Part shown: one piece after another, positions 1 to 53,202 of the stretch
Layout of the letters: each line of letters opens with the position of its first letter
Numbering within the stretch: the stretch's first letter is position 1
Virus record (IMG/VR): IMGVR_UViG_3300009788_000121
Span: 1-53,202 of that record
Reading direction: 5' to 3' (one strand)
Source: a virus
Lineage: Duplodnaviria; Caudoviricetes
Length of the DNA: 53,202 nucleotides
Program-made: the position numbers and the translations under genes
The notes under the pieces: model-generated
Seen by the model: only the letters and a program-made list of their open reading frames with translations
Databases searched by the model: none
Told to the model about the DNA's origin: nothing

Positions 1-2854
1 CTAACAAAAATAAAGTTGGTTTAGTAAATGTATATCCTTCAGCAGTGGTATTACCTGGACTATCATCATCAAAGAATCCAAATCTAAAGTGACTACTTAA
101 AGCAGAACTTTTAACTCTATATTCAGTACCTGTTACAAGTCTAGTCATGTCAGATGTTTGATATAAACCAGCTAATCCTGTATCTCCACCAGTATAGTTA
201 GAAGGATGTAATACACCTACTGCTAAATACCATACTTCTGGTATCATCGTCGCGCCAGCATCAGATATAAAGTGAGCTGTAGAACTATCCGCAAAAGGTG
301 ATGTAACATCTTGAACAGTATTTTGTTGCCAAGCAAAAAATAATCCTTCTACAGTTCCTGAACTGATTTTCTTAACCCACATATATGACACATATGATGC
401 ATCTGGATCTAATACAAAATCTCTACCCCATTCAGAATACCATCCCGGAAATGCTCCATCTCCTACTATAGTTAGTGATTTTGGAAATTCTCCAAAAGGT
501 CCAGCTGTAGTAGTACTAAATGAAGTATTTCCAGTAACTCCATCTATCAAATTCCAATTCCCCATTGGATCTGTTATAGGTGAAGCCCACCCCTCATCTG
601 AAATTATAGTTAATCCAGAAGATGGTGGTTTAGTAGGTAAATAAGTTGTACCTAAGTCTACATCTGAATAAGCCCAAGCAGAACTTCTACCATTATAAGT
701 AGTTCCTCTAACTCTAAAATTATATACAGTAGTATCATCTATAAAGAGATCTTTTAATATAATCGGACCTTGAGTATTTTTTAGATGATTCGATACAATT
801 GATAAAGCAAATGTCCAATCAGTAACTCTAAGTGAAGGATCTGCATTACTAATATCAGTTACTATTCCATATTCTACTCTATAAGAATGTATATGAGCCC
901 TATCAATAGCATTTACTATAGATCCTCTATCAGCACTTTCCCATCTAATTAAAGTATTTATAGATGTTCCATTAATATCTTGATTAACTTGTTCCGATAT
1001 AGCTATATCAGGACTACTAGTTATCCAACTAGGAGCTAATACTACTCCGGTAGGATCATCAGCTATTAATCCTGAAATTAATTCGTGATCCGTTAAATTA
1101 GCATCCCCCTCATTCCAATCATATATTTCTTCAGATTCCTCAATCATAGTAACTGCAATAGTGAAATTTTCAGTATATTGCATATCTATAATTTTGAACT
1201 GTTTAAAATAAGGTGTAAAAGGACTAGATGGTCTGTTTTGTACCGTGTCATCTAAACCTAATCTATTAAAGAAACTTTCATTTGCATACTTAGAATTACT
1301 CAATATTTCTAAATATATATTGTCCCCTACAGAGAATTTAAGTATTTTTAAATTAGCTTCAAAACTAATAGACAAACCTTGACGTACTCTTTCTAATTGT
1401 ATTCTAGAAAGTCTTTGTGCTTCGAATTCGTGTATAGTATAAGGATAATCGAATTCTTTTATTATTTCTTCGCCATCAATTACTTCAAATGGATTACTTC
1501 CAGAACTATCAAGAGGACTTACTATAGCGAAATCAGAAGGTTCAAATAATGGAATATTAGCTGTAGTTTTAGGAAATCTAATATCGTATCCTATATTTAC
1601 AAATACACCCGCAGCCTTATTGAACAGTTGAGCTCTTGGAGTATGTGTTTGTATATTTAAAGGACCTACTATCATATCTTCATTGATAATATCATTTAAA
1701 GAATTTGGTGCTCTATACACCCCAGATCTTAGTCTATAAGTACCTTGAGAATAAGCTAATTCTCCACTACCTGAAGTTAATAAACCAGACATAATAGAAA
1801 TAGGTGTGGCACTAACTTCAAAAATACCATTAATAGTATATCTAGGATTTGTAATTAAATTAGGACTTGATAATCCCGTAGTTACTTCCGCAGAGGACTC
1901 AAGGAAAGATTGTATAGTAGCTGCCCAATCTACTTCTTGTAAAATTTCTCCAACTTCTACTTTAGCCCCTAAGCCCCAAGATTTATTTAATAGATAATCT
2001 AAACAACATAATGTCCAATCTTGAGAAAAAGTAAATGTATCTGGATCTGTCAGTACATGTGTACCAGTAGAATCCGCACCCTCTGCTACTAAATTAGCGT
2101 CTTGTTCTGGATTATATAGTCTTTTACCTTGTAGTAAGAATTTTAATTTAGGAAAACCGGAAAATACATCTCTATTAAACTTTAAACTAATCATTATATG
2201 AGCAACGTTAGTTAATTTATTTCCTGCTGCATATAAACCTGTTCCGGTATCTCTTGTAGAACCTGAAGGGCCCCCCCAAATGCTTTCTACATGAGTATCA
2301 ATAAGAGAAGTTTTTTGTCTATCTAAATCAGCATCACTGTCAGTTAATAAATGATCCGTTACATAAGTATTATCTGCATATCCCCAACCTAAATTTTTAA
2401 TAATTCTTACGTGTTGTACAGCTTCTCCCGTGCCAAACTTACCCGTATCTACCCAATAAAGAGAATCTAAATCATTAGTACCACTACTAGTATTAGTTCC
2501 CCCACCCGGTCCAGCTATATTTATAAACTCGCCTTCTATAAATACCCCTGTTATATCATCTAGAGGATGTCCAGCGAGCATAATGATCATGTTAAGTACT
2601 TCGTTTTCAGTACCTACAGTTTCTAAAAGAGCATAGGGCCCTCCTGCCATAGCTTCACCATAAACAACTCTTCTAGGTGCTATATTACTGCGAATAACAG
2701 TCTGCATACCTTTAGCACTTTTACCACTTTTAGGTACATCGGGGGCTAATAATTTTCCAAGTATAGCAGCAATAGCAAGATTGACTACTACAGTTACAAC
2801 TATAGCGGCAAAAGTTCCAGGTATTAGTAAAGCTACGACACTAAGAGGTACCAT
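1..2854 (-). CDS. Tail tip / central fibre protein (lambda J / Phage-tail_3-like), C-terminus beyond the window edge
   Basis: Absent from the ORF track because it runs off the edge. ATG at 2854 overlaps the upstream TAA (TAATG). Manual translation begins MVPLSVVALLIPGTFAAIVVTVVVNLAIAAILGKLLAPDVPK...IRSNIAPRRVVYGEAMAGG, the hydrophobic N-terminus plus 'PRRVVYG' typical of tail tip proteins. Follows Dit/hub/NlpC genes. Confidence 0.8.
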   Translation of the reverse strand, partial: MVPLSVVALLIPGTFAAIVVTVVVNLAIAAILGKLLAPDVPKSGKSAKGMQTVIRSNIAPRRVVYGEAMAGGPYALLETVGTENEVLNMIIMLAGHPLDDITGVFIEGEFINIAGPGGGTNTSSGTNDLDSLYWVDTGKFGTGEAVQHVRIIKNLGWGYADNTYVTDHLLTDSDADLDRQKTSLIDTHVESIWGGPSGSTRDTGTGLYAAGNKLTNVAHIMISLKFNRDVFSGFPKLKFLLQGKRLYNPEQDANLVAEGADSTGTHVLTDPDTFTFSQDWTLCCLDYLLNKSWGLGAKVEVGEILQEVDWAATIQSFLESSAEVTTGLSSPNLITNPRYTINGIFEVSATPISIMSGLLTSGSGELAYSQGTYRLRSGVYRAPNSLNDIINEDMIVGPLNIQTHTPRAQLFNKAAGVFVNIGYDIRFPKTTANIPLFEPSDFAIVSPLDSSGSNPFEVIDGEEIIKEFDYPYTIHEFEAQRLSRIQLERVRQGLSISFEANLKILKFSVGDNIYLEILSNSKYANESFFNRLGLDDTVQNRPSSPFTPYFKQFKIIDMQYTENFTIAVTMIEESEEIYDWNEGDANLTDHELISGLIADDPTGVVLAPSWITSSPDIAISEQVNQDINGTSINTLIRWESADRGSIVNAIDRAHIHSYRVEYGIVTDISNADPSLRVTDWTFALSIVSNHLKNTQGPIILKDLFIDDTTVYNFRVRGTTYNGRSSAWAYSDVDLGTTYLPTKPPSSGLTIISDEGWASPITDPMGNWNLIDGVTGNTSFSTTTAGPFGEFPKSLTIVGDGAFPGWYSEWGRDFVLDPDASYVSYMWVKKISSGTVEGLFFAWQQNTVQDVTSPFADSSTAHFISDAGATMIPEVWYLAVGVLHPSNYTGGDTGLAGLYQTSDMTRLVTGTEYRVKSSALSSHFRFGFFDDDSPGNTTAEGYTFTKPTLFLL

Positions 2855-3267
2855 TAATCGATACTCCAACTATAAATACAATCTTCAATAGGGCGAGTAA
2901 CTAAACCTTCTCCAAATTGTACAAAATATGCTTGAGCCCCATTACATATGCCCAATAAACCTTCTCCTTTTTCATTTACATAGTATACAGGTTCCCCCAA
3001 TTTTACATTAGATATATCTTTTTTAGGAGTAGCTAAAATAATACTTGGTAAATCTTCTACTTTTTTACACCCTAATTTTTTCATGGCCAATTTAGCTTCA
3101 CTATAATTATTATATTTAGATAATACCTTTCTCCAAGAATTAAAAGTTTTACCTGTATATTCTTCTATAACCATTATAGTAAATAGACAACAATCAAATT
3201 TACCCCAAGTAAAATTATAACTCTTATATTGATATATTATATCTGTGAGATTACGGTCTTTCAGCAC
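2854..3267 (-). CDS. NlpC/P60-like (DUF6950-type) tail assembly protein
   Basis: FTWGKFDCCLF motif; sits between hub and tail tip genes. GTG at 3267 with GGAGG upstream is a likelier start than 3327. Confidence 0.7.
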   Translation of the reverse strand: MLKDRNLTDIIYQYKSYNFTWGKFDCCLFTIMVIEEYTGKTFNSWRKVLSKYNNYSEAKLAMKKLGCKKVEDLPSIILATPKKDISNVKLGEPVYYVNEKGEGLLGICNGAQAYFVQFGEGLVTRPIEDCIYSWSID

Positions 3268-3916
3268 CTGGGTTAACCTCCGCATCAAAATCACCAATAC
3301 CACCATTACCACCTGATCCAGGATCAAGTATAGTTACACCACCCCAACTAATAGGTTTATTTTGTAAAGCTTGTACATATCTAAATCCAGTATCTGTAGG
3401 GTCTACATGTGTTTGTTGATACGCTTGATTAAATCTACCCCCACGAGGACGTTCCCAGTCTGCAAGTCTAGAAGTTGCATTTAAAGTAATAGTAGCTTTC
3501 TCTCCGAATTCTATATTACCAAAATCCATTCTTCCTGCAAATATAAGTACAGGTCCAGCTTGTCCCCCTTCTACTGCATAAGTTTCTTTATCTAATGTAG
3601 CATACCATAAGAATACTGGCTTACCTTGATACTCATTACTGAATATATCTGTTATAGAATCATTAGGTATACCAGACAATGATAATTGAATAGTTTGAGC
3701 AGCTAATTCTGTAGTTTCTGTAAGCACAGATAAACTAGCTAAATTACCTAACCCAGTATATTTTATTTCTCCACCACCTGCCTCATCCCAAAATATATCT
3801 TGATAAGAATTAGTATATCTAATAATGGGATCGAAATGCATTTTTGCAAGAATTACACCCGCAAAAGAACCACTATCAATTGAAGCTTGTGTTAAACTAT
3901 CTATTATTTTACTCAT
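3251..3916 (-). CDS. Minor tail / hub protein (gpL/DUF2163-like)
   Basis: 'YTGLGNLASLS', 'LSLSGIP', 'IFAGRMD' and 'PTDTGFRYV' pattern; synteny after Dit. Confidence 0.65.
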   Translation of the reverse strand: MSKIIDSLTQASIDSGSFAGVILAKMHFDPIIRYTNSYQDIFWDEAGGGEIKYTGLGNLASLSVLTETTELAAQTIQLSLSGIPNDSITDIFSNEYQGKPVFLWYATLDKETYAVEGGQAGPVLIFAGRMDFGNIEFGEKATITLNATSRLADWERPRGGRFNQAYQQTHVDPTDTGFRYVQALQNKPISWGGVTILDPGSGGNGGIGDFDAEVNPGAERP

Positions 3917-4518
3917 TGAAATATCTCTACAAAATCCATACTAATATCTTGCAAATGAATTTTACTTCTACTTGCCCAAGTACCTTGATCATCTGCTGTT
4001 AAGAAAAATACCCCTTTAGGATCTGTATATATTACAGATAAACCTATAAAATCTATACGTCTAATCATTGGTTCTATAACCACATCATAAGTATCTCCAC
4101 TAACTAAAGTAGAAGATATAACCATTTTTAATTCTCTTTGATCATCTGTACCTAATTGTAAGTAATCACCGGCAGAAAATTCAGGACTAGAAGCCCCAAG
4201 TGTAACTCTTACAAATCTAGGAGTGCTTGAGGTTTCTATAGTGGGTGAACCCGTAACTGCATTAAATGGTGAAGTATGTGTAATATCACCATAAAAGAAA
4301 ATACCTGAAGAACCCCTAAGTTCTAATAAGAAAGCTTTTAAATTAGCAGCTTCAAAAACTTCCATATCTCTAAAACTCATATTTCCTTTCCATCTCGCCC
4401 CCGGTAGTTCTACTGTCTGTGTCAAACCAGCTATTGTAGAAGTGGATATTTGTGTATTATATCTTATACCAAAATTTTGTATTTCAGGTGTTATTGTTGG
4501 AAAATTTAATATTGCCAT
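3913..4518 (-). CDS. Distal tail protein (Dit)-like
   Basis: 201 aa directly after the tape measure; 'TQTVELPGARWKG...FLLELRG' pattern. Confidence 0.65.
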   Translation of the reverse strand: MAILNFPTITPEIQNFGIRYNTQISTSTIAGLTQTVELPGARWKGNMSFRDMEVFEAANLKAFLLELRGSSGIFFYGDITHTSPFNAVTGSPTIETSSTPRFVRVTLGASSPEFSAGDYLQLGTDDQRELKMVISSTLVSGDTYDVVIEPMIRRIDFIGLSVIYTDPKGVFFLTADDQGTWASRSKIHLQDISMDFVEIFQ

Positions 4519-7500
4519 TATCTACGTCCTACCATTTTAGCGAATTTTCCGCCTCTGTTAATTTCTGAAAATACTCTATTGAATGTTCTATCTTCAATAG
4601 CTTTTGCTTCAGCTCTAAGTTGTGGTATTGCAGCAGTTGTTGCATTACTAAAATCAAAGTTTTGTTCAATATTAATAATATCCCCCTGAGATCCTGTTAA
4701 TTGAACTGGAATTTCTCTATTATTAGGTAGAGGTACTACAGCTTCGTTAGTTCTACCTTCACCTATAAATGCTAACGAAGGTCCATTAGTTATCGCTCCA
4801 GTGGCTAATTTAGGAATATTAGATAAACCACCCCTAGCTACGCCCCCAGTGCCAAAAGATATAGCACCAGTAATAGAACTTAAAATAGCATCACCAACTA
4901 TACCTTTTAAAAATGAATCTTTATCTGGGGCCAGAGCCGCTATTATTCTTTCGCCTACATCAACTGCAATAAAATTACTTTCACTTTGTAAGTTTTCTAT
5001 ATTCTTTATAACTTGATTACCTGAAATCTGGTCACGCTCTAATCTTCTTAATGTACCATTCATAAGTTGTTGTGCAAGTGTTTCTTCATTGCCCCCGCTT
5101 GTTGGTTGTTCACAACAACATTCTTTTTCAGCGTTAGCTATTAAAGCTATAGTATTTGCCTCTAGTGCTGTTGTTCCTGCTTCGGTAGCTTCTAAAGCTT
5201 TTTTAGCTGCTTCTTTTCTATCTTTTTCAGCTTGTGACTCTAAATTAAATACGGCAGATATAGCTTCCTTAATTCTAGTTTTTATAGCTTCCCCTATAAT
5301 TTCTCTTAAACCAGCCTTTAAAGTTTCAATAACTGCTCTACCGAAATCTTTTCCGCCTTCTAATAAGTTATCAACAGCAGCTCCAAAGGTTTTATCAATT
5401 ACTGTAGAAAAGCCTTCTCCAAGAATTTGAAAAGTAGTTTTTAATTTAAGAGCTTCATCTCTTACTTTACGTATAAAAAATTGTGCTGCTATCGCTAAAC
5501 CTTCTTTATCAAATATACTAACACCAGAATCTCTAGATTCTCTAGCTAATATAAATAAATCTTGTCTAGCTAATTCAGCTGTTTGTCTTTCTAATAATTC
5601 TAATTGAGCTTGTAAAGGTAATAATGATCTAGCCTCTAACTCTCCAATTAATATTTTAGCTTCTACTATGTCTATTTCTCTAATTAGTTTTTGTTCAGCT
5701 ATTTTTAAAGTTTGCTTTTGTAGATCAAAAGATTCTCTTAATAATTGAGTATCTTTTTCTAGATTAGGACTAAGTTTAATGTTTATGCTAGCAATTTTCT
5801 TTTTTATATCATTTTCTTGTTTTAAAGCATCTAATATTTCTATTTGTATTTTTAAACTTTCTTGTTCTGATTTAGTACTATCCTTTATTTGTTCTACTCT
5901 TTGAGCCTGTTGTGTTATTTGTGCCTCTAAAACATCTACAATAGCTTTTTGAACAGCTAACTCTAATTCTGTTATCCCAGGACTTATTGTTTTAAAATCT
6001 AATATAGCTTGTTGTTTATCTCTAGTACTTTCTAATGCTTTTAATTGTCCTTTTGCCACTCTTATTTCTAGATTTTCTATAGCTACTAAATTTTCTATAC
6101 GTTGTTCATCTGATCTAATTTCTGTAGCTTTTAAAGTACTTATTTCAACTTGTAATGCTTTTAATCGCTGTGCTCCTAATAATCTAGATCTATTAGCATC
6201 TGCAAATTTATTTACTATATCAGCAGCAGCATCTGCTGCTTCTCTAATATTAGCAGGATCAATTTCACCTATTAAACGTTTTACATTTTCTAATGTTTCA
6301 GGTTTTACAAATACATCTTCTAATTGTACATTTTGACCTTGTTCTTGTAAATCAGCTAGATTTTTTAATAATCTTTCAGCAGTTAAGGCGAAACTGAATA
6401 ATTCTTTATCTGGCCCCGATGAAGCTCTAGCTTTATCTAAACCTAAAACGAATGTATCAATATTACCATTCAATTCTCTTAAACTTCTTCCCGCCGATGC
6501 TGATTGAGCAGATATACCTCCAAATGTTTCGGCAGTAACTTTAATAGCCCCAGAAAATGCTTGTTGTATTTCAGCAGCAATTTCAGGGAATCTACTAGTT
6601 AATCTCTTAAGAACAGTTTCAATTGCTCCTTGATCTCCAGTAGCTAATGCCTCATCTATTTTAAATAACTCAGCTAAAGCAATTACCTGTTGAGGAAGCT
6701 TTATACCTTCTATTTCAAGACTTTTTTCCAATTCTTTTTTAAATACTTCTCCTACCCCTTGAAAACCTACCTGAGAAGCAAGCCTAGCTGTTTTAGCTAA
6801 AGTATTAGCTAATCTAGTTATCAATATACCATCTAATTCTTCTAAAACTTTTATTAAAGATTTTAATTCTTCTTCCATTATAGAAACTTCTTCTTCCGCT
6901 TCTCTAGTGGAAAATATGAAACCTGCCCACATATTTACTGTTAGTAATTCTTTATTTTGTTCTATAGATATACGTGTACTATCAATTTTTAATCCTAATT
7001 GCTGAACTCTATCTCTAGCTTCTACAATTGTTCTTCCACCTAAAGATTCAATTAATACAGTTCTAAATTCTGATAAAGCTTCATTTATAGAACCAAAAGT
7101 TCCTGCAGTAAATCTTAAAGCATCTTCTAATTTTTTCAAACTTTCAGGTAACTCAACACCTAATTTTTCAATACCTTTAGCAGTTCTTTTATTAATTTCT
7201 GCTAAAGATTCATCTAATTGTTTTCCCGCATCAATTACTTTTCTTAACTCGGGTGTTATTCCTCTAATAGAATCCCCAAATTTATCCCATAAAGTTGCAA
7301 GCACAGCTACTACTATAGAAATAATACCTAATGAACTAACTACTCTTGATAGGGCTCCAGCTATAACTCCAGCTGTTCTACCTACTGCTCTACCTAAAGC
7401 AAGAAAAGCTATTTGTAATCCTTTAGTTTGAGTAGTAGCACGTACAGCAAAAAATGCCCAAGCTCTACCCATACTCTTAACACCTGCTATAAAATTAGTT

Positions 7501-8996
7501 TGAGTAGTATTAAAAGTGCGTGAAAATCCAGTTAAAACTCTAGAATTAAAAGAAGTTAAAGACGCTTTAAATAATGTAGTTTGAGTTTTAATAAGTGCTA
7601 AACTTCGTCTTACCGTTTGATTATGGGCATCTTGCGCTTTAGTTAAATTAATAACAGAAGCTGCTCCCTTTCTTTGAGCTTCAGCTAATAAAATTCTAAT
7701 ATTTAATTGATTTTTTAAAGTTTGAGTTGGTATCCCTACAAGAGCTGCACTACGTTTACCTACAGTTAAACCCGCTCTAATATTAATTTCTTTAGTAAGA
7801 GCTTGTCTTTCTACAAGTAATCTTTCAGCACTTAATTTTTTTTGATTATTTAATAAATTTTGACTAAAACTTTTAGCATCAAGTAATTGTGTAGCATAAA
7901 ACTTTTTAAATAACTTAGCTCTAGCTAATAATTGTACTTTAGTTAAACCTACAACTTTACGATTAGCTTCTAAAAGAACTTTTGTCTCCTGAGTTTTAGC
8001 TTTAGCTACAGCAGCCAGAGCTTGACTTGTAGATGTAACACTTAATTGTTGAGCAGCTGCTAAACCAGCTGTAATAGTAGGTATTAATCTTTTACCAACT
8101 AAACCAATTAATCCAGCAATTAAAGCACCGGCTGCAATCTTAGATTTATTAAAACTATTTATTAAAGGGGTTAAACCATCTGTTATAAAAGTTGCCATAA
8201 CATCCTTTAAATCAGTAACTGTTGTCAATAACTGTTGAAAAGGATTTGGATCAATATCTACTTGATCAAATACATTTTGACTTTCTTTTATAGTAGCTCG
8301 AACAATAGCTTGTTGTCTATCAAAAGCAGATAATTCTAAAGCTGTCTTACCTATTGTTGCCCCATATTCCTTATAAGCTTGTTCAGTTTTTATAATAACA
8401 CCTAGAGTTTGAATAATTTCCACTCGTCCACGTTGTGAAGCACTAATAAATCTATTTAAAGCTTCAGTTGCAGAGCCTCCAAAAGTTTGTGCAGCCTTAG
8501 TAGCGGCAACAGCTAATTCTTCCATTTGCTTTTCGCCTAAACCAGCAGAGATACCTTTATTAATTACAGGTAAAGCCGCCGCAAAACTAAGTGCTCCTCC
8601 TGTAGCCTCTTGTAGTCTTTTAGTAATAGTTACAACACTAAGTCCAAATCTATTACTAAAATCCTCAGAAGATTTAATCATACTAGATAAATCAGCTGCA
8701 CGACGTAATATTAAAAAAGCTGAACTTAAAGCAAACACATTAGCTGCAACAGTAGCATAGACCGCTACTAGCCCGCCCATACCTTGAGCCATTCTTCCAA
8801 AATCTTTATTAGTCCTGTTTGCTCGTCCAGATACACCTTCAAGATTTCTCTTTACCTCATTAACTCGTTTACTAACGCCAGACGATTGTTCTTTAACATT
8901 ACCCATAGTTTTATTAAGGCGCTTCAGTTCCTTTTCAGCACGTTTAATACCTTTTTGAGTTAAATCAATCCTTAATGTTACTACCTTATCTGCCAC
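4518..8996 (-). CDS. Tape measure protein (T5 pb2-like)
   Basis: 1492 aa, Ala/Leu/Lys/Gln-rich helical; N-terminal 'GGLVAVYATVAANVFALSSAF' resembles pb2; central hydrophobic segments; follows the chaperones. Confidence 0.9.
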   Translation of the reverse strand: MADKVVTLRIDLTQKGIKRAEKELKRLNKTMGNVKEQSSGVSKRVNEVKRNLEGVSGRANRTNKDFGRMAQGMGGLVAVYATVAANVFALSSAFLILRRAADLSSMIKSSEDFSNRFGLSVVTITKRLQEATGGALSFAAALPVINKGISAGLGEKQMEELAVAATKAAQTFGGSATEALNRFISASQRGRVEIIQTLGVIIKTEQAYKEYGATIGKTALELSAFDRQQAIVRATIKESQNVFDQVDIDPNPFQQLLTTVTDLKDVMATFITDGLTPLINSFNKSKIAAGALIAGLIGLVGKRLIPTITAGLAAAQQLSVTSTSQALAAVAKAKTQETKVLLEANRKVVGLTKVQLLARAKLFKKFYATQLLDAKSFSQNLLNNQKKLSAERLLVERQALTKEINIRAGLTVGKRSAALVGIPTQTLKNQLNIRILLAEAQRKGAASVINLTKAQDAHNQTVRRSLALIKTQTTLFKASLTSFNSRVLTGFSRTFNTTQTNFIAGVKSMGRAWAFFAVRATTQTKGLQIAFLALGRAVGRTAGVIAGALSRVVSSLGIISIVVAVLATLWDKFGDSIRGITPELRKVIDAGKQLDESLAEINKRTAKGIEKLGVELPESLKKLEDALRFTAGTFGSINEALSEFRTVLIESLGGRTIVEARDRVQQLGLKIDSTRISIEQNKELLTVNMWAGFIFSTREAEEEVSIMEEELKSLIKVLEELDGILITRLANTLAKTARLASQVGFQGVGEVFKKELEKSLEIEGIKLPQQVIALAELFKIDEALATGDQGAIETVLKRLTSRFPEIAAEIQQAFSGAIKVTAETFGGISAQSASAGRSLRELNGNIDTFVLGLDKARASSGPDKELFSFALTAERLLKNLADLQEQGQNVQLEDVFVKPETLENVKRLIGEIDPANIREAADAAADIVNKFADANRSRLLGAQRLKALQVEISTLKATEIRSDEQRIENLVAIENLEIRVAKGQLKALESTRDKQQAILDFKTISPGITELELAVQKAIVDVLEAQITQQAQRVEQIKDSTKSEQESLKIQIEILDALKQENDIKKKIASINIKLSPNLEKDTQLLRESFDLQKQTLKIAEQKLIREIDIVEAKILIGELEARSLLPLQAQLELLERQTAELARQDLFILARESRDSGVSIFDKEGLAIAAQFFIRKVRDEALKLKTTFQILGEGFSTVIDKTFGAAVDNLLEGGKDFGRAVIETLKAGLREIIGEAIKTRIKEAISAVFNLESQAEKDRKEAAKKALEATEAGTTALEANTIALIANAEKECCCEQPTSGGNEETLAQQLMNGTLRRLERDQISGNQVIKNIENLQSESNFIAVDVGERIIAALAPDKDSFLKGIVGDAILSSITGAISFGTGGVARGGLSNIPKLATGAITNGPSLAFIGEGRTNEAVVPLPNNREIPVQLTGSQGDIINIEQNFDFSNATTAAIPQLRAEAKAIEDRTFNRVFSEINRGGKFAKMVGRR

Positions 8997-9390
8997 TAGG
9001 TGCTCCCTTAGATCTGGCTTTAATTTGTTCTGCTACATCTTTTGCAACAAAATTATCTATGATCGGAATAATATCCCAAGCATATCTTCTAATATAATTT
9101 TCAGTATTATATTCGTCGAACAGTATAGGTAATAGCATTAGTTCTTTGCCTAAGTATTGACCCGAAAAACTCTCCCATCTAGAAGGTAATTTATCATACA
9201 TATCTAATACCATTTGAGTTTCTATATATAAATCATATCTATCTACAGGAACCTGTGCTTCATCTGGTTCAGTATTTAACATCTCACACATTTCATAATA
9301 TTGTACTTTTGTTAAACCTGAACCTGATTCAGTTATATAACTTTTTAATCTTTCGATTTCTCTATCGTACTGTTCGATGAAAAGTTTCCC
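8986..9390 (-). CDS. Tail assembly chaperone C-terminal extension (gpT-like; T5 p138-like), probably reached by -1 frameshift
   Basis: -1 frame ORF overlapping the end of 9345..9770, entered at the GGGAAAC heptamer. Confidence 0.75.
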   Translation of the reverse strand, partial: GKLFIEQYDREIERLKSYITESGSGLTKVQYYEMCEMLNTEPDEAQVPVDRYDLYIETQMVLDMYDKLPSRWESFSGQYLGKELMLLPILFDEYNTENYIRRYAWDIIPIIDNFVAKDVAEQIKARSKGAPSGR

Positions 9391-9770
9391 AGGTCTGATA
9401 AAACCTCTGTTACCCAATTATCAAATATAGTACTTGATCGCATTAATTCTAAAGCATTATAATCAGAAAAAGCTAATTCCTTTTCAAGATCATCTCCTAC
9501 ATCTGCTAAAACTAATTCTTTAACATATTTTACTTTGAAACCTTTCCAACCTTTTACTATAGATTTTACATATAGTTCTAAAAACATTTCATCATCAAAT
9601 TCATCAATTGCTTGACGGGTTTTTGTATCAAATTTTGTTTTTTGACATTTTTTATATAAAGCCTGGTTGCTTTCTTTTGACAAATACGCTAAGTCAAAAG
9701 TTAAACCCTCGCATCCAGGAAAATCAAAAGTCACTACCTTTTCAGATAGTAACATACTCTTTAAATCCAT
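9345..9770 (-). CDS. Tail assembly chaperone (gpG-like; T5 p139-like)
   Basis: 'VKGWKGFK' motif; lies between tail tube genes and the tape measure. Confidence 0.8.
   Translation of the reverse strand: MDLKSMLLSEKVVTFDFPGCEGLTFDLAYLSKESNQALYKKCQKTKFDTKTRQAIDEFDDEMFLELYVKSIVKGWKGFKVKYVKELVLADVGDDLEKELAFSDYNALELMRSSTIFDNWVTEVLSDLGNFSSNSTIEKSKD
9384..9390 (-). promoter_or_regulatory. -1 ribosomal frameshift slippery site G GGA AAC
   Basis: CTG GGA AAC TTT in the chaperone frame is an X XXY YYZ heptamer; the -1 frame continues GKLFIEQYDRE. Confidence 0.8.
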
Positions 9771-9783
9771 GGTGAATCACCTC

Positions 9784-10794
9784 TTATGGCATATTATAAA
9801 CAACTGTACTATAGTTACCAGATTCTTCTTTTGCGACGAATTGAATATCTAGTGATATTATATCTCTAAAAATTTGTCTGGGAATTTGTAATAAAGTTTG
9901 TGGTATATTTAATTGTAAACTAGGAGCAGTTGCTCCGCCTACATTTATTGTTATATCAGCTAAATGAGTACTTTCATAAGTATCTGTTGCTGCATTAGTA
10001 TTAATAGCGTTAAATAGATCTACTGTTTCATTTGTACCTGATTTCATATAGAAAGTTAAACTTCCACTTATTCTTCTGTTTCCTGTAAAATGTCCTATTG
10101 GAATAGTAGTTTTTCCTAATATATTTCTACCAAAAAATATATTATTATTACTAAATCTTATAGTTCCCCCTATCAATGCTAATGTATAAGCTATTGAATT
10201 CATTGTCAAAGCAATTGTAGATAGTTTATTCTTTAAAAAATTATTAGCAGTAGTTCTGTCTGTTGATGTGGGTGGAGTATTGTCCTCAGTTATACTTAAT
10301 GCTTGTCCAGACCAACGTATTTCAACTATATTATTTATATCGAAACTAATATCAGCTGAATCAACAACTGCATTGTCTAATCTGTAATTTCCTTCGGATT
10401 GATTTGGTTGATCGAACCATAAAGTGAGATTTCGCAAAGTTGCTACATTTCCATTAGCAAAATCTATAGTAGAGCTAGTAGAGTTACTAGTCAGAGAGTC
10501 TACCCCCATTAAACTTACCCATAAATATTCTTCTGGGCTTGTAACATTAGTATCTACCAAAGGTAAAACATAAGTTACAAAAGTAAACCGAACTGGGGAT
10601 ACCGCCGAAATGTGTGGCGCTAAAGTTCTGGTTTGTTCAGGATCTAATGTATTTCTTCCTACCGCGTCTAACCTACTATCTTTAACATAAGAAAAATCTC
10701 TTACTTTCAATTGCACCGTATTAGTTGCATCTGCACTAGCGTTCGGATTTTTTGAAATGTATATGTCAGTATCGCGTTTGAAAAAAACAGCCAT
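9784..10794 (-). CDS. Baseplate-proximal tube protein (T5 p140-like), paralogue of the major tube protein
   Basis: Shares motifs with 10844..12061 (KNKLSTI / RNKLSTV; GHFTGNRRISG / GHFTGQRTVSG); T5 gene order. Confidence 0.8.
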   Translation of the reverse strand: MAVFFKRDTDIYISKNPNASADATNTVQLKVRDFSYVKDSRLDAVGRNTLDPEQTRTLAPHISAVSPVRFTFVTYVLPLVDTNVTSPEEYLWVSLMGVDSLTSNSTSSTIDFANGNVATLRNLTLWFDQPNQSEGNYRLDNAVVDSADISFDINNIVEIRWSGQALSITEDNTPPTSTDRTTANNFLKNKLSTIALTMNSIAYTLALIGGTIRFSNNNIFFGRNILGKTTIPIGHFTGNRRISGSLTFYMKSGTNETVDLFNAINTNAATDTYESTHLADITINVGGATAPSLQLNIPQTLLQIPRQIFRDIISLDIQFVAKEESGNYSTVVYNMP

Positions 10795-10810
10795 TATTAT
10801 CCCTTATTAA

Positions 10811-10837
10811 AGTGGGTGGAAGAAGCTCCCACCCACT
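10811..10837 (-). terminator. Hairpin after the major tail tube gene
   Basis: AGTGGGTGG / CCACCCACT 9-bp inverted repeat; weak U-tract. Confidence 0.55.
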
Positions 10838-10843
10838 AATTCA

Positions 10844-12061
10844 TTAGAATTCGTCTGCGAAATATGCTACAGTTAATTCATTATTTGCTGCGGGATCTGG
10901 ATTTGCGCCAGTATAAGGTAGAGCATTGTATGCAATGTCTACCGTAACAACATCTTCGATATTAATTACTGGAATTACCAAGTGAGCTCCTGTCATTGTA
11001 AGTTGTACAACGGGTATATCAAATGGTGACACCGGTGCTACACCACCAACATTAATAACTAAGTTAAAATCTGTCGGATCTGCCCCAGATGTTGAATTAG
11101 AATGAGTTAAAATATCATTCAATAATTCAGCTGTATCATCTGCTCCACCTGTTTTTAGGTAGGCTAACATATTACCACTGACTGTTCTCTGTCCTGTAAA
11201 ATGTCCACAAGGAGTATTTACAGTTCCTAAAACTTCTGGTGTCAAGAAGGTAATATTATTAGCTACAGTCAAACTACCCCCAGTCAAAGCTAGAGTATAG
11301 GTTTGACCATAAGCTGTACCAGTTTTACCAACTAATGATACCGTTGATAATTTATTTCTAATACATGCTTGTAGTGTAGTAGGTGCAGCCAAATAACCAA
11401 CTGTTGCTAATGGGAATGCAGAATCTTGCAAATCACCAGCATTAGTTAACATAGTTGCTAATGAAGCCACGTCTGTAGTATCTATAACTTCTGCTACACT
11501 TGTTCCGAAACCTGTCCAGGTAACCGAAGCAATTGCATCAATAGCAAAATCTATTTCTGCTGTATCAATAACAGCACCAATAATATGATACCATACTGGA
11601 GCAGTACTCGTTCCCAAATTAAATATAAATGATAGTTTTAACAATTCATTAGTATTTGAATCTGTAAAGTCTATTGCTAGACCTCCTGATGAACCACCCT
11701 GTCTAGTAGTTGCATTACCATCTACTGCGGTTGCCACAGCGTTTGTAATTCCGGAAGCCGCTAAAGCTTCCCATAAAATTCTTTCTACAGCATCTACCGT
11801 AGAATCAACTGTATCAAAACGTGGACGCATGTAAGCTTGTATGCTCCAATCTACCGGTTCAATAGCAGTTGTGAATACTTGTTGTCCTCTAACTGGAGTT
11901 GTTCCCGCTTCACTGATTTCAATTTCTTGTACACCAGTATTAGCTGTGAACGAAAATCCATCTAGAATTGGAACTTCCCAAGTATTACTATCTAAAATGC
12001 CAGCGATAGTCTGACTAGTTGAAACGAACAATTTGGCGTTTCTACTTAAACTAAATGCCAT
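10844..12061 (-). CDS. Major tail tube protein (T5 pb6-like)
   Basis: 'NTWEVPILDGFSF', 'ISEAGTTPVRG', 'EIDFAIDAIASVTWTGFG' match the pb6 pattern; no obvious C-terminal Ig extension. Confidence 0.88.
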   Translation of the reverse strand: MAFSLSRNAKLFVSTSQTIAGILDSNTWEVPILDGFSFTANTGVQEIEISEAGTTPVRGQQVFTTAIEPVDWSIQAYMRPRFDTVDSTVDAVERILWEALAASGITNAVATAVDGNATTRQGGSSGGLAIDFTDSNTNELLKLSFIFNLGTSTAPVWYHIIGAVIDTAEIDFAIDAIASVTWTGFGTSVAEVIDTTDVASLATMLTNAGDLQDSAFPLATVGYLAAPTTLQACIRNKLSTVSLVGKTGTAYGQTYTLALTGGSLTVANNITFLTPEVLGTVNTPCGHFTGQRTVSGNMLAYLKTGGADDTAELLNDILTHSNSTSGADPTDFNLVINVGGVAPVSPFDIPVVQLTMTGAHLVIPVINIEDVVTVDIAYNALPYTGANPDPAANNELTVAYFADEF

Positions 12062-12080
12062 TTATTTCTCCTCGTATTTT

Positions 12081-12515
12081 CTATACTTCGTATCTAACCT
12101 CTAGAGTAACTTCTCCTACACCTAGAGGGTTTAATAATCCTTCGTCGTCTGCTAAGGACAGTAATCTAATATCTTCACTAAGGTTATTACCCGCTACTGT
12201 TAGATTAAGATTGCTATCTATTATGACTTCGATATCATCGAAAATTTCTTCTATTCTATCTTTGGCATCTTCATCATTAACATAAATTCTTATATTAATA
12301 CCTAAAAATCCCCATTTAAAACTACCAGGAAGATATTCTCTTGTTTCTGCGCCTGGATAAACACAGATTAAGGGATAGTCTGTGACTTCATCCCAAAATA
12401 TTTGTCTACTCTTAACATTGTCAAACACGTTAGAAACAAAAGGACTACTACCATTCATATTTGTTTTAAATAGTCTGACTATTTCCTCTACAATTTGTGT
12501 TCTTTTATTAGCCAC
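12081..12515 (-). CDS. Tail terminator protein (T5 p142-like)
   Basis: 'YLPGSFKWGFL', 'DDEGLLNPLGVGEV'; synteny. Confidence 0.82.
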   Translation of the reverse strand: MANKRTQIVEEIVRLFKTNMNGSSPFVSNVFDNVKSRQIFWDEVTDYPLICVYPGAETREYLPGSFKWGFLGINIRIYVNDEDAKDRIEEIFDDIEVIIDSNLNLTVAGNNLSEDIRLLSLADDEGLLNPLGVGEVTLEVRYEV

Positions 12516-13983
12516 TAAGTTTCACCTTTACTCGTCTAAGAGTAGCTATTTGTTCTTGTTGTAATATTTGTCGAATAGATCGTCCAAATATACCTTTAGG
12601 GTCTCTTAGTTGCTTATGTAATCTTCCCCCCTTTTCAAAAACCCCATATGGATTTCTCATATACTTTACTTGTGCCCCTAAAGCATTCTTTTCTTTTGTA
12701 TCAAATAAAGATTGAACTTTAGCAGATCTAGCAAATCTTCCTGTTCTATAATTTAATTTTTGAGCAGATCCTCCTTTACCCATATTCTCTCTTATTTGAT
12801 CGTGTAACCTGTCATTAATTAAATCAATTAATTGTTGAATATTAGGGCTAGCTACCCTGGCCTCTCTTGATCTAGGTGTATCCTTATCAGCACTCAAACC
12901 TGGACCATATACTTTTATTTTTTGTTTTTTTCTAGCAGAGCTTTTAAAAACTTTATTTATACCGCCCTGTTTAGTTTTTCCTGTCACAAATATTTCTTCA
13001 AAAGCTAAAGCATATTGACTTAATATTGTAGGACTAGCAGTATATCTTTTTACTAAATCTCTACTAACTACATTTAATATCTTTGTAGCTTCAGCTATAA
13101 GCTGTCTAGTTCTAGCTCCAGAAGTTTGATTATCTTCTGAAAACTCAGCTATAGTAATAGTAATAGTACCAGCCTTTCTACCAGAAGCTTTTAATAATCT
13201 AGTACGAATTGCTATACTAGCATCAATTCTTATTAATTGATCTCTTATAGCTATTAATTTATTCTTTTCATCTACAGTTAAAAAGGTAGTAATTTGTGTA
13301 CCTTCTTCACCTTTTTGTCCAACAAAATGAACCAAATTTCCTATTCCAGGACCAAAAGTGTGGCCTACATCAAAACCTTGCTTCTTCTTTTTTGCAATAA
13401 CAGATAGTGCTTGTCCGCTCTTTTCCGCTAATTTAAATATACCTTTTTCTCTATCTACTTCAATATGTTGAGGTCCTATATCCCCCCCTTTATTATCTTG
13501 TCGAATATCTAATCCACCAATAACTATAGAAGCTGCTATTTGTTGTCTACGTTCAAGTTTACTGGTAGAAGTATTTATAGTTCTTAAAGCTTGTTCTCTA
13601 ATATCTTTTCTAACATGAGTAGTTAAATCACTGATTGTTCTGAAATTAGTACCCTCTACGACATTTCTTTTAGCGTCAACCCAATCAACTTTACCTTTGA
13701 CGTTGGCTTGATTGAAGTTTTTTTGTAATGAATTTTTAAAAGACATTTCTACAAAATCAACTACATCTTTCATGTTTATACCTGGAAACTTTTTTTGTAT
13801 AATAGCTTTATGTTTGTTAACTAATTTAACTAAAGTTCTACGTTCTATAGAAAATTGTGTTATATTTCTATTTAAATCAGATCTTTTAGTACCTGGTCCC
13901 TTTTTAGTTCCTAATATTATTTGAGCAAAATCTCGAATAAATATTTGAAATAAAACCTCGTTTCCACCGCGTTCTAAAGCCAT
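12508..13983 (-). CDS. Tail completion protein (T5 p143-like), long form
   Basis: C-terminal 'YRTGRFARS...YMRNPYGVFE...RDPKGIFGRSIRQI'; Arg/Lys-rich; synteny. Confidence 0.75.
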   Translation of the reverse strand: MALERGGNEVLFQIFIRDFAQIILGTKKGPGTKRSDLNRNITQFSIERRTLVKLVNKHKAIIQKKFPGINMKDVVDFVEMSFKNSLQKNFNQANVKGKVDWVDAKRNVVEGTNFRTISDLTTHVRKDIREQALRTINTSTSKLERRQQIAASIVIGGLDIRQDNKGGDIGPQHIEVDREKGIFKLAEKSGQALSVIAKKKKQGFDVGHTFGPGIGNLVHFVGQKGEEGTQITTFLTVDEKNKLIAIRDQLIRIDASIAIRTRLLKASGRKAGTITITIAEFSEDNQTSGARTRQLIAEATKILNVVSRDLVKRYTASPTILSQYALAFEEIFVTGKTKQGGINKVFKSSARKKQKIKVYGPGLSADKDTPRSREARVASPNIQQLIDLINDRLHDQIRENMGKGGSAQKLNYRTGRFARSAKVQSLFDTKEKNALGAQVKYMRNPYGVFEKGGRLHKQLRDPKGIFGRSIRQILQQEQIATLRRVKVKLSG

Positions 13984-14585
13984 TACGGACTAAACCTATA
14001 TAAATCTAATATTCTACGAATATGTGGTGGAAAACTATTGGCTAAATAAGGTAACGGATTATCTAATGTACCACCTAGCAAAGATTTGGTATTTACCTGT
14101 TCATTATTTTCATAGTAGTGAACTAAATCAATAGCTACTAATTTTAAATCTTCTGGAATATTAGCTACAGTATAACCAGCTAAATAATTTACTTCTAAAC
14201 TTCTAAAAGATAAGTCATAAGTATCTACAAATTTATCTACTGCGGTCTGCATAAATACAGAACCTTCTTCTAAGTCAACAAAATAACCTGTTTTATCTGA
14301 AGCACCTTCAGACAAAGTTATTTGATTGACTCCTCCATCTTGTGAAGTCTTTACACTTACAACTGATATAACTGGAAAAGCTTCAAGAAACACTTTATTA
14401 GTTTTTCCATCGTGCCACTCAATCTTACCATTACCACTAGTAGCAAATTGCGTAAATTTTCTATTGCAATAATGTTCTACCAATTGAGTAATTTGAGTAA
14501 TAAGATTCTGAATCTTACCATCTCTTGTTGTACTAGTAATTGTTTTACTATTTTTATAATCATCAAGTGTTATTAAATCAGCCAT
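13983..14585 (-). CDS. Head completion / head-tail connector (T5 p144-like)
   Basis: 'LITLDDYK', 'YLAGY...IPEDLKL', 'FPPHIRRILDLYR'. Confidence 0.82.
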   Translation of the reverse strand: MADLITLDDYKNSKTITSTTRDGKIQNLITQITQLVEHYCNRKFTQFATSGNGKIEWHDGKTNKVFLEAFPVISVVSVKTSQDGGVNQITLSEGASDKTGYFVDLEEGSVFMQTAVDKFVDTYDLSFRSLEVNYLAGYTVANIPEDLKLVAIDLVHYYENNEQVNTKSLLGGTLDNPLPYLANSFPPHIRRILDLYRFSP

Positions 14586-14601
14586 AATATCCCTACGCAG
14601 T

Positions 14602-14631
14602 AAAGAGTGGGGGAGAATTCCCCCACTCTTT
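14602..14631 (-). terminator. Intrinsic terminator after the major capsid gene
   Basis: AAAGAGTGGGGGA-GAAT-TCCCCCACTCTTT, 13-bp stem. Confidence 0.75.
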
Positions 14632-14653
14632 GAATAATTTTAAAATCTATCAA

Positions 14654-16075
14654 TTAAGATGCGATTTCGTAATTAACTGTTGCCTCTCCAGTAATAATAT
14701 CTTGGAAAGCGAATCTACGAGAAGAAACGATAACGCGTTTTTGGTTCACGATATCTTTGTCTGCTTCTGTAACGATTCCACGAAGATTACCACTTAGGAA
14801 GTTGCTTGCACGTACCATAACAGCCAGTTGTGTTCCAACTGTACCTGCTGTAATAGCAGCATTGTCAAACATTTGTGAAACAAGTACTTGAACTCCAAAG
14901 ATTGCACCAACTTGTCCGGTAAGAATTGTAGCTCTATCACCTAACACGTCGACTGTCTTGAAGTTAGGAAGTTTCATTAGCTCATAGAAGTAATCATGAG
15001 ATACTAGTAATACTAGTTGACTTGGGTCAAGCCCATATAATCCTAGATTACGTCTCATATCTACAATATGATCTTCTGTTACATTTGCTTCCCAAGCTGC
15101 TCCACCCGCTACTGTAACATCCGTTGTAAGTGCGCCACGGTTTGTTAATCCAGTAATAGGATCAAAAGAAGCTGATGTTGTTACACCGCCCCCACGTAAG
15201 AACGCTAGGTCGGATGCACGAGCCATTCTGCGGGTAACCGCATCACGAATAATTGGTGCTAATGTAACAATACTATCTTCTTCTTCTTCATAACCAACAT
15301 ACTCGCGTGTTGCTAGTTTATAGGCAATTAGCGTTTGTTCTAATAGTTGGTGATTTTGTGCATCGCCAGTTGAACCACTTGCTGATTCATCCGCTGGATT
15401 ATCGCTAGAACGGAACAATGAGTTATGAACCCATGTTGCATCCCCAGCTTCTGGGTTGATTGGTAGGTTAAGTGTTGGTGTAGTCATAGGAATTGTTGTG
15501 AATAGTGGTTCTACAACTAGAAGCTCACGTAGAGCGTCATGTACACGTGTAGAGTATTCATCTTCCCACTCACCTGTTACGCCAGGATCCCAATGCTCCA
15601 TCCCGGACTTTTTCGTATAATCTGTAAATGCTTTTGTTTCTTCAGGTTTCATCCCAAGTACTTTAGACGCATATAAGATTCCGTCTTTTGTGTCTGTACT
15701 CATACCAGAGAAAGGTCCTTTCTTATTGGCATCTGGTACAAACTTCATTTTGCTTTCGCGTTCAGCAGTAAAAGCAGCTTCTAGGTCACCACTTTCAGCG
15801 GCAGCCTCTAGGCTTTCTTTAATTTCAGCTAAGGCATCGGCTAGGTCACCATCTTTTTCTACTAATTCTTCACGTAGATCTTTGATCAAACGTTCAGCAG
15901 CAGTAGTGGCGGTAGCTTCGATCTTGTCATTAGCTTCCTTTTCTGCTTTTTCAGCTTCTTCCGCAGCTTTCTTATCCTTATCTAGGTCTCCCTTGACAGC
16001 GGCAGAAATCTGCGCAACTAAAGCTGCAACATCGATAGGCCCTTTTTTAGCCTTATCTTTACTCTTATCATCCAT
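14654..16075 (-). CDS. Major capsid protein from internal start (MDDKSKD..., 473 aa)
   Basis: GAGGAG-ACTTTA-ATG at 16075; size is comparable to the T5 pb8 precursor. Confidence 0.7.
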   Translation of the reverse strand: MDDKSKDKAKKGPIDVAALVAQISAAVKGDLDKDKKAAEEAEKAEKEANDKIEATATTAAERLIKDLREELVEKDGDLADALAEIKESLEAAAESGDLEAAFTAERESKMKFVPDANKKGPFSGMSTDTKDGILYASKVLGMKPEETKAFTDYTKKSGMEHWDPGVTGEWEDEYSTRVHDALRELLVVEPLFTTIPMTTPTLNLPINPEAGDATWVHNSLFRSSDNPADESASGSTGDAQNHQLLEQTLIAYKLATREYVGYEEEEDSIVTLAPIIRDAVTRRMARASDLAFLRGGGVTTSASFDPITGLTNRGALTTDVTVAGGAAWEANVTEDHIVDMRRNLGLYGLDPSQLVLLVSHDYFYELMKLPNFKTVDVLGDRATILTGQVGAIFGVQVLVSQMFDNAAITAGTVGTQLAVMVRASNFLSGNLRGIVTEADKDIVNQKRVIVSSRRFAFQDIITGEATVNYEIAS

Positions 16076-16621
16076 TAAAGTCTCCTCACTTTCTGACTTG
16101 ATAAATTGATTTCTAAACTCTTTGTAATCTTCAGTATTATCAAAATTCTTTTCAATACTGAAAAGTGCATTTTGATTCGCAGGAACAGACACTACACTAA
16201 CTTCAAATAATTCTAATTCTTTAATAAAGAATACTCCAGATTTTGGATCGAAGTCAGCATCTTTTATCATAAATCCAATACTAAATGCGGAAAGAATTTC
16301 TTCCTTAATTAATTCAATGATATCGCCTGCTGCTTTGCTAATCTTAGCTGTTATCTTTAAACCCTTGTCATCGACTTCATGATCTATAGTTTTACCTATT
16401 GGTCTAGAAGTATCATGAAATGCCAAAATAACTGGGTTTTTAAGATAGTTAGCTAGAGCATCTACTTTTTTCCATGCATCTAATATAATAACGTCACCTG
16501 TTCGGTCCTCGTCATTTGTACTAGCATGTCCGGTAATAATAAGATCTTCATCTTCTTCACCGTGTGCTGTCTTAGTTTCGATAGGCACGTAGAGTTTTAG
16601 AACTTTCTCTTTCGTTAGCAT
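14654..16621 (-). CDS. Prohead protease (HK97-family) fused in frame to major capsid protein with N-terminal scaffold domain
   Basis: Residues 1-~175: 'NPVILAFHD..RPIG', 'AFSIGF', 'ELFEVSVVSVPANQ'. Then a charged coiled coil and an HK97-fold capsid ('WEDEYSTRV', 'EEEEDSIV'). Confidence 0.9.
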   Translation of the reverse strand: MLTKEKVLKLYVPIETKTAHGEEDEDLIITGHASTNDEDRTGDVIILDAWKKVDALANYLKNPVILAFHDTSRPIGKTIDHEVDDKGLKITAKISKAAGDIIELIKEEILSAFSIGFMIKDADFDPKSGVFFIKELELFEVSVVSVPANQNALFSIEKNFDNTEDYKEFRNQFIKSESEETLMDDKSKDKAKKGPIDVAALVAQISAAVKGDLDKDKKAAEEAEKAEKEANDKIEATATTAAERLIKDLREELVEKDGDLADALAEIKESLEAAAESGDLEAAFTAERESKMKFVPDANKKGPFSGMSTDTKDGILYASKVLGMKPEETKAFTDYTKKSGMEHWDPGVTGEWEDEYSTRVHDALRELLVVEPLFTTIPMTTPTLNLPINPEAGDATWVHNSLFRSSDNPADESASGSTGDAQNHQLLEQTLIAYKLATREYVGYEEEEDSIVTLAPIIRDAVTRRMARASDLAFLRGGGVTTSASFDPITGLTNRGALTTDVTVAGGAAWEANVTEDHIVDMRRNLGLYGLDPSQLVLLVSHDYFYELMKLPNFKTVDVLGDRATILTGQVGAIFGVQVLVSQMFDNAAITAGTVGTQLAVMVRASNFLSGNLRGIVTEADKDIVNQKRVIVSSRRFAFQDIITGEATVNYEIAS

Positions 16622-16641
16622 ATTATTTCCTCGATTAATAA

Positions 16642-17853
16642 TTAATCGTCATCTTCTTCTTCACCAGCTGGTGGTGCTCCACCATCTGTTGGGTCTGCTG
16701 CGCTTCCTGCTATGTTAGCGGGAATTCTGAGTTCATCAGATTCCGGATCTTTATCAGGCTCGAGTCTTAACTCAAGTCGCGCTTCATTTGGGGACATGAT
16801 ACCCCCGTTTACTAATCCTGTTAAATATTGCGTTTGATCTTTTAGTTCAGGGCGTAAAGCTCTGATCTTAATAACCTCTGGTTCCATGTCCCAGGCGAAA
16901 AACCTTTCGTAAGAACCAATGATTTTCGCAATTATTGGTAAAACTGTCGTTTCATAAAATAGCTGTATATTTGGTCTTAAATTTGCATTGTTTCCAGAGT
17001 TTAGAAGTACTGGTGGTACCCCCAACGCTTTCAGAATCTTTGTTTCATGAGAAGTTATTGATGCCTCAAAATCTAACTCACTAAACTTAACTTGGCTTAT
17101 AGGATTAACTTTCATATCCCCATCTAAGATTATAGGGCGTTTACCGCCAGAATTAGGCTTGTATTTTGTTATCCAAGCTCTAAGTAACTTTTCTTTAATC
17201 TTATCCCCTAAAATATTAGGCGTTTGAATAATCAATCCTGGTACTGCTGCATTGTCAAAGAAATCATTTTGAAATCCTAACATGCTTTGTAATATTGTTA
17301 TACTTCTTTTAGCACTTAATAATCTACTAGTACCCACATAAACAGATGTAGCAGAGTTATCTTTTGTATGTATAACTTCATCTGGCATAAGCTTAATATC
17401 TGAATTATACATATAATGCGAAACTTTAGTATTTTCCCCACTTATCACTTCCATTAATTCTGATGGTAAATGATTTAAGTTAAGTCCTTTTTTATCCCAT
17501 AATTGAAAACAATTACCTGTAAGTACTAAATCTAATACTAGTTGACGACGGAAGGTATTTACATCTTCATCATCATTTGGACGAAAATTAAGTATAGTCG
17601 ATAAAGTTTTCTTTCTTACTCTACCCCCTTCATGTACAGTAGGTATAGGCAAAACATCTGTAATATTAATGTCTATTTCTGTTGCAGAGTCGGATATCAT
17701 ATCAACTCCACGTCTTACAACTTCAATATTGTCGAAAGACTTTTCAAAAAAGAAACGTTTTTCAGACGCTTCTATAGTTCCCCCTTCTAAATCGTGAATA
17801 GCGCTCTGGTGTCTATTCTTCCATTCCCACTCTAATCTCTTGAATATATTCAT
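16642..17853 (-). CDS. Portal protein (HK97 family, T5 pb7-like)
   Basis: 'LNFRPN', 'FFDNAAVPG', 'ALGVPPVLL', 'NGGIMSPNEAR'; 403 aa. Confidence 0.93.
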   Translation of the reverse strand: MNIFKRLEWEWKNRHQSAIHDLEGGTIEASEKRFFFEKSFDNIEVVRRGVDMISDSATEIDINITDVLPIPTVHEGGRVRKKTLSTILNFRPNDDEDVNTFRRQLVLDLVLTGNCFQLWDKKGLNLNHLPSELMEVISGENTKVSHYMYNSDIKLMPDEVIHTKDNSATSVYVGTSRLLSAKRSITILQSMLGFQNDFFDNAAVPGLIIQTPNILGDKIKEKLLRAWITKYKPNSGGKRPIILDGDMKVNPISQVKFSELDFEASITSHETKILKALGVPPVLLNSGNNANLRPNIQLFYETTVLPIIAKIIGSYERFFAWDMEPEVIKIRALRPELKDQTQYLTGLVNGGIMSPNEARLELRLEPDKDPESDELRIPANIAGSAADPTDGGAPPAGEEEDDD

Positions 17854-17862
17854 ATATTACTC

Positions 17863-18444
17863 TCATTGGATAGTGACTACTCCAAGGTAACCTAACCTGT
17901 CACCCATACAGCTTGTCATTTTATAACTAGTGCATTTGACAGGAATACAATTCCCATCAGGTGTTTGGAAGTCTAACTTTCCGGAAAATTCTCTATCTTC
18001 ATCAACAGACTTATACCAAGCTGTTACAACTTCTTCTCGCGTCTTTTGGCAGATGGCGTTAACCCATCCGTGTCCCATAAGTTCACTTGGAGTACGTTGT
18101 ACTAGCTTACAGTATGTTCTATTAACCCAGGTACAGTTTCCTTTTATATCAGTTTCAAACATTGCATCTTCAGTCTCAGCATTTAACGCTCTAAATCTTT
18201 CACGAGATAATGCTACTTCTCTTTCAATTCGACCAAGACTATCTTTCATGGATTTACCACCATTTGGTGTAAGTTCCTCAAAAATAATATCGATCTTGTC
18301 TACAGCCTCACTATACTTAGTTATAGCTTCCCACATAGGTTTAATTCCTTTTTTGTATAGTAATGTAAAAAGACCTATGCTTACACTAATAGCTGTGGCA
18401 TAAAATGCGTAATTTTCTACGAAAAGACTCCATGCTTCAGACAT
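17863..18444 (-). CDS. Membrane-anchored PAS-domain protein
   Basis: N-terminal TM helix, 'ELTPNGGKSMKD', then PAS S-box-like 'ERFRAL...AMFETDIKGNCTWVNRTY...ELMGHGWVNAI...FQTPDG...GYLGV'. Confidence 0.75.
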   Translation of the reverse strand: MSEAWSLFVENYAFYATAISVSIGLFTLLYKKGIKPMWEAITKYSEAVDKIDIIFEELTPNGGKSMKDSLGRIEREVALSRERFRALNAETEDAMFETDIKGNCTWVNRTYCKLVQRTPSELMGHGWVNAICQKTREEVVTAWYKSVDEDREFSGKLDFQTPDGNCIPVKCTSYKMTSCMGDRLGYLGVVTIQ

Positions 18445-18806
18445 TGCTTCTCCCTTTGCTTATCTAACCATCTTTCTTGTTTAGGTGCTGTCGCAAGCGC
18501 AGGCCGCTGTCCGTAAACAACATGTAGTCGCTGATGACATTTCTTACATAAAGTACGAGCGTATTCAAACATTTCATACGCATATTCTTCTATAAAATCA
18601 TCGCGAACTGTAATAATATCTTCCACACAATTAATAGTGATTTTATTGGCCTTTAACCAATTATCAAACAGGATGTCCACAGTGTATAGATGGTGAAAGT
18701 CAAGTGACCCACCAACTTCACAAACGTAGCATAAAGCCTCCTTCACATACCGGCTCTTAGCTCTGTCACGTACATATTTAATTGGAATTCTTTTAAGTGC
18801 AGACAT
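18417..18806 (-). CDS. Nicking (HNH-like) endonuclease, T5 SciB-like
   Basis: 'KYVRDRAKSRY', CxxC, 'LDFHH', 'TLCKKCHQRLHVVYG'; lies between TerL and portal as in T5. Confidence 0.85.
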   Translation of the reverse strand: MSALKRIPIKYVRDRAKSRYVKEALCYVCEVGGSLDFHHLYTVDILFDNWLKANKITINCVEDIITVRDDFIEEYAYEMFEYARTLCKKCHQRLHVVYGQRPALATAPKQERWLDKQREKQCLKHGVFS

Positions 18807-18912
18807 AACAAATATAAATGTTGTATTTCAATTTTTTTCTTCTCATTGTATATATTCTGACATACTTTTAGCAGCAAGTCAAGAAGTATTTTTAATTATG
18901 GTGTACAGAAAT

Positions 18913-19053
18913 TTAGTCCTCTAAAAGTATGACCATAAATGCTATAGCAAGTAATCCTAGCATACCCATACCCCCTGCAACCTGATATGCCAAATTAAAT
19001 AAAAATATACCGAAAACTAAAAGAAATAAGAAATAAGCACACCCAGATCCCAT
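18913..19053 (-). CDS. 46-aa two-TM membrane protein
   Basis: Manual translation MGSGCAYFLFLLVFGIFLFNLAYQVAGGMGMLGLLAIAFMVILLED; TGATG-coupled to the PagL-like gene. Confidence 0.55.
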   Translation of the reverse strand: MGSGCAYFLFLLVFGIFLFNLAYQVAGGMGMLGLLAIAFMVILLED

Positions 19054-19544
19054 CAAAATCTATAGCCACCATTTATCATATTTACTCCAGCATTAGGTCT
19101 ACTAGTACCTGCATTAGAGTAATGTCTGAAGATTCCATAGAATCGTGTATTTGGTATAGAGTACTCTATAGATAAACCATAATTTAAATGACTACTAGTA
19201 GCATGACTAGTATTATTAAAGTAACCTAGTCCAATTCCTAAAATAACGTTATCTAAGAAACCTGGTCCACGTACAATACGTTCACCGAAAACTAACATAT
19301 TATTTTGAACATTTCGACTTTTGTAAGTCATATCGCCTATTAGACCAATACCGCCCCGCCATCTTTCATTACGTTCGGATAACATAATATTAAAAGTTTC
19401 AAGTTTTATATTATCACTAATGAATGGTACTCCACCTTCTACGGCAGTTTCAGCACGACCATCATAAGCAAAGAAGATTAAAACTACAATTATAAATGCA
19501 CCTATAACTAATTTTACTGGTTTCGGATTGTTAAATAAACTCAT
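19053..19544 (-). CDS. pagL: PagL-like lipid A 3-O-deacylase (acyloxyacyl hydrolase) outer-membrane beta-barrel
   Basis: Signal peptide; C-terminal 'RHYSNAGTSRPNAGVN...GYRF' is the PagL H-x-S-N-A-G-x3-P-N-x-G signature plus a terminal Y-x-F beta-signal. Confidence 0.8.
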   Translation of the reverse strand: MSLFNNPKPVKLVIGAFIIVVLIFFAYDGRAETAVEGGVPFISDNIKLETFNIMLSERNERWRGGIGLIGDMTYKSRNVQNNMLVFGERIVRGPGFLDNVILGIGLGYFNNTSHATSSHLNYGLSIEYSIPNTRFYGIFRHYSNAGTSRPNAGVNMINGGYRF

Positions 19545-20908
19545 GTGATTCCTCCTACTGAGCGTTCGTAAGTATAAATTGCATAACGTATTGCATCAGC
19601 ACAGTGACTAGCGCGATTATGTTCTGGCTTTTGTGATTCGATGTTCCAAACGCCAGCATCTGCAGACCCCTTCCATTTGTAGTTGCGCAACGCGTAAATT
19701 GATTCATGGCATTCATCATGCACGATCAATCTATCATTGTCAATAACGGCGCCTACCGCGCCGATGCCATCAGTTCTAGACTTAATAGCAGCTATTGTAG
19801 ATATATCATAAATAGAAGCCAAGTCCCATCTAGTTTGCGCGGCTGCCGAATCACAAAAAATATATTCCAAGTCCCACTTCTCAACTCGAGCTGATATTTC
19901 AGCAGCGTGTTTATCAGTGCCTTTTTCTGCTTGTACGTATTCATCAAGTATAGAATAGATATTCAAACCATCAGAATCTTCATATACTAGCATTACTACA
20001 AGAGCAGTTTGATCTCGGAATCCTAAATCTAATCCGGCTATAATTTCATATCTAGCAGGATTAGCAACGATATCGTGAATCATAATTGTAAGGTCTTGAA
20101 TAGCTGAACCTTTCAATGCCCACACTTGGCCTTCGAACGTTACAAAGTTAGCCATGTACTCTTGCTCAAATTCTGAGTGAGACATAGTCTTTCTAGCTTG
20201 GGCTATATCTTTTTTAGAAGCTCTAGGATTTTCATGGTAATCAGCATGAATTGATAGCCACTCGGCTAAATCAGGATCAGTTGAGAATCCACGTTGAAAA
20301 AACTCTCTAAACCAGTTATCTCCACGTGGTGTAGAGATGAACAAACATTTAGAGTTTAATTTATCTAAAGTTGGGCGCAGAGCTACATTGAATGCTTGGC
20401 CACCGGCGTCGTTTAACGCAGCTTCATCGAAGATGATAAGATCGTAACTTCGCCCAACGGCCGAATCAACTCGACTAACAGAAGCAATCTTAATAAGAGA
20501 ACCATTTGATAATTCAATAATTCTATCTTTAGCATTGTCTCGTATGCGTTCGATATCGAACTTGTCAAGTAGCGTGCGTTGTAAGTCCCATGATATACCA
20601 GATAAGGCATAATCGGGGCTAATAATAAGCACCGATGCTCCAGGCATAAGTGCTACGACTTGCAAAATGATATTTGCAATAAAAGTTTTACCTACTCGCC
20701 TAGAAACACATGCAGTAATAAATCTATATGAAGGAGAATTAATTGCATTAATAATTGCATTTTGTACTCTATTTGGAACTATCGGTTTGTTTTCCGAGTC
20801 CGTCAGTAACTTTAAGTAATTCTGTATTGGTACCTTTAGAAATCTTTTCGACGCCGATAGTTCCACTATGTGGTTTAATTCTAGATTTGGATCCGAAACT
20901 TTTAACAT
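19541..20908 (-). CDS. terL: Terminase large subunit (T5-like)
   Basis: Walker A 'SRRVGKT', Walker B 'LIIFDEAA', 'FISTPRG', nuclease 'GLDLGFRD', 'SHCADAIRY'. Confidence 0.95.
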   Translation of the reverse strand: MLKVSDPNLELNHIVELSASKRFLKVPIQNYLKLLTDSENKPIVPNRVQNAIINAINSPSYRFITACVSRRVGKTFIANIILQVVALMPGASVLIISPDYALSGISWDLQRTLLDKFDIERIRDNAKDRIIELSNGSLIKIASVSRVDSAVGRSYDLIIFDEAALNDAGGQAFNVALRPTLDKLNSKCLFISTPRGDNWFREFFQRGFSTDPDLAEWLSIHADYHENPRASKKDIAQARKTMSHSEFEQEYMANFVTFEGQVWALKGSAIQDLTIMIHDIVANPARYEIIAGLDLGFRDQTALVVMLVYEDSDGLNIYSILDEYVQAEKGTDKHAAEISARVEKWDLEYIFCDSAAAQTRWDLASIYDISTIAAIKSRTDGIGAVGAVIDNDRLIVHDECHESIYALRNYKWKGSADAGVWNIESQKPEHNRASHCADAIRYAIYTYERSVGGIT

Positions 20909-21062
20909 TTAATAATTCTTCTCTTGTGTATAGTGAGCCAGAGGAATCTCTAACTACACCATTTTTATAATCTCTCAAAAAATCGAGAGCAGATTTAATC
21001 GGCATATCCTGTGCCACAATAACTTCTCTAACTTTGTTCTTTACATAACATGTATATAACAT
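20769..21062 (-). CDS. Hypothetical protein (3' part overlaps the terL start)
   Basis: TAATG-coupled to the upstream ORF; no recognisable motif. Confidence 0.4.
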   Translation of the reverse strand: MLYTCYVKNKVREVIVAQDMPIKSALDFLRDYKNGVVRDSSGSLYTREELLNVKSFGSKSRIKPHSGTIGVEKISKGTNTELLKVTDGLGKQTDSSK

Positions 21063-21322
21063 TAATATATTCCTCGTATTATCTTTTTGGGGTCAACACA
21101 TTTTGCACTATGCATTTCATGATAAGTAAGAGGATGTGGTATTCTAGATATAGTATATTTTCTTATCATCATAGCACCTCCTGCTTTTTTACAACTAGCA
21201 GATGCAATAATATATGTATCAACCATTTCATCATAACGTGCTATTTTTTCATAAGGTGATAGTGTTTGACATCCTCCAATTACAATATTAACTATCAATA
21301 AGCTTTTCCATAAGTTTACCAT
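21062..21322 (-). CDS. Putative small lipoprotein
   Basis: MVNLWKSLLIVNIVIGG-C lipobox-like; GGAG upstream of ATG 21322. Confidence 0.5.
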   Translation of the reverse strand: MVNLWKSLLIVNIVIGGCQTLSPYEKIARYDEMVDTYIIASASCKKAGGAMMIRKYTISRIPHPLTYHEMHSAKCVDPKKIIRGIY

Positions 21323-21758
21323 AAGAACCCTCTCCGTATACATTAACCTGAGTATTCTTAGTCAGTCCAACTTCTTTACTAACATCAGCTTGTAATAATT
21401 TAGACATATCCATTCTAAATTTATGTGCCATAAGTAGTAAGTCAGCTATATCTTTATTAGAACCGATTTCAGCTTCATCAAGCTCTGCCCACTTGCGATC
21501 GACTAGATCATCTAGTTTTTCAGCTATTTGTGCCATATGACGATATCCGTGTTCTCTTAATATAGAGTTGACGTAAGTTTTTATAAGTGGTTGTTGTAAT
21601 ACTGCTGCAATTTCATGTGTGGGTACATCTAGTGACTGAGAGCATTCTTTTATAGAGCATCCATTAGCTAAATAAGTGTTGGCAATTTTTGCTCCGTCAG
21701 GACTTATTAATTCTGGGGTAGCATCTTCTGAAAATGGTTGTAGTTGATAATCGCTCAT
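21288..21758 (-). CDS. terS: Terminase small subunit (T5-like)
   Basis: 'ISPDGAKIANTYL', 'GSNKDIADLL..AHKFRM', 'YGKLMEKL'; upstream of terL. Confidence 0.85.
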   Translation of the reverse strand: MSDYQLQPFSEDATPELISPDGAKIANTYLANGCSIKECSQSLDVPTHEIAAVLQQPLIKTYVNSILREHGYRHMAQIAEKLDDLVDRKWAELDEAEIGSNKDIADLLLMAHKFRMDMSKLLQADVSKEVGLTKNTQVNVYGEGSYGKLMEKLIDS

Positions 21759-21991
21759 TATTCTAATACACTAAATACTCTATTGAAGAAACCTTCTTTA
21801 GTTGCTGCTTTCGCTAAAAAATTTGGATTGTCCTCGTCAGCGTCAATGAGCATAACTTTCTCAGGTATATCCATGGTGCTTTCGATTTTGTAACGTTGAA
21901 CCCGATTTTTTCGAATATACGTATTACAATCATGCTTTGATCCAGTGAACAAAATTTCACCATCAAGCGTTTTAATATTTAATTTTTTCAT
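21758..21991 (-). CDS. Hypothetical protein, first gene of the late operon
   Basis: AGGAG RBS; TAATG-coupled to terS. Confidence 0.6.
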   Translation of the reverse strand: MKKLNIKTLDGEILFTGSKHDCNTYIRKNRVQRYKIESTMDIPEKVMLIDADEDNPNFLAKAATKEGFFNRVFSVLE

Positions 21992-22016
21992 GCGGTAGTT
22001 CTCCTATTAATAAGTT

Positions 22017-22045
22017 AGTGTAACACGTCGGGGGCGTCATGTCAA
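22017..22045 (-). promoter_or_regulatory. Sigma70-type late promoter
   Basis: Minus strand: A-tract, TTGACA-17 nt-(TG-N)TACACT. Confidence 0.7.
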
Positions 22046-22167
22046 GAACTTTTTTTGTATTAGGTTTATAGTTTGCACCGGAATTGGTTTTTTGAAAAAT
22101 CATGGTTGTACACGTGTGGGGTAGTCCGTTTATAGGGGCTTAGAACGGGTCTAATAACCGCCCCCGG

Positions 22168-22211
22168 TTGGCACGATTCTTGCCAATAGGTAATGGCAAA
22201 TTGCGTGCCAA
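22168..22211. promoter_or_regulatory. Pair of convergent sigma54 (-24/-12) consensus-like sites
   Basis: TTGGCACGATTCTTGC (+, 22168-22183) and TTGGCACGCAATTTGC (-, 22196-22211). Confidence 0.6.
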
Positions 22212-22307
22212 TAACCTGGATCGCTTATACCGATTCGGTATATCAAATCTATTGACTCGAATCGGAAAATCGTGTTATTGTATCTTTACTGACTCGGGAG
22301 AAAAATC

Positions 22308-22934
22308 ATGGCTAGAAAATTATTTACATCAGCTTCACTTTATACCCTTGAAAATGATATCGTTCACGTTCACGTCGCGTGGATGGACAAGGATTATAAT
22401 TCTGACTCGCTGAAATTCCTTGCCGAAGGTTATCAACACGCGGTAGAATTGCTTGATACGCTCTTCGGTAATTGGACTGACTGCGACCAGTCAATAGCAA
22501 GGAGCGCATAATGGGATACTATAAAGACAAGGCAATCGAGCAAGAAGAATCCGAGATGGCTTTGGATTTTGACGAACGCAACTACACAGACGGCGGGTAC
22601 TGGTCAGAACGTGATGCTGAACGTGTAATGGCAGAACATGACGAACTGACTCGAATCGAAAATCAAGCGAAGCTTGAAGACGAACGCCGCACAATTGGAG
22701 GATGGTAAAATGAAGAATTTTCTAATCGCAATGGCTTTGATTGTTGGACTGCCAAGTTTTTTCATCGGCACATACAAATTGTTCGAGGTGATTGATTGCA
22801 ACACGGCACAAAAGAATCTACGATTCATTGATGCCTGCATCACAGATGATAATTGTAATCTAACAGCACGCGACAGACAGAGCGCAGAAAGCTGGACACG
22901 ATTAAAATTGGCACGATGCCACTCGAAAGACTAA
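22308..22934 (+). other. Operon of three small pre-early hypothetical genes (22308-22511, 22511-22708, ~22710-22934)
   Basis: TTGACT-17-TATTGT promoter at ~22252-22281, GGAG/GGAGG RBSs, coupled stops and starts, terminator at 22941. Confidence 0.65.
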
Positions 22935-22940
22935 CTCAAT

Positions 22941-22965
22941 AGCCCCGCCGAGGCGGGGCTTTTTT
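22941..22965 (+). terminator. Intrinsic terminator
   Basis: AGCCCCGCC-GA-GGCGGGGCT followed by a T-run. Confidence 0.85.
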
Positions 22966-22989
22966 CTGTCTGATCCCTGGAACCAGGCA

Positions 22990-23014
22990 AATGCGAATGA
23001 GAATCATTCGCATT
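22990..23014. repeat. Fur-box-like palindrome (copy 1 of 5)
   Basis: AATGCGAATGA-GAA-TCATTCGCATT; related copies at 23571, 25356, 25944 and 27965. Confidence 0.7.
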
Positions 23015-23309
23015 GGCGCGCCATTTTACCATATACACCCCTAGCCTGTCAATACGTATATCTACCTATTGCATATATCGTTTGGTTATGAGACAATCGG
23101 GTGTTATGTTAGAAAAATATAATATAAATAGAATAAAGGGGTGGGGGGTGGGCGCCAGTGAGTGACGGCAGTATTTTGTACGTGTGTTACGTCCGAAAAT
23201 ATGTGCTTGACAATTGGTGGTGATTCGTGATAAAATAAATTATTAACTGGAAGAATAAGATGGATATAAGAGATACCGAAAGAGAACAGACCCTCAAGGA
23301 GATAAACTA

Positions 23310-23519
23310 ATGCCGAAGAATAGAAAAAGAGTATTACAAAAAGGGGGCAAAAGCGTGAGCATACGTACCAAACACAAAATTGGTGGGCGTAAGGCTAGCA
23401 AAGGCACAAATGAAATGAGCAATACTGAATTGACAGGCTTGTTAAATAAGGTCAACAAGCGTGATCGTAACAAGCTACGCCGCGCTATACTAGCGCGATT
23501 CAAAGATCTCCCAAGCTAG
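23310..23519 (+). CDS. Small basic hypothetical protein
   Basis: AAGGAG RBS, TTGACA promoter at 23207, terminator at ~23541-23570; Lys/Arg-rich. Confidence 0.65.
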   Translation: MPKNRKRVLQKGGKSVSIRTKHKIGGRKASKGTNEMSNTELTGLLNKVNKRDRNKLRRAILARFKDLPS

Positions 23520-23570
23520 GTGCAGACCTAGCACACTTTGCCCTCCGCTGTCAAGGCGGAGGGCCTTTTT

Positions 23571-23642
23571 AAATGAGAATCGTTCGCATTCGGGCACCCT
23601 CGCAGGTGCGAGGGTGCCCCGCTACGCGGGGCATGTCAAGCG
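23571..23642. repeat. Composite palindrome module A
   Basis: Fur-like box + GGGCACCCTCGCA-GG-TGCGAGGGTGCCC + small hairpin + TGTCAAGCG. Confidence 0.85.
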
Positions 23643-23715
23643 TTTTATTTGCTTATTTCGCTTGTGCCGTACTTGATTTTCTGGTAAACTAAAAACTTGA
23701 TTTTGGGAGAACAAA

Positions 23716-24231
23716 ATGTTTGATAGAATATTCGATTTTTTGGAAAGCGTATGGGAATGGATTATTCCCTTTGTGATCATTGACCAATACGAGCAGGGCG
23801 TCGTCCTGAGATTCGGAAAATTCCAGCGTATCTTAAACCCCGGTCTGCGCTGGATTATCCCGCTAGGTGTAGATGCTGTAAAATATGAAACCGTTGTAAG
23901 GCAAACGGCATATCTCGATGTGCAGTCCATTACTAGCCAAGATGGAAAGTCAGTCAGCGTATCAGCAATTGTTGTGTTTACTATTACCAATATTCGCAAA
24001 TTCCTGTTAGAAATTGACGAAGGTGAAACCGATATGACTAACATGGTCTATGGCATCATAACGGATTTTGTCGAGTCAACGATTTGGATAAACATTAGAG
24101 GAAAAAACTTCAACAAAAAAGTATTAGAAAAATGTCGCCGCGACTGTGAAAATTATTGCGGCGTGAAAATTATTTCAATCAAATGGTCAGACAAAGCAAC
24201 TGCAAGGAATATCAGATTATGGAACGATTAA
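23716..24231 (+). CDS. SPFH/band-7 domain protein
   Basis: 'YEQGVVLRFGKFQRILNPGLRWIIP', 'QSITSQDG'. Confidence 0.85.
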   Translation: MFDRIFDFLESVWEWIIPFVIIDQYEQGVVLRFGKFQRILNPGLRWIIPLGVDAVKYETVVRQTAYLDVQSITSQDGKSVSVSAIVVFTITNIRKFLLEIDEGETDMTNMVYGIITDFVESTIWINIRGKNFNKKVLEKCRRDCENYCGVKIISIKWSDKATARNIRLWND

Positions 24232-24587
24232 ACGGCTTTTGTAAGGGGGTATCTGCGGGCTTTATTATATGGTTTATTATTGCCCTTATGATTCTATCCG
24301 GTTGTGCTAGTTCGCCGGTCGCTATGCCTTACAACAAGATCGAAAGCGAATACAATATTACGACAACTACAATTCTTGTCCACTGGTATAACTCGGAACA
24401 AGAGTTGCAACTATCATTAGGGCATCGCGGTATAGCTGGATTTTCAGAATGTGAATTGCGTCCCGACTTCAATACATCGTTTTGTGAATTGTGGTTAGTG
24501 CGGCCGATAGATGCTAACGATTATTACTCATTCGATACTATCGGTCACGAATTCTATCACGCACTAGCAGGGGGTTTCCATGACTAA
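24219..24587 (+). CDS. Putative lipoprotein with HExxH motif
   Basis: Hydrophobic stretch + LSGC lipobox; C-terminal 'TIGHEFYHAL'. Confidence 0.55.
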   Translation: MERLNGFCKGVSAGFIIWFIIALMILSGCASSPVAMPYNKIESEYNITTTTILVHWYNSEQELQLSLGHRGIAGFSECELRPDFNTSFCELWLVRPIDANDYYSFDTIGHEFYHALAGGFHD

Positions 24588-24605
24588 ACAACTTAATTCT
24601 TTGGT

Positions 24606-25247
24606 GTGGGCATTGCTGTTTACTATAGGCTTGTTCGCTGGCGTATTGGTCGGACTGTTTACAGTGTGGCTTTTGTCATGATTAAGGTGGGTAATAGAGT
24701 AAGAATTAAAAACTACTCAAAAACGTTAAACGGGGAAAAAGGAACTGTAGTACGGCGCGATGGATACTATGTTTATGTTTATCCCGATTGCCAACCGAAT
24801 AACACCAAATACCCGCTTGAATTGTATGACTGCGAATTGGAAAAACTGCCATGCAAATAAAAAATTTCGGCATCCGTGATATTGAAAGCGTATGCGAAAA
24901 CACCACGCGCAGAATGAAAACGGCACATTACACGTTGCTAGATTCTACCTGCGCACAAGCGAAAAAAGAATTACGCAACTTGCGTATAAACTGCAAAAAA
25001 TTTGGAGACGATGATGCGAAAATATTGGAATCCGGTTGTAGCTAGAAAACATTACAATGGTGTAACGATTGGTTACATCGTTGGATGGAAACACATTCAC
25101 TGTAACTTTGTGCGAAACATTCGTGCTGGTTTGATTTTCAAAAAGTTGGGTGATGCGTTACGGTTCAGAGATAATATGGAACGCAAGCGTACTTGCCCGT
25201 ATGTCGAATTTGAGATAATCGAGGGGGAAGATAAAACCAGAGTCTAA
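24606..25247 (+). other. Three small hypothetical ORFs (24606-24860 with an SH3/KOW-like 'IKVGNRVRI', 24851-25045, 25002-25247)
   Basis: Overlapping co-oriented ORFs ending at the terminator-like AAAAGCCTTGCA..TGCAAGGCTTTTT (~25267-25295). Confidence 0.5.
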
Positions 25248-25304
25248 GACTCCAAGGACGTACCACAAAAGCCTTGCAAATGCAAGGCTTTTTTGTAAAT
25301 AAAT

Positions 25305-25446
25305 CGCTTGACAAGCCCGGTGTAGTCGGGCACCCTCCCACCGGGAGGGTGCCCAAATGCGAATACGTCTCATTCGTATTGGGGCACCCTCGCAGGTGCG
25401 AGGGTGCCCCACCTAAAACCTGGTGTCAATAGGTATTTCTACCTAT
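25305..25446. repeat. Composite palindrome module B
   Basis: CGCTTGACA + hairpin + palindrome (25328-25354) + Fur-like box + palindrome (25381-25410) + TGTCAATAGGTATTTCTACCTAT. Confidence 0.85.
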
Positions 25447-25479
25447 ATACTATTTTTCTGATCGGCGTATACTCTCTTT

Positions 25480-25879
25480 ATCGGATCGGGACAGAGAGAA
25501 ATTAACCCCTCTCATTAAACAAGAATTTGGTTGTTTAGGAAAACTGCCCCATACCGGTCTAGCAAGAGAAGTGAAAAGAAAGGCTAATCGAAACCACTTG
25601 AGCTAGTAGGAGCATCGGAGATTGGAACCTTTAAGAATGGTCAAAGGGTGAGTCAAAGAAGATGGTCCACCTTCCCCACCTTCGGGTGGGGATTTATTCA
25701 AAGAGATAACGCTTAGGCGAGATTTCAAGGGTAGAGAAGCCTAAACTCTTTAAAATTAAGGGCCGACAGATACTCGGGATACAAAATTATCAGAGGAACC
25801 AGCCTCTTTAAAAATTTGCAGAGAACAGCTGCCATAAAAAAATCACGCGCCCCCCATCTTCGGATGGGGGGCTTTTTTT
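25480..25879 (+). ncRNA. Candidate ~400-nt pre-early non-coding RNA
   Basis: TATACT -10 at 25468, no credible ORF, two C(UUCG)G-capped stems, ends in a strong terminator (25849-25879). Confidence 0.55.
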
Positions 25880-25891
25880 GTCTAAAATAAA

Positions 25892-26106
25892 CGCTTGACA
25901 ACGCTTGACAGATAGGGCACCCTCACACCTGTGAGGGTGCCCTAATGCGAATGCGTCTCATTCGCATTCAGCGCCCGCCGAGCAAAAGACGTTACTCTAA
26001 TTGTATCACATACGCCTAAGAATGTCAACACTTATTTTCGATATTATGTCAAATCGGGCACCCTCGCAGGTGCGAGGGTGCCCGCTGCGCGGGCGCGTGT
26101 CAAGCG
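25892..26106. repeat. Composite palindrome modules C and D
   Basis: Tandem CGCTTGACA + palindrome 25913-25944 + Fur-like box; palindrome 26055-26084 + hairpin + TGTCAAGCG. Confidence 0.85.
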
Positions 26107-26233
26107 ATTTATTTTCTTTTTTGCTTGACTTATCCCTGGAGCATGTGCTAGGCAATAGACCACGATATTTTACAACGTGCGGAATTTTCGTGCTATACTT
26201 GGTGGCTGGCACTACTCACAAGAGAATTTGACC

Positions 26234-26710
26234 ATGTTTAAACGCATCCATACTTATGATCTCGACGGGGTTCTGGTTGATACCGCGCACAGATACCGCA
26301 ACTTGCCAGACGGTAGCATTGATATGCCCTACTGGAACAAGAACCACACCGAAGAAAAAATAGCGCAGGACAAAATTTTGCCGCTGGCAAAACAATTCCT
26401 TGCCGACTGTTTAAACCCGGAAACGTATTGCATACTGTGTACTGTTCGCACAATGCACATACTAGATATTGCGTTTATCGTTGGACGGTTGGGCGCTCCC
26501 GACAATTTGCTTATGGTGGGTGAACCCCGCCCGCCATATTCGCTCGACTACATTTTAAAACGTCGCGCACTAACCCGCATTTTTAATTTGCGGCAATTTT
26601 CTAAGCTACCGAAAAAACTTTGGGAGGATAACATTCGCAACATTGAAAACCTACAAAACCTTTTTGATCGTTGCTACTATGTCCCGTCACGCATCACCGC
26701 AAGGAATTAA
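26234..26710 (+). CDS. dmp: Deoxyribonucleoside-5'-monophosphatase (HAD family, T5 Dmp-like)
   Basis: 'YDLDGVLVDTAHR...DGSIDM...IAQDKILPL...ILCTVR...WEDN' parallels T5 Dmp as I recall it; pre-early location. Confidence 0.75.
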   Translation: MFKRIHTYDLDGVLVDTAHRYRNLPDGSIDMPYWNKNHTEEKIAQDKILPLAKQFLADCLNPETYCILCTVRTMHILDIAFIVGRLGAPDNLLMVGEPRPPYSLDYILKRRALTRIFNLRQFSKLPKKLWEDNIRNIENLQNLFDRCYYVPSRITARN

Positions 26711-26714
26711 AACG

Positions 26715-27437
26715 ATGAGACAAAAAACTTTTTTGGTAATGGATACTGAAACTACGGGCATTGCGTCAAAGGCTATGGTTTTCGACTTTGCATATGTGAT
26801 TGCCACGCGTACCAAAATTTTGTGCGAGCGCAAATTTTTAATACGCGAAATTCTAACTAACCCACGCGTGATGTTAGGCGCGCTTTACGATAGAACATGG
26901 CGCGATATGATGGGGGGTAAACTGTTTCATCATTACATACCCGGCTTGCATAGCGGCGAACTAGAATTATTTGGCTGGCGCGATGCGTTACAAATTATGC
27001 GCGATGACGTTTTGACTTTCGGCGTTGATGTTATATGCGCGTATAACCTGCCATTCGATTTGGGCGCGTTAAACAAAACGCATCAACGTATCACCGAAAA
27101 GAATATTAACCTTTCGCGTTTTGACTTGTTATGCCTTTGGGAATTTTCCTGCTCGACTGTTTGCAAGGAAGCGTTATATCATCAAGTAGCGCGACAGCAG
27201 GGACAAGCGACCGGATGGATTACACCGGCCAACAACGTACGAACTAACGCGGAGAAAGTTTACGCATTCTTATCCGGTGATTTGAATTTTGTGGAATCGC
27301 ATACTGCGTTAGAGGATGCACAAATCGAAACCGAAATTTTGCAACGCCTGTTAGCAAAACGCAAAACGATCCCGTACAATGTGCTAGATCATATGCCGTG
27401 GCGCAAGGCGCAGCAAATCAACGGTCAGATGTTTTGA
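26715..27437 (+). CDS. DEDDh 3'-5' exonuclease
   Basis: ExoI 'VMDTETTG', ExoII 'AYNLPFD', ExoIII 'HTALEDA'. Confidence 0.88.
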   Translation: MRQKTFLVMDTETTGIASKAMVFDFAYVIATRTKILCERKFLIREILTNPRVMLGALYDRTWRDMMGGKLFHHYIPGLHSGELELFGWRDALQIMRDDVLTFGVDVICAYNLPFDLGALNKTHQRITEKNINLSRFDLLCLWEFSCSTVCKEALYHQVARQQGQATGWITPANNVRTNAEKVYAFLSGDLNFVESHTALEDAQIETEILQRLLAKRKTIPYNVLDHMPWRKAQQINGQMF

Positions 27438-27460
27438 CCATCACCCAAGAGGAAAAGAAA

Positions 27461-27847
27461 ATGACCGAAACAAAGGTAAACTACGATGATGAAACCACGA
27501 CCAAAATCGTGGAAGCGTACAAGATTGGCGAATCCGATGATCAGCGTAAAGCAATTCTGGAAACGCTGTCAGCGGAGACTGGTAAGACAGTCAAAAGCCT
27601 GCGCGCTAAACTGGTCCGGGAGGGTGTGTACGTTAAACAGACGTACAAGACCAAGACCGGCGCGAAAGCGGAAACCAAGGAAACGATTGTCGAATCAATC
27701 GCTGTTCTGATGGATGTTACCGCAGAGCAACTTGGCGGATTGGAGAAAGCAACGAAACCCGCGCTGCTGAGAATCCGTAAGCAATTCCGGGGTGCTTACG
27801 CCGCACTTGCTGGCGAAGATGAGGCGGGAGAGGAAGCGGCAGAATAG
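27461..27847 (+). CDS. T5 A2/D3-family DNA-binding protein (copy 1)
   Basis: 'VNYDDE...GKTVKSLRAKLVREGVY...GLEKATK'; GAGG RBS; terminator 27872-27900. Confidence 0.75.
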   Translation: MTETKVNYDDETTTKIVEAYKIGESDDQRKAILETLSAETGKTVKSLRAKLVREGVYVKQTYKTKTGAKAETKETIVESIAVLMDVTAEQLGGLEKATKPALLRIRKQFRGAYAALAGEDEAGEEAAE

Positions 27848-27912
27848 CCGAAAATCCCTAGCACGAAATTTGGCCCGCGTCAAGGCGCGGGCCTTTTTTT
27901 CTTTGAAAAAAA

Positions 27913-28069
27913 CGCTTGACAAGCCCCGCTACGCGGGGCACCCTCGCACCTGCGAGGGTGCCCGAATGCGAATGATTCCCATTCGCATTCGCGAGGGTGC
28001 CCGCCCTCCCACCCTGCGAGGGTGCCCGATCCAAAAAACCGTGTCAATACGTATATTTACCTATTGACA
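27913..28069. repeat. Composite palindrome module E
   Basis: CGCTTGACA + hairpin + palindrome 27936-27963 + Fur-like box + two half-sites + TGTCAATACGTA-TATT-TACCTATTGACA. Confidence 0.85.
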
Positions 28070-28287
28070 AGATATGCCTCAACGTGGTAAACTAAAGGGT
28101 TAAGACATTTTCCTTATATTAGAAAAAGCTAATATACGTAACCGGCAAGATATTACCCATTCACACTATCGAGCGCAAGCGGCGCTTGCGCCAGTACCTA
28201 GTGCCTGGTGGAGCCTTTTTTAATTACATGCGCATCCGCGCCAGTATACCACGTCGGCATTTCAAAGTCAAGTCGAAAATTTTTTTC

Positions 28288-28398
28288 TTGACATTACCTG
28301 GCCCCCGTGATATAATATATTTATCAGATGGAAAAGAGCAACAGTATTTAAGGGCAGAAAAAATAGTTCTTGACATCTTCCCCAAAATCAGATATAAT
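28288..28398 (+). promoter_or_regulatory. Two tandem consensus sigma70 promoters
   Basis: TTGACA-17-TATAAT at 28288-28316 and 28370-28398. Confidence 0.9.
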
Positions 28399-28437
28399 AG
28401 TATTTCAAATCGAGATACACACAACTGGAGAATAAGC

Positions 28438-28764
28438 ATGACTGACAAAGTAGTTAATTACTCTGACGAGGCCGTTACCGCCCTGCACAACGTGTATGAT
28501 GGTACCGCATCCGATGAGGATCGTAAGGCACAGGTTGCAGCACTGGCCGAGGAACTCGGCAAATCTGCTGCATCTATCCGCGCTAAGCTGACCCGTGAGG
28601 GCATTTATGTAGCACTGACCAAGGCCCCAGCTGGTAAAGCACCGGTTCGCAAGGCCACTCTGGTACAGGACATCGCTGATGCACTTAAGGTCGATGTAGA
28701 CGTGATCGGTTCGCTAGAGAAAGCAACCAAGAACACACTGGAGCGCATCCTCAAAGCTCTCTAA
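28438..28764 (+). CDS. T5 A2/D3-family DNA-binding protein (copy 2, likely the main A2)
   Basis: 'VNYSDEAV...LGKSAASIRAKLTREGIY...SLEKATK'; GGAG RBS; strong promoters; terminator 28782-28814. Confidence 0.8.
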   Translation: MTDKVVNYSDEAVTALHNVYDGTASDEDRKAQVAALAEELGKSAASIRAKLTREGIYVALTKAPAGKAPVRKATLVQDIADALKVDVDVIGSLEKATKNTLERILKAL

Positions 28765-29177
28765 GAGCAACAAAAATGCAAGGACCAGGTGGGAAACTAC
28801 CTGGTCCGTTTTTATGCGCTCTGCGCCAGTAGCTGACAGCTTCTCCCATTATAGTATACCATATTGGCATAAACAAGTCAAGTTGAAGATTTCCCGCCTA
28901 ACTGGCGCGCTTCGCGCGCAATACGGGCAATAAACGCACTTAAAGTGACTTATATGCACATATTCGAGCATTTAGCGAGATTTAAGCATGGTATACCCCT
29001 GTAGTAGTCTATATTGACCCCCCTGTTGCCACGAAGTGGGGATAAAGTACACATAATTGCCGCCGGAGGCGGCCAGTGTGACAATTAAAGGTTGTATACG
29101 TGAGAAAAACTTGACTTGACATTTTCTTGGTGCGCCCCGACCTGTAGTAAAAAAGGTCTATTTTTAGCAACCTCGAA

Positions 29178-29227
29178 TTAAATAATCATCTATATTGCCA
29201 TTTTAGGCAATATAGATGATTATTTAA
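29178..29227. repeat. 22-bp perfect inverted repeat
   Basis: TTAAATAATCATCTATATTGCC-ATTTTA-GGCAATATAGATGATTATTTAA. Confidence 0.9.
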
Positions 29228-29329
29228 AAATTCAAATACAAAAAAGGCCCACATCCGCAATGATGTAGGCCTTCCCGGAGTAACGCTTATGAGCAATGAG
29301 CGTAACTTAATTGTCAAATTTTAATTTTA

Positions 29330-29761
29330 CTACTTACCCTTATGTAGTATAGTTATAGGATCATAATTATCTGTCTGTTTTTGCATTTCCTGGCGTATAC
29401 TATCCACCTCAGCAAGAGTAGTAATTTGTCCTAATGTATCCTCTAGGGTATATGCCATATCTACTACAGTGTTTGATAGAACCTTTAATGTGGCTTTTGG
29501 AGCCTTATCGAGCCCTGGAAGCTTAATATCAAGTGCATCTTCGACACTTCTCACAATTTGTAGCTTAGTAACGGGCGTTTCACCTAACTTAGTAACATAC
29601 CCCCTAGTAAGATATAATCCATCTTTAGACAATTTAGATATAATAGATTTCTTCGGTTTATTCAATATAGTACAAAGTTTAAGTACAGTCTCCATGCACG
29701 GATTATCGCAGTATATATCATGCAGCTTTTTAGTCTCATTCATAGTGTATGAACTAGCCAT
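29330..29761 (-). CDS. T5 D3-like protein (A2/D3 family, copy 3)
   Basis: 'KSIISKLSKDGLY...YVTKLG...GLDKAPK' aligns by eye to the two A2-like genes; D2-x-D3 order as in T5. Confidence 0.7.
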   Translation of the reverse strand: MASSYTMNETKKLHDIYCDNPCMETVLKLCTILNKPKKSIISKLSKDGLYLTRGYVTKLGETPVTKLQIVRSVEDALDIKLPGLDKAPKATLKVLSNTVVDMAYTLEDTLGQITTLAEVDSIRQEMQKQTDNYDPITILHKGK

Positions 29762-30002
29762 CTATTTCTTCCTTTTTCCAGTAAAAAGGATAACTCCCGC
29801 CCTGGCCGCCTCCGGCGGCAAGTGGCGCAATATCAGGCGTTATACCTCCAGCGGCAAGTGGCACACCATTTTGTCTACATAATTTGTCAAATTTCTCATA
29901 TTTGTAAACAGCCTCTAGTTGTGCTAATTGTGATTCTAGCAAATGCAGTTGAGTTCTTTTTATGTTTACTTCATTCTGTAAATATTGTATGTCGTCTTTC
30001 AT
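29754..30002 (-). CDS. Hypothetical protein
   Basis: Coupled between the D2- and D3-like genes. Confidence 0.5.
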   Translation of the reverse strand: MKDDIQYLQNEVNIKRTQLHLLESQLAQLEAVYKYEKFDKLCRQNGVPLAAGGITPDIAPLAAGGGQGGSYPFYWKKEEIDG

Positions 30003-30943
30003 AATCTTAAATCGTCCTCTGTGTTCTCTTTAGGTTTTTCTAAGCTACCCTTCCAATTATCAGTAGCAAAGCCCTTTGAATCTTCGTAAGTATCCCCCAT
30101 CATTTGCATAATACCTGGAGGTATGTTATTATCTTTAGGTTGTGCACTCATTAATTGTGATATTACAGAATCTGCACTCTTAGGTACTTTATCCCAATCA
30201 CTAAAACATAGTATCATATCAGTACTTCTATGATTACCATACCAACACCAACCTTGTATATGTAAGTGCTTCATACACACACTTGAATCATTAAAAAATT
30301 CTACATTTTTAAATTCTTCTTTACAATCACTAACACTATAGTTAGTAGCGTAGCCTTGATTACTGTCTCTTAATGTAGATATGTATCTACCGTCAAACAT
30401 TTGTGCTGGCCAATATAAATGTTTAATAAGTCCATTCTTTTGTGGACCTCTACCTTTACCCCATTTCTTTTCTCCAGTAGCTGGATCAAGATAAGTACTA
30501 GAAAGTCCTTGTCCTAGAAAAACATCTACTTTATATACATCTTCTATATTATCAACGTCAATACCATGAACCCAAGTCATATAACTACGGTTAAGTACAT
30601 TTCTAGCACCTAGCAAAGCTAATGGAACTCCAGTACAAGCAGCTGTATCACCATATGCTTGTTTAGTGTCTGGTTTCCAATAATTGCTGGGAGCCTTTAA
30701 ATATCTAAGTAATGTAAAATTGGCAAAATCCCTAGTATGTACCGTTTTATTACCAATTTGTATACGATGTTTCGGTTCCACAAATAATAAGTCATACAGG
30801 TTGCCATGTTTACACAATTGACCGTATACAGTTGCTATTTGTTTTAATTCTGTTGTTGATAATTTAGGTATCTTACGAGTACTCCTTTCCCAACAATCTT
30901 GAGTTAAGTAAGTTAAATATCCTTCATCCAATATATCTCTCAT
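29999..30943 (-). CDS. T5 D2-like protein
   Basis: 'ACTGVPLALLGAR..LNRSYMTW' and 'KHLHIQGWCWY..HR' parallel T5 D2 motifs as recalled; AGGAG-preceded ATG at 30943 preferred to 31099. Confidence 0.6.
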   Translation of the reverse strand: MRDILDEGYLTYLTQDCWERSTRKIPKLSTTELKQIATVYGQLCKHGNLYDLLFVEPKHRIQIGNKTVHTRDFANFTLLRYLKAPSNYWKPDTKQAYGDTAACTGVPLALLGARNVLNRSYMTWVHGIDVDNIEDVYKVDVFLGQGLSSTYLDPATGEKKWGKGRGPQKNGLIKHLYWPAQMFDGRYISTLRDSNQGYATNYSVSDCKEEFKNVEFFNDSSVCMKHLHIQGWCWYGNHRSTDMILCFSDWDKVPKSADSVISQLMSAQPKDNNIPPGIMQMMGDTYEDSKGFATDNWKGSLEKPKENTEDDLRL

Positions 30944-31223
30944 TCCATCTCCTAGCTGATTTAGCCCAATGGCCGCCTTTGGCGGCAAATAGGCCAATAC
31001 TTTATTATTATACGTTATAGTTACTCTCGTAACACTGTCTTTTTCACCAATAAAAATAATTAAAAAAAATATGATTATAAGTGAGAAAAATTTCTCCATT
31101 TAAGGGAGGCTGCCACGCCGTAAGTTGGATCCTCCTAAAAGGCACCTCCAAAATACTGCTACCAGCCTCCCTACGGGAAATTTTTCATTTATAAAAAGCT
31201 CTAGATCGCTCAATATAACTAAT

Positions 31224-31351
31224 ATTATATCATACTCGGAAGCAATTGTCAAGAACTATTTTTGAGTTAGGGGTTATGTTCTTCGATTAGTGCTAGTCGC
31301 TATATAGTTTAGAAATCTCGACTTGATTATCGTTGCTTGTTGTGATATAAT
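31224..31351. promoter_or_regulatory. Divergent sigma70 promoters
   Basis: Minus: TTGACA-17-TATAAT (31252-31224). Plus: TTGATT-17-TATAAT (31323-31351). Confidence 0.8.
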
Positions 31352-32174
31352 ATATTATAAGTCGAAGGAGCATACGTTGAAAGTGAACTGCTACATAATT
31401 AAAGAAGTTAATGGGGTATATGTACGTTCTTTAGAGTCGGTTGAAGAAGTTCAACCTGGTTCTGTTATTGAGTGGATTGATGACTATAACGTTAACTCAG
31501 CCTATGGTAACACGAAAGAATTTATTCGTATCGCGGAGATTGGTTAATGAATTATATGTTAGTACAACGCACTGGTGATGATGTTAGTAAGCCTTGCGAA
31601 ATTATTCAAATGTTCACTGATGATCAAATACTATTACTTGGTGAGTTTGTACAAGACGCTATAGATAGAGATATTTATGAGCCAGGTGCTCGTGTAGCTG
31701 GTACATTCATGCATTTACTAAAACAACGGGAGAATAAGACCCTATGAAAGTTAGACAGTTAATGAGTATGCTTAGTAGATGTGATCCTGACTTGGAAGTA
31801 TATGTGCAGGATGCAAATTGTGCTGTAGCCGATAAACTGGAGTGTGCTTGGGAAAGTGTATATAACACTGAAGATTATTGGGAAGGTGGTGGTATTACTG
31901 AAGAATTAGCAGATGGTACTAAGTATGTAGTGGTGGGTGCATGACTGAAGTATGGGTTTTATCTTGGATTTTTGTTATGGGTACATTTACTCACATGATT
32001 TGTAAAGAATGGTAATAGTCTGGATCATATTTGTTATTGCTCTCCTTATACTATGTTTCATGCTACCTAGTGGTGGTGGATCATGGGTAAAACGTGACGG
32101 TACGATTATCGAGTGGGATGGTGAGGGTAATAGTTGGAAGCTAGACCCTGATGGTACATTACATGAGTATTTAA

Positions 32175-32615
32175 ATGATGGACATTAGAAGTGGCGCTAA
32201 GTACCCAGCAGGAGCATTGTCTAACTTTGCTCCTCACCCGTTTGTATTTCGTGAGTGTCAAATAAACTCTATGGAAGGATTTTTGCAGGGTCTGAAGTTC
32301 GCTCATCCGGGGATACAGTGCGAAGTGTTTGAAATGGTAGGGGCAGCAGCTAAGTCTCGTGGTAGACGTAAGAACTATGGTTCAACATTGTGGTTCCAAG
32401 GTAACCCAATTTGCAGATTTAGCGATGAATACCAGGTCTTGTTAAATGATGTTTACCTAGCTATGTTCACTCAAAATAAGAAGGCTAGGGCAGCATTGTT
32501 AGCTAGTGGTTCAGCTGTGTTGAAGCATTCAATTGGTAGACAAAAACAGGCTGATACAGTACTTACTCGTACAGAATTTTGTAGTAGATTAATGAGGATT
32601 AGGGATGTGGTTTAA
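32175..32615 (+). CDS. NADAR (YbiA-like) family protein
   Basis: 'LSNFAPHPF...SMEGFLQGLKF...AAKSRGR...AMFTQN...ALLASG'. Confidence 0.75.
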   Translation: MMDIRSGAKYPAGALSNFAPHPFVFRECQINSMEGFLQGLKFAHPGIQCEVFEMVGAAAKSRGRRKNYGSTLWFQGNPICRFSDEYQVLLNDVYLAMFTQNKKARAALLASGSAVLKHSIGRQKQADTVLTRTEFCSRLMRIRDVV

Positions 32616-33229
32616 ACGTGGAACATCATACGCCTGGCTAGAACATGGGTATTGTATCTATTTTAATCCAGTAGGGGAATTTCGTACAGCAGTTGATATT
32701 AGTGTATCATGGCTACTTGATTGTGGTTGGATTAATTGCAAAGACATTCATGTGCCGCAAAAATATCTTAACTATATTAAGGAGAACATTACGTGAAAGA
32801 AGGTGAGGTAATAATTTTACTTATAACTGGTCTATGTTCTGTTTTTGCATTTGCAGGATTAGGTTTAGGTTTAATATGGGAACATAATGTACTTGGGTTT
32901 GGTTATTTATATGGTGCTTTTATGCTATTTTGGTTATCAACTGGTATTATTAGAGGAGTTAAATGATGAAACAGTGGCAATTATTTTTAATACTTAGTGC
33001 TATTTACGTTAGTCATGTTATACCTGACGTCGGTAATCTAGTATTAAGTGGAATATGTTTAGTAACTGCTGTAGTATATGGGGTAATAGGTGAGTAAAAA
33101 AGATTTACAACGTGATTTAATGTGGTTGATCTCAGAAATTTTAGTAGATCATAAATTAGGACGTTTAAGTGTTGACTCAGAGGATTGTGCTATGTCATTA
33201 AAAGAAAAGTATGGGGATTTGGAGGATTC

Positions 33230-33619
33230 GTGAGAGAATATACAAGAAATGTTGATGCGTGTGTAAATAACCGCTATCAAAATTTTGAAGATCATAAGCG
33301 TGTGGTAACTGTCTGCTCCGGCGGATGCTTGCGTTCGCCTACCGCTGCCGTAGTACTAGCAGGTGATCCCTGGAATTATAATACTCGTAGTGCTGGCTTA
33401 ACTGAAGCATTTGCTATTGTATTATTCGATGATATTTTGTTTCATTGGGCAGATGAGATCGTAGTTATGGAACAGCACATGAAAAATGAAATTAGACTAC
33501 GTTGGCCTAATTCAGATAAGCCTATCATTGTTTTAAACATCCGCGATAACTATAGTTATCGTGATACTGAATTAATGCGTTTAATTAGGGAAAGGTATAC
33601 ACAGTATGAACAACTATAG
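33230..33619 (+). CDS. Low-molecular-weight phosphotyrosine-phosphatase-like protein
   Basis: P-loop 'VCSGGCLRSPTA', 'RSAGL', 'WADEIVVME', 'LNIRDNY'; GGAGG before GTG 33230. Confidence 0.8.
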   Translation: MREYTRNVDACVNNRYQNFEDHKRVVTVCSGGCLRSPTAAVVLAGDPWNYNTRSAGLTEAFAIVLFDDILFHWADEIVVMEQHMKNEIRLRWPNSDKPIIVLNIRDNYSYRDTELMRLIRERYTQYEQL

Positions 33620-36600
33620 GTTAAAAATAGATTCTAAAAATCATGGTACTTATACATATCGTATTGAAAAATTACAAGATTATGAGTTTGGTGATGATTG
33701 GATTCAGTTCGCTATGTTTATATCAGGTAGTACTGACAAAGAAGAACTCATTGAAAATGCCAAAAATGTGGTTAAAGAATTTAACAGTATTATAGGGGAA
33801 TTTAAATTATGATGAATCATGAAAAGGTATATAGTAAAGTAGTTAAAAGAGATACTGCATTTAAAGCAGACTTAATAGCTTCACATCAGAAATTGCCTAT
33901 GTTTACATTTGATACATTGGAAATGGGAATGTGGGCCGCTGCTTATAGTGGTTGGGTATTGGGGAAATTTGGCCCAGTAGTGCTTGAACAACGAAGTGCT
34001 GAATGGAAATTATTATGAGCAGAACAGATTGGAGATTTCCTAGACGTAAAGAACGTAAAGCTGAGGCAAAAGAACGCCAGGAGTATTGTAATTCTTTGAA
34101 TATAGAACAGCGTATTACAGTTGCTGAGGACAGACGTGGGGATTCTAAAAAGGAATTGATTAAACTGAGGAAATTACTATGAGTGATGGGATTTTTGCAG
34201 TATTTACGCTGTTCTTTGCAATACTTATAGGTTTATTTTCCATGGCTGGAATTCAAACTCTATTAACTGATACAGGTGAAATAACGCCAAATGAATTTTA
34301 TACCGCAGTTGTTACTTGTGAGAACAATGATGGATTAAAACATTTACATGTTTTAAGTGGCAGTATTTATTGCAATGATGGTGCAAAATTTAGGAGTACA
34401 AAAGAATGAAAGTAACAATTAAATTATCACAAAAACAGGAAGATAAGTTATTTTTAGCTATACTAGAAAATGGTATGAAAAATAGCTTTGAAGAAATAGA
34501 AAGACTCGATGAAAAAGTCGAGTTACCAGATTATCAAAAAGTTGACTATTATGATGCTGTAGAGTATTTAAAAGCGGCAAAAATCATTTATGGTTGGCAT
34601 AGTGTAGACACCTCTGTACTAGATAAGTTTGAATTGTAATGGTTAATTTTCTCGCTTATGTAATATTAATCTTTATTGCGGTGGCTTTATTGTGGGCATC
34701 AGATGATGATAATTTGTGTGAGTATGCAGAAGCAGAAATTGCTGCATTTGGTATGTGTGCTATGGACACAATGTGTTTTACTAATCCCGATGATTATGCA
34801 AATGTAACTTTCTTTTTAGAAATAGGTAAAAAATATTGTAATAAGGAAAAAGAATGAATATGATAATTCATAAAGCTGAAATGTTTCCCGCGGTTAAGAT
34901 ACCCATAGGTAGTAAAGGAATGAAAGCTGCTGAATTTGAAATAAAAAGACTTAAAGCTTTATGTGATACTAGATTATGTGAAATCAATAGTTTAGGGGAT
35001 ATAGTAGAACAGGGCCTTTGTAGATATAATTGTCGCAGACGTGCAGATATTTGGAAGGATGGATTTAATTTCTCTGAAATGGTATCAGGATATACAGCGG
35101 ATGAAGCATATAAAATATGGAAGGAAGATAATGAATGAAGAAGTAACATATTTAGAATTTGAAGATGAAGAAGATTCTAGATCAATGGTATACAAAGATG
35201 AAGAACGCACATCATTTAGAATTATGGTACAGCCTGAAATGTATTTGCTTGCTTTGATTGATGATCCTAAAGCAATTCAAGGTGATGTATTACCTGCAGT
35301 GAGACAATTAATGGATGCGGCATATGAACAAGGTAAACAACTAGGGAAATCATTGTAATGAGGATGCGAGCAAATGCACGATTAGCCTACGGTGTAATCG
35401 TAGATGAAGAAAAAATATATGATATTATAGGGGAAGTATATGAAGATGGTTTCTATGAATATATGGAAGATAATTATCCATCATTAGATATAACTTCTTG
35501 TGGTGCTGATATGTGTGAATTATATGTGGTTGGCCCCATGAATAATTCTAAAAGTGTAGAGTGGGGAGAATGGTTAAAAATCACGAGAAAAGATTTAAAA
35601 GATCCCTGGCATACTGTAGAGTTGGCTAAGTTTTGTGAAGATCACAAAATAGATGATTACTATGGTTGGTATTTAGGGGCATATTTTGGCTGAAATGAAT
35701 AAGGAAAGATTAATGGAAGTAACATATAAACAAGGCATGACCACAGTTTGGACCGATGGGGAGAAAATAATAATAAAAAACCCCACCGGTTTTACTCATG
35801 TAAAAGCTAATGTTGAAAATATATTTGGAATGGGTGAGTATGATAAGATTGCTGATACTCACTATACAATGGATGAAGGCGTTGGCAGATTAAATACTGT
35901 TGCCAGGGAATGGAAAATGGTAGGAGGATATATTCCTCAACGTGCACTAGACGATCTAGAAGCACAAGGCAAGGATGAAAGTTTAATTGATAAATATTTC
36001 GGAGGTACTTAATGTTTGGAACAATAATTGATGTACTTGGTACATTTACATTTGCACTAGGTTGGCTTATACTTATTTATGGATTGTGGCGCAATCAACG
36101 TGTGGCTAAGAAATCTCCTCTAGTAGATAATACTAATTTTGGGCCACGTGTAGCAGCTATCGTAGAAGTAATACTACATCCTGACCATGCTGCTTACTGG
36201 AAAAACCCTAACGGAACTAGAGTGTTTCCGGCACTGGGTCAAGATTCTAGTGAACAATTTGGTATCAGAGAAGATGATGGTAAAACAACCTGAATTTATA
36301 GATGTACCTAGCAAAGCAATATTAGATGGCGTTTCCCCTAATATAATTAAAGGAATTGAAGCGGCCGATCAAAATACAATAGTGGAGAAAATAGAGTGGA
36401 CCACCGAAGGCTTAAGAGTGTGGCTAACACCGAGGAACTTGGAAAACAGTTGCTCACAGAAGCAAGAGTCTCCTTCAGATACTGGCACTCTAGTAAATCC
36501 TGTAGAGAACACATGAATAATCCATACTTTGATAAAACTCAATGTATGGATATTCTTGATGCATTTGATGATAAAGATGAAAAGAGGTTAGCATGAAAAG

Positions 36601-37212
36601 AGTAATAACATTTGGGCCATATGAATGGTCAGAAAAAGGTTTTTGGTTTCAAAGAGACTATGTTCAAGAAGGTGCAGTTAGAGTTATTGATAATAGATTA
36701 CTTCAAGCTGTACCACATACAATAGAATTTGACGAACCTAAATATGATACGAAAACTCAAAGTATGGAAACTAGCGAAAAAGTATGGGCTTGGGTACCTA
36801 TAGATGATTGAGAAAGAAACACTTATAGCAGTAATGGCTATATTAACCGAACGTAAAAATTTAGCAGAATATAAATTTGCTCAAGGTCAAAAAGAATACG
36901 GTTTTATTGTACAAGAATTAGAAGAACAACAAAAAATATTCAGAAGATTACTTAACAGTTTACATACAATATGATTGTAGATAATAAGTGTTGTAAGTGT
37001 AATTATAAGTGGAAAGATCAACCTGGAGCATTTGCTACCTATAGAGACGAAAGAGGTGCACATTGTCCCAGGTGCGGATCTGTATATTTTAAATGGGTAA
37101 GTTATCGAAATGATCTAAGGAATCATCAAAAAGATTTTCTGACTTGATATTTCTTGAAAATTCTGTATAATATATATTATAGATTTTTCATAAAATATTT
37201 AAGGATAAACAT

Positions 37213-37560
37213 ATGCAACCTAAGATTTTAGTAGACTCTCTGGATTTAGTATTTCAAGAGGCTAAGATTACTCATCCATATTTTCAAAGTTGGTGGGATG
37301 AACTTAAGGATGTGATTGACGAAGCTTATCCTGATCTTACATCGATTCAAATTGGTCGTAAGTATGTCATGGAGACAAAGAAAGGACGTGCTATTGTACA
37401 GGTAACGAAAGAAAATCAAAAGACTTGGGTCATGTACGAACTGGAGGGTTCGTCTCGTCCTGGTTGTCGTTGGATGATTGGTAAGACTTGGTGTACTGCC
37501 GAAAAAATTCAGGCTGTTACCACAGATGCTGTCATTCCCAACACTGTGAGAGTGAAATAA
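37213..37560 (+). CDS. Hypothetical protein
   Basis: Promoter at 37144-37171; AAGGA RBS. Confidence 0.6.
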   Translation: MQPKILVDSLDLVFQEAKITHPYFQSWWDELKDVIDEAYPDLTSIQIGRKYVMETKKGRAIVQVTKENQKTWVMYELEGSSRPGCRWMIGKTWCTAEKIQAVTTDAVIPNTVRVK

Positions 37561-37733
37561 TATGACATATAGAAAATGGGAAACTGAAGTTGATAACTTT
37601 ATGGTAGTAAAGTATGGTGTAGGGATTGATGACATTCCTGATATGCCTTATCGCGATTGGTGGAAGAACGATATGCCAGTTAAAGATGCTGTCAAAGAAG
37701 CTATCCGCATAGTTAATGAAGGAGGATTTTAAT

Positions 37734-37943
37734 ATGAAAGCAGGAAGTACAGTTATAAAGAGATGTAATTGTAAATCTAAATATCAAGATTCAGTTCATG
37801 GTAAAGATTTGAGAGTACATACTGTAGGGTCTGACAAAAGTGGAACTCAATCTATAAATTGTACTATTTGTGGTCCTTCACCTAAATCAATATCTCGTTT
37901 AGTGTCTCATGGACGAGTGCACAATAAGAAAATACACGGATGA
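37734..37943 (+). CDS. Small putative Zn-binding protein
   Basis: CxC...H...CxxC; GGAGG RBS. Confidence 0.55.
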   Translation: MKAGSTVIKRCNCKSKYQDSVHGKDLRVHTVGSDKSGTQSINCTICGPSPKSISRLVSHGRVHNKKIHG

Positions 37944-38230
37944 ATGATGCACAAAAAGAAAGACTTATAAAATTGATAGAGGAATGTGGAGAAGTAATCC
38001 AGATTGCCTCTAAAACTTTACAGTACGGATTTAACGAAAGATATAAAGATAACTCAGATAATAGAGAACGTCTAGAAAAGGAAATAGCAGACGTTCTTTT
38101 TTGGGTGCTCATGTTAAATGAGTATGATGATATTAAATTAAATAATATAGATGATTATTTAGTATCAGAAGAAATATATAAAAGAAAAATGGAATATTCA
38201 CAATATCAACCTGAGAGTACGTGGAAATGA
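37940..38230 (+). CDS. MazG-like nucleotide pyrophosphohydrolase
   Basis: 'KLIEECGEVIQ...LEKEIADV'. Confidence 0.75.
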   Translation: MNDAQKERLIKLIEECGEVIQIASKTLQYGFNERYKDNSDNRERLEKEIADVLFWVLMLNEYDDIKLNNIDDYLVSEEIYKRKMEYSQYQPESTWK

Positions 38231-38760
38231 CTAATTCAGCTTTAGGAAAAGTATTTGATACTCTTTTAAATGCTATCAATTTATTCAGATTTTGGATAGT
38301 ATTAGACCCATTTGAACAGGGAATTATATTAAGACTAGGAGAATTTCATAGAGAAGTAGGTCCTGGTTTTCATTGGCGGAGAGCTTTTAATGTTGATAGA
38401 CTACTTTGGTTAAATGTACGTAAAAAAACCAGGGATAGTTGGGAAATGACTCTAACTTCTAAAGATAATAAACCTATAACTATGTCGTTTGATATGATTG
38501 TGGAAGTAGTTAATGCCAAAAAAGCATTATTAGCTGTAGATAGTTGGACTAGTGTAGCATATACTACTTCTAAAATTATGTTATCACAAATAGTAGCTAA
38601 TACCAATGCTAGTTGTATAAATGGTTCAGATTTTGCTAAAAAAGTACATAATACTATTAATCTTGTAGTACAAAATTATGGTGTTGAAGTAACTGAGTTC
38701 GGTTTAACCGATATGGCACAAAGTAAAGCTTATCGTGTATTCACGGGGGCAAGTAAATGA
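38227..38760 (+). CDS. SPFH/band-7 domain protein (second copy)
   Basis: 'FEQGIILRLGEFHREVGPGFHW', 'LTSKDNK', 'YGVEV'. Confidence 0.82.
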   Translation: MTNSALGKVFDTLLNAINLFRFWIVLDPFEQGIILRLGEFHREVGPGFHWRRAFNVDRLLWLNVRKKTRDSWEMTLTSKDNKPITMSFDMIVEVVNAKKALLAVDSWTSVAYTTSKIMLSQIVANTNASCINGSDFAKKVHNTINLVVQNYGVEVTEFGLTDMAQSKAYRVFTGASK

Positions 38761-38936
38761 TAAAGGAAAAACGAATTTTAAGTCAATTACAACTACTATT
38801 AAACGGTAAAAATGCAAGAATTAGAGACTTAACTGGAGAAATAACAGAATTAAAAAGGAAATTAAATCACAGTATCCTAGTAGTATCTAGACTAGATAAA
38901 AAACTTATAGAACTAGATAAAAACGATAAAAAATCT

Positions 38937-39410
38937 TGACTTGATAATTTTTGAAAAAGCTGTATAATATATATATAGATTGGGGAAAGGTATCTAACGT
39001 GAAAGTTTTATTGATAATGGTTGTGGCAGTGGTAGCACTTAATTGGTTATACACAGTAGCACCTGGATATGCAGTTTTTATTGGTGGAGTAGCTTTACTA
39101 TACGCTATACACAGTGAGTTTGGCTGAGCTAGTTAAAAATAATTCTTGACACCTTGTTCATTTTATGAGATAATATATTTAAGTTTGAAAATTTTGTCTT
39201 GAAATGTTATACTAATTTTGATATAATATATAAAGTGAAAAATAAATGAGGAGGCAACATTAAAATGATTGATCCCTCAATACTTAATTGGTCGGTTGTT
39301 ATTTTTATATTTCTAACTACATGGTTGTTAGTAACTATGGGAGATACTGACGGTAAATAGTTAGCAATGGAAAAATAATTCTTGACAATACGGTGAAAAT
39401 TTCGTATAAT
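38937..39410 (+). promoter_or_regulatory. Cluster of strong sigma70 promoters upstream of the RNA island
   Basis: TTGACTTGAT..TATAAT (~38937-38968); AAAAATAATTCTTGACA..GATAAT (~39135-39174); AAAAATAATTCTTGACA..TATAAT (~39371-39410). Confidence 0.75.
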
Positions 39411-39429
39411 ATAGATATAAATTTTAATA

Positions 39430-39950
39430 ACCCGCGAACAAATGAAATCCTCTTGGGAGAGTGTTATTAGTAACGGGTTTAGTCTGCGGATATTAGACTT
39501 AAATTCAAGTATGCCCCGCCTGATAAGCGTAAGAACTATCACAGTTTTCCGCCGCTGAGTGGCGGGTTCTATAAATAACCAGCAGGCGCTTGTATGCCAA
39601 GCGATGAAATAATAGGCATGGGTTCATTAGCTTCATGATACTATAACCCCGGACTAATAGGTAGAGAGCGACGGCATTCTGCTTTACCGAAAAATAGAAA
39701 GCGGTAGATACTGATTATTAGATTAATGTATCGTCAGGTGTCGGAGTCATACGTTCCCCTTGGCGTCATTGCCAGACGTAAAAGGCAAATCTAATCCACG
39801 ATGAAGAGTTGTTAGTGTTAGATTAGTAAAGGATATAAGGGCTTTGATAGGGGTCTTATACCGGACTTAGAAGCAACTAGTATTTTAAGGTAAACAACCA
39901 CCGGAAATGCCAGTTAAACTATTCGTCCGCCCCACGACACGGGGCATTTA
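39430..39950 (+). ncRNA. Candidate large structured ncRNA (possibly ROOL-like)
   Basis: No plus-strand ORF; GC-richer and hairpin-dense; ATGCCCCG (39511) pairs with CGGGGCAT (39940); own promoter. Family assignment is only a recollection-level resemblance. Confidence 0.5.
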
Positions 39951-39982
39951 TAATCAAACATATTCATAGAGTATTTTTAATT

Positions 39983-40177
39983 ATGGACAAAGAAAAAGAA
40001 GATCAACCAAAGGATTATGTAGAATTTGCAGATTTTCTTAGGGACGAATATAGTTTTTTAACTTGGAATCAAAAGATTTTATATCGTTTGCAAAACCATG
40101 TAATCAAGGTAATACTATTTGTTTTTATGGCAGGAATTTTTACTGGAGCTTATTTAGATAAGTTTCAAATATTATAA
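39983..40177 (+). CDS. Small membrane protein
   Basis: 64 aa with a C-terminal TM helix. Confidence 0.55.
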   Translation: MDKEKEDQPKDYVEFADFLRDEYSFLTWNQKILYRLQNHVIKVILFVFMAGIFTGAYLDKFQIL

Positions 40178-40179
40178 GG

Positions 40180-41250
40180 TTTTGGCTCAGAGGTAACGTG
40201 CTGCAGCGGTTGTGCTTAACAACCTTAAAGTCGGGTTAAATTATATGGATAAACTAATATGATGGGAATTAAGGGCTGTTTGGAGTCCTGGCTTCGGCCG
40301 CAGATAATCTAGGGCGACCTAGAAAAAGGAAGAGATTATTCATATCTTCCACCAGGTGACTGGCCTATCTAAGCAAGCTAATGTGCCCTAACCCCTACGT
40401 GGGTTGCTTCAATCATTATAGGTTGGAGATAAGGTCTACACAGTAGAGGAGATAACTGGATTCGCTGCCCTTTCGGGGGATAACCAAGGTCTGGGAACTA
40501 ACAGGTTGTGCTGAGTGAAGCCTTTAACAAAGCTGTTACACTGTAAGGTAAATTAGTAATATAGCAAGTCCAAGAAAGTAATCGAGGGCGGCTATGTAAT
40601 ATCAACGAGAACGGTGCAATGCCTAGTAACGTGAAGTATAGCTGAGTATCTGACAAGAGAAAGGTATCGGACGGGTTGTATTTTGTAGCTCAAAAAGGTT
40701 GCGAATCAACAGAGGTAGCTCGTTTGTGGATAAATGGTTAATTTTAAGTGATTACGCAGGTTCGAATCCTGCCGGGATCGCCAAAATAACATTAGTGTGA
40801 AAGGAAACATAATTTATAGTCTCCGTCTAGTGTTATTCTGATGATCCCGTAGCTGAGTCAGGTTTAGCAATTTCATGTCTAGGAATAAACATCGTAAATG
40901 ATAACATAACTTAATGCAAAGACTACCTCGGTACGATAGTGAAAATAGCTTAAACCTGAACTCACTTAGGTGGGAATTCAGGGTCGGACAGCTCGCAAGG
41001 CTAGAAGGTTTGATGGAAAGTCGCACGTAAGGGATTAGCGTCCTTGTACAGCTCTGATTAAAGGGTTGGCGGTACACCGAACATTGAGTAGCAATCGTAT
41101 GACAGCTCGACACGCCGACGAGTCTAAACTAGGCAGCTATGTAATAGTAGTGGTAGGAACCACTGGATAAAGTCTTAAGATAGAGGGATACGCAACCTCA
41201 ATTGTACGGGAACTAAAGCTATTACGTAAAAGGTATAATCTCAGCCTTTT
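40180..41250 (+). ncRNA. GOLLD-like giant ornate RNA (5' boundary uncertain)
   Basis: ~1 kb without a plus-strand ORF, next to tRNAs. Ordered blocks match GOLLD sequences as I recall them: GAGTATC..GAAAGGTA..GTTGTATTTTGTAGCTCAAAAAGG..CAAC.GAGGTAGC; GCAAAAGACT..GGTA; CTCGCAAGG; CGTAAG..TTAGCG; CTGGATAA; 3' TAATCTCAGCC. Many GNRA-capped stems. Confidence 0.72.
40756..40886 (+). other. Circularly permuted tRNA-like domain inside the GOLLD-like RNA
   Basis: T-arm + CGGGATC-G-CCA (40756-40783) lies upstream of GATCCCG-TA-D-arm (40843-40868); the intervening segment is closed by an 11-bp stem. Confidence 0.75.
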
Positions 41251-41253
41251 AAG

Positions 41254-41442
41254 AATATTTTAATAAGTGGTGCAGATAAGCTAATAGCGCAGGGGAATAC
41301 TAATAGTTACGTAACCTGAATCTGAGAATGCTATCAATATGTAGTACGATGCGCTGGTAACTAAGTAATAATTGGAAAACATATATATAGTCAGTAGGTA
41401 GAGGTGCAAACTCTAAGTCTGACCACCACTTATTAAAATATT
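41254..41442 (+). ncRNA. ~150-nt tRNA-like RNA enclosed by a 19-bp perfect processing stem
   Basis: AATATTTTAATAAGTGGTG / CACCACTTATTAAAATATT; the insert ends TAGAG-GTGCAAA-CTCTA-AGTCTG-ACCA. Confidence 0.6.
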
Positions 41443-41447
41443 TTTAA

Positions 41448-41523
41448 CACCGGAAAGTCGGACTCATTAGACGCTTCTATTAAATGAAGAATTTCGCAGG
41501 AGGATTCCCTGCTCTGGTGGCCA
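41448..41523 (+). ncRNA. Degenerate tRNA-like RNA
   Basis: CACCGGA/TCTGGTG-G-CCA acceptor; GCAGG-AGGATTC-CCTGC T-like arm; non-canonical loops; 76 nt. Confidence 0.6.
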
Positions 41524-41530
41524 AACTATT

Positions 41531-41607
41531 GCCGAGGTAACTCAGAGAAAGAGTGCTTGGAGCTTGACTCCAGGAAGTCAGTGGTTGAAGTCCACTTCTC
41601 GGCTCCA
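41531..41607 (+). tRNA. Atypical tRNA with extended anticodon arm (TTG at apex)
   Basis: GCCGAGG/TCTCGGC-T-CCA; D-arm ACTC/GAGT; anticodon arm CTTGGAG-CTTGA-CTCCAGG; T-loop TTGAAGT. Confidence 0.6.
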
Positions 41608-41613
41608 TATTAC

Positions 41614-41724
41614 GCGATTATGTTTTTAATAGACAGTTTATGATTGGATGTATAAGTTTAGGTTCTGCAGAACCACTCTTCAAGAAGGTCAAAGACGATG
41701 GTGAAACCCCATCTTTTCGCTCCA
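41614..41724 (+). ncRNA. ~110-nt tRNA-like RNA
   Basis: GCGA/TCGC-T-CCA ends; GATGG-TGAAACC-CCATC T-like arm. Confidence 0.5.
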
Positions 41725-41729
41725 AATTA

Positions 41730-41779
41730 TGACGCCGAAGCATATCATTCAGGGATATGGACCGGATAAAGCGTCGCCA
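41730..41779 (+). ncRNA. 50-nt CCA-ended mini RNA
   Basis: GACGC/GCGTC-G-CCA with an internal CATATC/GATATG hairpin. Confidence 0.45.
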
Positions 41780-41785
41780 TATTAT

Positions 41786-41862
41786 TGCGGGATAGAGCAG
41801 TCCGGCAGCTCGTTAGCCTCATAAGCTAAAGGTCGGCGGTTCAAATCCGTCTCCCGCTACCA
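41786..41862 (+). tRNA. tRNA-Met(CAT), initiator-like
   Basis: Cloverleaf, CTCATAA loop, 1:72 mismatch, CCA; anticodon stem lacks the three G-C pairs. Confidence 0.9.
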
Positions 41863-41867
41863 AACAA

Positions 41868-42013
41868 TGGGGTACCATTAATACAAATGTATACATCAAA
41901 GGGAAATGCGAATATAGGTGTATTAGAGTTCATTAGGTAAAGTGCGCATTCACTACAAGTAAACAACTTCGGAACTCGCAGATTTATGGAACATGGGTAT
42001 ATATGCCCCACCA
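41868..42013 (+). ncRNA. ~145-nt CCA-ended orphan RNA
   Basis: GGGGTA/TGCCCC-A-CCA closing stem; flanked by AACAAT spacers like neighbouring tRNAs. Confidence 0.55.
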
Positions 42014-42018
42014 AACAA

Positions 42019-42113
42019 TGAGGTCGGACAATAATTATCTGTATCGACGGTAGCTGACAACTCGCATTGAATCATAAGATAGCGCTTATGATGTCTGTCA
42101 GACGACCTCGCCA
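42019..42113 (+). ncRNA. ~95-nt CCA-ended orphan RNA
   Basis: GAGGTCG/CGACCTC-G-CCA; internal ATCATAAG/CTTATGAT stem. Confidence 0.6.
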
Positions 42114-42258
42114 AATTAATGATAGGCGTTCTGCTGCACTAGCAGTATACCGAAAAGCTAACTAAGTTGGAGTAGTGCCCAATGAAACTCACTTTTCGGG
42201 GAGCCATATAAAGGTGGATGTTAGATACTGTACAAGTATTGAGGTCATCAATGATTTT

Positions 42259-42335
42259 GGGGAAGTAGCTCAAGTTGGGAGAGCACCGCCCTTGCAAGGC
42301 GAAGGTTGTGGGTTCGATGCCCATCTTCTCCACCA
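42259..42335 (+). tRNA. tRNA-Ala(TGC)
   Basis: Cloverleaf, G3:U70, CTTGCAA loop, CCA. Confidence 0.92.
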
Positions 42336-42340
42336 AACAA

Positions 42341-42447
42341 TGAAGTATATACCTAGCGGACTAATGACAGCGGTTGACGAGAAGCCTTTAACGGTCGAGA
42401 ATATATCGCGATTAACGCTAAGCAGATGACTAGGAAATACTTCGCCA
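42341..42447 (+). ncRNA. ~107-nt CCA-ended orphan RNA
   Basis: GAAGTAT/ATACTTC-G-CCA followed by a CCTAG/CTAGG stem. Confidence 0.6.
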
Positions 42448-42547
42448 AATTAAGCAGTACCTATCCCCCTATTCCGGTATTGCTAGACTGCTCCACCGTG
42501 AGGTGTTGAGCGGACCGAGAGGGTGAAAGCCCTCTTGTTTTTATTTT

Positions 42548-42623
42548 GCTACTGTAGCTCAGATGGTAGAGCAGCTGTTTTGTAATCAGCAGGTCCTGGG
42601 TTCGATGCCTAGTAGTAGCACCA
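42548..42623 (+). tRNA. tRNA-Thr(TGT)
   Basis: Cloverleaf, TTTGTAA loop, CCA. Confidence 0.92.
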
Positions 42624-42631
42624 AACATATA

Positions 42632-42706
42632 GCGGTGTAGAAAGTACTGGTGATAAAGCTGCCTTCCAAGCATGATAGGCGAGTTCGATTCTCGCACACC
42701 GCACCA
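42632..42706 (+). tRNA. tRNA-Gly(TCC), atypical D-arm
   Basis: GCGGTGT/ACACCGC, CTTCCAA loop, TTCGATT T-loop; A73. Confidence 0.75.
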
Positions 42707-42720
42707 AATTATAGGAAATT

Positions 42721-43080
42721 ATGGGTTTTGTTAAAATATTAACTGGTTGGAAAATGATATTAGGTTCAATGGTTGCGGTAGTAGTTGCTACCGTCAGCTT
42801 TTTAGCGTGGGGAGCCGATCAAATGGAACAACAAAAGGTAGTTATAGCTGCACAATCAGCATTAGTACATAATGATTTTTATCAGGAAGGTAGAATAGCT
42901 AGAAAAGAAGATCAAATAATAGAGCATACGAGACAATTAGATAGTATGTTATATTTGATAGGGGATGACACTCCTACTTCTAGAGAATCTAGACAAATAG
43001 AATATTTAGACAGTGAAATAATAAGATTACGACATGAAATTGAAGAAATAAGAGTATCATTAAACGAAGATGTTAATTGA
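42721..43080 (+). CDS. Membrane-anchored coiled-coil hypothetical protein
   Basis: N-terminal TM; AGGA RBS. Confidence 0.6.
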   Translation: MGFVKILTGWKMILGSMVAVVVATVSFLAWGADQMEQQKVVIAAQSALVHNDFYQEGRIARKEDQIIEHTRQLDSMLYLIGDDTPTSRESRQIEYLDSEIIRLRHEIEEIRVSLNEDVN

Positions 43081-43252
43081 TATAGAAGAATACAATGATG
43101 GTTTTTATTATTGGGATGATACGGATGAGTTAATAGGGCCGTTTAAAACATTCCAACAGGCTGAAGTAGCTTTAAGTGCTTGTTTAAAATGGACTTCTAA
43201 AGATCATTCAAGAAATACAATACGTAAAATGAAAGATAATATGGGATCGTAG
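43070..43252 (+). CDS. Hypothetical protein
   Basis: 'GFYYWD..IGPFKT' small acidic protein; stop overlaps tRNA-Lys. Confidence 0.5.
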   Translation: MLIDIEEYNDGFYYWDDTDELIGPFKTFQQAEVALSACLKWTSKDHSRNTIRKMKDNMGS

Positions 43253-43318
43253 CTCAACGGTAGCAGCAGTGGGCTTTTAACCCAAAGGTTGAGAGTTCGA
43301 ATCTCTCCGGTCCCACCA
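43243..43318 (+). tRNA. tRNA-Lys(TTT)
   Basis: Cloverleaf, CTTTTAA loop, CCA. Confidence 0.9.
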
Positions 43319-43422
43319 GACATACGGTTATGGTCAAGATACCAACAGTTTTAGCAATTAGCTGACATAATTAAGTCAGGTACCGCAAAGGTCAGTGGTA
43401 TTACCGAACTGTAGCCACATCT

Positions 43423-43450
43423 AATGCCTGGGCCTAAAAACCCAGGCATT
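43423..43450 (+). terminator. Hairpin ending the first tRNA block
   Basis: AATGCCTGGG / CCCAGGCATT. Confidence 0.6.
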
Positions 43451-43585
43451 TCTATTTAGGGGAAACAATGTTTCAACACGTAATGTCGTACCCAGATGGT
43501 AGAGTAATATACTTTTATCATGATAAGACAGTAACTTATCTAAAGGATGAGGACCCAATAGTAAAAATAAGAATGAAGGAAAAGG

Positions 43586-43876
43586 ATGGACTATCTAATC
43601 ATGCTACAGATCTATGGAGTGATATCAGTAGCATTAGCAGGCACTAGCTATATTACATTATATAGGCCCGCCATAAAACTATTAGAAGAAATAGTAGAGG
43701 GCGATACTCCATATGGAGGATGGTTAGGTTTCACAATATGGAATTTAGCAGCTATAATAGCAGCTCCTTGGACGACCTACATATTATTACAAAACAACAA
43801 TGAAGAATTTATAGAACGGTTCGCAGTAGTACTAGCAGAAAGAATAATGAAAGAAGATGAAGGCGACGACGAATGA
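43586..43876 (+). CDS. Two-TM hypothetical protein
   Basis: Two hydrophobic helices and an acidic tail. Confidence 0.65.
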   Translation: MDYLIMLQIYGVISVALAGTSYITLYRPAIKLLEEIVEGDTPYGGWLGFTIWNLAAIIAAPWTTYILLQNNNEEFIERFAVVLAERIMKEDEGDDE

Positions 43877-44451
43877 TGAAAGATATAATGGTTGATCTAG
43901 AAACAATGGACAACGTGGCCTCAGCGGCCATTGTGTCAATTGGTGCAGTACAGTGTGATTTAATAACAGGGGAATTAGGGGCAGAATATTATAGAGTAAT
44001 TGATCTTAACCAACAAACAGAAATAGGCATGAGTGTAAATTCAGAGACAATCTATTGGTGGTTAGCTCAATCTGATCTGGCACGTGAAGCATTACTAATT
44101 AGAGGTAAAATAAGTCTTGACGCTATGTGTGTATCATTTACTAAATGGATACAAAGTATTGACCCATCGGGAGATAAATTAAGACTTTGGGGAAATGGGG
44201 CAAGTTTTGACAATGCCATATTAAGATATGCATTTAGGTGTTGTGGATATGATATGCGTAAATTAATAAGGTTTTGGAATGATAGAGACATGAGAACAAT
44301 AGTCGGTTTCTATCCACGACAGCTACAAGAAAAGTGGCGTAGAAGCAACTACCGTGCAGGTACTGCACATAATGCGTTAGATGACGCTATGTATCAAGTT
44401 AAGTACTGTAGCGCGATACTTAAAGATTTAGGAGTTAAGGAGTTATATTAA
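43873..44451 (+). CDS. 3'-5' exoribonuclease (DEDDh, Rv2179c/DUF5051-like)
   Basis: 'IMVDLETM', 'WGNGASFDNAIL', 'RDMRT', 'HNALDDA'. Confidence 0.9.
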   Translation: MMKDIMVDLETMDNVASAAIVSIGAVQCDLITGELGAEYYRVIDLNQQTEIGMSVNSETIYWWLAQSDLAREALLIRGKISLDAMCVSFTKWIQSIDPSGDKLRLWGNGASFDNAILRYAFRCCGYDMRKLIRFWNDRDMRTIVGFYPRQLQEKWRRSNYRAGTAHNALDDAMYQVKYCSAILKDLGVKELY

Positions 44452-44823
44452 ATGGCAGGACATACGAGCGAGAAACGCTGGAGAAGAAATCAAACAAGTA
44501 CTAGTGGTCAAGGTATTAGTGATGAAGCGTCACAAATGGCCAATAGATTAGTTACAACATTATTAGATGCTGAACAAATGTTTCTAGAAATGCAGGAATT
44601 ATTTCAATTTGTAGGAAGCACAGCAGATGGGTTAGCTACACAGTTGTTCGCGGAAGATATTGCGGGTCGAAGTTCACCAGAGAATGTACCAAGTGCAGAA
44701 GAATTGGCAATGACCCAAGATCTTATAGATTCTATAACGGCTGGACACGATATATATGAAGCAGCAAATAATCAAGTAGTACCACAGGAAGATAGGTTAG
44801 CACAGTTACGTAGAATGTCGTGA
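44452..44823 (+). CDS. Hypothetical protein
   Basis: 123-aa ORF with coding-like composition. Confidence 0.6.
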   Translation: MAGHTSEKRWRRNQTSTSGQGISDEASQMANRLVTTLLDAEQMFLEMQELFQFVGSTADGLATQLFAEDIAGRSSPENVPSAEELAMTQDLIDSITAGHDIYEAANNQVVPQEDRLAQLRRMS

Positions 44824-45127
44824 TTGTATTAAAATGGATTGCATCTTTTTTATTGGAGTTTGTTATACCATTATTATTAATATGGTTTATAGCATCTGTA
44901 ATTGTACCATGACCGAAGATTATTATAACAAAGTATTAGTGATATCTAAGATAAAATATGAATTACCAGAAGATATACTAGAGGGAATTAAACCACAAAT
45001 AGAAGAGTGTTATAATAATGGATTTAAACCAAGAAGAACAGTAGAATATTTAGCAATGCATATTTTCGACTTGATTTAGTTTCATATATTTGGTATAATA
45101 TATAAACTAATGAATTTGGAGAGAAAT

Positions 45128-45618
45128 ATGGGTGATAGATTTTACACCCAACAAAAGAACCACAAGCCAGGTCGCAGACTTAAAAAGGATGTGATAAAAG
45201 AATTAGAAGTTCTTTTAGGTATACCGGTGAGTGGTCTGGATAGACTTACTATTAAATCTTTAGACGAACTTATAGTAGCTGTGACTTATACAAGGGCTAG
45301 TTCTAAGTTAGCAGGGGCTTTAAGGACATTAGCTAAATTATGAAGATTAGACGCTTTACATACACAAAAGATAATGGTGATGTAAGTGACAGAATAGCCA
45401 TTATAGTGTCGTCACCTAGAAAAAACTATTTAGTATATGACGTTACTAATTTTACAGATAATGAAATAAGACTATTACAGGATGCTATTGAAGAAGCTGA
45501 TGAATATCGAAGTGATTGTATATCAGAATTTGAAGCAATAACAGGTAAACAGTTAAACCGCCTTTGGCGCTCATTCAAGCCTGGGGGCATTGAATGGACA
45601 GAAGGAAATGAAATTTAA
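45128..45618 (+). other. Two small hypothetical genes of T5-like early type (45128-45343; 45340-45618)
   Basis: 'MGDRFYTQQ..KKDVIKEL..GLDRLTIKSL' and 'FTYTKDNGDVSDR..WRSFKPGGI'; promoter at ~45071-45100. Confidence 0.6.
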
Positions 45619-46414
45619 ATTAGTAAGTGATCTGCACCTGGAGTTCTATGGCGCACGTCCTTTTTACAGACAAGAAGCTCAGCCTGTATGGGAGCCGCCT
45701 GTGTGTGAAGATGATAAAGACACCGTTCTGTTGCTTCCAGGGGATATTCATGTTGGATTTAAAGCGTTACCTTGGTTAAATAAGATGTGTGAACGTTTTC
45801 ACGATGTTGTTTACCTTCTTGGTAATCATGAATTTTACAATCATGAAGTAAATGATGTAAGAAATTTCTGGAAAAATGAAAATGGTTATCCAGATAATTT
45901 TACCTTCTTAGATGATGGAATATTATTTATAGAAGGTATAAGAATTATAGGTGGAACTCTTTGGACTCAAGTAACTGATCCACATATGGTTTGGATGGGT
46001 CCGAAACGTATGACAGATTATCAACTTACGACAATACGTGAACATGGACAAGTACGTAAAATGAACGTACAAGATACGAATCGAATGCATTTTGAAACAA
46101 TCAATTACATTCGAGATGAAGTACAAAAGCCATATGAAGGTAAGACGATAGTAATGACTCATCATTTACCTCATCCGCTTTGTGTTCATGAGCGTTTTGT
46201 AGGTGATGCTTTAAATGCTTTTTTCATGACGGACTTGGATCATATCATCAGAAATTTTGATATTGATGTATGGTGTCACGGTCATACCCACAACAATGTG
46301 GATGTAGTAGTACATGATACACGGATTCTTTGTAATCCTATGGGTTATCATGGCGTATGTTTAAATCAAGATTTTAATAAGGATTTAACTTTTGAGCTTA
46401 CGACCGGGACGTGA
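45608..46414 (+). CDS. Calcineurin-like metallophosphoesterase
   Basis: 'SDLHLE', 'GDI', 'GNHEFY', 'THHLP', 'HGHTH', 'CNPMGY'. Confidence 0.92.
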   Translation: MKFKLVSDLHLEFYGARPFYRQEAQPVWEPPVCEDDKDTVLLLPGDIHVGFKALPWLNKMCERFHDVVYLLGNHEFYNHEVNDVRNFWKNENGYPDNFTFLDDGILFIEGIRIIGGTLWTQVTDPHMVWMGPKRMTDYQLTTIREHGQVRKMNVQDTNRMHFETINYIRDEVQKPYEGKTIVMTHHLPHPLCVHERFVGDALNAFFMTDLDHIIRNFDIDVWCHGHTHNNVDVVVHDTRILCNPMGYHGVCLNQDFNKDLTFELTTGT

Positions 46415-46433
46415 TAAGCACAGTGGACCTGGG

Positions 46434-47036
46434 ATGGTCCGCCCTTCAGTAGAGCGGGCCAACCCTTTTAACGGACACGAAGAATTAATGACCGATCCTG
46501 TATATTTAATAGGAAACGGTAGAAGTCGAGAACATTTCGATTTAGAAAGATTAAGGGGAAAAGGAACCATTATAGGATGTAACGCTCTATATAGAGAGTT
46601 TAGTCCTGATCTACTTATAGTAATTGATAGTAAATTAATTACTGAGGTAAGAAAGTCTAGTTATGAGGGGCAGACTATTATACCTGCCAATAGATCAGTT
46701 ACTATTCCTAATGCGATGGTTTGGAGAGTAGATAGATTTAATACTTCTGGTTGTTTTGGTATGAAGATGATTGATACATTGATGCGACCAGAAACGTGTT
46801 ATATGTTAGGCATGGATTGTTATGCTGGTAATGTATATGATGGAACAATAAATTATTCTGATAATACATTACAAAACTTTGCGGGTATTTCCTCATATTA
46901 TTTGAAAGCATTAAATGCAGCCGATGGTACGATGTTTATAAATGTAAATCCTGTTGATGCTTGGGATAGTTTGGCACATGATAGTGGTAACTATAGTACA
47001 ATGACATATGACGAATTTGAAACAGTTTTGGGATAG
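46434..47036 (+). CDS. MptE/Maf-like (DUF115) Rossmann-fold protein; start uncertain
   Basis: 'YLIGNGRSR...IIGCNALYRE..PD', 'TSG', 'YMLGMD'. Confidence 0.6.
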   Translation: MVRPSVERANPFNGHEELMTDPVYLIGNGRSREHFDLERLRGKGTIIGCNALYREFSPDLLIVIDSKLITEVRKSSYEGQTIIPANRSVTIPNAMVWRVDRFNTSGCFGMKMIDTLMRPETCYMLGMDCYAGNVYDGTINYSDNTLQNFAGISSYYLKALNAADGTMFINVNPVDAWDSLAHDSGNYSTMTYDEFETVLG

Positions 47037-47114
47037 TGGTGGAATTGGTATACACGCTGGTTTTAGGTACCAGTGCTTTGCGGCGTGAGAGTTCGAGTCT
47101 CTCCTATCCTACCA
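47030..47114 (+). tRNA. tRNA-Leu(TAG)
   Basis: Cloverleaf with long variable arm, TTTAGGT loop, CCA. Confidence 0.92.
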
Positions 47115-47127
47115 AATTGAGATAACA

Positions 47128-47439
47128 ATGCAAATATTGCAAGAAAGAAGAACTTTAGATGATGTATTAAAATCAGGAGTTCGTACATATAGAAATGGAT
47201 GTAATTATAGATTAGTAAAAGAAATTGATGATAACTATTACTTAGAGTATGGCTGTGATGGTGTATTAGTTAATTTAGTTACGGGCGACGAAAGATTACT
47301 TTATAAATGGTTTAGTAAAACTAAGGATAATTTAAGAAGATTAAGTGGTGTAGTACACCCTTTTACTATTGATTACTTATTAAAACAAAGACCTTGTACA
47401 GTATGTGGCGGCGCTAAATTTAGAAAGAAACCAGAATGA
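47128..47439 (+). CDS. Hypothetical protein with C-terminal CxxC
   Basis: ORF coupled to the next gene. Confidence 0.55.
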   Translation: MQILQERRTLDDVLKSGVRTYRNGCNYRLVKEIDDNYYLEYGCDGVLVNLVTGDERLLYKWFSKTKDNLRRLSGVVHPFTIDYLLKQRPCTVCGGAKFRKKPE

Positions 47440-47798
47440 CAAAGGACGAATGGGAAAATATATGTGATCGTTGTGGAAGATGCTGCGGTTTAAGTGTTCC
47501 TAGAGACGGTACAGGTATAGCTTGTCCATTATTAGATGTAGAAACTAATCTTTGTAGGAACTATGAAAATCGTTTTAAGATAGAATCTTGCGTAAGACTT
47601 AATCCAGAAAATATTATACCTATGTACAATAATAATGTATTACCTAGAACATGTGCATACGTTGAACATATAAATGGGGAAGAAATAACCCCGTGTGAAA
47701 AAGCAAGACTCATACCCTTCATGCTAGGTAATATAGAGGGGCAAAATAATTATATAGAAGAACGCAATCGTAGGTTACCGAAAAGAGATGAAAGTTAA
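47436..47798 (+). CDS. YcgN/YkgJ-like cysteine-cluster protein
   Basis: 'EWENICDRCGRCC', 'ACPLLD..T.LC..YENRF...SC', 'LPRTCAY'. Confidence 0.8.
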   Translation: MTKDEWENICDRCGRCCGLSVPRDGTGIACPLLDVETNLCRNYENRFKIESCVRLNPENIIPMYNNNVLPRTCAYVEHINGEEITPCEKARLIPFMLGNIEGQNNYIEERNRRLPKRDES

Positions 47799-48480
47799 AT
47801 TAGTTAGTTATACACAGCCTAGTCCTGAATTAATTGACGGAGTTAATACTTATGAGTTAGAAGATTTAATCTCATACTGTGCTAGAGTCAGCAATCCAGA
47901 TAATCAAAGTAATACAGTTACTAACCGCAGACTTTTAAAATATCTAATTAAGCATAAACATTGGTCACCATTTGAAATGGTGAATATTTGTCTGTCAATA
48001 GAAGTTACTAGAGACATTGCTAGACAAATATTAAGACATAGAAGTTTTAGTTTTCAAGAGTTTAGTCAACGATATGCAGATCCTACTTGTGAACTTAGTT
48101 TTCAAGAACGAGATGCAAGATTACAAGATGAAAGTAATCGTCAAAATTCTTTAGATTGCCAGGATTTAAACCTGGATGCTGAATGGAAATACAAACAACG
48201 TGTACTTATTAACGCAGCAGATGATACGTATAGATGGGCAAGATCACACAATATTGCTAAAGAGCAAGCCCGTGCAGTTTTGCCAGAGGGGTGTACTTTA
48301 TCAAGAATGTACATGAACGGTTCACTACGTAGTTGGATACATTATATACAATTACGTAGTGATGTAACAACACAATTAGAACATAGGGAAGTAGCTAATG
48401 CCTGTAAAGATGTAATAGCTGAAATTTTTCCCTTGATAAATGATGTACTGGAAAAAGCAGAGGAGAGTACCGACTCGTGA
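47788..48480 (+). CDS. thyX: FAD-dependent thymidylate synthase
   Basis: 'HWSPFEM', 'RQILRHRSFSFQEFSQRY', 'EQARAVLP', 'QLEHR'. Confidence 0.96.
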   Translation: MKVKLVSYTQPSPELIDGVNTYELEDLISYCARVSNPDNQSNTVTNRRLLKYLIKHKHWSPFEMVNICLSIEVTRDIARQILRHRSFSFQEFSQRYADPTCELSFQERDARLQDESNRQNSLDCQDLNLDAEWKYKQRVLINAADDTYRWARSHNIAKEQARAVLPEGCTLSRMYMNGSLRSWIHYIQLRSDVTTQLEHREVANACKDVIAEIFPLINDVLEKAEESTDS

Positions 48481-48608
48481 TCCAGAGAGAACGGTTTCCG
48501 CAGTCTTTACAGTACGGTATTAAACCTGTATAGATTGTTGTAGGGGACGGTTGGTAGGTAGCAATCGTAAGGCTAGCACTTTTTGCTAAGTCCAACTACA
48601 TTTTTATC

Positions 48609-48638
48609 TTGACACTTGTATTAAAATATGAGATAATA
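48609..48638 (+). promoter_or_regulatory. Sigma70 promoter for the second tRNA block
   Basis: TTGACA...TG-A-GATAAT directly before tRNA-Tyr. Confidence 0.7.
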
Positions 48639-48651
48639 TATATTAAATAAA

Positions 48652-48744
48652 GGATAAGACGCGAATATTGGCATAAGTCGCCACGGTCTGTAAAACCGTA
48701 GTCTGCTAGACAGGATGTTGGTTCGATTCCAACCTTATCCACCA
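48652..48744 (+). tRNA. tRNA-Tyr(GTA)
   Basis: CTGTAAA loop, long variable arm, CCA. Confidence 0.85.
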
Positions 48745-48750
48745 AATTAT

Positions 48751-48826
48751 TCCAGAGTAGCTTTAATGGTAGAGCGTCCGGCTGTTAACCGGGTGGTTGG
48801 GAGTTCGAGTCTCTCCTCTGGAGCCA
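48751..48826 (+). tRNA. tRNA-Asn(GTT)
   Basis: TCC...GGA-G-CCA, CTGTTAA loop. Confidence 0.92.
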
Positions 48827-48918
48827 AATTGATCGTTAATGGTGCTGCGCGATTTAAAATAAGCTTCGTTACTACAGGATGGGGAGTAACCTGTATAATC
48901 ATCTGCCCCACTAATTTA

Positions 48919-48994
48919 GGCCGCATAGCTCAACTGGTAGAGCATTCCCCTGTCACGGGAAAGGTTAGGGATTCGAATTCCCTTGTGGTCGCCA
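48919..48994 (+). tRNA. tRNA-Asp(GTC)
   Basis: CTGTCAC loop, G73, CCA. Confidence 0.9.
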
Positions 48995-49059
48995 AACATC
49001 GCGACGTGCCGAATGCAACGGTACTGCTAGTGGGGATTCCACGACTAGCTTAATATTTT

Positions 49060-49136
49060 GGGTCTTTAGCTCAGCTTGGTAGAGCGCTGCCCTTACAAGA
49101 CAGATGTCGGCGGTTCGATCCCGTCAAGACCCACCA
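49060..49136 (+). tRNA. tRNA-Val(TAC)
   Basis: CTTACAA loop, CCA. Confidence 0.9.
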
Positions 49137-49214
49137 ATTTAAGGAATAGAAATGAGAGAAAAAGAAGTGCCTTAGTTACCTCTAATCGTTGTACGATGAT
49201 TAGGAGGTGATTAG

Positions 49215-49376
49215 ATGAATGAAGATCGCTTTAAAGGTTGGTCACATCGCCAGAAGTCAATGTGGCTTATGGTAGAGAGTTTTGCCAACCAAGAAATCCC
49301 GAAAACGCACGAGAATTGCATGAAAATTCTTAAAGTTGCAAGACCGGGTAAAACAAATCGAGACCGGGGTAAGTAA
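49215..49376 (+). CDS. 53-aa hypothetical protein
   Basis: TAGGAGGTGA RBS; MNEDRFKGWSHRQKSMWL...RDRGK. Confidence 0.6.
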   Translation: MNEDRFKGWSHRQKSMWLMVESFANQEIPKTHENCMKILKVARPGKTNRDRGK

Positions 49377-49388
49377 TTACTCCACCAA

Positions 49389-49464
49389 GCAGCATTAGAT
49401 TACAGGGTTAAATCACTGGGCCTTCACCCCGGAGAAATCGGTTCGATACCGTTATGCTGTACCA
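49389..49464 (+). tRNA. tRNA-Glu(TTC), atypical (C33)
   Basis: Cloverleaf; loop CCTTCAC; CCA. Confidence 0.75.
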
Positions 49465-49473
49465 AATAACAGT

Positions 49474-49551
49474 GAGGTTCGTAGCTTAAATGGATAAAGC
49501 CCTCGGATGTGACCCAAGAAGATGCCAGTTCGAATCTGGTCGTTCCTACCA
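49474..49551 (+). tRNA. tRNA-His(GTG), degenerate
   Basis: ATGTGAC loop and T-arm intact; two T-T mismatches in the acceptor stem. Confidence 0.6.
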
Positions 49552-49562
49552 CTGTAATAATT

Positions 49563-49639
49563 CGGAGCATAGCTCAGCCTGGTAGAGCGCCGCGTTTGGG
49601 ACGCGGAAGTCGAGAGTTCGAATCCCTCTGTTCCGACCA
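49563..49639 (+). tRNA. tRNA-Pro(TGG)
   Basis: CGG...CCG-A-CCA, TTTGGGA loop. Confidence 0.92.
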
Positions 49640-49654
49640 ATTTAAGGAATAAAA

Positions 49655-50050
49655 ATGAAAAAAAATTTAGGTTTAATTTTAACCTTACTAATATTTACAG
49701 GTATTGTTCAAGCAGCACCTAATTCAACATTTACAGCTACAGCACCAACCCAGTATGAATCTGGAGAAGTTATTCCAGCAACAGATACATTAACATATAC
49801 TGTTTATTGTGGAGATAAAGCAGGAGGCCCTTACTTATCTTCATTTCCAAATGTATTATTGATCGCTGGAACTGTAATTGATGTAGCACTTTGTGTTAAT
49901 GGAGTACCAGGCACATATTTTTTTGTAGCTACTGCAACATCTACAGTATTTGCAAGTGAATCATTATTTAGTAATGAAGTTATACGAACTTATAGTGCAG
50001 CAGAACTTGGCAGAGTACCAAATGCACCGACATTATTCACAGTACAATGA
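49655..50050 (+). CDS. Secreted fibronectin type III-like protein
   Basis: Signal peptide (VQA|A); 'TAPTQYESG..YTVYCG..GTYFFVATA..ESLFSNEV'. Confidence 0.7.
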   Translation: MKKNLGLILTLLIFTGIVQAAPNSTFTATAPTQYESGEVIPATDTLTYTVYCGDKAGGPYLSSFPNVLLIAGTVIDVALCVNGVPGTYFFVATATSTVFASESLFSNEVIRTYSAAELGRVPNAPTLFTVQ

Positions 50051-50388
50051 AAATGATGCTTCTAGCATTAATATTAATGTTAGTAAGTTGTAGTGGTTCT
50101 TCTAAACCTCAAAAATGTATGGCTACTTTAACATGGGCAACTCCCACAGAAAGATTAGATGGTACACCGTTAAGTTTAAGTGAATTAAGTAAAATTACTA
50201 TATACATGAGTGAACAAGAGGATACAGATACTATTTTTTTGGAAAGGGTTGAAGATTTACATGATGTAAATTTTATAACTTGGGAATTAAAAAATTTACC
50301 ACCAGGCCAACATTGGTTTTATATAACAGTTACTGATATAGAAAATCATATAAGTCCTTTTAGTAATATATTAGGAAAAATTTGTTAA
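50047..50388 (+). CDS. Fibronectin type III-like lipoprotein
   Basis: LVSC lipobox; 'LTWATPTERLDGTPLSLSEL..WFYITVTD..SPFSN'. Confidence 0.72.
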   Translation: MKMMLLALILMLVSCSGSSKPQKCMATLTWATPTERLDGTPLSLSELSKITIYMSEQEDTDTIFLERVEDLHDVNFITWELKNLPPGQHWFYITVTDIENHISPFSNILGKIC

Positions 50389-50463
50389 GGTGGCGAAGCT
50401 GAATGGCTAAGCAGCGTCCTCATAAGGCGTGCGTCGCTGGTTCGATTCCAGCCGTCACTACCA
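50389..50463 (+). tRNA. tRNA(CAT), elongator Met or Ile2
   Basis: CTCATAA loop, CCA. Confidence 0.85.
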
Positions 50464-50472
50464 AGGTATAAT

Positions 50473-51891
50473 ATGAAACGTAAAGATTTTATAAAAACAA
50501 TATTACTTATAGCATTATATACTACAAGTAGTTGGGGGCAACAAATTCCTATATCACCAACTAATTTAATAGTTGATAATACTAGTAATTTATCTCCACC
50601 TTTATATGATGAGTTTGTAACATTATTTACTAATATAGCTGAAAGTTCTGCTAATAATTTTGCTGCTGGTGGATTTAATGTTGAAGCCGACGAATACAAA
50701 GAGAATGGAATACGAAGTGTATTTTATTCTGGTTATGATAATTTATGGCGAGCTAGAGAATGGGGAATTAGAACAGGTAATTCTGTAATTATAAATCAAG
50801 AAGGTTTAGAACGAGCATTAGATGTACAGTTGCATCGTTGGGGTAAAGGTCCAACTCCTGCTTGGCATAGAGCAGCAGATGTTCCTTATCATGCATTGCA
50901 ACGTGGTGAATCCTATTTTGAAACATATGTAATAATGAATGATTTATTTAGACATATACACGGTTGGCAATCTAGTAATAATCCATTAACAGAAGGTGCT
51001 TTTGTATTTGGTAGACTTAATGAATTTGGAAGTGGATTAATTGATACAACTTCACCTTTATGGAAAGAAATAAGATTTACAAGTAAAAGTCGTTCAGTAA
51101 TGTATTTAGCAAGAGCTAATATTTACTGGGAACGAGCAGGTAATTCTAGGTGGGTGGATCAACAACAAGGGATTGAAACATTACCTTGGTTATATATGGC
51201 CATGATAAATCATTTGTATCGTTGGAAACATGAATTTTTAAATCAAGAGAGTAGTAATAGTTTAGCATCAGATAGTAGTGCTTATTTTATGATGTCTACA
51301 ACAATAGATACTCTTAGAATATGTAGAGAATGGTTTTTAGAAACGGGTGAAAATCCTGAACAATATATGCCCACACAAGTGTTATACGGAGATTACTTAG
51401 ATGAGAGTTCAATATTATTTTATGTAGATAATCCCTGGACAACTACTATAGAAGCAATTACTAAATTTTTAGATTGGCAATTTGCAGCAATAGATGGTGT
51501 ACAAATATTTAATACTCCATATCCTGCAACTTCACCATACTTCAGAGTTACTAAAGATAATGTAGATAGATTTGGAATCCAAAAAATAGTTGGAGATCCA
51601 ATGTTAAATATTATATCTAATGGTTTTGTGGAAACATTACATAGATCCGATAGAGCTAGTCCGCAAAGAGATATTCAAATGATGAATGTTATTAATCTTT
51701 GGTGGATGGCATCTGAATTAGATGGAATAGACAATGTACGACGAGATAAATATATTCGTTGGGGAGATTTAATATTTGCTGGTGCAGTTGATAATGGAAT
51801 AGGTTTTACGCAAAAAGCTAAAAACCAGCAAATGTATGTAATATGGGAAGCTTTAGAATATAGAAATGCAGTAAGAAATAGGAATGATTAA
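50473..51891 (+). CDS. Exported 472-aa protein of unknown function
   Basis: Signal peptide 'MKRKDFIKTILLIALYTTSSWG'; Trp/Tyr-rich. Confidence 0.7.
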   Translation: MKRKDFIKTILLIALYTTSSWGQQIPISPTNLIVDNTSNLSPPLYDEFVTLFTNIAESSANNFAAGGFNVEADEYKENGIRSVFYSGYDNLWRAREWGIRTGNSVIINQEGLERALDVQLHRWGKGPTPAWHRAADVPYHALQRGESYFETYVIMNDLFRHIHGWQSSNNPLTEGAFVFGRLNEFGSGLIDTTSPLWKEIRFTSKSRSVMYLARANIYWERAGNSRWVDQQQGIETLPWLYMAMINHLYRWKHEFLNQESSNSLASDSSAYFMMSTTIDTLRICREWFLETGENPEQYMPTQVLYGDYLDESSILFYVDNPWTTTIEAITKFLDWQFAAIDGVQIFNTPYPATSPYFRVTKDNVDRFGIQKIVGDPMLNIISNGFVETLHRSDRASPQRDIQMMNVINLWWMASELDGIDNVRRDKYIRWGDLIFAGAVDNGIGFTQKAKNQQMYVIWEALEYRNAVRNRND

Positions 51892-51978
51892 AATGAACTG
51901 AAGTTAGAGCACCTCCTCTTTTAATTTTAAAATCAAAAACATCGACTTGAATTTTAACTATTGAAAGAGTATAATATA

Positions 51979-52302
51979 ATGATAAATAAGAAATTAGCAC
52001 TAAAGATTAAGGTAAAACATTTGGCTGAGGAAGCCCGAATTATTAGAAAAGAAGAGCAGAAGAATCGTGGAGACACTAGAGACTGGCTTTATCTACATCG
52101 TATTAATGGTGTACGTCCTGAGTGTCGTGCTTCGCACATCGCTTACGCGTTTACAAAGGGGACTGCGCTTGAAAAGATTGAGAGATATCCGAGCCAAATC
52201 CCGTTCACAGTATGGACGAGAGTAACAAAAATGGTTAAGCTATACTCCAATAAAAGTATGCAAGAATATAAAACATGGCTTGGTAGTTCAATGGCAGAAT
52301 AG
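51979..52302 (+). CDS. Basic hypothetical phage protein
   Basis: 'LKIKVKHLAEEARIIRKEE..LHR..VRPECRASHIAYAF'; 3' end overlaps a tRNA. Confidence 0.65.
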   Translation: MINKKLALKIKVKHLAEEARIIRKEEQKNRGDTRDWLYLHRINGVRPECRASHIAYAFTKGTALEKIERYPSQIPFTVWTRVTKMVKLYSNKSMQEYKTWLGSSMAE

Positions 52303-52351
52303 TGGGATTTCAACCTCAAAGATGCGGGTTCAAGTCCCGTCGGAGCCTCCA
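52277..52351 (+). tRNA. Cys-type tRNA body with TCA-containing anticodon loop
   Basis: GGC..GCC-T-CCA acceptor; anticodon arm TGGG-ATTTCAAC-CTCA. Confidence 0.6.
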
Positions 52352-52357
52352 AATTAT

Positions 52358-52437
52358 GGGGATGTATACCCTCCGCCTGATACGCGGTAGAAAGGTTAAC
52401 TGGTTCCACGTTGGTTCGACTCCATCCATCCCTACCA
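52358..52437 (+). tRNA. D-arm-less tRNA-Ile(GAT)-like RNA
   Basis: GGGGATG/CATCCCT-A-CCA; CCGC-CTGATAC-GCGG; T-arm present; no D-stem; long variable region. Confidence 0.65.
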
Positions 52438-52555
52438 AATAAGGATAATTATGAGTAAAATTACAAAATACTTTTTCTTTGTATTAGCGATAGCAATAGT
52501 GTTATTTTTAGTATATGGAGGATTAAGTATATATGGATTATCAAAATTTAATTAA

Positions 52556-52631
<76 letters not shown>

Positions 52632-52636
52632 AACAA

Positions 52637-52828
52637 TGCCGACCCCCCGGGGAGCGAACGCGACGTGATGATCTGGGGAAAGGCTTTTTATTACAATTAC
52701 ACGCTCTACAGAGAGGAAGCTCAGGACAGGCGCTTAGGCTTAGGAGAGAAATCGTTTACTAAGTATATAGCCTGCAACGCAAACAGGATGAAGGGAACCA
52801 AAGCCCTAATGATTCCGGGTAGCGGCCA
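52637..52828 (+). ncRNA. ~190-nt CCA-ended orphan RNA
   Basis: GCCG..CCCGG / CCGGG..CGGC-CA closing helices; GGCTTT/AAAGCC inner pairing; AACAAT spacer after tRNA-Trp. Confidence 0.5.
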
Positions 52829-52877
52829 ACAGATGAATGTGTATTAATACAGAATCCTGGCTATAAAGTAATATCAC

Positions 52878-52952
52878 GGGTACGTAACTCAATTGGTAGA
52901 GTCATGCCTCTTAAGCAGAAAGATACAGGTTCGATGCCTGTCGTACCCACCA
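52878..52952 (+). tRNA. tRNA-Lys(CTT)
   Basis: GGGTACG/CGTACCC-A-CCA, CTCTTAA loop. Confidence 0.85.
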
Positions 52953-52993
52953 AATTTATAAACGATGGGCTGTTCCCATCTAGGAGAAATAAA

Positions 52994-53134
52994 ATGAACA
53001 AAGCAGAAAAAGATAATAGATACGAAGCGTTAAACAGTGCAGTAAGACATAAAGCTAGGGGAGATACTGCTGAAGATATAGTTCAAAATGCTAAAAAGTA
53101 TCTTGCATTTCTAGAAGGTGAAAAGAAAGAATAA
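52994..53134 (+). CDS. 46-aa hypothetical protein
   Basis: AGGAG RBS before ATG 52994. Confidence 0.55.
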   Translation: MNKAEKDNRYEALNSAVRHKARGDTAEDIVQNAKKYLAFLEGEKKE

Positions 53135-53137
53135 TAT

Positions 53138-53200
<63 letters not shown>

Positions 53201-53202
53201 CA

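Follow-up and report, generated by a model that had tools for sequence, protein, structure and literature searches.

A predicted PagL-family outer-membrane barrel encoded directly behind the large terminase gene of an uncultured T5-like phage

The locus and its late operon

The stretch of DNA analysed here, called the window throughout, is an entire IMG/VR virus record of 53,202 bases, 55% complete by CheckV, and is a fragment of a distant, uncultured T5-like phage of the lytic type. The identity of its large terminase gene (terL) to those of deposited phages is 49% or lower, and the best matches all come from T5-type Demerecviridae of Providencia, Yersinia, Vibrio and Klebsiella. The window also has 16 tRNA genes, at 41.8–53 kb. 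The late module forms a minus-strand block from 2 to 21758, so that the left end of the window falls inside the tail-tip gene. Its gene order begins with the small terminase gene (terS), two small ORFs, terL, the PagL-like gene that is the subject of this study, a small membrane ORF and the gene matching phrog_3497, and continues with a PAS-domain protein, the portal, a fusion of protease and head protein, connectors, the tail tube, the tape measure and the tail tip. In two deposited Demerecviridae-type phages, just one gene intervenes between terL and the portal gene. The features relevant to the following analysis, all on the minus strand, are:

21288..21758, minus strand, terminase small subunit, upstream gene of the operon (phrog_3802, E 1.5e-28)
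19541..20908, minus strand, terminase large subunit, whose stop codon overlaps the PagL-like start (Pfam Terminase_6N and Terminase_6C; phrog_2)
19551..19556, minus strand, Shine-Dalgarno sequence AGGAGG inside the 3′ end of terL (read from the DNA)
19053..19544, minus strand, PagL-like gene, 163 aa plus stop codon (ORF, Pfam PF09411, AF2 model, match to 2ERV_A)
19452..19544, minus strand, signal peptide, residues 1–31, with a predicted signal-peptidase I site between G-R-A and E (sequence reading; helix 8–27 in the model)
19056..19451, minus strand, predicted mature eight-stranded beta-barrel, residues 32–163, ending in Y-R-F (AF2 strands; C-terminal F in 75 of 80 relatives)
19080..19124, minus strand, putative active-site stretch H141-x-S143-N144 ... 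P150-N151-x-G153-x-N155 (profile alignment to 2ERV)
18913..19056, minus strand, two-helix membrane ORF, 46 aa from the ATG at 19053 or 47 aa from a TTG (counterparts in loci L122–L125)
18417..18806, minus strand, phrog_3497 backbone gene, which closes the variable slot (phrog_3497, E 6e-26)
16642..17853, minus strand, portal protein, downstream in the same operon (phrog_12, E 1.1e-55)

A PHROGs scan of ORFs of at least 90 aa in the rest of the window recognised no lysis genes. The original prediction had also stated that no llp, the gene for the receptor-blocking lipoprotein of T5, is recognisable here. This statement is unsafe, since the window is 55% complete and ends in the tail-tip gene, beyond which the T5 gene order would presumably place llp, and since a lipoprotein-like ORF of 93 aa lies between terS and terL. 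Sites resembling promoters or terminators occur near the operon at no higher frequency than in shuffled controls, and they consequently offer no basis for setting transcription units. No RNA run is listed as containing the PagL-like stretch, and the full stretch occurs in only one DNA run.

Gene boundaries and export signal

Within 19053..19544, the plus strand carries no ORF of 30 aa or more. At the junction of terL and the PagL-like gene the minus strand reads AGTAGGAGGAATCACATGA, in which the AGGAGG is followed, after a spacer of 6 nt, by the PagL-like ATG (19544..19542), which in turn overlaps the TGA of terL (19543..19541) in the form ATGA. This arrangement, as read from the DNA, supports translational coupling of the PagL-like gene to terL. 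At the other end of the gene the minus strand reads TTGATG, and the PagL-like TGA (19055..19053) has one base in common with the ATG of the small membrane ORF. With a GC content of 0.327 and a GC3 of 0.171, the gene falls inside the span shown by the other late genes (GC3 0.10–0.34). It is thus no recent foreign arrival, and has either long been resident in such a genome or come from a similar one.

The N-terminus is organised like a cleavable signal peptide, with the n-region MSLFNNPKPVK, an h-region of 16 hydrophobic residues (LVIGAFIIVVLIFFAY) and the c-region DGRA, followed by E. In the alignment, each of the 11 close relatives retains a cleavage site of the form small-x-Ala followed by Glu or Asp, and the precursor would accordingly be cleaved after G-R-A. 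The C-terminus is G-G-Y-R-F; with the predicted signal peptide at one end and an aromatic residue at the other, the protein displays, on this reading of its sequence, the features of outer-membrane targeting. The signal peptide, the terminal YRF and the ATGA junction with terL described in the original prediction are thus all found in the DNA, with the gene on the minus strand.

A predicted PagL-family barrel with an asparagine at the acidic triad position

Searched against Pfam, the protein matched PagL (PF09411) with 34.2 bits, above the curated cut-off of 23 bits (E 3.2e-8), over profile positions 15–134 of 136, and the same match stands in the window's own record. At E ≤ 1 no Pfam family other than PagL was matched, and NCBIfam and PHROGs gave no match. 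The Pfam score itself is modest, 34 bits compared with 145 bits for the prophage copy at locus L004. HMMER, run exhaustively over 1.84 billion representatives, returned 108 relatives at E ≤ 1e-3, the closest 49% identical; 80 of them were aligned, short or partly aligned sequences being omitted, and 73 of these 80 match Pfam PagL individually. When the profile of the 80 relatives was compared with solved structures, the single match was Pseudomonas aeruginosa PagL (2ERV, E 2.8e-8). The protein alone gave no match to PDB sequences with phmmer, and a word-indexed search of 5.8 billion proteins retrieved only the protein itself.

Structure prediction with AF2 from the 80 sequences yielded a model with a pLDDT of 95 and a pTM of 0.86, compared with a useless model (pLDDT 38) from the single sequence without an alignment. 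The model consists of an N-terminal helix (8–27) and eight main strands (32–42, 52–58, 62–69, 82–92, 100–109, 120–129, 135–143 and 154–162). Its top match in VIA-align was 2ERV_A (Z 17.4, rmsd 2.0 Å over 123 residues, 20% identity), followed by OmpA (Z 14.8) and then OmpW, PagP and Ail, the Ail chains scoring Z 9.4–10.8. Foldseek TM-scores to 2ERV_B of 0.59 and 0.66 assign the fold to the small outer-membrane barrels. Taken with the profile matches, the model supports a PagL-family, eight-stranded outer-membrane barrel. Both the family and the fold given in the original prediction are therefore borne out, the former by the Pfam score and the latter by the confident model and its closest structural match.

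Excerpts of a review describe PagL as an eight-stranded barrel with a Ser-His-Glu triad and an oxyanion-hole Asn (PMC4402001), and excerpts of a study of the Salmonella enzyme report that the catalytic His and Ser are both essential and that E. coli K-12 does not carry pagL (PMC4958258). In the window's protein the motif reads H141-Y-S143-N144-A-G-T-S-R-P-N151-A-G153-V-N155, and the profile alignment to 2ERV pairs H141 with H126, S143 with S128, N144 with N129 and N155 with E140. The catalytic H-x-S (H141 and S143) is thus found at the end of strand 7 and is directly followed by the oxyanion-hole Asn (N144), and Asn155 occupies the position at which 2ERV has the acidic third member of the triad, Glu140. 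The motif had originally been called intact. All of its letters, H-Y-S-N-A-G-x3-P-N-x-G-x-N, are present, but the last of them is the Asn that stands at the triad Glu140 position. For this reason we class the protein as a variant of the family chemistry and not as a standard PagL; it need not be fully active, and its activity may be lowered or altered.

Conservation across the 80 relatives helps to weigh this substitution. H141, S143, N151, G153 and G105 are invariant, and the oxyanion position is Asn in 69 of the 80. The acidic-triad column holds D in 69 sequences, N in 10 and E in one, and Asn also occurs there in homologues on viral contigs, for example L034, L054 and L037. Because H141 and S143 are kept even in the 10 relatives that carry Asn at position 155, we read the Asn as a tolerated variant and not as the sign of a dead enzyme. 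In the model, strand 7 closes with His141 and Ser143, and strand 8 opens with Asn155. Both termini of small outer-membrane barrels face the periplasm. If this also holds here, a site between strands 7 and 8 would lie at the outer-leaflet end of the barrel, where lipid A sits.

A variable slot behind terL

Loci related to the window were collected by an IMG/VR search based on terL, which gave 80 loci with terL identities from 80% down to 48%. The neighbouring backbone is well kept in these loci (phrog_3497 in 78 of 80, the portal in 76 and terS in 68), and a PagL-family protein was found in none of the 80 (A1 model, E ≤ 1e-3). Nor was one found in five related viral records searched whole, all of them fragments, 16–67% complete. 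The distance from terL to phrog_3497 varies from 29 to 3721 bp in the 78 loci and exceeds 400 bp in 35 of them; it is 734 bp in the window. The PagL-like gene is accessory cargo in a variable slot behind terL and does not belong to the phage backbone. Since the closest phage relatives do without it, it is not required for lysis or assembly.

The small membrane ORF, which matches no Pfam or PHROG family, has a different distribution. In L125 and L123 it is the sole content of the slot, and in L125 it is coupled by ATGA directly to terL. In L124 it is preceded by an exported collagen-repeat protein of 201 aa, and the slot of L122 additionally contains an exported Ser/Gly-rich protein of 212 aa and a membrane protein of 206 aa. 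The small ORFs of L122–L125 align with that of the window, with an M-x-G-C start, a central V-G-G-W-G and an acidic end. Being retained in L122, L123, L124 and L125 in the absence of PagL, the small membrane ORF is part of the backbone of this sub-lineage and not a partner of PagL. Of the coupling to a 46-aa membrane ORF that had been noted earlier, the stop and start codons sharing one base do stand, whereas a functional pairing with PagL does not follow from it.

PagL-like genes on other viral DNA

PagL-like genes occur commonly on contigs of uncultured viruses. The pattern H-x-S-N-A-G-x3-P-N-x-G matched at least 118 stretches in IMG/VR, and 116 of the 118 among the matches listed encode PagL-family proteins. 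One cluster accounts for 84 of the matches listed and has a motif region nearly identical to that of 2ERV. The two loci examined from this cluster, L004 and L014, are both on lambdoid-type prophage contigs, the first with NinB, NinG, Rha, a holin-like gene, terS and terL and the second with terS, terL and the portal; their PagL proteins score 145 bits against Pfam PagL and match phrog_15758, which PHROGs annotates as ‘unknown function’. The other motif clusters are diverse, and the proteins nearest to that of the window among the matches listed are 31–37% identical. Their genes occur in several phage contexts. In L046 PagL stands immediately before terL, L023 has the order PagL, 77-aa ORF, terL, portal, an endolysin gene lies within about 600 bp of PagL in L034 and L016 and about 2.2 kb away in L066, and DNA-transfer and primase genes lie near PagL in L043. 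Two contigs, L023 and L239, were considered as T5-like relatives carrying PagL at other sites and rejected by tblastn: L023 has no terL similarity at E 1e-5, and L239 shows only 22% identity in one tail protein.

A stricter pattern for the subfamily matched 56 stretches in JGI metagenome contigs, 54 of them encoding PagL-family proteins, and only two stretches among 185,579 bacterial and archaeal species represented by one genome each. On 13 longer metagenome loci, PHROGs identified virion or packaging genes in eight, replication and queuosine genes in one and an integrase in one, with three unclear. Pattern searches for close relatives found none in viral contigs (using the query, P0002 and a four-sequence alignment) and none in metagenome contigs (using P0109); P0128, a member of a close-relative cluster, is on a contig of 91.5 kb.

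A tree of 79 rows, computed quickly by maximum likelihood, places the window's protein in a clade of 12 members (SH-aLRT 98), the other 11 being metagenome proteins. This clade is nested in a group of 64 rows (SH-aLRT 87) that has 10 of the 22 sequences from viral contigs, and the prophage-type copies and two MAG copies lie outside it. In the ESM Atlas, one PF09411 cluster of 109 members is 96% viral, and the nearest named clusters are bacterial (Pseudomonadota), so that the branch need not be exclusive to phages. In 50,697 deposited phage genomes, tblastn with six phage PagL-like queries gave no match, and the terL query found 986 records in the same set. Our literature searches found no paper on phage-borne PagL. 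Among the candidates, PMC12284385 matched by the name of an author, PMC6863877 and PMC7649339 turned out to concern LpxR, and PMC11483031 lists chromosomal pagL only.

Discussion

We consider it fairly probable that the gene product is a functional enzyme, made late, from a divergent branch of PagL-type outer-membrane serine esterases carried largely by phages, and the phage thus probably edits the outer membrane of its host late in infection. Based on the gene arrangement and the model, we propose the following hypothetical sequence of events, in which (i) the gene would be transcribed and translated together with the late packaging and head operon, helped by coupling to terL and by a strong ribosome site of its own; (ii) the precursor would be exported by Sec and cleaved after G-R-A; (iii) the host BAM machinery would insert the predicted barrel into the outer membrane; (iv) the His141/Ser143 pair and the oxyanion residue Asn144 would come to lie at the outer-leaflet end, at strands 7 and 8; and (v) the protein would there hydrolyse an ester bond of lipid A.

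The best-surviving alternative is a PagL-fold esterase that acts on something else, such as another acyl position, stray phospholipid in the outer leaflet or a host-specific glycolipid. The divergence of the branch would fit this, the protein scoring 34 bits against Pfam PagL and having 20% of its aligned residues identical in 2ERV, as would the Asp or Asn in the triad where the characterised enzyme has Glu. A viral cluster in the ESM Atlas is automatically named ‘acyloxyacyl hydrolase family protein’. However, lipid A 3-O-deacylation is the sole activity of the family described in the excerpts of PMC4402001, and the window's protein and 2ERV have in common both the oxyanion Asn and the P-N-x-G loop motif. 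We therefore regard a different substrate as rather improbable.

Less probable again is that the barrel has little or no catalytic activity and works through its mere presence on the surface of the infected cell, for example in receptor blocking or phage exclusion, which would liken it to phage-encoded outer-membrane proteins such as lambda Lom. Asn155 in place of the acidic triad residue could be taken in this sense, and the slot of related phages does hold non-enzymatic exported proteins, namely the collagen-repeat protein of L124 and the Ser/Gly-rich protein of L122. Yet all 80 relatives, the 10 Asn carriers among them, have both His and Ser, a constancy that is hard to account for without catalysis, and the short extracellular loops of the model would leave little surface for blocking. 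That the gene is a passenger without a role in infection, neutral or in decay, or that misassembly fused a host gene to the phage contig, is very improbable. The absence of PagL from 80 of 80 related loci and the recovery of the full stretch from only one sequencing run, possibly that of the source sample, would suit such a reading, but the reading frame is unbroken, a strong ribosome site precedes it, stop and start codons overlap at both ends, the base composition is like that of the neighbouring late genes, every conserved family position is retained, and an ATGA overlap with terL would not arise from a chimeric join.

Returning to a working, late-made esterase, its status as optional cargo implies that the benefit is conditional. 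The gene is late, dispensable in close relatives and elsewhere often near lysis or packaging genes, which favours a gain, under some conditions, in the closing stage of infection. Provided that the enzyme is active, the pay-off to which we give most weight, at somewhat less than an even chance, is a loosened or vesiculated outer membrane that aids release at lysis. In Salmonella, vesicle output rises about 4-fold with active PagL and not with the H163A S165A variant, according to excerpts of PMC4958258, which indicates, as far as these excerpts go, that deacylation can alter the behaviour of the outer membrane. We give only slightly less weight to the possibility that an active enzyme would turn infected cells, debris or vesicles into poorer targets for the phage's own kind or for rivals, and other effects make up what is left. 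The original prediction had named a block to superinfection, an escape from re-adsorption of progeny and a weakened outer membrane as possible roles, all of which stay hypothetical here. Against a superinfection block speaks that a protein made late has little time to act, and, since lipid A is buried, it is not evident how receptors would be affected directly.

Phages alter O-antigen and block protein receptors, and our searches of the literature turned up no report of a phage editing lipid A as such. A broader hypothesis, which we put forward as a speculation more likely to fail than to hold, is that lipid A editing is a widespread, undescribed phage strategy. The divergent PagL branch would move among unrelated tailed phages as late cargo, using the hot spot behind terL in the present case, and would strip acyl chains from the host's outer leaflet in the last minutes of infection, so that at lysis the outer membrane would fail or shed vesicles more readily and the debris would trap fewer progeny. 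Such a contribution would be enzymatic and distinct from that of the spanins.

On its own, the window represents a modest advance, adding to a recurrent and uncharacterised phage gene family one more member, an Asn variant in a clear genomic setting. Should the enzyme be active, it would add a chemical step to the ways in which phages handle the outer membrane, whether in lysis, vesicle release or exclusion, it would offer a compact tool to lower the acylation of lipid A, and the slot behind terL in this phage group would be a place to seek further envelope-directed cargo.

Comparison with known systems

Like P. aeruginosa PagL (2ERV), the window's protein combines a predicted eight-stranded barrel and the motif H-x-S-N-A-G-x3-P-N-x-G with a signal peptide and a C-terminal aromatic residue. 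It differs from that enzyme in its low identity (20%), in Asn155 for Glu140 and in its setting, the late packaging operon of a lytic-type phage instead of a host-regulated bacterial chromosome. The PagL genes of the lambdoid prophages L004 and L014 are likewise carried by a phage ahead of packaging genes, in L004 between NinG on one side and the holin-like gene with terS and terL on the other. Their products, however, are close to the bacterial enzyme, with 145 bits and the motif ..HYSNAG.KQPNDGIES.. as in 2ERV, whereas the window's protein has no phrog_15758 match and belongs to a different part of the tree. As genes of temperate phages, the prophage copies may serve in lysogenic conversion.

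Two other phage-encoded envelope proteins invite comparison. Llp of T5 is a receptor-blocking lipoprotein that binds FhuA, has a lipobox with an acylated Cys and is encoded next to the receptor-binding gene. The window's protein resembles it, as the original prediction had suggested, in being a small envelope protein of a T5-type phage that is predicted to alter the surface of the infected cell. Unlike Llp, it lacks a lipobox and any Cys close to where the signal peptide ends, showing instead the predicted cleavage site between G-R-A and E and an enzyme fold, and its gene adjoins terL and the small membrane ORF and not a receptor-binding gene. Lom of phage lambda is an outer-membrane protein of the Ail/OmpX family of eight-stranded barrels. 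The likeness here is that of a phage-encoded eight-stranded barrel carried as accessory cargo among late genes. The window's protein nevertheless gave no sequence match to that family, its model is closer to PagL (Z 17.4) than to Ail (Z 9.4–10.8), and it has the His-Ser pair of the active site, which the Lom/Ail proteins do not have.

The nearest counterparts are the divergent PagL copies on other contigs (L023, L046/L244, L066, L251, L225 and L250), which belong to the same 64-row subfamily, are 29–37% identical to the window's protein and have phage genes as neighbours. None of these loci has the phage backbone of the window by tblastn. Their backgrounds differ, ranging over sheath/tube contigs, T7-like contigs and contigs with other terminases, and so do the sites of the gene, which lies before terL, beside an endolysin gene or within tail genes. 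In L023 and L066, the N-terminal signal region, with F-N-N-P or R-N-P, resembles that of the window's protein.

The terL–phrog_3497 junction is an insertion hot spot

The variable slot that follows terL is closed by phrog_3497, a conserved backbone gene, and its counterpart could be delimited in related IMG/VR phage loci (L122–L201).

18807..19540 (window), terL–phrog_3497 junction, with the matching junction in L122–L201

Across 78 of these loci, terL and phrog_3497 are separated by 29–3721 bp, and the junction is an insertion hot spot throughout this T5-like phage group. Among the closest relatives of the window, its content is an exported collagen-repeat protein in L124, and an exported Ser/Gly-rich protein together with a membrane protein in L122.

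On the other side of terL lies a further small ORF.

21062..21343 (window), minus strand, 93-aa ORF in the terS–terL interval

This ORF shares 56 nt with the 3' end of terS, and had no match in Pfam or PHROG, nor by tblastn against the 80 related loci. The stretch MVNLWKSLLIVNIVIGG-C, starting at residue 8, resembles a lipoprotein signal that includes a lipobox. The ORF may be a second envelope-directed cargo gene adjoining terL, and a candidate for a role like that of Llp, the receptor-blocking lipoprotein of T5 with which the original prediction drew its analogy.

PagL-family genes on other contigs

Two further contigs carry PagL-family genes in other settings.

5961..6506 (L004, an IMG/VR contig), minus strand, canonical PagL, 145 bits to Pfam PagL
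3353..3871 (L225, a JGI metagenome contig), minus strand, PagL-family gene

The L004 gene lies between NinG on one side and a holin-like gene with terS/terL on the other. At least 83 IMG/VR loci are similar to it (84 with L004 among the matches listed), and the two loci inspected from this cluster show a lambdoid-type prophage contig as the carrier; the corresponding PHROGs family, phrog_15758, is entered as of unknown function. In L225, the gene is flanked by two tail-tube genes and a tail-sheath gene adjoins, which places it inside a contractile-tail operon.

Other features of the window

17863..18444, minus strand, 193-aa PAS-domain protein (PAS_9, 33 bits)
14654..16621, minus strand, 655-aa protease–head protein fusion in one ORF
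41786..52952, plus strand, cluster of 16 tRNA genes (ARAGORN)

The PAS-domain protein, which begins with an N-terminal membrane helix, is encoded in the virion-gene operon between phrog_3497 and portal, an unusual placement for a sensor-type domain; it is present in just 5 of the 80 related loci. The 655-aa ORF fuses a prohead protease domain (phrog_80) to the major head protein (phrog_617, phrog_10), a form matched in 63 of the 80. For one of the 16 tRNAs (52277..52351), ARAGORN calls an anticodon of two bases and assigns no amino acid. Between about 22000 and 30000, where long ORFs are scarce, GC rises to 0.42–0.47, against 0.32–0.39 across most of the window, and this stretch separates the late gene block on the minus strand from the divergently oriented block on the plus strand.

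What the first reader, a model, noticed from the sequence alone, without database searches (positions are those of the whole stretch)
40756..40886. Circularly permuted tRNA-like domain built into a GOLLD-like RNA (possible two-piece, aminoacylatable GOLLD)
Seen: inside the giant RNA, a canonical T-arm (GCAGG-TTCGAAT-CCTGC) and acceptor 3' strand CGGGATC-G-CCA (40756-40783) come first. The perfectly complementary 5' strand GATCCCG, followed by TA, a D-arm (GCTG-AGTCAGGTT-TAGC) and an anticodon-like hairpin (ATTTC-ATGTCTA-GGAAT), comes 59 nt later (40843-40886). The segment between them is closed by an 11-bp stem (AATAACATTAG/CTAGTGTTATT). Established: this layout matches permuted two-piece tmRNA genes, whose intervening segment is removed by RNase P and 3' trimming; GOLLD variable regions are known to carry ordinary tRNAs. 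Inference: this tRNA cannot be released as a free tRNA. Processing would instead cut the GOLLD into two base-paired pieces, one ending in a CCA that could be charged or bound by EF-Tu, so a tRNA mimic would be displayed on the GOLLD body. I know of no description of this.
Basis: partly seen in the sequence, partly recalled or inferred. Interest (0 to 1): 0.88.

Follow-up and report, generated by a model that had tools for sequence, protein, structure and literature searches.

The report
Permuted tRNA-like module inside phage GOLLD
A giant phage RNA of the GOLLD family carries, in the slot where its relatives hold an ordinary tRNA, a tRNA-shaped module whose two halves are encoded in swapped order, so it cannot be cut out as a free tRNA and probably works while tied to the big RNA.

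Summary
The window is a metagenomic phage contig. Rfam GOLLD matches 40668-41247 over the whole model (100.2 bits, E 2.6e-26, below the 150-bit cut-off). In its linker lie T-arm + acceptor 3' strand + GCCA (40755-40783), a 59-nt hairpin spacer, then acceptor 5' strand + D-arm + anticodon arm (40843-40886). ARAGORN calls a tRNA in 91 of 91 script-made rejoined forms.

Context is the main new point. Ordinary-order tRNAs occupy the same slot in 21 of 109 other GOLLD loci. In 13 Rfam-confirmed loci these embedded tRNAs are disarmed: 1 of 13 encodes CCA, against 78 of 83 free tRNAs.

An independent contig from another study spans the whole element, with both halves free of indels and the spacer cut from 59 to about 30 nt. 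This rules out misassembly.

- **Best reading (0.5):** a non-releasable, tethered tRNA mimic with a closed acceptor stem, as in YrlA Y RNAs.
a processed two-piece, chargeable GOLLD. This is open but unsupported.

No relative could be retrieved as sequence, so covariation is untested.

The parts
40250..40667 (+). Probable GOLLD 5' domain. The 5' boundary is uncertain.
   Evidence: This is a non-coding stretch after the ORF at 39983-40177. Three weak but collinear blastn hits link it to regions upstream of Rfam-confirmed GOLLDs. A promoter-like site lies at 40216-40244, but the scan count was not above chance. The boundary is an inference.
40668..41247 (+). GOLLD-like RNA, the part covered by Rfam RF02032
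   Evidence: 100.2 bits, E 2.6e-26, model positions 1-416 of 416, below the gathering score of 150. The match is 580 nt long, against 448-483 nt in 13 GOLLDs that pass the cut-off.
40668..40733 (+). Hairpin that precedes the linker (model positions 1-63). It is homologous to the hairpin that precedes the embedded tRNA in other GOLLDs.
   Evidence: cmscan alignment and MAFFT alignment with 15 GOLLD linkers.
40734..40754 (+). 5' connector from the GOLLD body into the module. It enters at the variable-loop position.
   Evidence: Sequence. Window 40731-40755, which covers this connector, shows no similarity to a tRNA beyond shuffles: 362 of 500 shuffles scored at least as well.
40755..40772 (+). 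C48 plus the T-arm (5-bp stem, loop TTCGAAT)
   Evidence: In relatives, 40757 is T instead of C, which keeps a G.U pair with 40771.
40773..40783 (+). Acceptor 3' strand (40773-40779), G73 (40780) and encoded CCA (40781-40783)
   Evidence: Window 40761-40783 occurs exactly in 24 IMG/VR stretches, where it is the 3' end of tRNA-Arg genes and tRNA-Arg fragments, and all 24 printed stretches match back to 40755 (29 nt). Exact Logan contigs from runs X2 and X3 cover 40755-40784, a 30-nt shared block. All 17 tRNA genes of the window also encode CCA.
40784..40842 (+). 59-nt spacer. It contains an 11-bp stem (40785-40795 with 40827-40837). The last five bases, CTGAT, form the leader, with T at -1 and A at -2.
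   Evidence: A relative in run X2 keeps only about 30 of these 59 nt (a 10-nt deletion is listed, the rest comes from depth arithmetic).
40843..40849 (+). Acceptor 5' strand, 7 of 7 Watson-Crick pairs with 40773-40779
40850..40869 (+). T8, A9, D-arm (stem 40852-40855 with 40865-40868, including one G.U pair; 9-nt loop containing GG) and A26
40870..40886 (+). Anticodon-like arm: 5-bp stem with one G.U pair and a 7-nt loop. T33 is present. ARAGORN reads GTC. Position 37 is T and position 32 is A, both non-canonical.
   Evidence: The arm appears in the MFE but not in the centroid. It resembles the anticodon arm of the tRNA-Arg(TCT)-like modules embedded in other GOLLDs.
40887..40915 (+). 3' connector from the module to the GOLLD 3' domain
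   Evidence: No similarity to a tRNA beyond shuffles: 262 of 500 scored at least as well.
40916..41247 (+). Conserved GOLLD 3' domain, ending in the family's 3' motif
   Evidence: cmscan alignment, model positions about 130-416. The motif search used its last 16 nt.

Best explanation
The linker slot of this phage GOLLD RNA holds a circularly permuted tRNA-like module. In about a fifth of the GOLLDs I sampled, the same slot holds an ordinary-order tRNA.

The module folds as a cloverleaf and probably as an L-shape. It keeps the tertiary-contact bases T8, A14, G15, G18-G19, C48 and T54-T55-C56; these position labels are my own numbering by eye of the sequence, and the L-shape is an inference. The RNA chain enters and leaves it at the variable-loop position. 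The acceptor stem is continued and capped by the spacer hairpin.

Most likely the module stays closed and covalently tied to GOLLD. On this reading it is a non-releasable tRNA mimic displayed on the linker. In solved GOLLD cages the linker points into the interior.

This reaches by topology what ordinary embedded GOLLD tRNAs reach by losing CCA and weakening the acceptor stem: a tRNA body that the tRNA maturation machinery does not set free.

- **Shown:** the anatomy, the slot, the disarmed state of ordinary embedded tRNAs, and the persistence of the layout in an independent contig.
- **Inferred:** the L-shaped fold, the closed state, and the origin from a tandem tRNA pair (as proposed for YrlA).
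- **Unknown:** what the displayed tRNA body binds.
For: **Anatomy and fold**
- establish the elements and the predicted structure.

**Same slot as ordinary embedded tRNAs**
- ARAGORN finds an ordinary-order tRNA ending 305-344 nt before the GOLLD 3' end in 21 of 109 other loci.
- In 13 of 13 loci checked with Rfam (13 of the 22 loci with a slot tRNA: 21 plus L143; they cover 13 of the 16 distinct slot sequences), GOLLD passes its cut-off. An Rfam tRNA hit (46-59 bits) starts 64-74 nt after the model start.
- MAFFT places the window's module in that slot.

**Embedded tRNAs are disarmed**
- 1 of 13 encodes CCA and 2 of 13 have 7 of 7 acceptor pairs (mean 5.62).
- Among free tRNAs of the same loci, 78 of 83 encode CCA and 73 of 83 have 7 of 7 pairs (mean 6.86).

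**The predicted precursor closes the acceptor end**
- G73.U(-1), C75-G(-3) and A76-U(-4) pair, followed by the 11-bp stem.
- Such leader/RCCA pairing inhibits bacterial RNase P (PMC9433436, abstract and one passage).

**Persistence in other datasets**
- One 567-nt contig of run X2, from another study, spans 40625-41225. It has 38 substitutions and 36 deleted letters.
- That contig has no indel in 40748-40786 or in 40841-40902.
- The one change listed inside the element (19 of that contig's 38 substitutions are listed in the output), 40757 C>T, keeps a pair.
- Contigs from two further studies (X3 and X17) keep hairpin, connector, T-arm, acceptor 3' strand and GCCA collinear over 40693-40786, with 9 differences each and no gaps.

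**Precedent**
- YrlA RNAs have the order T-arm, closed acceptor stem-loop, D-arm, and fold like tRNA (bioRxiv 10.1101/312249, passages).
Against: - Unlike ordinary embedded modules, this one keeps a perfect 7-bp acceptor stem, G73, an encoded CCA, and T(-1) with A(-2). These are the marks of an RNase P substrate.
- The alignments of the relatives run through the GCCA.
- The contig also carries the start of a permuted (two-piece) tmRNA gene at 53138-53202. Its host can therefore presumably mature permuted tRNA-like precursors.
- The spacer length is not kept: 59 nt here against about 30 nt in the relative. This fits a discarded spacer as well as a variable cap.
- The one YrlA with a 7-bp acceptor stem is cut by RNase P (bioRxiv 10.1101/312249, passage).
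- There are no covariation data. Only one relative is seen over the full length, and only as a table of differences, with 19 of its 38 substitutions not listed.
- The anticodon arm is absent from the centroid structure.
- The module is dispensable for GOLLD as a family: 88 of 109 sampled loci have no tRNA in the slot.
Confidence: 0.5

Rival explanations
1. Two-piece GOLLD. RNase P cuts before 40843 and 3' trimming stops at the CCA (40783). The spacer is lost. The 5' and 3' GOLLD domains then stay joined only by the 7-bp acceptor stem and the D/T-loop contacts, as in two-piece tmRNA. The free G73-CCA end may be charged or bound by CCA-reading or EF-Tu-like factors.
For: - The acceptor stem has 7 of 7 Watson-Crick pairs, with G73, an encoded CCA, and T(-1) and A(-2).
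- All 17 tRNA genes of the window encode CCA, and most have T at -1 (11 of 17). The module therefore looks like this phage's own tRNA ends.
- A tmRNA_permuted match lies at 53138-53202 on the same contig (52.2 bits, cut-off 47).
- The spacer is the part that varies in the X2 relative: 29 of its 36 deleted letters lie there.
- M. smegmatis YrlA, with a 7-bp acceptor stem, is cut by RNase P, nibbled and given CCA (bioRxiv 10.1101/312249, passage).
- RNase P unwinds extended acceptor pairing (PMC9433436, abstract).
Against: - There is no RNA-end evidence of any kind. Only contigs could be laid.
- The predicted precursor buries G73, C75 and A76 in a helix with the leader. That pairing lowers RNase P efficiency (PMC9433436, passage).
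- At family level, embedded GOLLD tRNAs lose CCA (1 of 13). GOLLD function therefore does not need a CCA end.
- For charging, the anticodon loop is non-canonical (T37, A32). The D-loop lacks the A after GG that the tRNA-Arg genes sharing this module's 3' end have.
Confidence: 0.25
2. Neutral relic. Two tandem copies of a phage tRNA once sat in the linker, and complementary deletions left one 3' half and one 5' half. The complementarity is inherited, not selected, and the pieces do nothing.
For: - Tandem tRNAs with short spacers are common in this contig and in related loci.
- Acceptor complementarity is expected by descent.
- The linker is variable, and most GOLLDs lack a tRNA there (88 of 109).
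- This array holds several decayed tRNA-like genes: 41448-41523, 41531-41604 and 42631-42706.
Against: - Each cloverleaf element is present exactly once. No remnant of the missing halves is detectable in the flanks (362 of 500 and 262 of 500 shuffles score as well).
- The tertiary-contact bases are kept in both halves.
- The X2 relative lost 29 nt of the spacer but has no indel in either half. The only change listed within the halves preserves a pair.
- A2-U71 is a better pair than the G.U found in the tRNA-Arg genes that share the 3' half.
Confidence: 0.18
3. Phage attachment site. The 29- to 30-nt block identical to the 3' end of tRNA-Arg genes would be an attP core used to integrate into a host tRNA-Arg gene.
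For: The 23-mer from the T-loop to CCA occurs in 24 IMG/VR stretches. In 9 of them only a 3' fragment of the tRNA is present, as at prophage ends.
Against: - No tyrosine-integrase or resolvase-type domain is found in the 53-kb window. The record is only about 55% complete.
- An attP does not explain the complementary 5' strand, D-arm and anticodon arm 59 nt downstream.
- Relatives carry T at 40757, which breaks the identity.
- The block lies inside a structured RNA gene.
Confidence: 0.03
4. Assembly artefact. A chimeric join occurred at the repeat shared with abundant bacterial tRNA-Arg genes.
For: In run X1 the exact Logan contig stops at 40784. The next exact contig starts at 41053. The depth over 40748-40778 is 252, against about 11 on the flanks.
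Against: A single contig from a different study (X2) crosses the whole element, from 40625 to 41225, with the same order of parts. The shared block is only 30 nt.
Confidence: 0.02

Closest known systems
GOLLD RNAs with an ordinary tRNA in the linker (J13/15)
   Same: - Same RNA family by model match.
- Same slot between the preceding hairpin and the 3' domain.
- Same phage and tRNA-array context.
- The anticodon arm resembles the embedded tRNA-Arg(TCT)-like modules.
- The literature notes tRNAs in the linker, which lies inside the cage (PMC12286853 and PMC12990946, passages).
   Different: - The order of the halves is swapped.
- The chain enters and exits at the variable loop, not at the acceptor end.
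- The acceptor stem is perfect and carries GCCA. Ordinary embedded modules lack CCA in 12 of 13 cases and have weak acceptor stems.
- The linker is about 182 nt, against about 85-90 nt.
- The GOLLD score falls below Rfam's cut-off.
YrlA bacterial Y RNAs (Rfam RF02553)
   Same: A tRNA-like module built into a larger non-coding RNA, with the order T-arm, closed acceptor stem-loop, D-arm. The authors describe it as resembling a circularly permuted tRNA and propose an origin from a dimeric tRNA. One member with a 7-bp acceptor stem is opened by RNase P (bioRxiv 10.1101/312249, passages).
   Different: - The YrlA model does not match 40756-40886.
- No Ro60/TROVE gene is found in the window.
- In YrlA the chain ends form the anticodon stem, which continues into the Ro60-binding helix. 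Here the anticodon arm is an intact hairpin and the break is in the variable loop.
- The host RNA here is GOLLD.
Two-piece (circularly permuted) tmRNA genes
   Same: The gene order is T-arm, acceptor 3' strand and CCA, then a spacer, then the acceptor 5' strand. Processing would give two base-paired pieces (PMC3985003, passage). One such gene starts at 53138 on this same contig.
   Different: - ARAGORN finds no tag reading frame or tmRNA here.
- tmRNA_permuted does not match here. RF00023 (tmRNA) gives only 12.6 bits at 40694-40773.
- The third acceptor pair is T-A, not G.U.
- A full D-arm and anticodon arm are present.
Permuted tRNA genes of red and green algae and of one archaeon
   Same: The 3' half is encoded upstream of the 5' half of one tRNA (PMC3978253 seen in a search listing only; description taken from passages of bioRxiv 10.1101/312249 and PMC3985003).
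   Different: Those genes are matured through a circular intermediate made by the splicing endonuclease and a ligase, and they yield a normal free tRNA. No such enzymes are reported in bacteria (bioRxiv 10.1101/312249, passage). Here the ends run into a roughly 1-kb RNA.

Membership tests
GOLLD (Rfam RF02032) | Match to the family covariance model at or above the curated cut-off | tested here: inconclusive
   100.2 bits against a cut-off of 150, but E 2.6e-26 and the full model 1-416 is matched. The shortfall coincides with about 115 extra nt in the linker. 13 of 13 comparison loci score 157-230 bits.
GOLLD (Rfam RF02032) | Conserved 3' domain with its pseudoknot and 3'-terminal motif | tested here: met
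   The cmscan alignment shows the helices, the bracketed pseudoknot and the terminal motif, with high posterior probabilities.
GOLLD (Rfam RF02032) | Large, variable 5' domain upstream | tested here: inconclusive
   About 490 nt of non-coding sequence lies upstream. Only three weak collinear blastn hits link it to other GOLLD 5' regions.
GOLLD (Rfam RF02032) | Phage or prophage context near tRNA arrays | tested here: met
   The window is a virus record. ARAGORN finds 16 tRNAs, and 16 Rfam tRNA hits pass the cut-off downstream.
GOLLD (Rfam RF02032) | Homo-oligomeric cage | not testable with these tools
   Known from cryo-EM of other members (PMC12286853, passages).
Canonical tRNA gene | Cloverleaf encoded in the order acceptor 5' strand, D, anticodon, T, acceptor 3' strand | tested here: not met
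   Neither ARAGORN nor Rfam tRNA calls a tRNA at 40734-40915 on the native sequence. The order is permuted.
Canonical tRNA gene | All four arms and the conserved tertiary bases | tested here: met
   ARAGORN accepts 91 of 91 rejoined forms. T8, A14, G15, GG in the D-loop, C48 and the T-loop TTCGAAT are all present.
Canonical tRNA gene | Canonical anticodon loop (T33 and a purine at 37) | tested here: not met
   T33 is present, but position 37 is T and position 32 is A. The rule itself is recalled from general knowledge.
Canonical tRNA gene | Aminoacylation and use in translation | not testable with these tools
   This needs biochemistry.
Two-piece tmRNA (Rfam RF04321) | Permuted order with a spacer between the CCA and the acceptor 5' strand | tested here: met
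Two-piece tmRNA (Rfam RF04321) | Match to a tmRNA model, with tag reading frame and pseudoknots | tested here: not met
   tmRNA_permuted does not match here. RF00023 gives 12.6 bits, E 0.039, at 40694-40773. ARAGORN reports no tmRNA.
YrlA Y RNA (Rfam RF02553) | T-arm, closed acceptor stem-loop, D-arm in that order | tested here: met
YrlA Y RNA (Rfam RF02553) | Match to the family model | tested here: not met
   There is no hit at 40756-40886 at E <= 1. The four weak hits (15-26 bits, cut-off 69) lie at tandem tRNA junctions between 48693 and 49619.
YrlA Y RNA (Rfam RF02553) | Ro60/Rsr (TROVE) partner gene nearby | tested here: not met
   No TROVE match in the window. The record is about 55% complete.
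tRNA-type attP site | Block identical to the 3' end of a host tRNA gene | tested here: met
   Window 40755-40783 (29 nt) equals the 3' end of tRNA-Arg genes and fragments in all 24 printed IMG/VR stretches. Exact Logan contigs from runs X2 and X3 cover 40755-40784 (30 nt).
tRNA-type attP site | Integrase encoded by the element | tested here: not met
   PF00589 and PF00239 give no match in the window. The genome is incomplete.

The most novel reading that the evidence does not exclude
The spacer is excised by the same host machinery that matures the phage's own permuted tmRNA. This would make a two-piece GOLLD whose halves are held together only by a tRNA-like domain, with a free G73-CCA end inside the RNA cage. 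That end could be charged (ARAGORN reads the anticodon as GTC, Asp; the acceptor and T-arm are of tRNA-Arg type), or bound by EF-Tu, the CCA-adding enzyme, or tRNA-targeting defence nucleases. A giant phage RNA cage would then display up to 14 tRNA ends as bait or cargo.
Probability: 0.2. Interest if true: 0.85.

Novelty: new variant of a known kind. Interest (0 to 1): 0.6.

Why it matters
GOLLD forms a 14-mer RNA cage of unknown function, and the role of the tRNAs in its linker is an open question (PMC12286853 and PMC12990946, passages).

A natural variant whose tRNA cannot be released, set beside the finding that ordinary embedded tRNAs lack CCA and have weak acceptor stems, points to one idea. 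GOLLD may use a tethered tRNA-shaped body rather than storing a tRNA for later release.

That idea can be tested directly. Map the RNA ends, test RNase P cleavage, and ask what binds the displayed module.

It would also be a second bacterial-world case, after YrlA, of a permuted tRNA mimic built into a larger RNA. It apparently arose independently, in a phage that also carries a permuted tmRNA gene.

Tried and rejected
**Relatives as sequence: none could be fetched**
- blastn of 40600-41300 against the phage collection gave no match.
- IMG/VR scans gave the following:
  - The 23-mer hit 24 stretches, all tRNA-Arg genes or fragments and none GOLLD-like on inspection.
  - A loose permuted pattern hit 5 identical loci that are two different tandem tRNAs.
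  - The hairpin motif hit 0 stretches.
  - The motif at the start of the 3' domain hit 18 stretches. Four are GOLLDs, all in ordinary order, and 14 are chance matches.
  - The motif from the acceptor 5' strand and D-arm hit 7 stretches, all chance matches in non-GOLLD sequence that looks coding.
- The JGI metagenome scan gave 1 chance hit, L141, with no GOLLD.
- The GTDB scan gave 1 chance hit, L142, and its genome G001 has no GOLLD.
- A neighbouring SPFH protein gave one 30%-identical locus, L135, without GOLLD.

Covariation therefore could not be tested.

**Remnants of duplicated halves**
- The flanks 40731-40755 and 40887-40915 are no more tRNA-like than shuffles.

**Promoter-like site inside the spacer (40786-40813)**
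- The scan found 7 sites, against 4.9 +/- 2.3 expected by chance, so I do not use it.

**RNA run X17 (contigs only)**
- Contigs of a relative cover about 40483-40790 and about 40921-41246.
- Nothing covers 40790-40921.
- A gap in contig cover shows nothing about RNA ends or expression. The first contig also runs about 7 nt past the CCA.

**X1 record 2**
- It shows a joint from 40769 to 40906 that skips 136 nt. Only 27 letters lie on the short side, and the likeness is under 95%. I treat it as unreliable.

**Other points**
- The attP and YrlA/Ro60 readings were tested and set aside.
- Weinberg 2009 and Morgado 2020 are not held, and supplements are closed. Their alignments may already show embedded tRNAs lacking CCA, or even a permuted case, so my 'not in print' rests only on searches.
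- Structure prediction, complex prediction and the large protein searches were not used, because this is an RNA question.
Full report
**What is there**

The window is one virus record of 53,202 bases, estimated about 55% complete. From about 41.5 kb onward it is a tRNA array. ARAGORN finds 16 tRNAs. Rfam gives 16 tRNA hits above the cut-off and the start of a permuted tmRNA at 53138-53202, cut off by the window end.

At the permissive threshold, Rfam GOLLD (RF02032) matches 40668-41247 on the plus strand over the whole model (positions 1-416). The score is 100.2 bits with E 2.6e-26. This is below the 150-bit gathering score (repeated).

The alignment shows three parts. There is a 5' hairpin at 40668-40733 and a conserved 3' domain from about 40916. 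Between them is the model's uninformative linker of about 70 nt, which here is about 182 nt long.

- T-arm: 40756-40772.
- Acceptor 3' strand: 40773-40779.
- G73 and CCA: 40780-40783.
- Spacer: 59 nt, with an 11-bp stem (40785-40795 with 40827-40837, one G.U pair).
- Acceptor 5' strand: 40843-40849, 7 of 7 Watson-Crick pairs.
- T8 and A9, then D-arm 40852-40868, A26, and anticodon arm 40870-40886.
- C48 precedes the T-arm at 40755.

The native order is invisible to ARAGORN and to the Rfam tRNA model. A script rejoined the two pieces by coordinates over 91 combinations of variable-loop length. ARAGORN called a tRNA in 91 of 91: 85 Asp(GTC), and 6 Glu(TTC) in the shortest joins.

RNAfold of 40734-40905 gives the T-arm, acceptor stem, spacer stem and D-stem in both the MFE and the centroid. 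The anticodon arm appears in the MFE only. The MFE is -42.5 kcal/mol, z = -2.82, and 1 of 200 shuffles folds as well.

As a control for chance, I ran the same test on 109 other IMG/VR loci that carry the GOLLD 3' motif. The test asks for a T-arm, then a 7-of-7 complement within 400 nt, then ARAGORN acceptance. It passed in 0 of 109 and in the window.

**The slot**

In 21 of those 109 loci, ARAGORN finds an ordinary-order tRNA whose 3' end lies 305-344 nt before the GOLLD 3' end. These 21 comprise 15 distinct sequences. One more case, L143, came from a later scan.

I checked 13 of these 22 loci with Rfam; they cover 13 of the 16 distinct slot sequences. In 13 of 13, GOLLD passes its cut-off (157-230 bits, 448-483 nt). 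An Rfam tRNA hit of 46-59 bits begins 64-74 nt after the model start, directly after the hairpin.

MAFFT aligns the window's hairpin, T-arm and 3'-domain start with theirs, and shows the window's extra material between. The window's module therefore sits where relatives keep a normal tRNA.

Of the 21 slot tRNAs, 9 are called Arg(TCT). Their anticodon arm resembles the window's.

The literature already notes tRNAs in the GOLLD linker, which lies inside the 14-mer cage. One review suggests an 'inhibited storage' of the embedded tRNA (passages of PMC12286853 and PMC12990946). A pseudo-tRNA inside a mycobacterial GOLLD gave no detectable expression of its own (PMC6582537, passages).

**Embedded tRNAs are disarmed**

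I compared embedded and free tRNAs in the 13 Rfam-checked loci.

| tRNAs | Encode CCA | 7 of 7 acceptor pairs | Mean pairs |
|---|---|---|---|
| Embedded (13) | 1 of 13 | 2 of 13 | 5.62 |
| Free, same loci (83) | 78 of 83 | 73 of 83 | 6.86 |

The family thus seems to keep a tRNA body while removing the features that let it be cut out and charged. The window's module reaches non-release differently, by topology. It still has a perfect acceptor stem and GCCA, like the 17 tRNA genes of its own contig, all of which encode CCA.

**Origin**

Window 40755-40783 (29 nt) is identical to the 3' end of tRNA-Arg genes and gene fragments in all 24 printed IMG/VR stretches. Exact Logan contigs from runs X2 and X3 cover 40755-40784, a 30-nt shared block.

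The 5' half is similar to that tRNA type but not identical to it. Position 2 is A instead of G, which turns a G.U pair into A-U.

The flanks of the module show no detectable remnant of the 'missing' halves. A tandem tRNA pair followed by complementary loss is the natural route, as proposed for YrlA. This is an inference.

**Independent occurrence**

Only Logan contigs could be laid.

- *Run X2 (another study).* One 567-nt contig spans 40625-41225, with 38 substitutions and 36 deleted letters.
  - The depth arithmetic reproduces the bin values. It places 29 of the deleted letters in the spacer, which shrinks from 59 to about 30 nt. One 10-nt deletion at 40787 is listed.
  - No deleted letter falls in 40748-40786 or in 40841-40902.
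  - The only substitution listed inside the halves is 40757 C>T, which keeps a G.U pair.
  - 19 of this contig's 38 substitutions are not listed in the output. Conservation of the 5' half is therefore known only for indels.
- *Runs X3 and X17 (two further studies).* Contigs keep 40693-40786 collinear, with 9 differences each and no gaps. The T-arm thus follows the hairpin without a preceding 5' half there too.
- *Run X1.* The exact contigs stop at 40784 and resume at 41053.

The X2 contig rules out a chimeric join.

**Mechanism**

I favour a closed, tethered tRNA mimic (0.5).

- The predicted precursor continues the acceptor stem into the spacer. G73.U(-1), C75-G(-3) and A76-U(-4) pair, followed by the 11-bp stem. 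Such pairing inhibits bacterial RNase P (PMC9433436, abstract and one passage).
- The family-level trend is away from a usable acceptor end.
- YrlA Y RNAs give a solved precedent for the order T-arm, closed acceptor stem-loop, D-arm, folding like tRNA (bioRxiv 10.1101/312249, passages).

The two-piece reading (0.25) remains open.

- The acceptor stem has 7 bp, and T(-1), A(-2) and GCCA are present.
- The spacer is the variable part.
- The contig carries a permuted tmRNA gene.
- The one YrlA with a 7-bp acceptor stem is cut by RNase P and receives CCA (same preprint).

The remaining rivals are less likely.

- A neutral relic gets 0.18. It is disfavoured because each element is kept exactly once and the halves are free of indels.
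- An attP core gets 0.03. There is no integrase in the window, and it would not explain the 5' half.
- An assembly artefact gets 0.02.

**Comparison with known kinds**

The module is not a member of tmRNA and not a member of YrlA. No TROVE gene is present. It is a GOLLD by model alignment, although below the cut-off.

It works like a YrlA-type permuted tRNA mimic, placed in the GOLLD tRNA slot. My full-text searches found no description of a permuted tRNA in GOLLD or in a phage. Weinberg 2009 and Morgado 2020 could not be read, and supplements are closed.

**Verdict**

This is a real feature and a new variant of a known kind. It is worth an RNA-end mapping and RNase P experiment. The chargeable two-piece idea is possible but unsupported.

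Noticed in passing
window 53138-53202 (+): Start of a circularly permuted (two-piece) tmRNA gene. It has a T-arm, acceptor 3' strand and CCA, and is cut off by the window end. Rfam tmRNA_permuted scores 52.2 bits (cut-off 47), matching model positions 1-65 of 213. The phage therefore encodes a two-piece tmRNA.
   Followed up: partly
13 GOLLD loci (L028, L032, L048, L057, L063, L076, L079, L081, L083, L089, L092, L096, L143): tRNAs embedded in GOLLD linkers lack CCA (1 of 13 encodes it) and have weak acceptor stems (mean 5.62 pairs). Free tRNAs of the same loci encode CCA in 78 of 83 cases, with a mean of 6.86 pairs.

ARAGORN anticodon calls for the 21 slot tRNAs are skewed: 9 Arg(TCT), 3 Lys(TTT), 2 Gln(TTG) and 1 Glu(TTC). 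These 21 are 15 distinct sequences.
   Followed up: yes
window 41249-41447 (+), directly after the GOLLD 3' end: A 199-nt element closed by a stem of about 29 bp. The MFE is -55.4 kcal/mol, z = -4.43, and 0 of 200 shuffles fold as well.

In run X1, a loose end before 41249 reads as the reverse complement of 41448-41477. This could be an inverted form of the segment or a fold-back artefact at the long inverted repeat.
   Followed up: partly
window 41448-41523 (+): A tRNA-like cloverleaf that both ARAGORN and Rfam miss. It has a 7-bp acceptor stem, a 3-bp D stem, a 4-bp anticodon stem with an 8-nt loop, and GCCA. Its T-arm has the same stem as the permuted module but a non-canonical loop. The MFE and the centroid are identical.
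   Followed up: partly
window 41531-41604 (+): A tRNA found by Rfam only at the permissive threshold (38.6 bits). The model's 7 anticodon-loop positions are matched by 9 nt in the window. ARAGORN does not call it.
   Followed up: no
window 42631-42706 (+): A degenerate tRNA-like gene with a canonical T-arm, a 7-bp acceptor stem and ACCA. It has no convincing D or anticodon arm in the fold, and both tools miss it.
   Followed up: partly
window 52277-52351 (+): ARAGORN reports a tRNA of undetermined identity with a two-base 'anticodon' (tc). Rfam tRNA scores it at 44.1 bits.
   Followed up: no
window 43873-44451 (+): An Rv2179c-like 3'-5' exoribonuclease gene inside the tRNA array (Pfam E 3.2e-52). 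A phage-encoded RNA 3'-end trimmer could bear on tRNA or GOLLD 3' maturation. Also present are ThyX at 47788-48480 and an SPFH-domain protein at 38221-38760.
   Followed up: no
IMG/VR loci L002, L004, L005, L008, L010, L014, L018, L019, L022: In these 9 of the 24 stretches that hold the 23-mer, only a 3' fragment of tRNA-Arg is present. This looks like attachment-site remnants of integrated elements.
   Followed up: partly
window 48693-49619 (+): The YrlA model gives four weak hits (15-26 bits, cut-off 69) across junctions of neighbouring tRNAs in the array. This illustrates how a tandem tRNA pair already resembles a permuted tRNA mimic.
   Followed up: no
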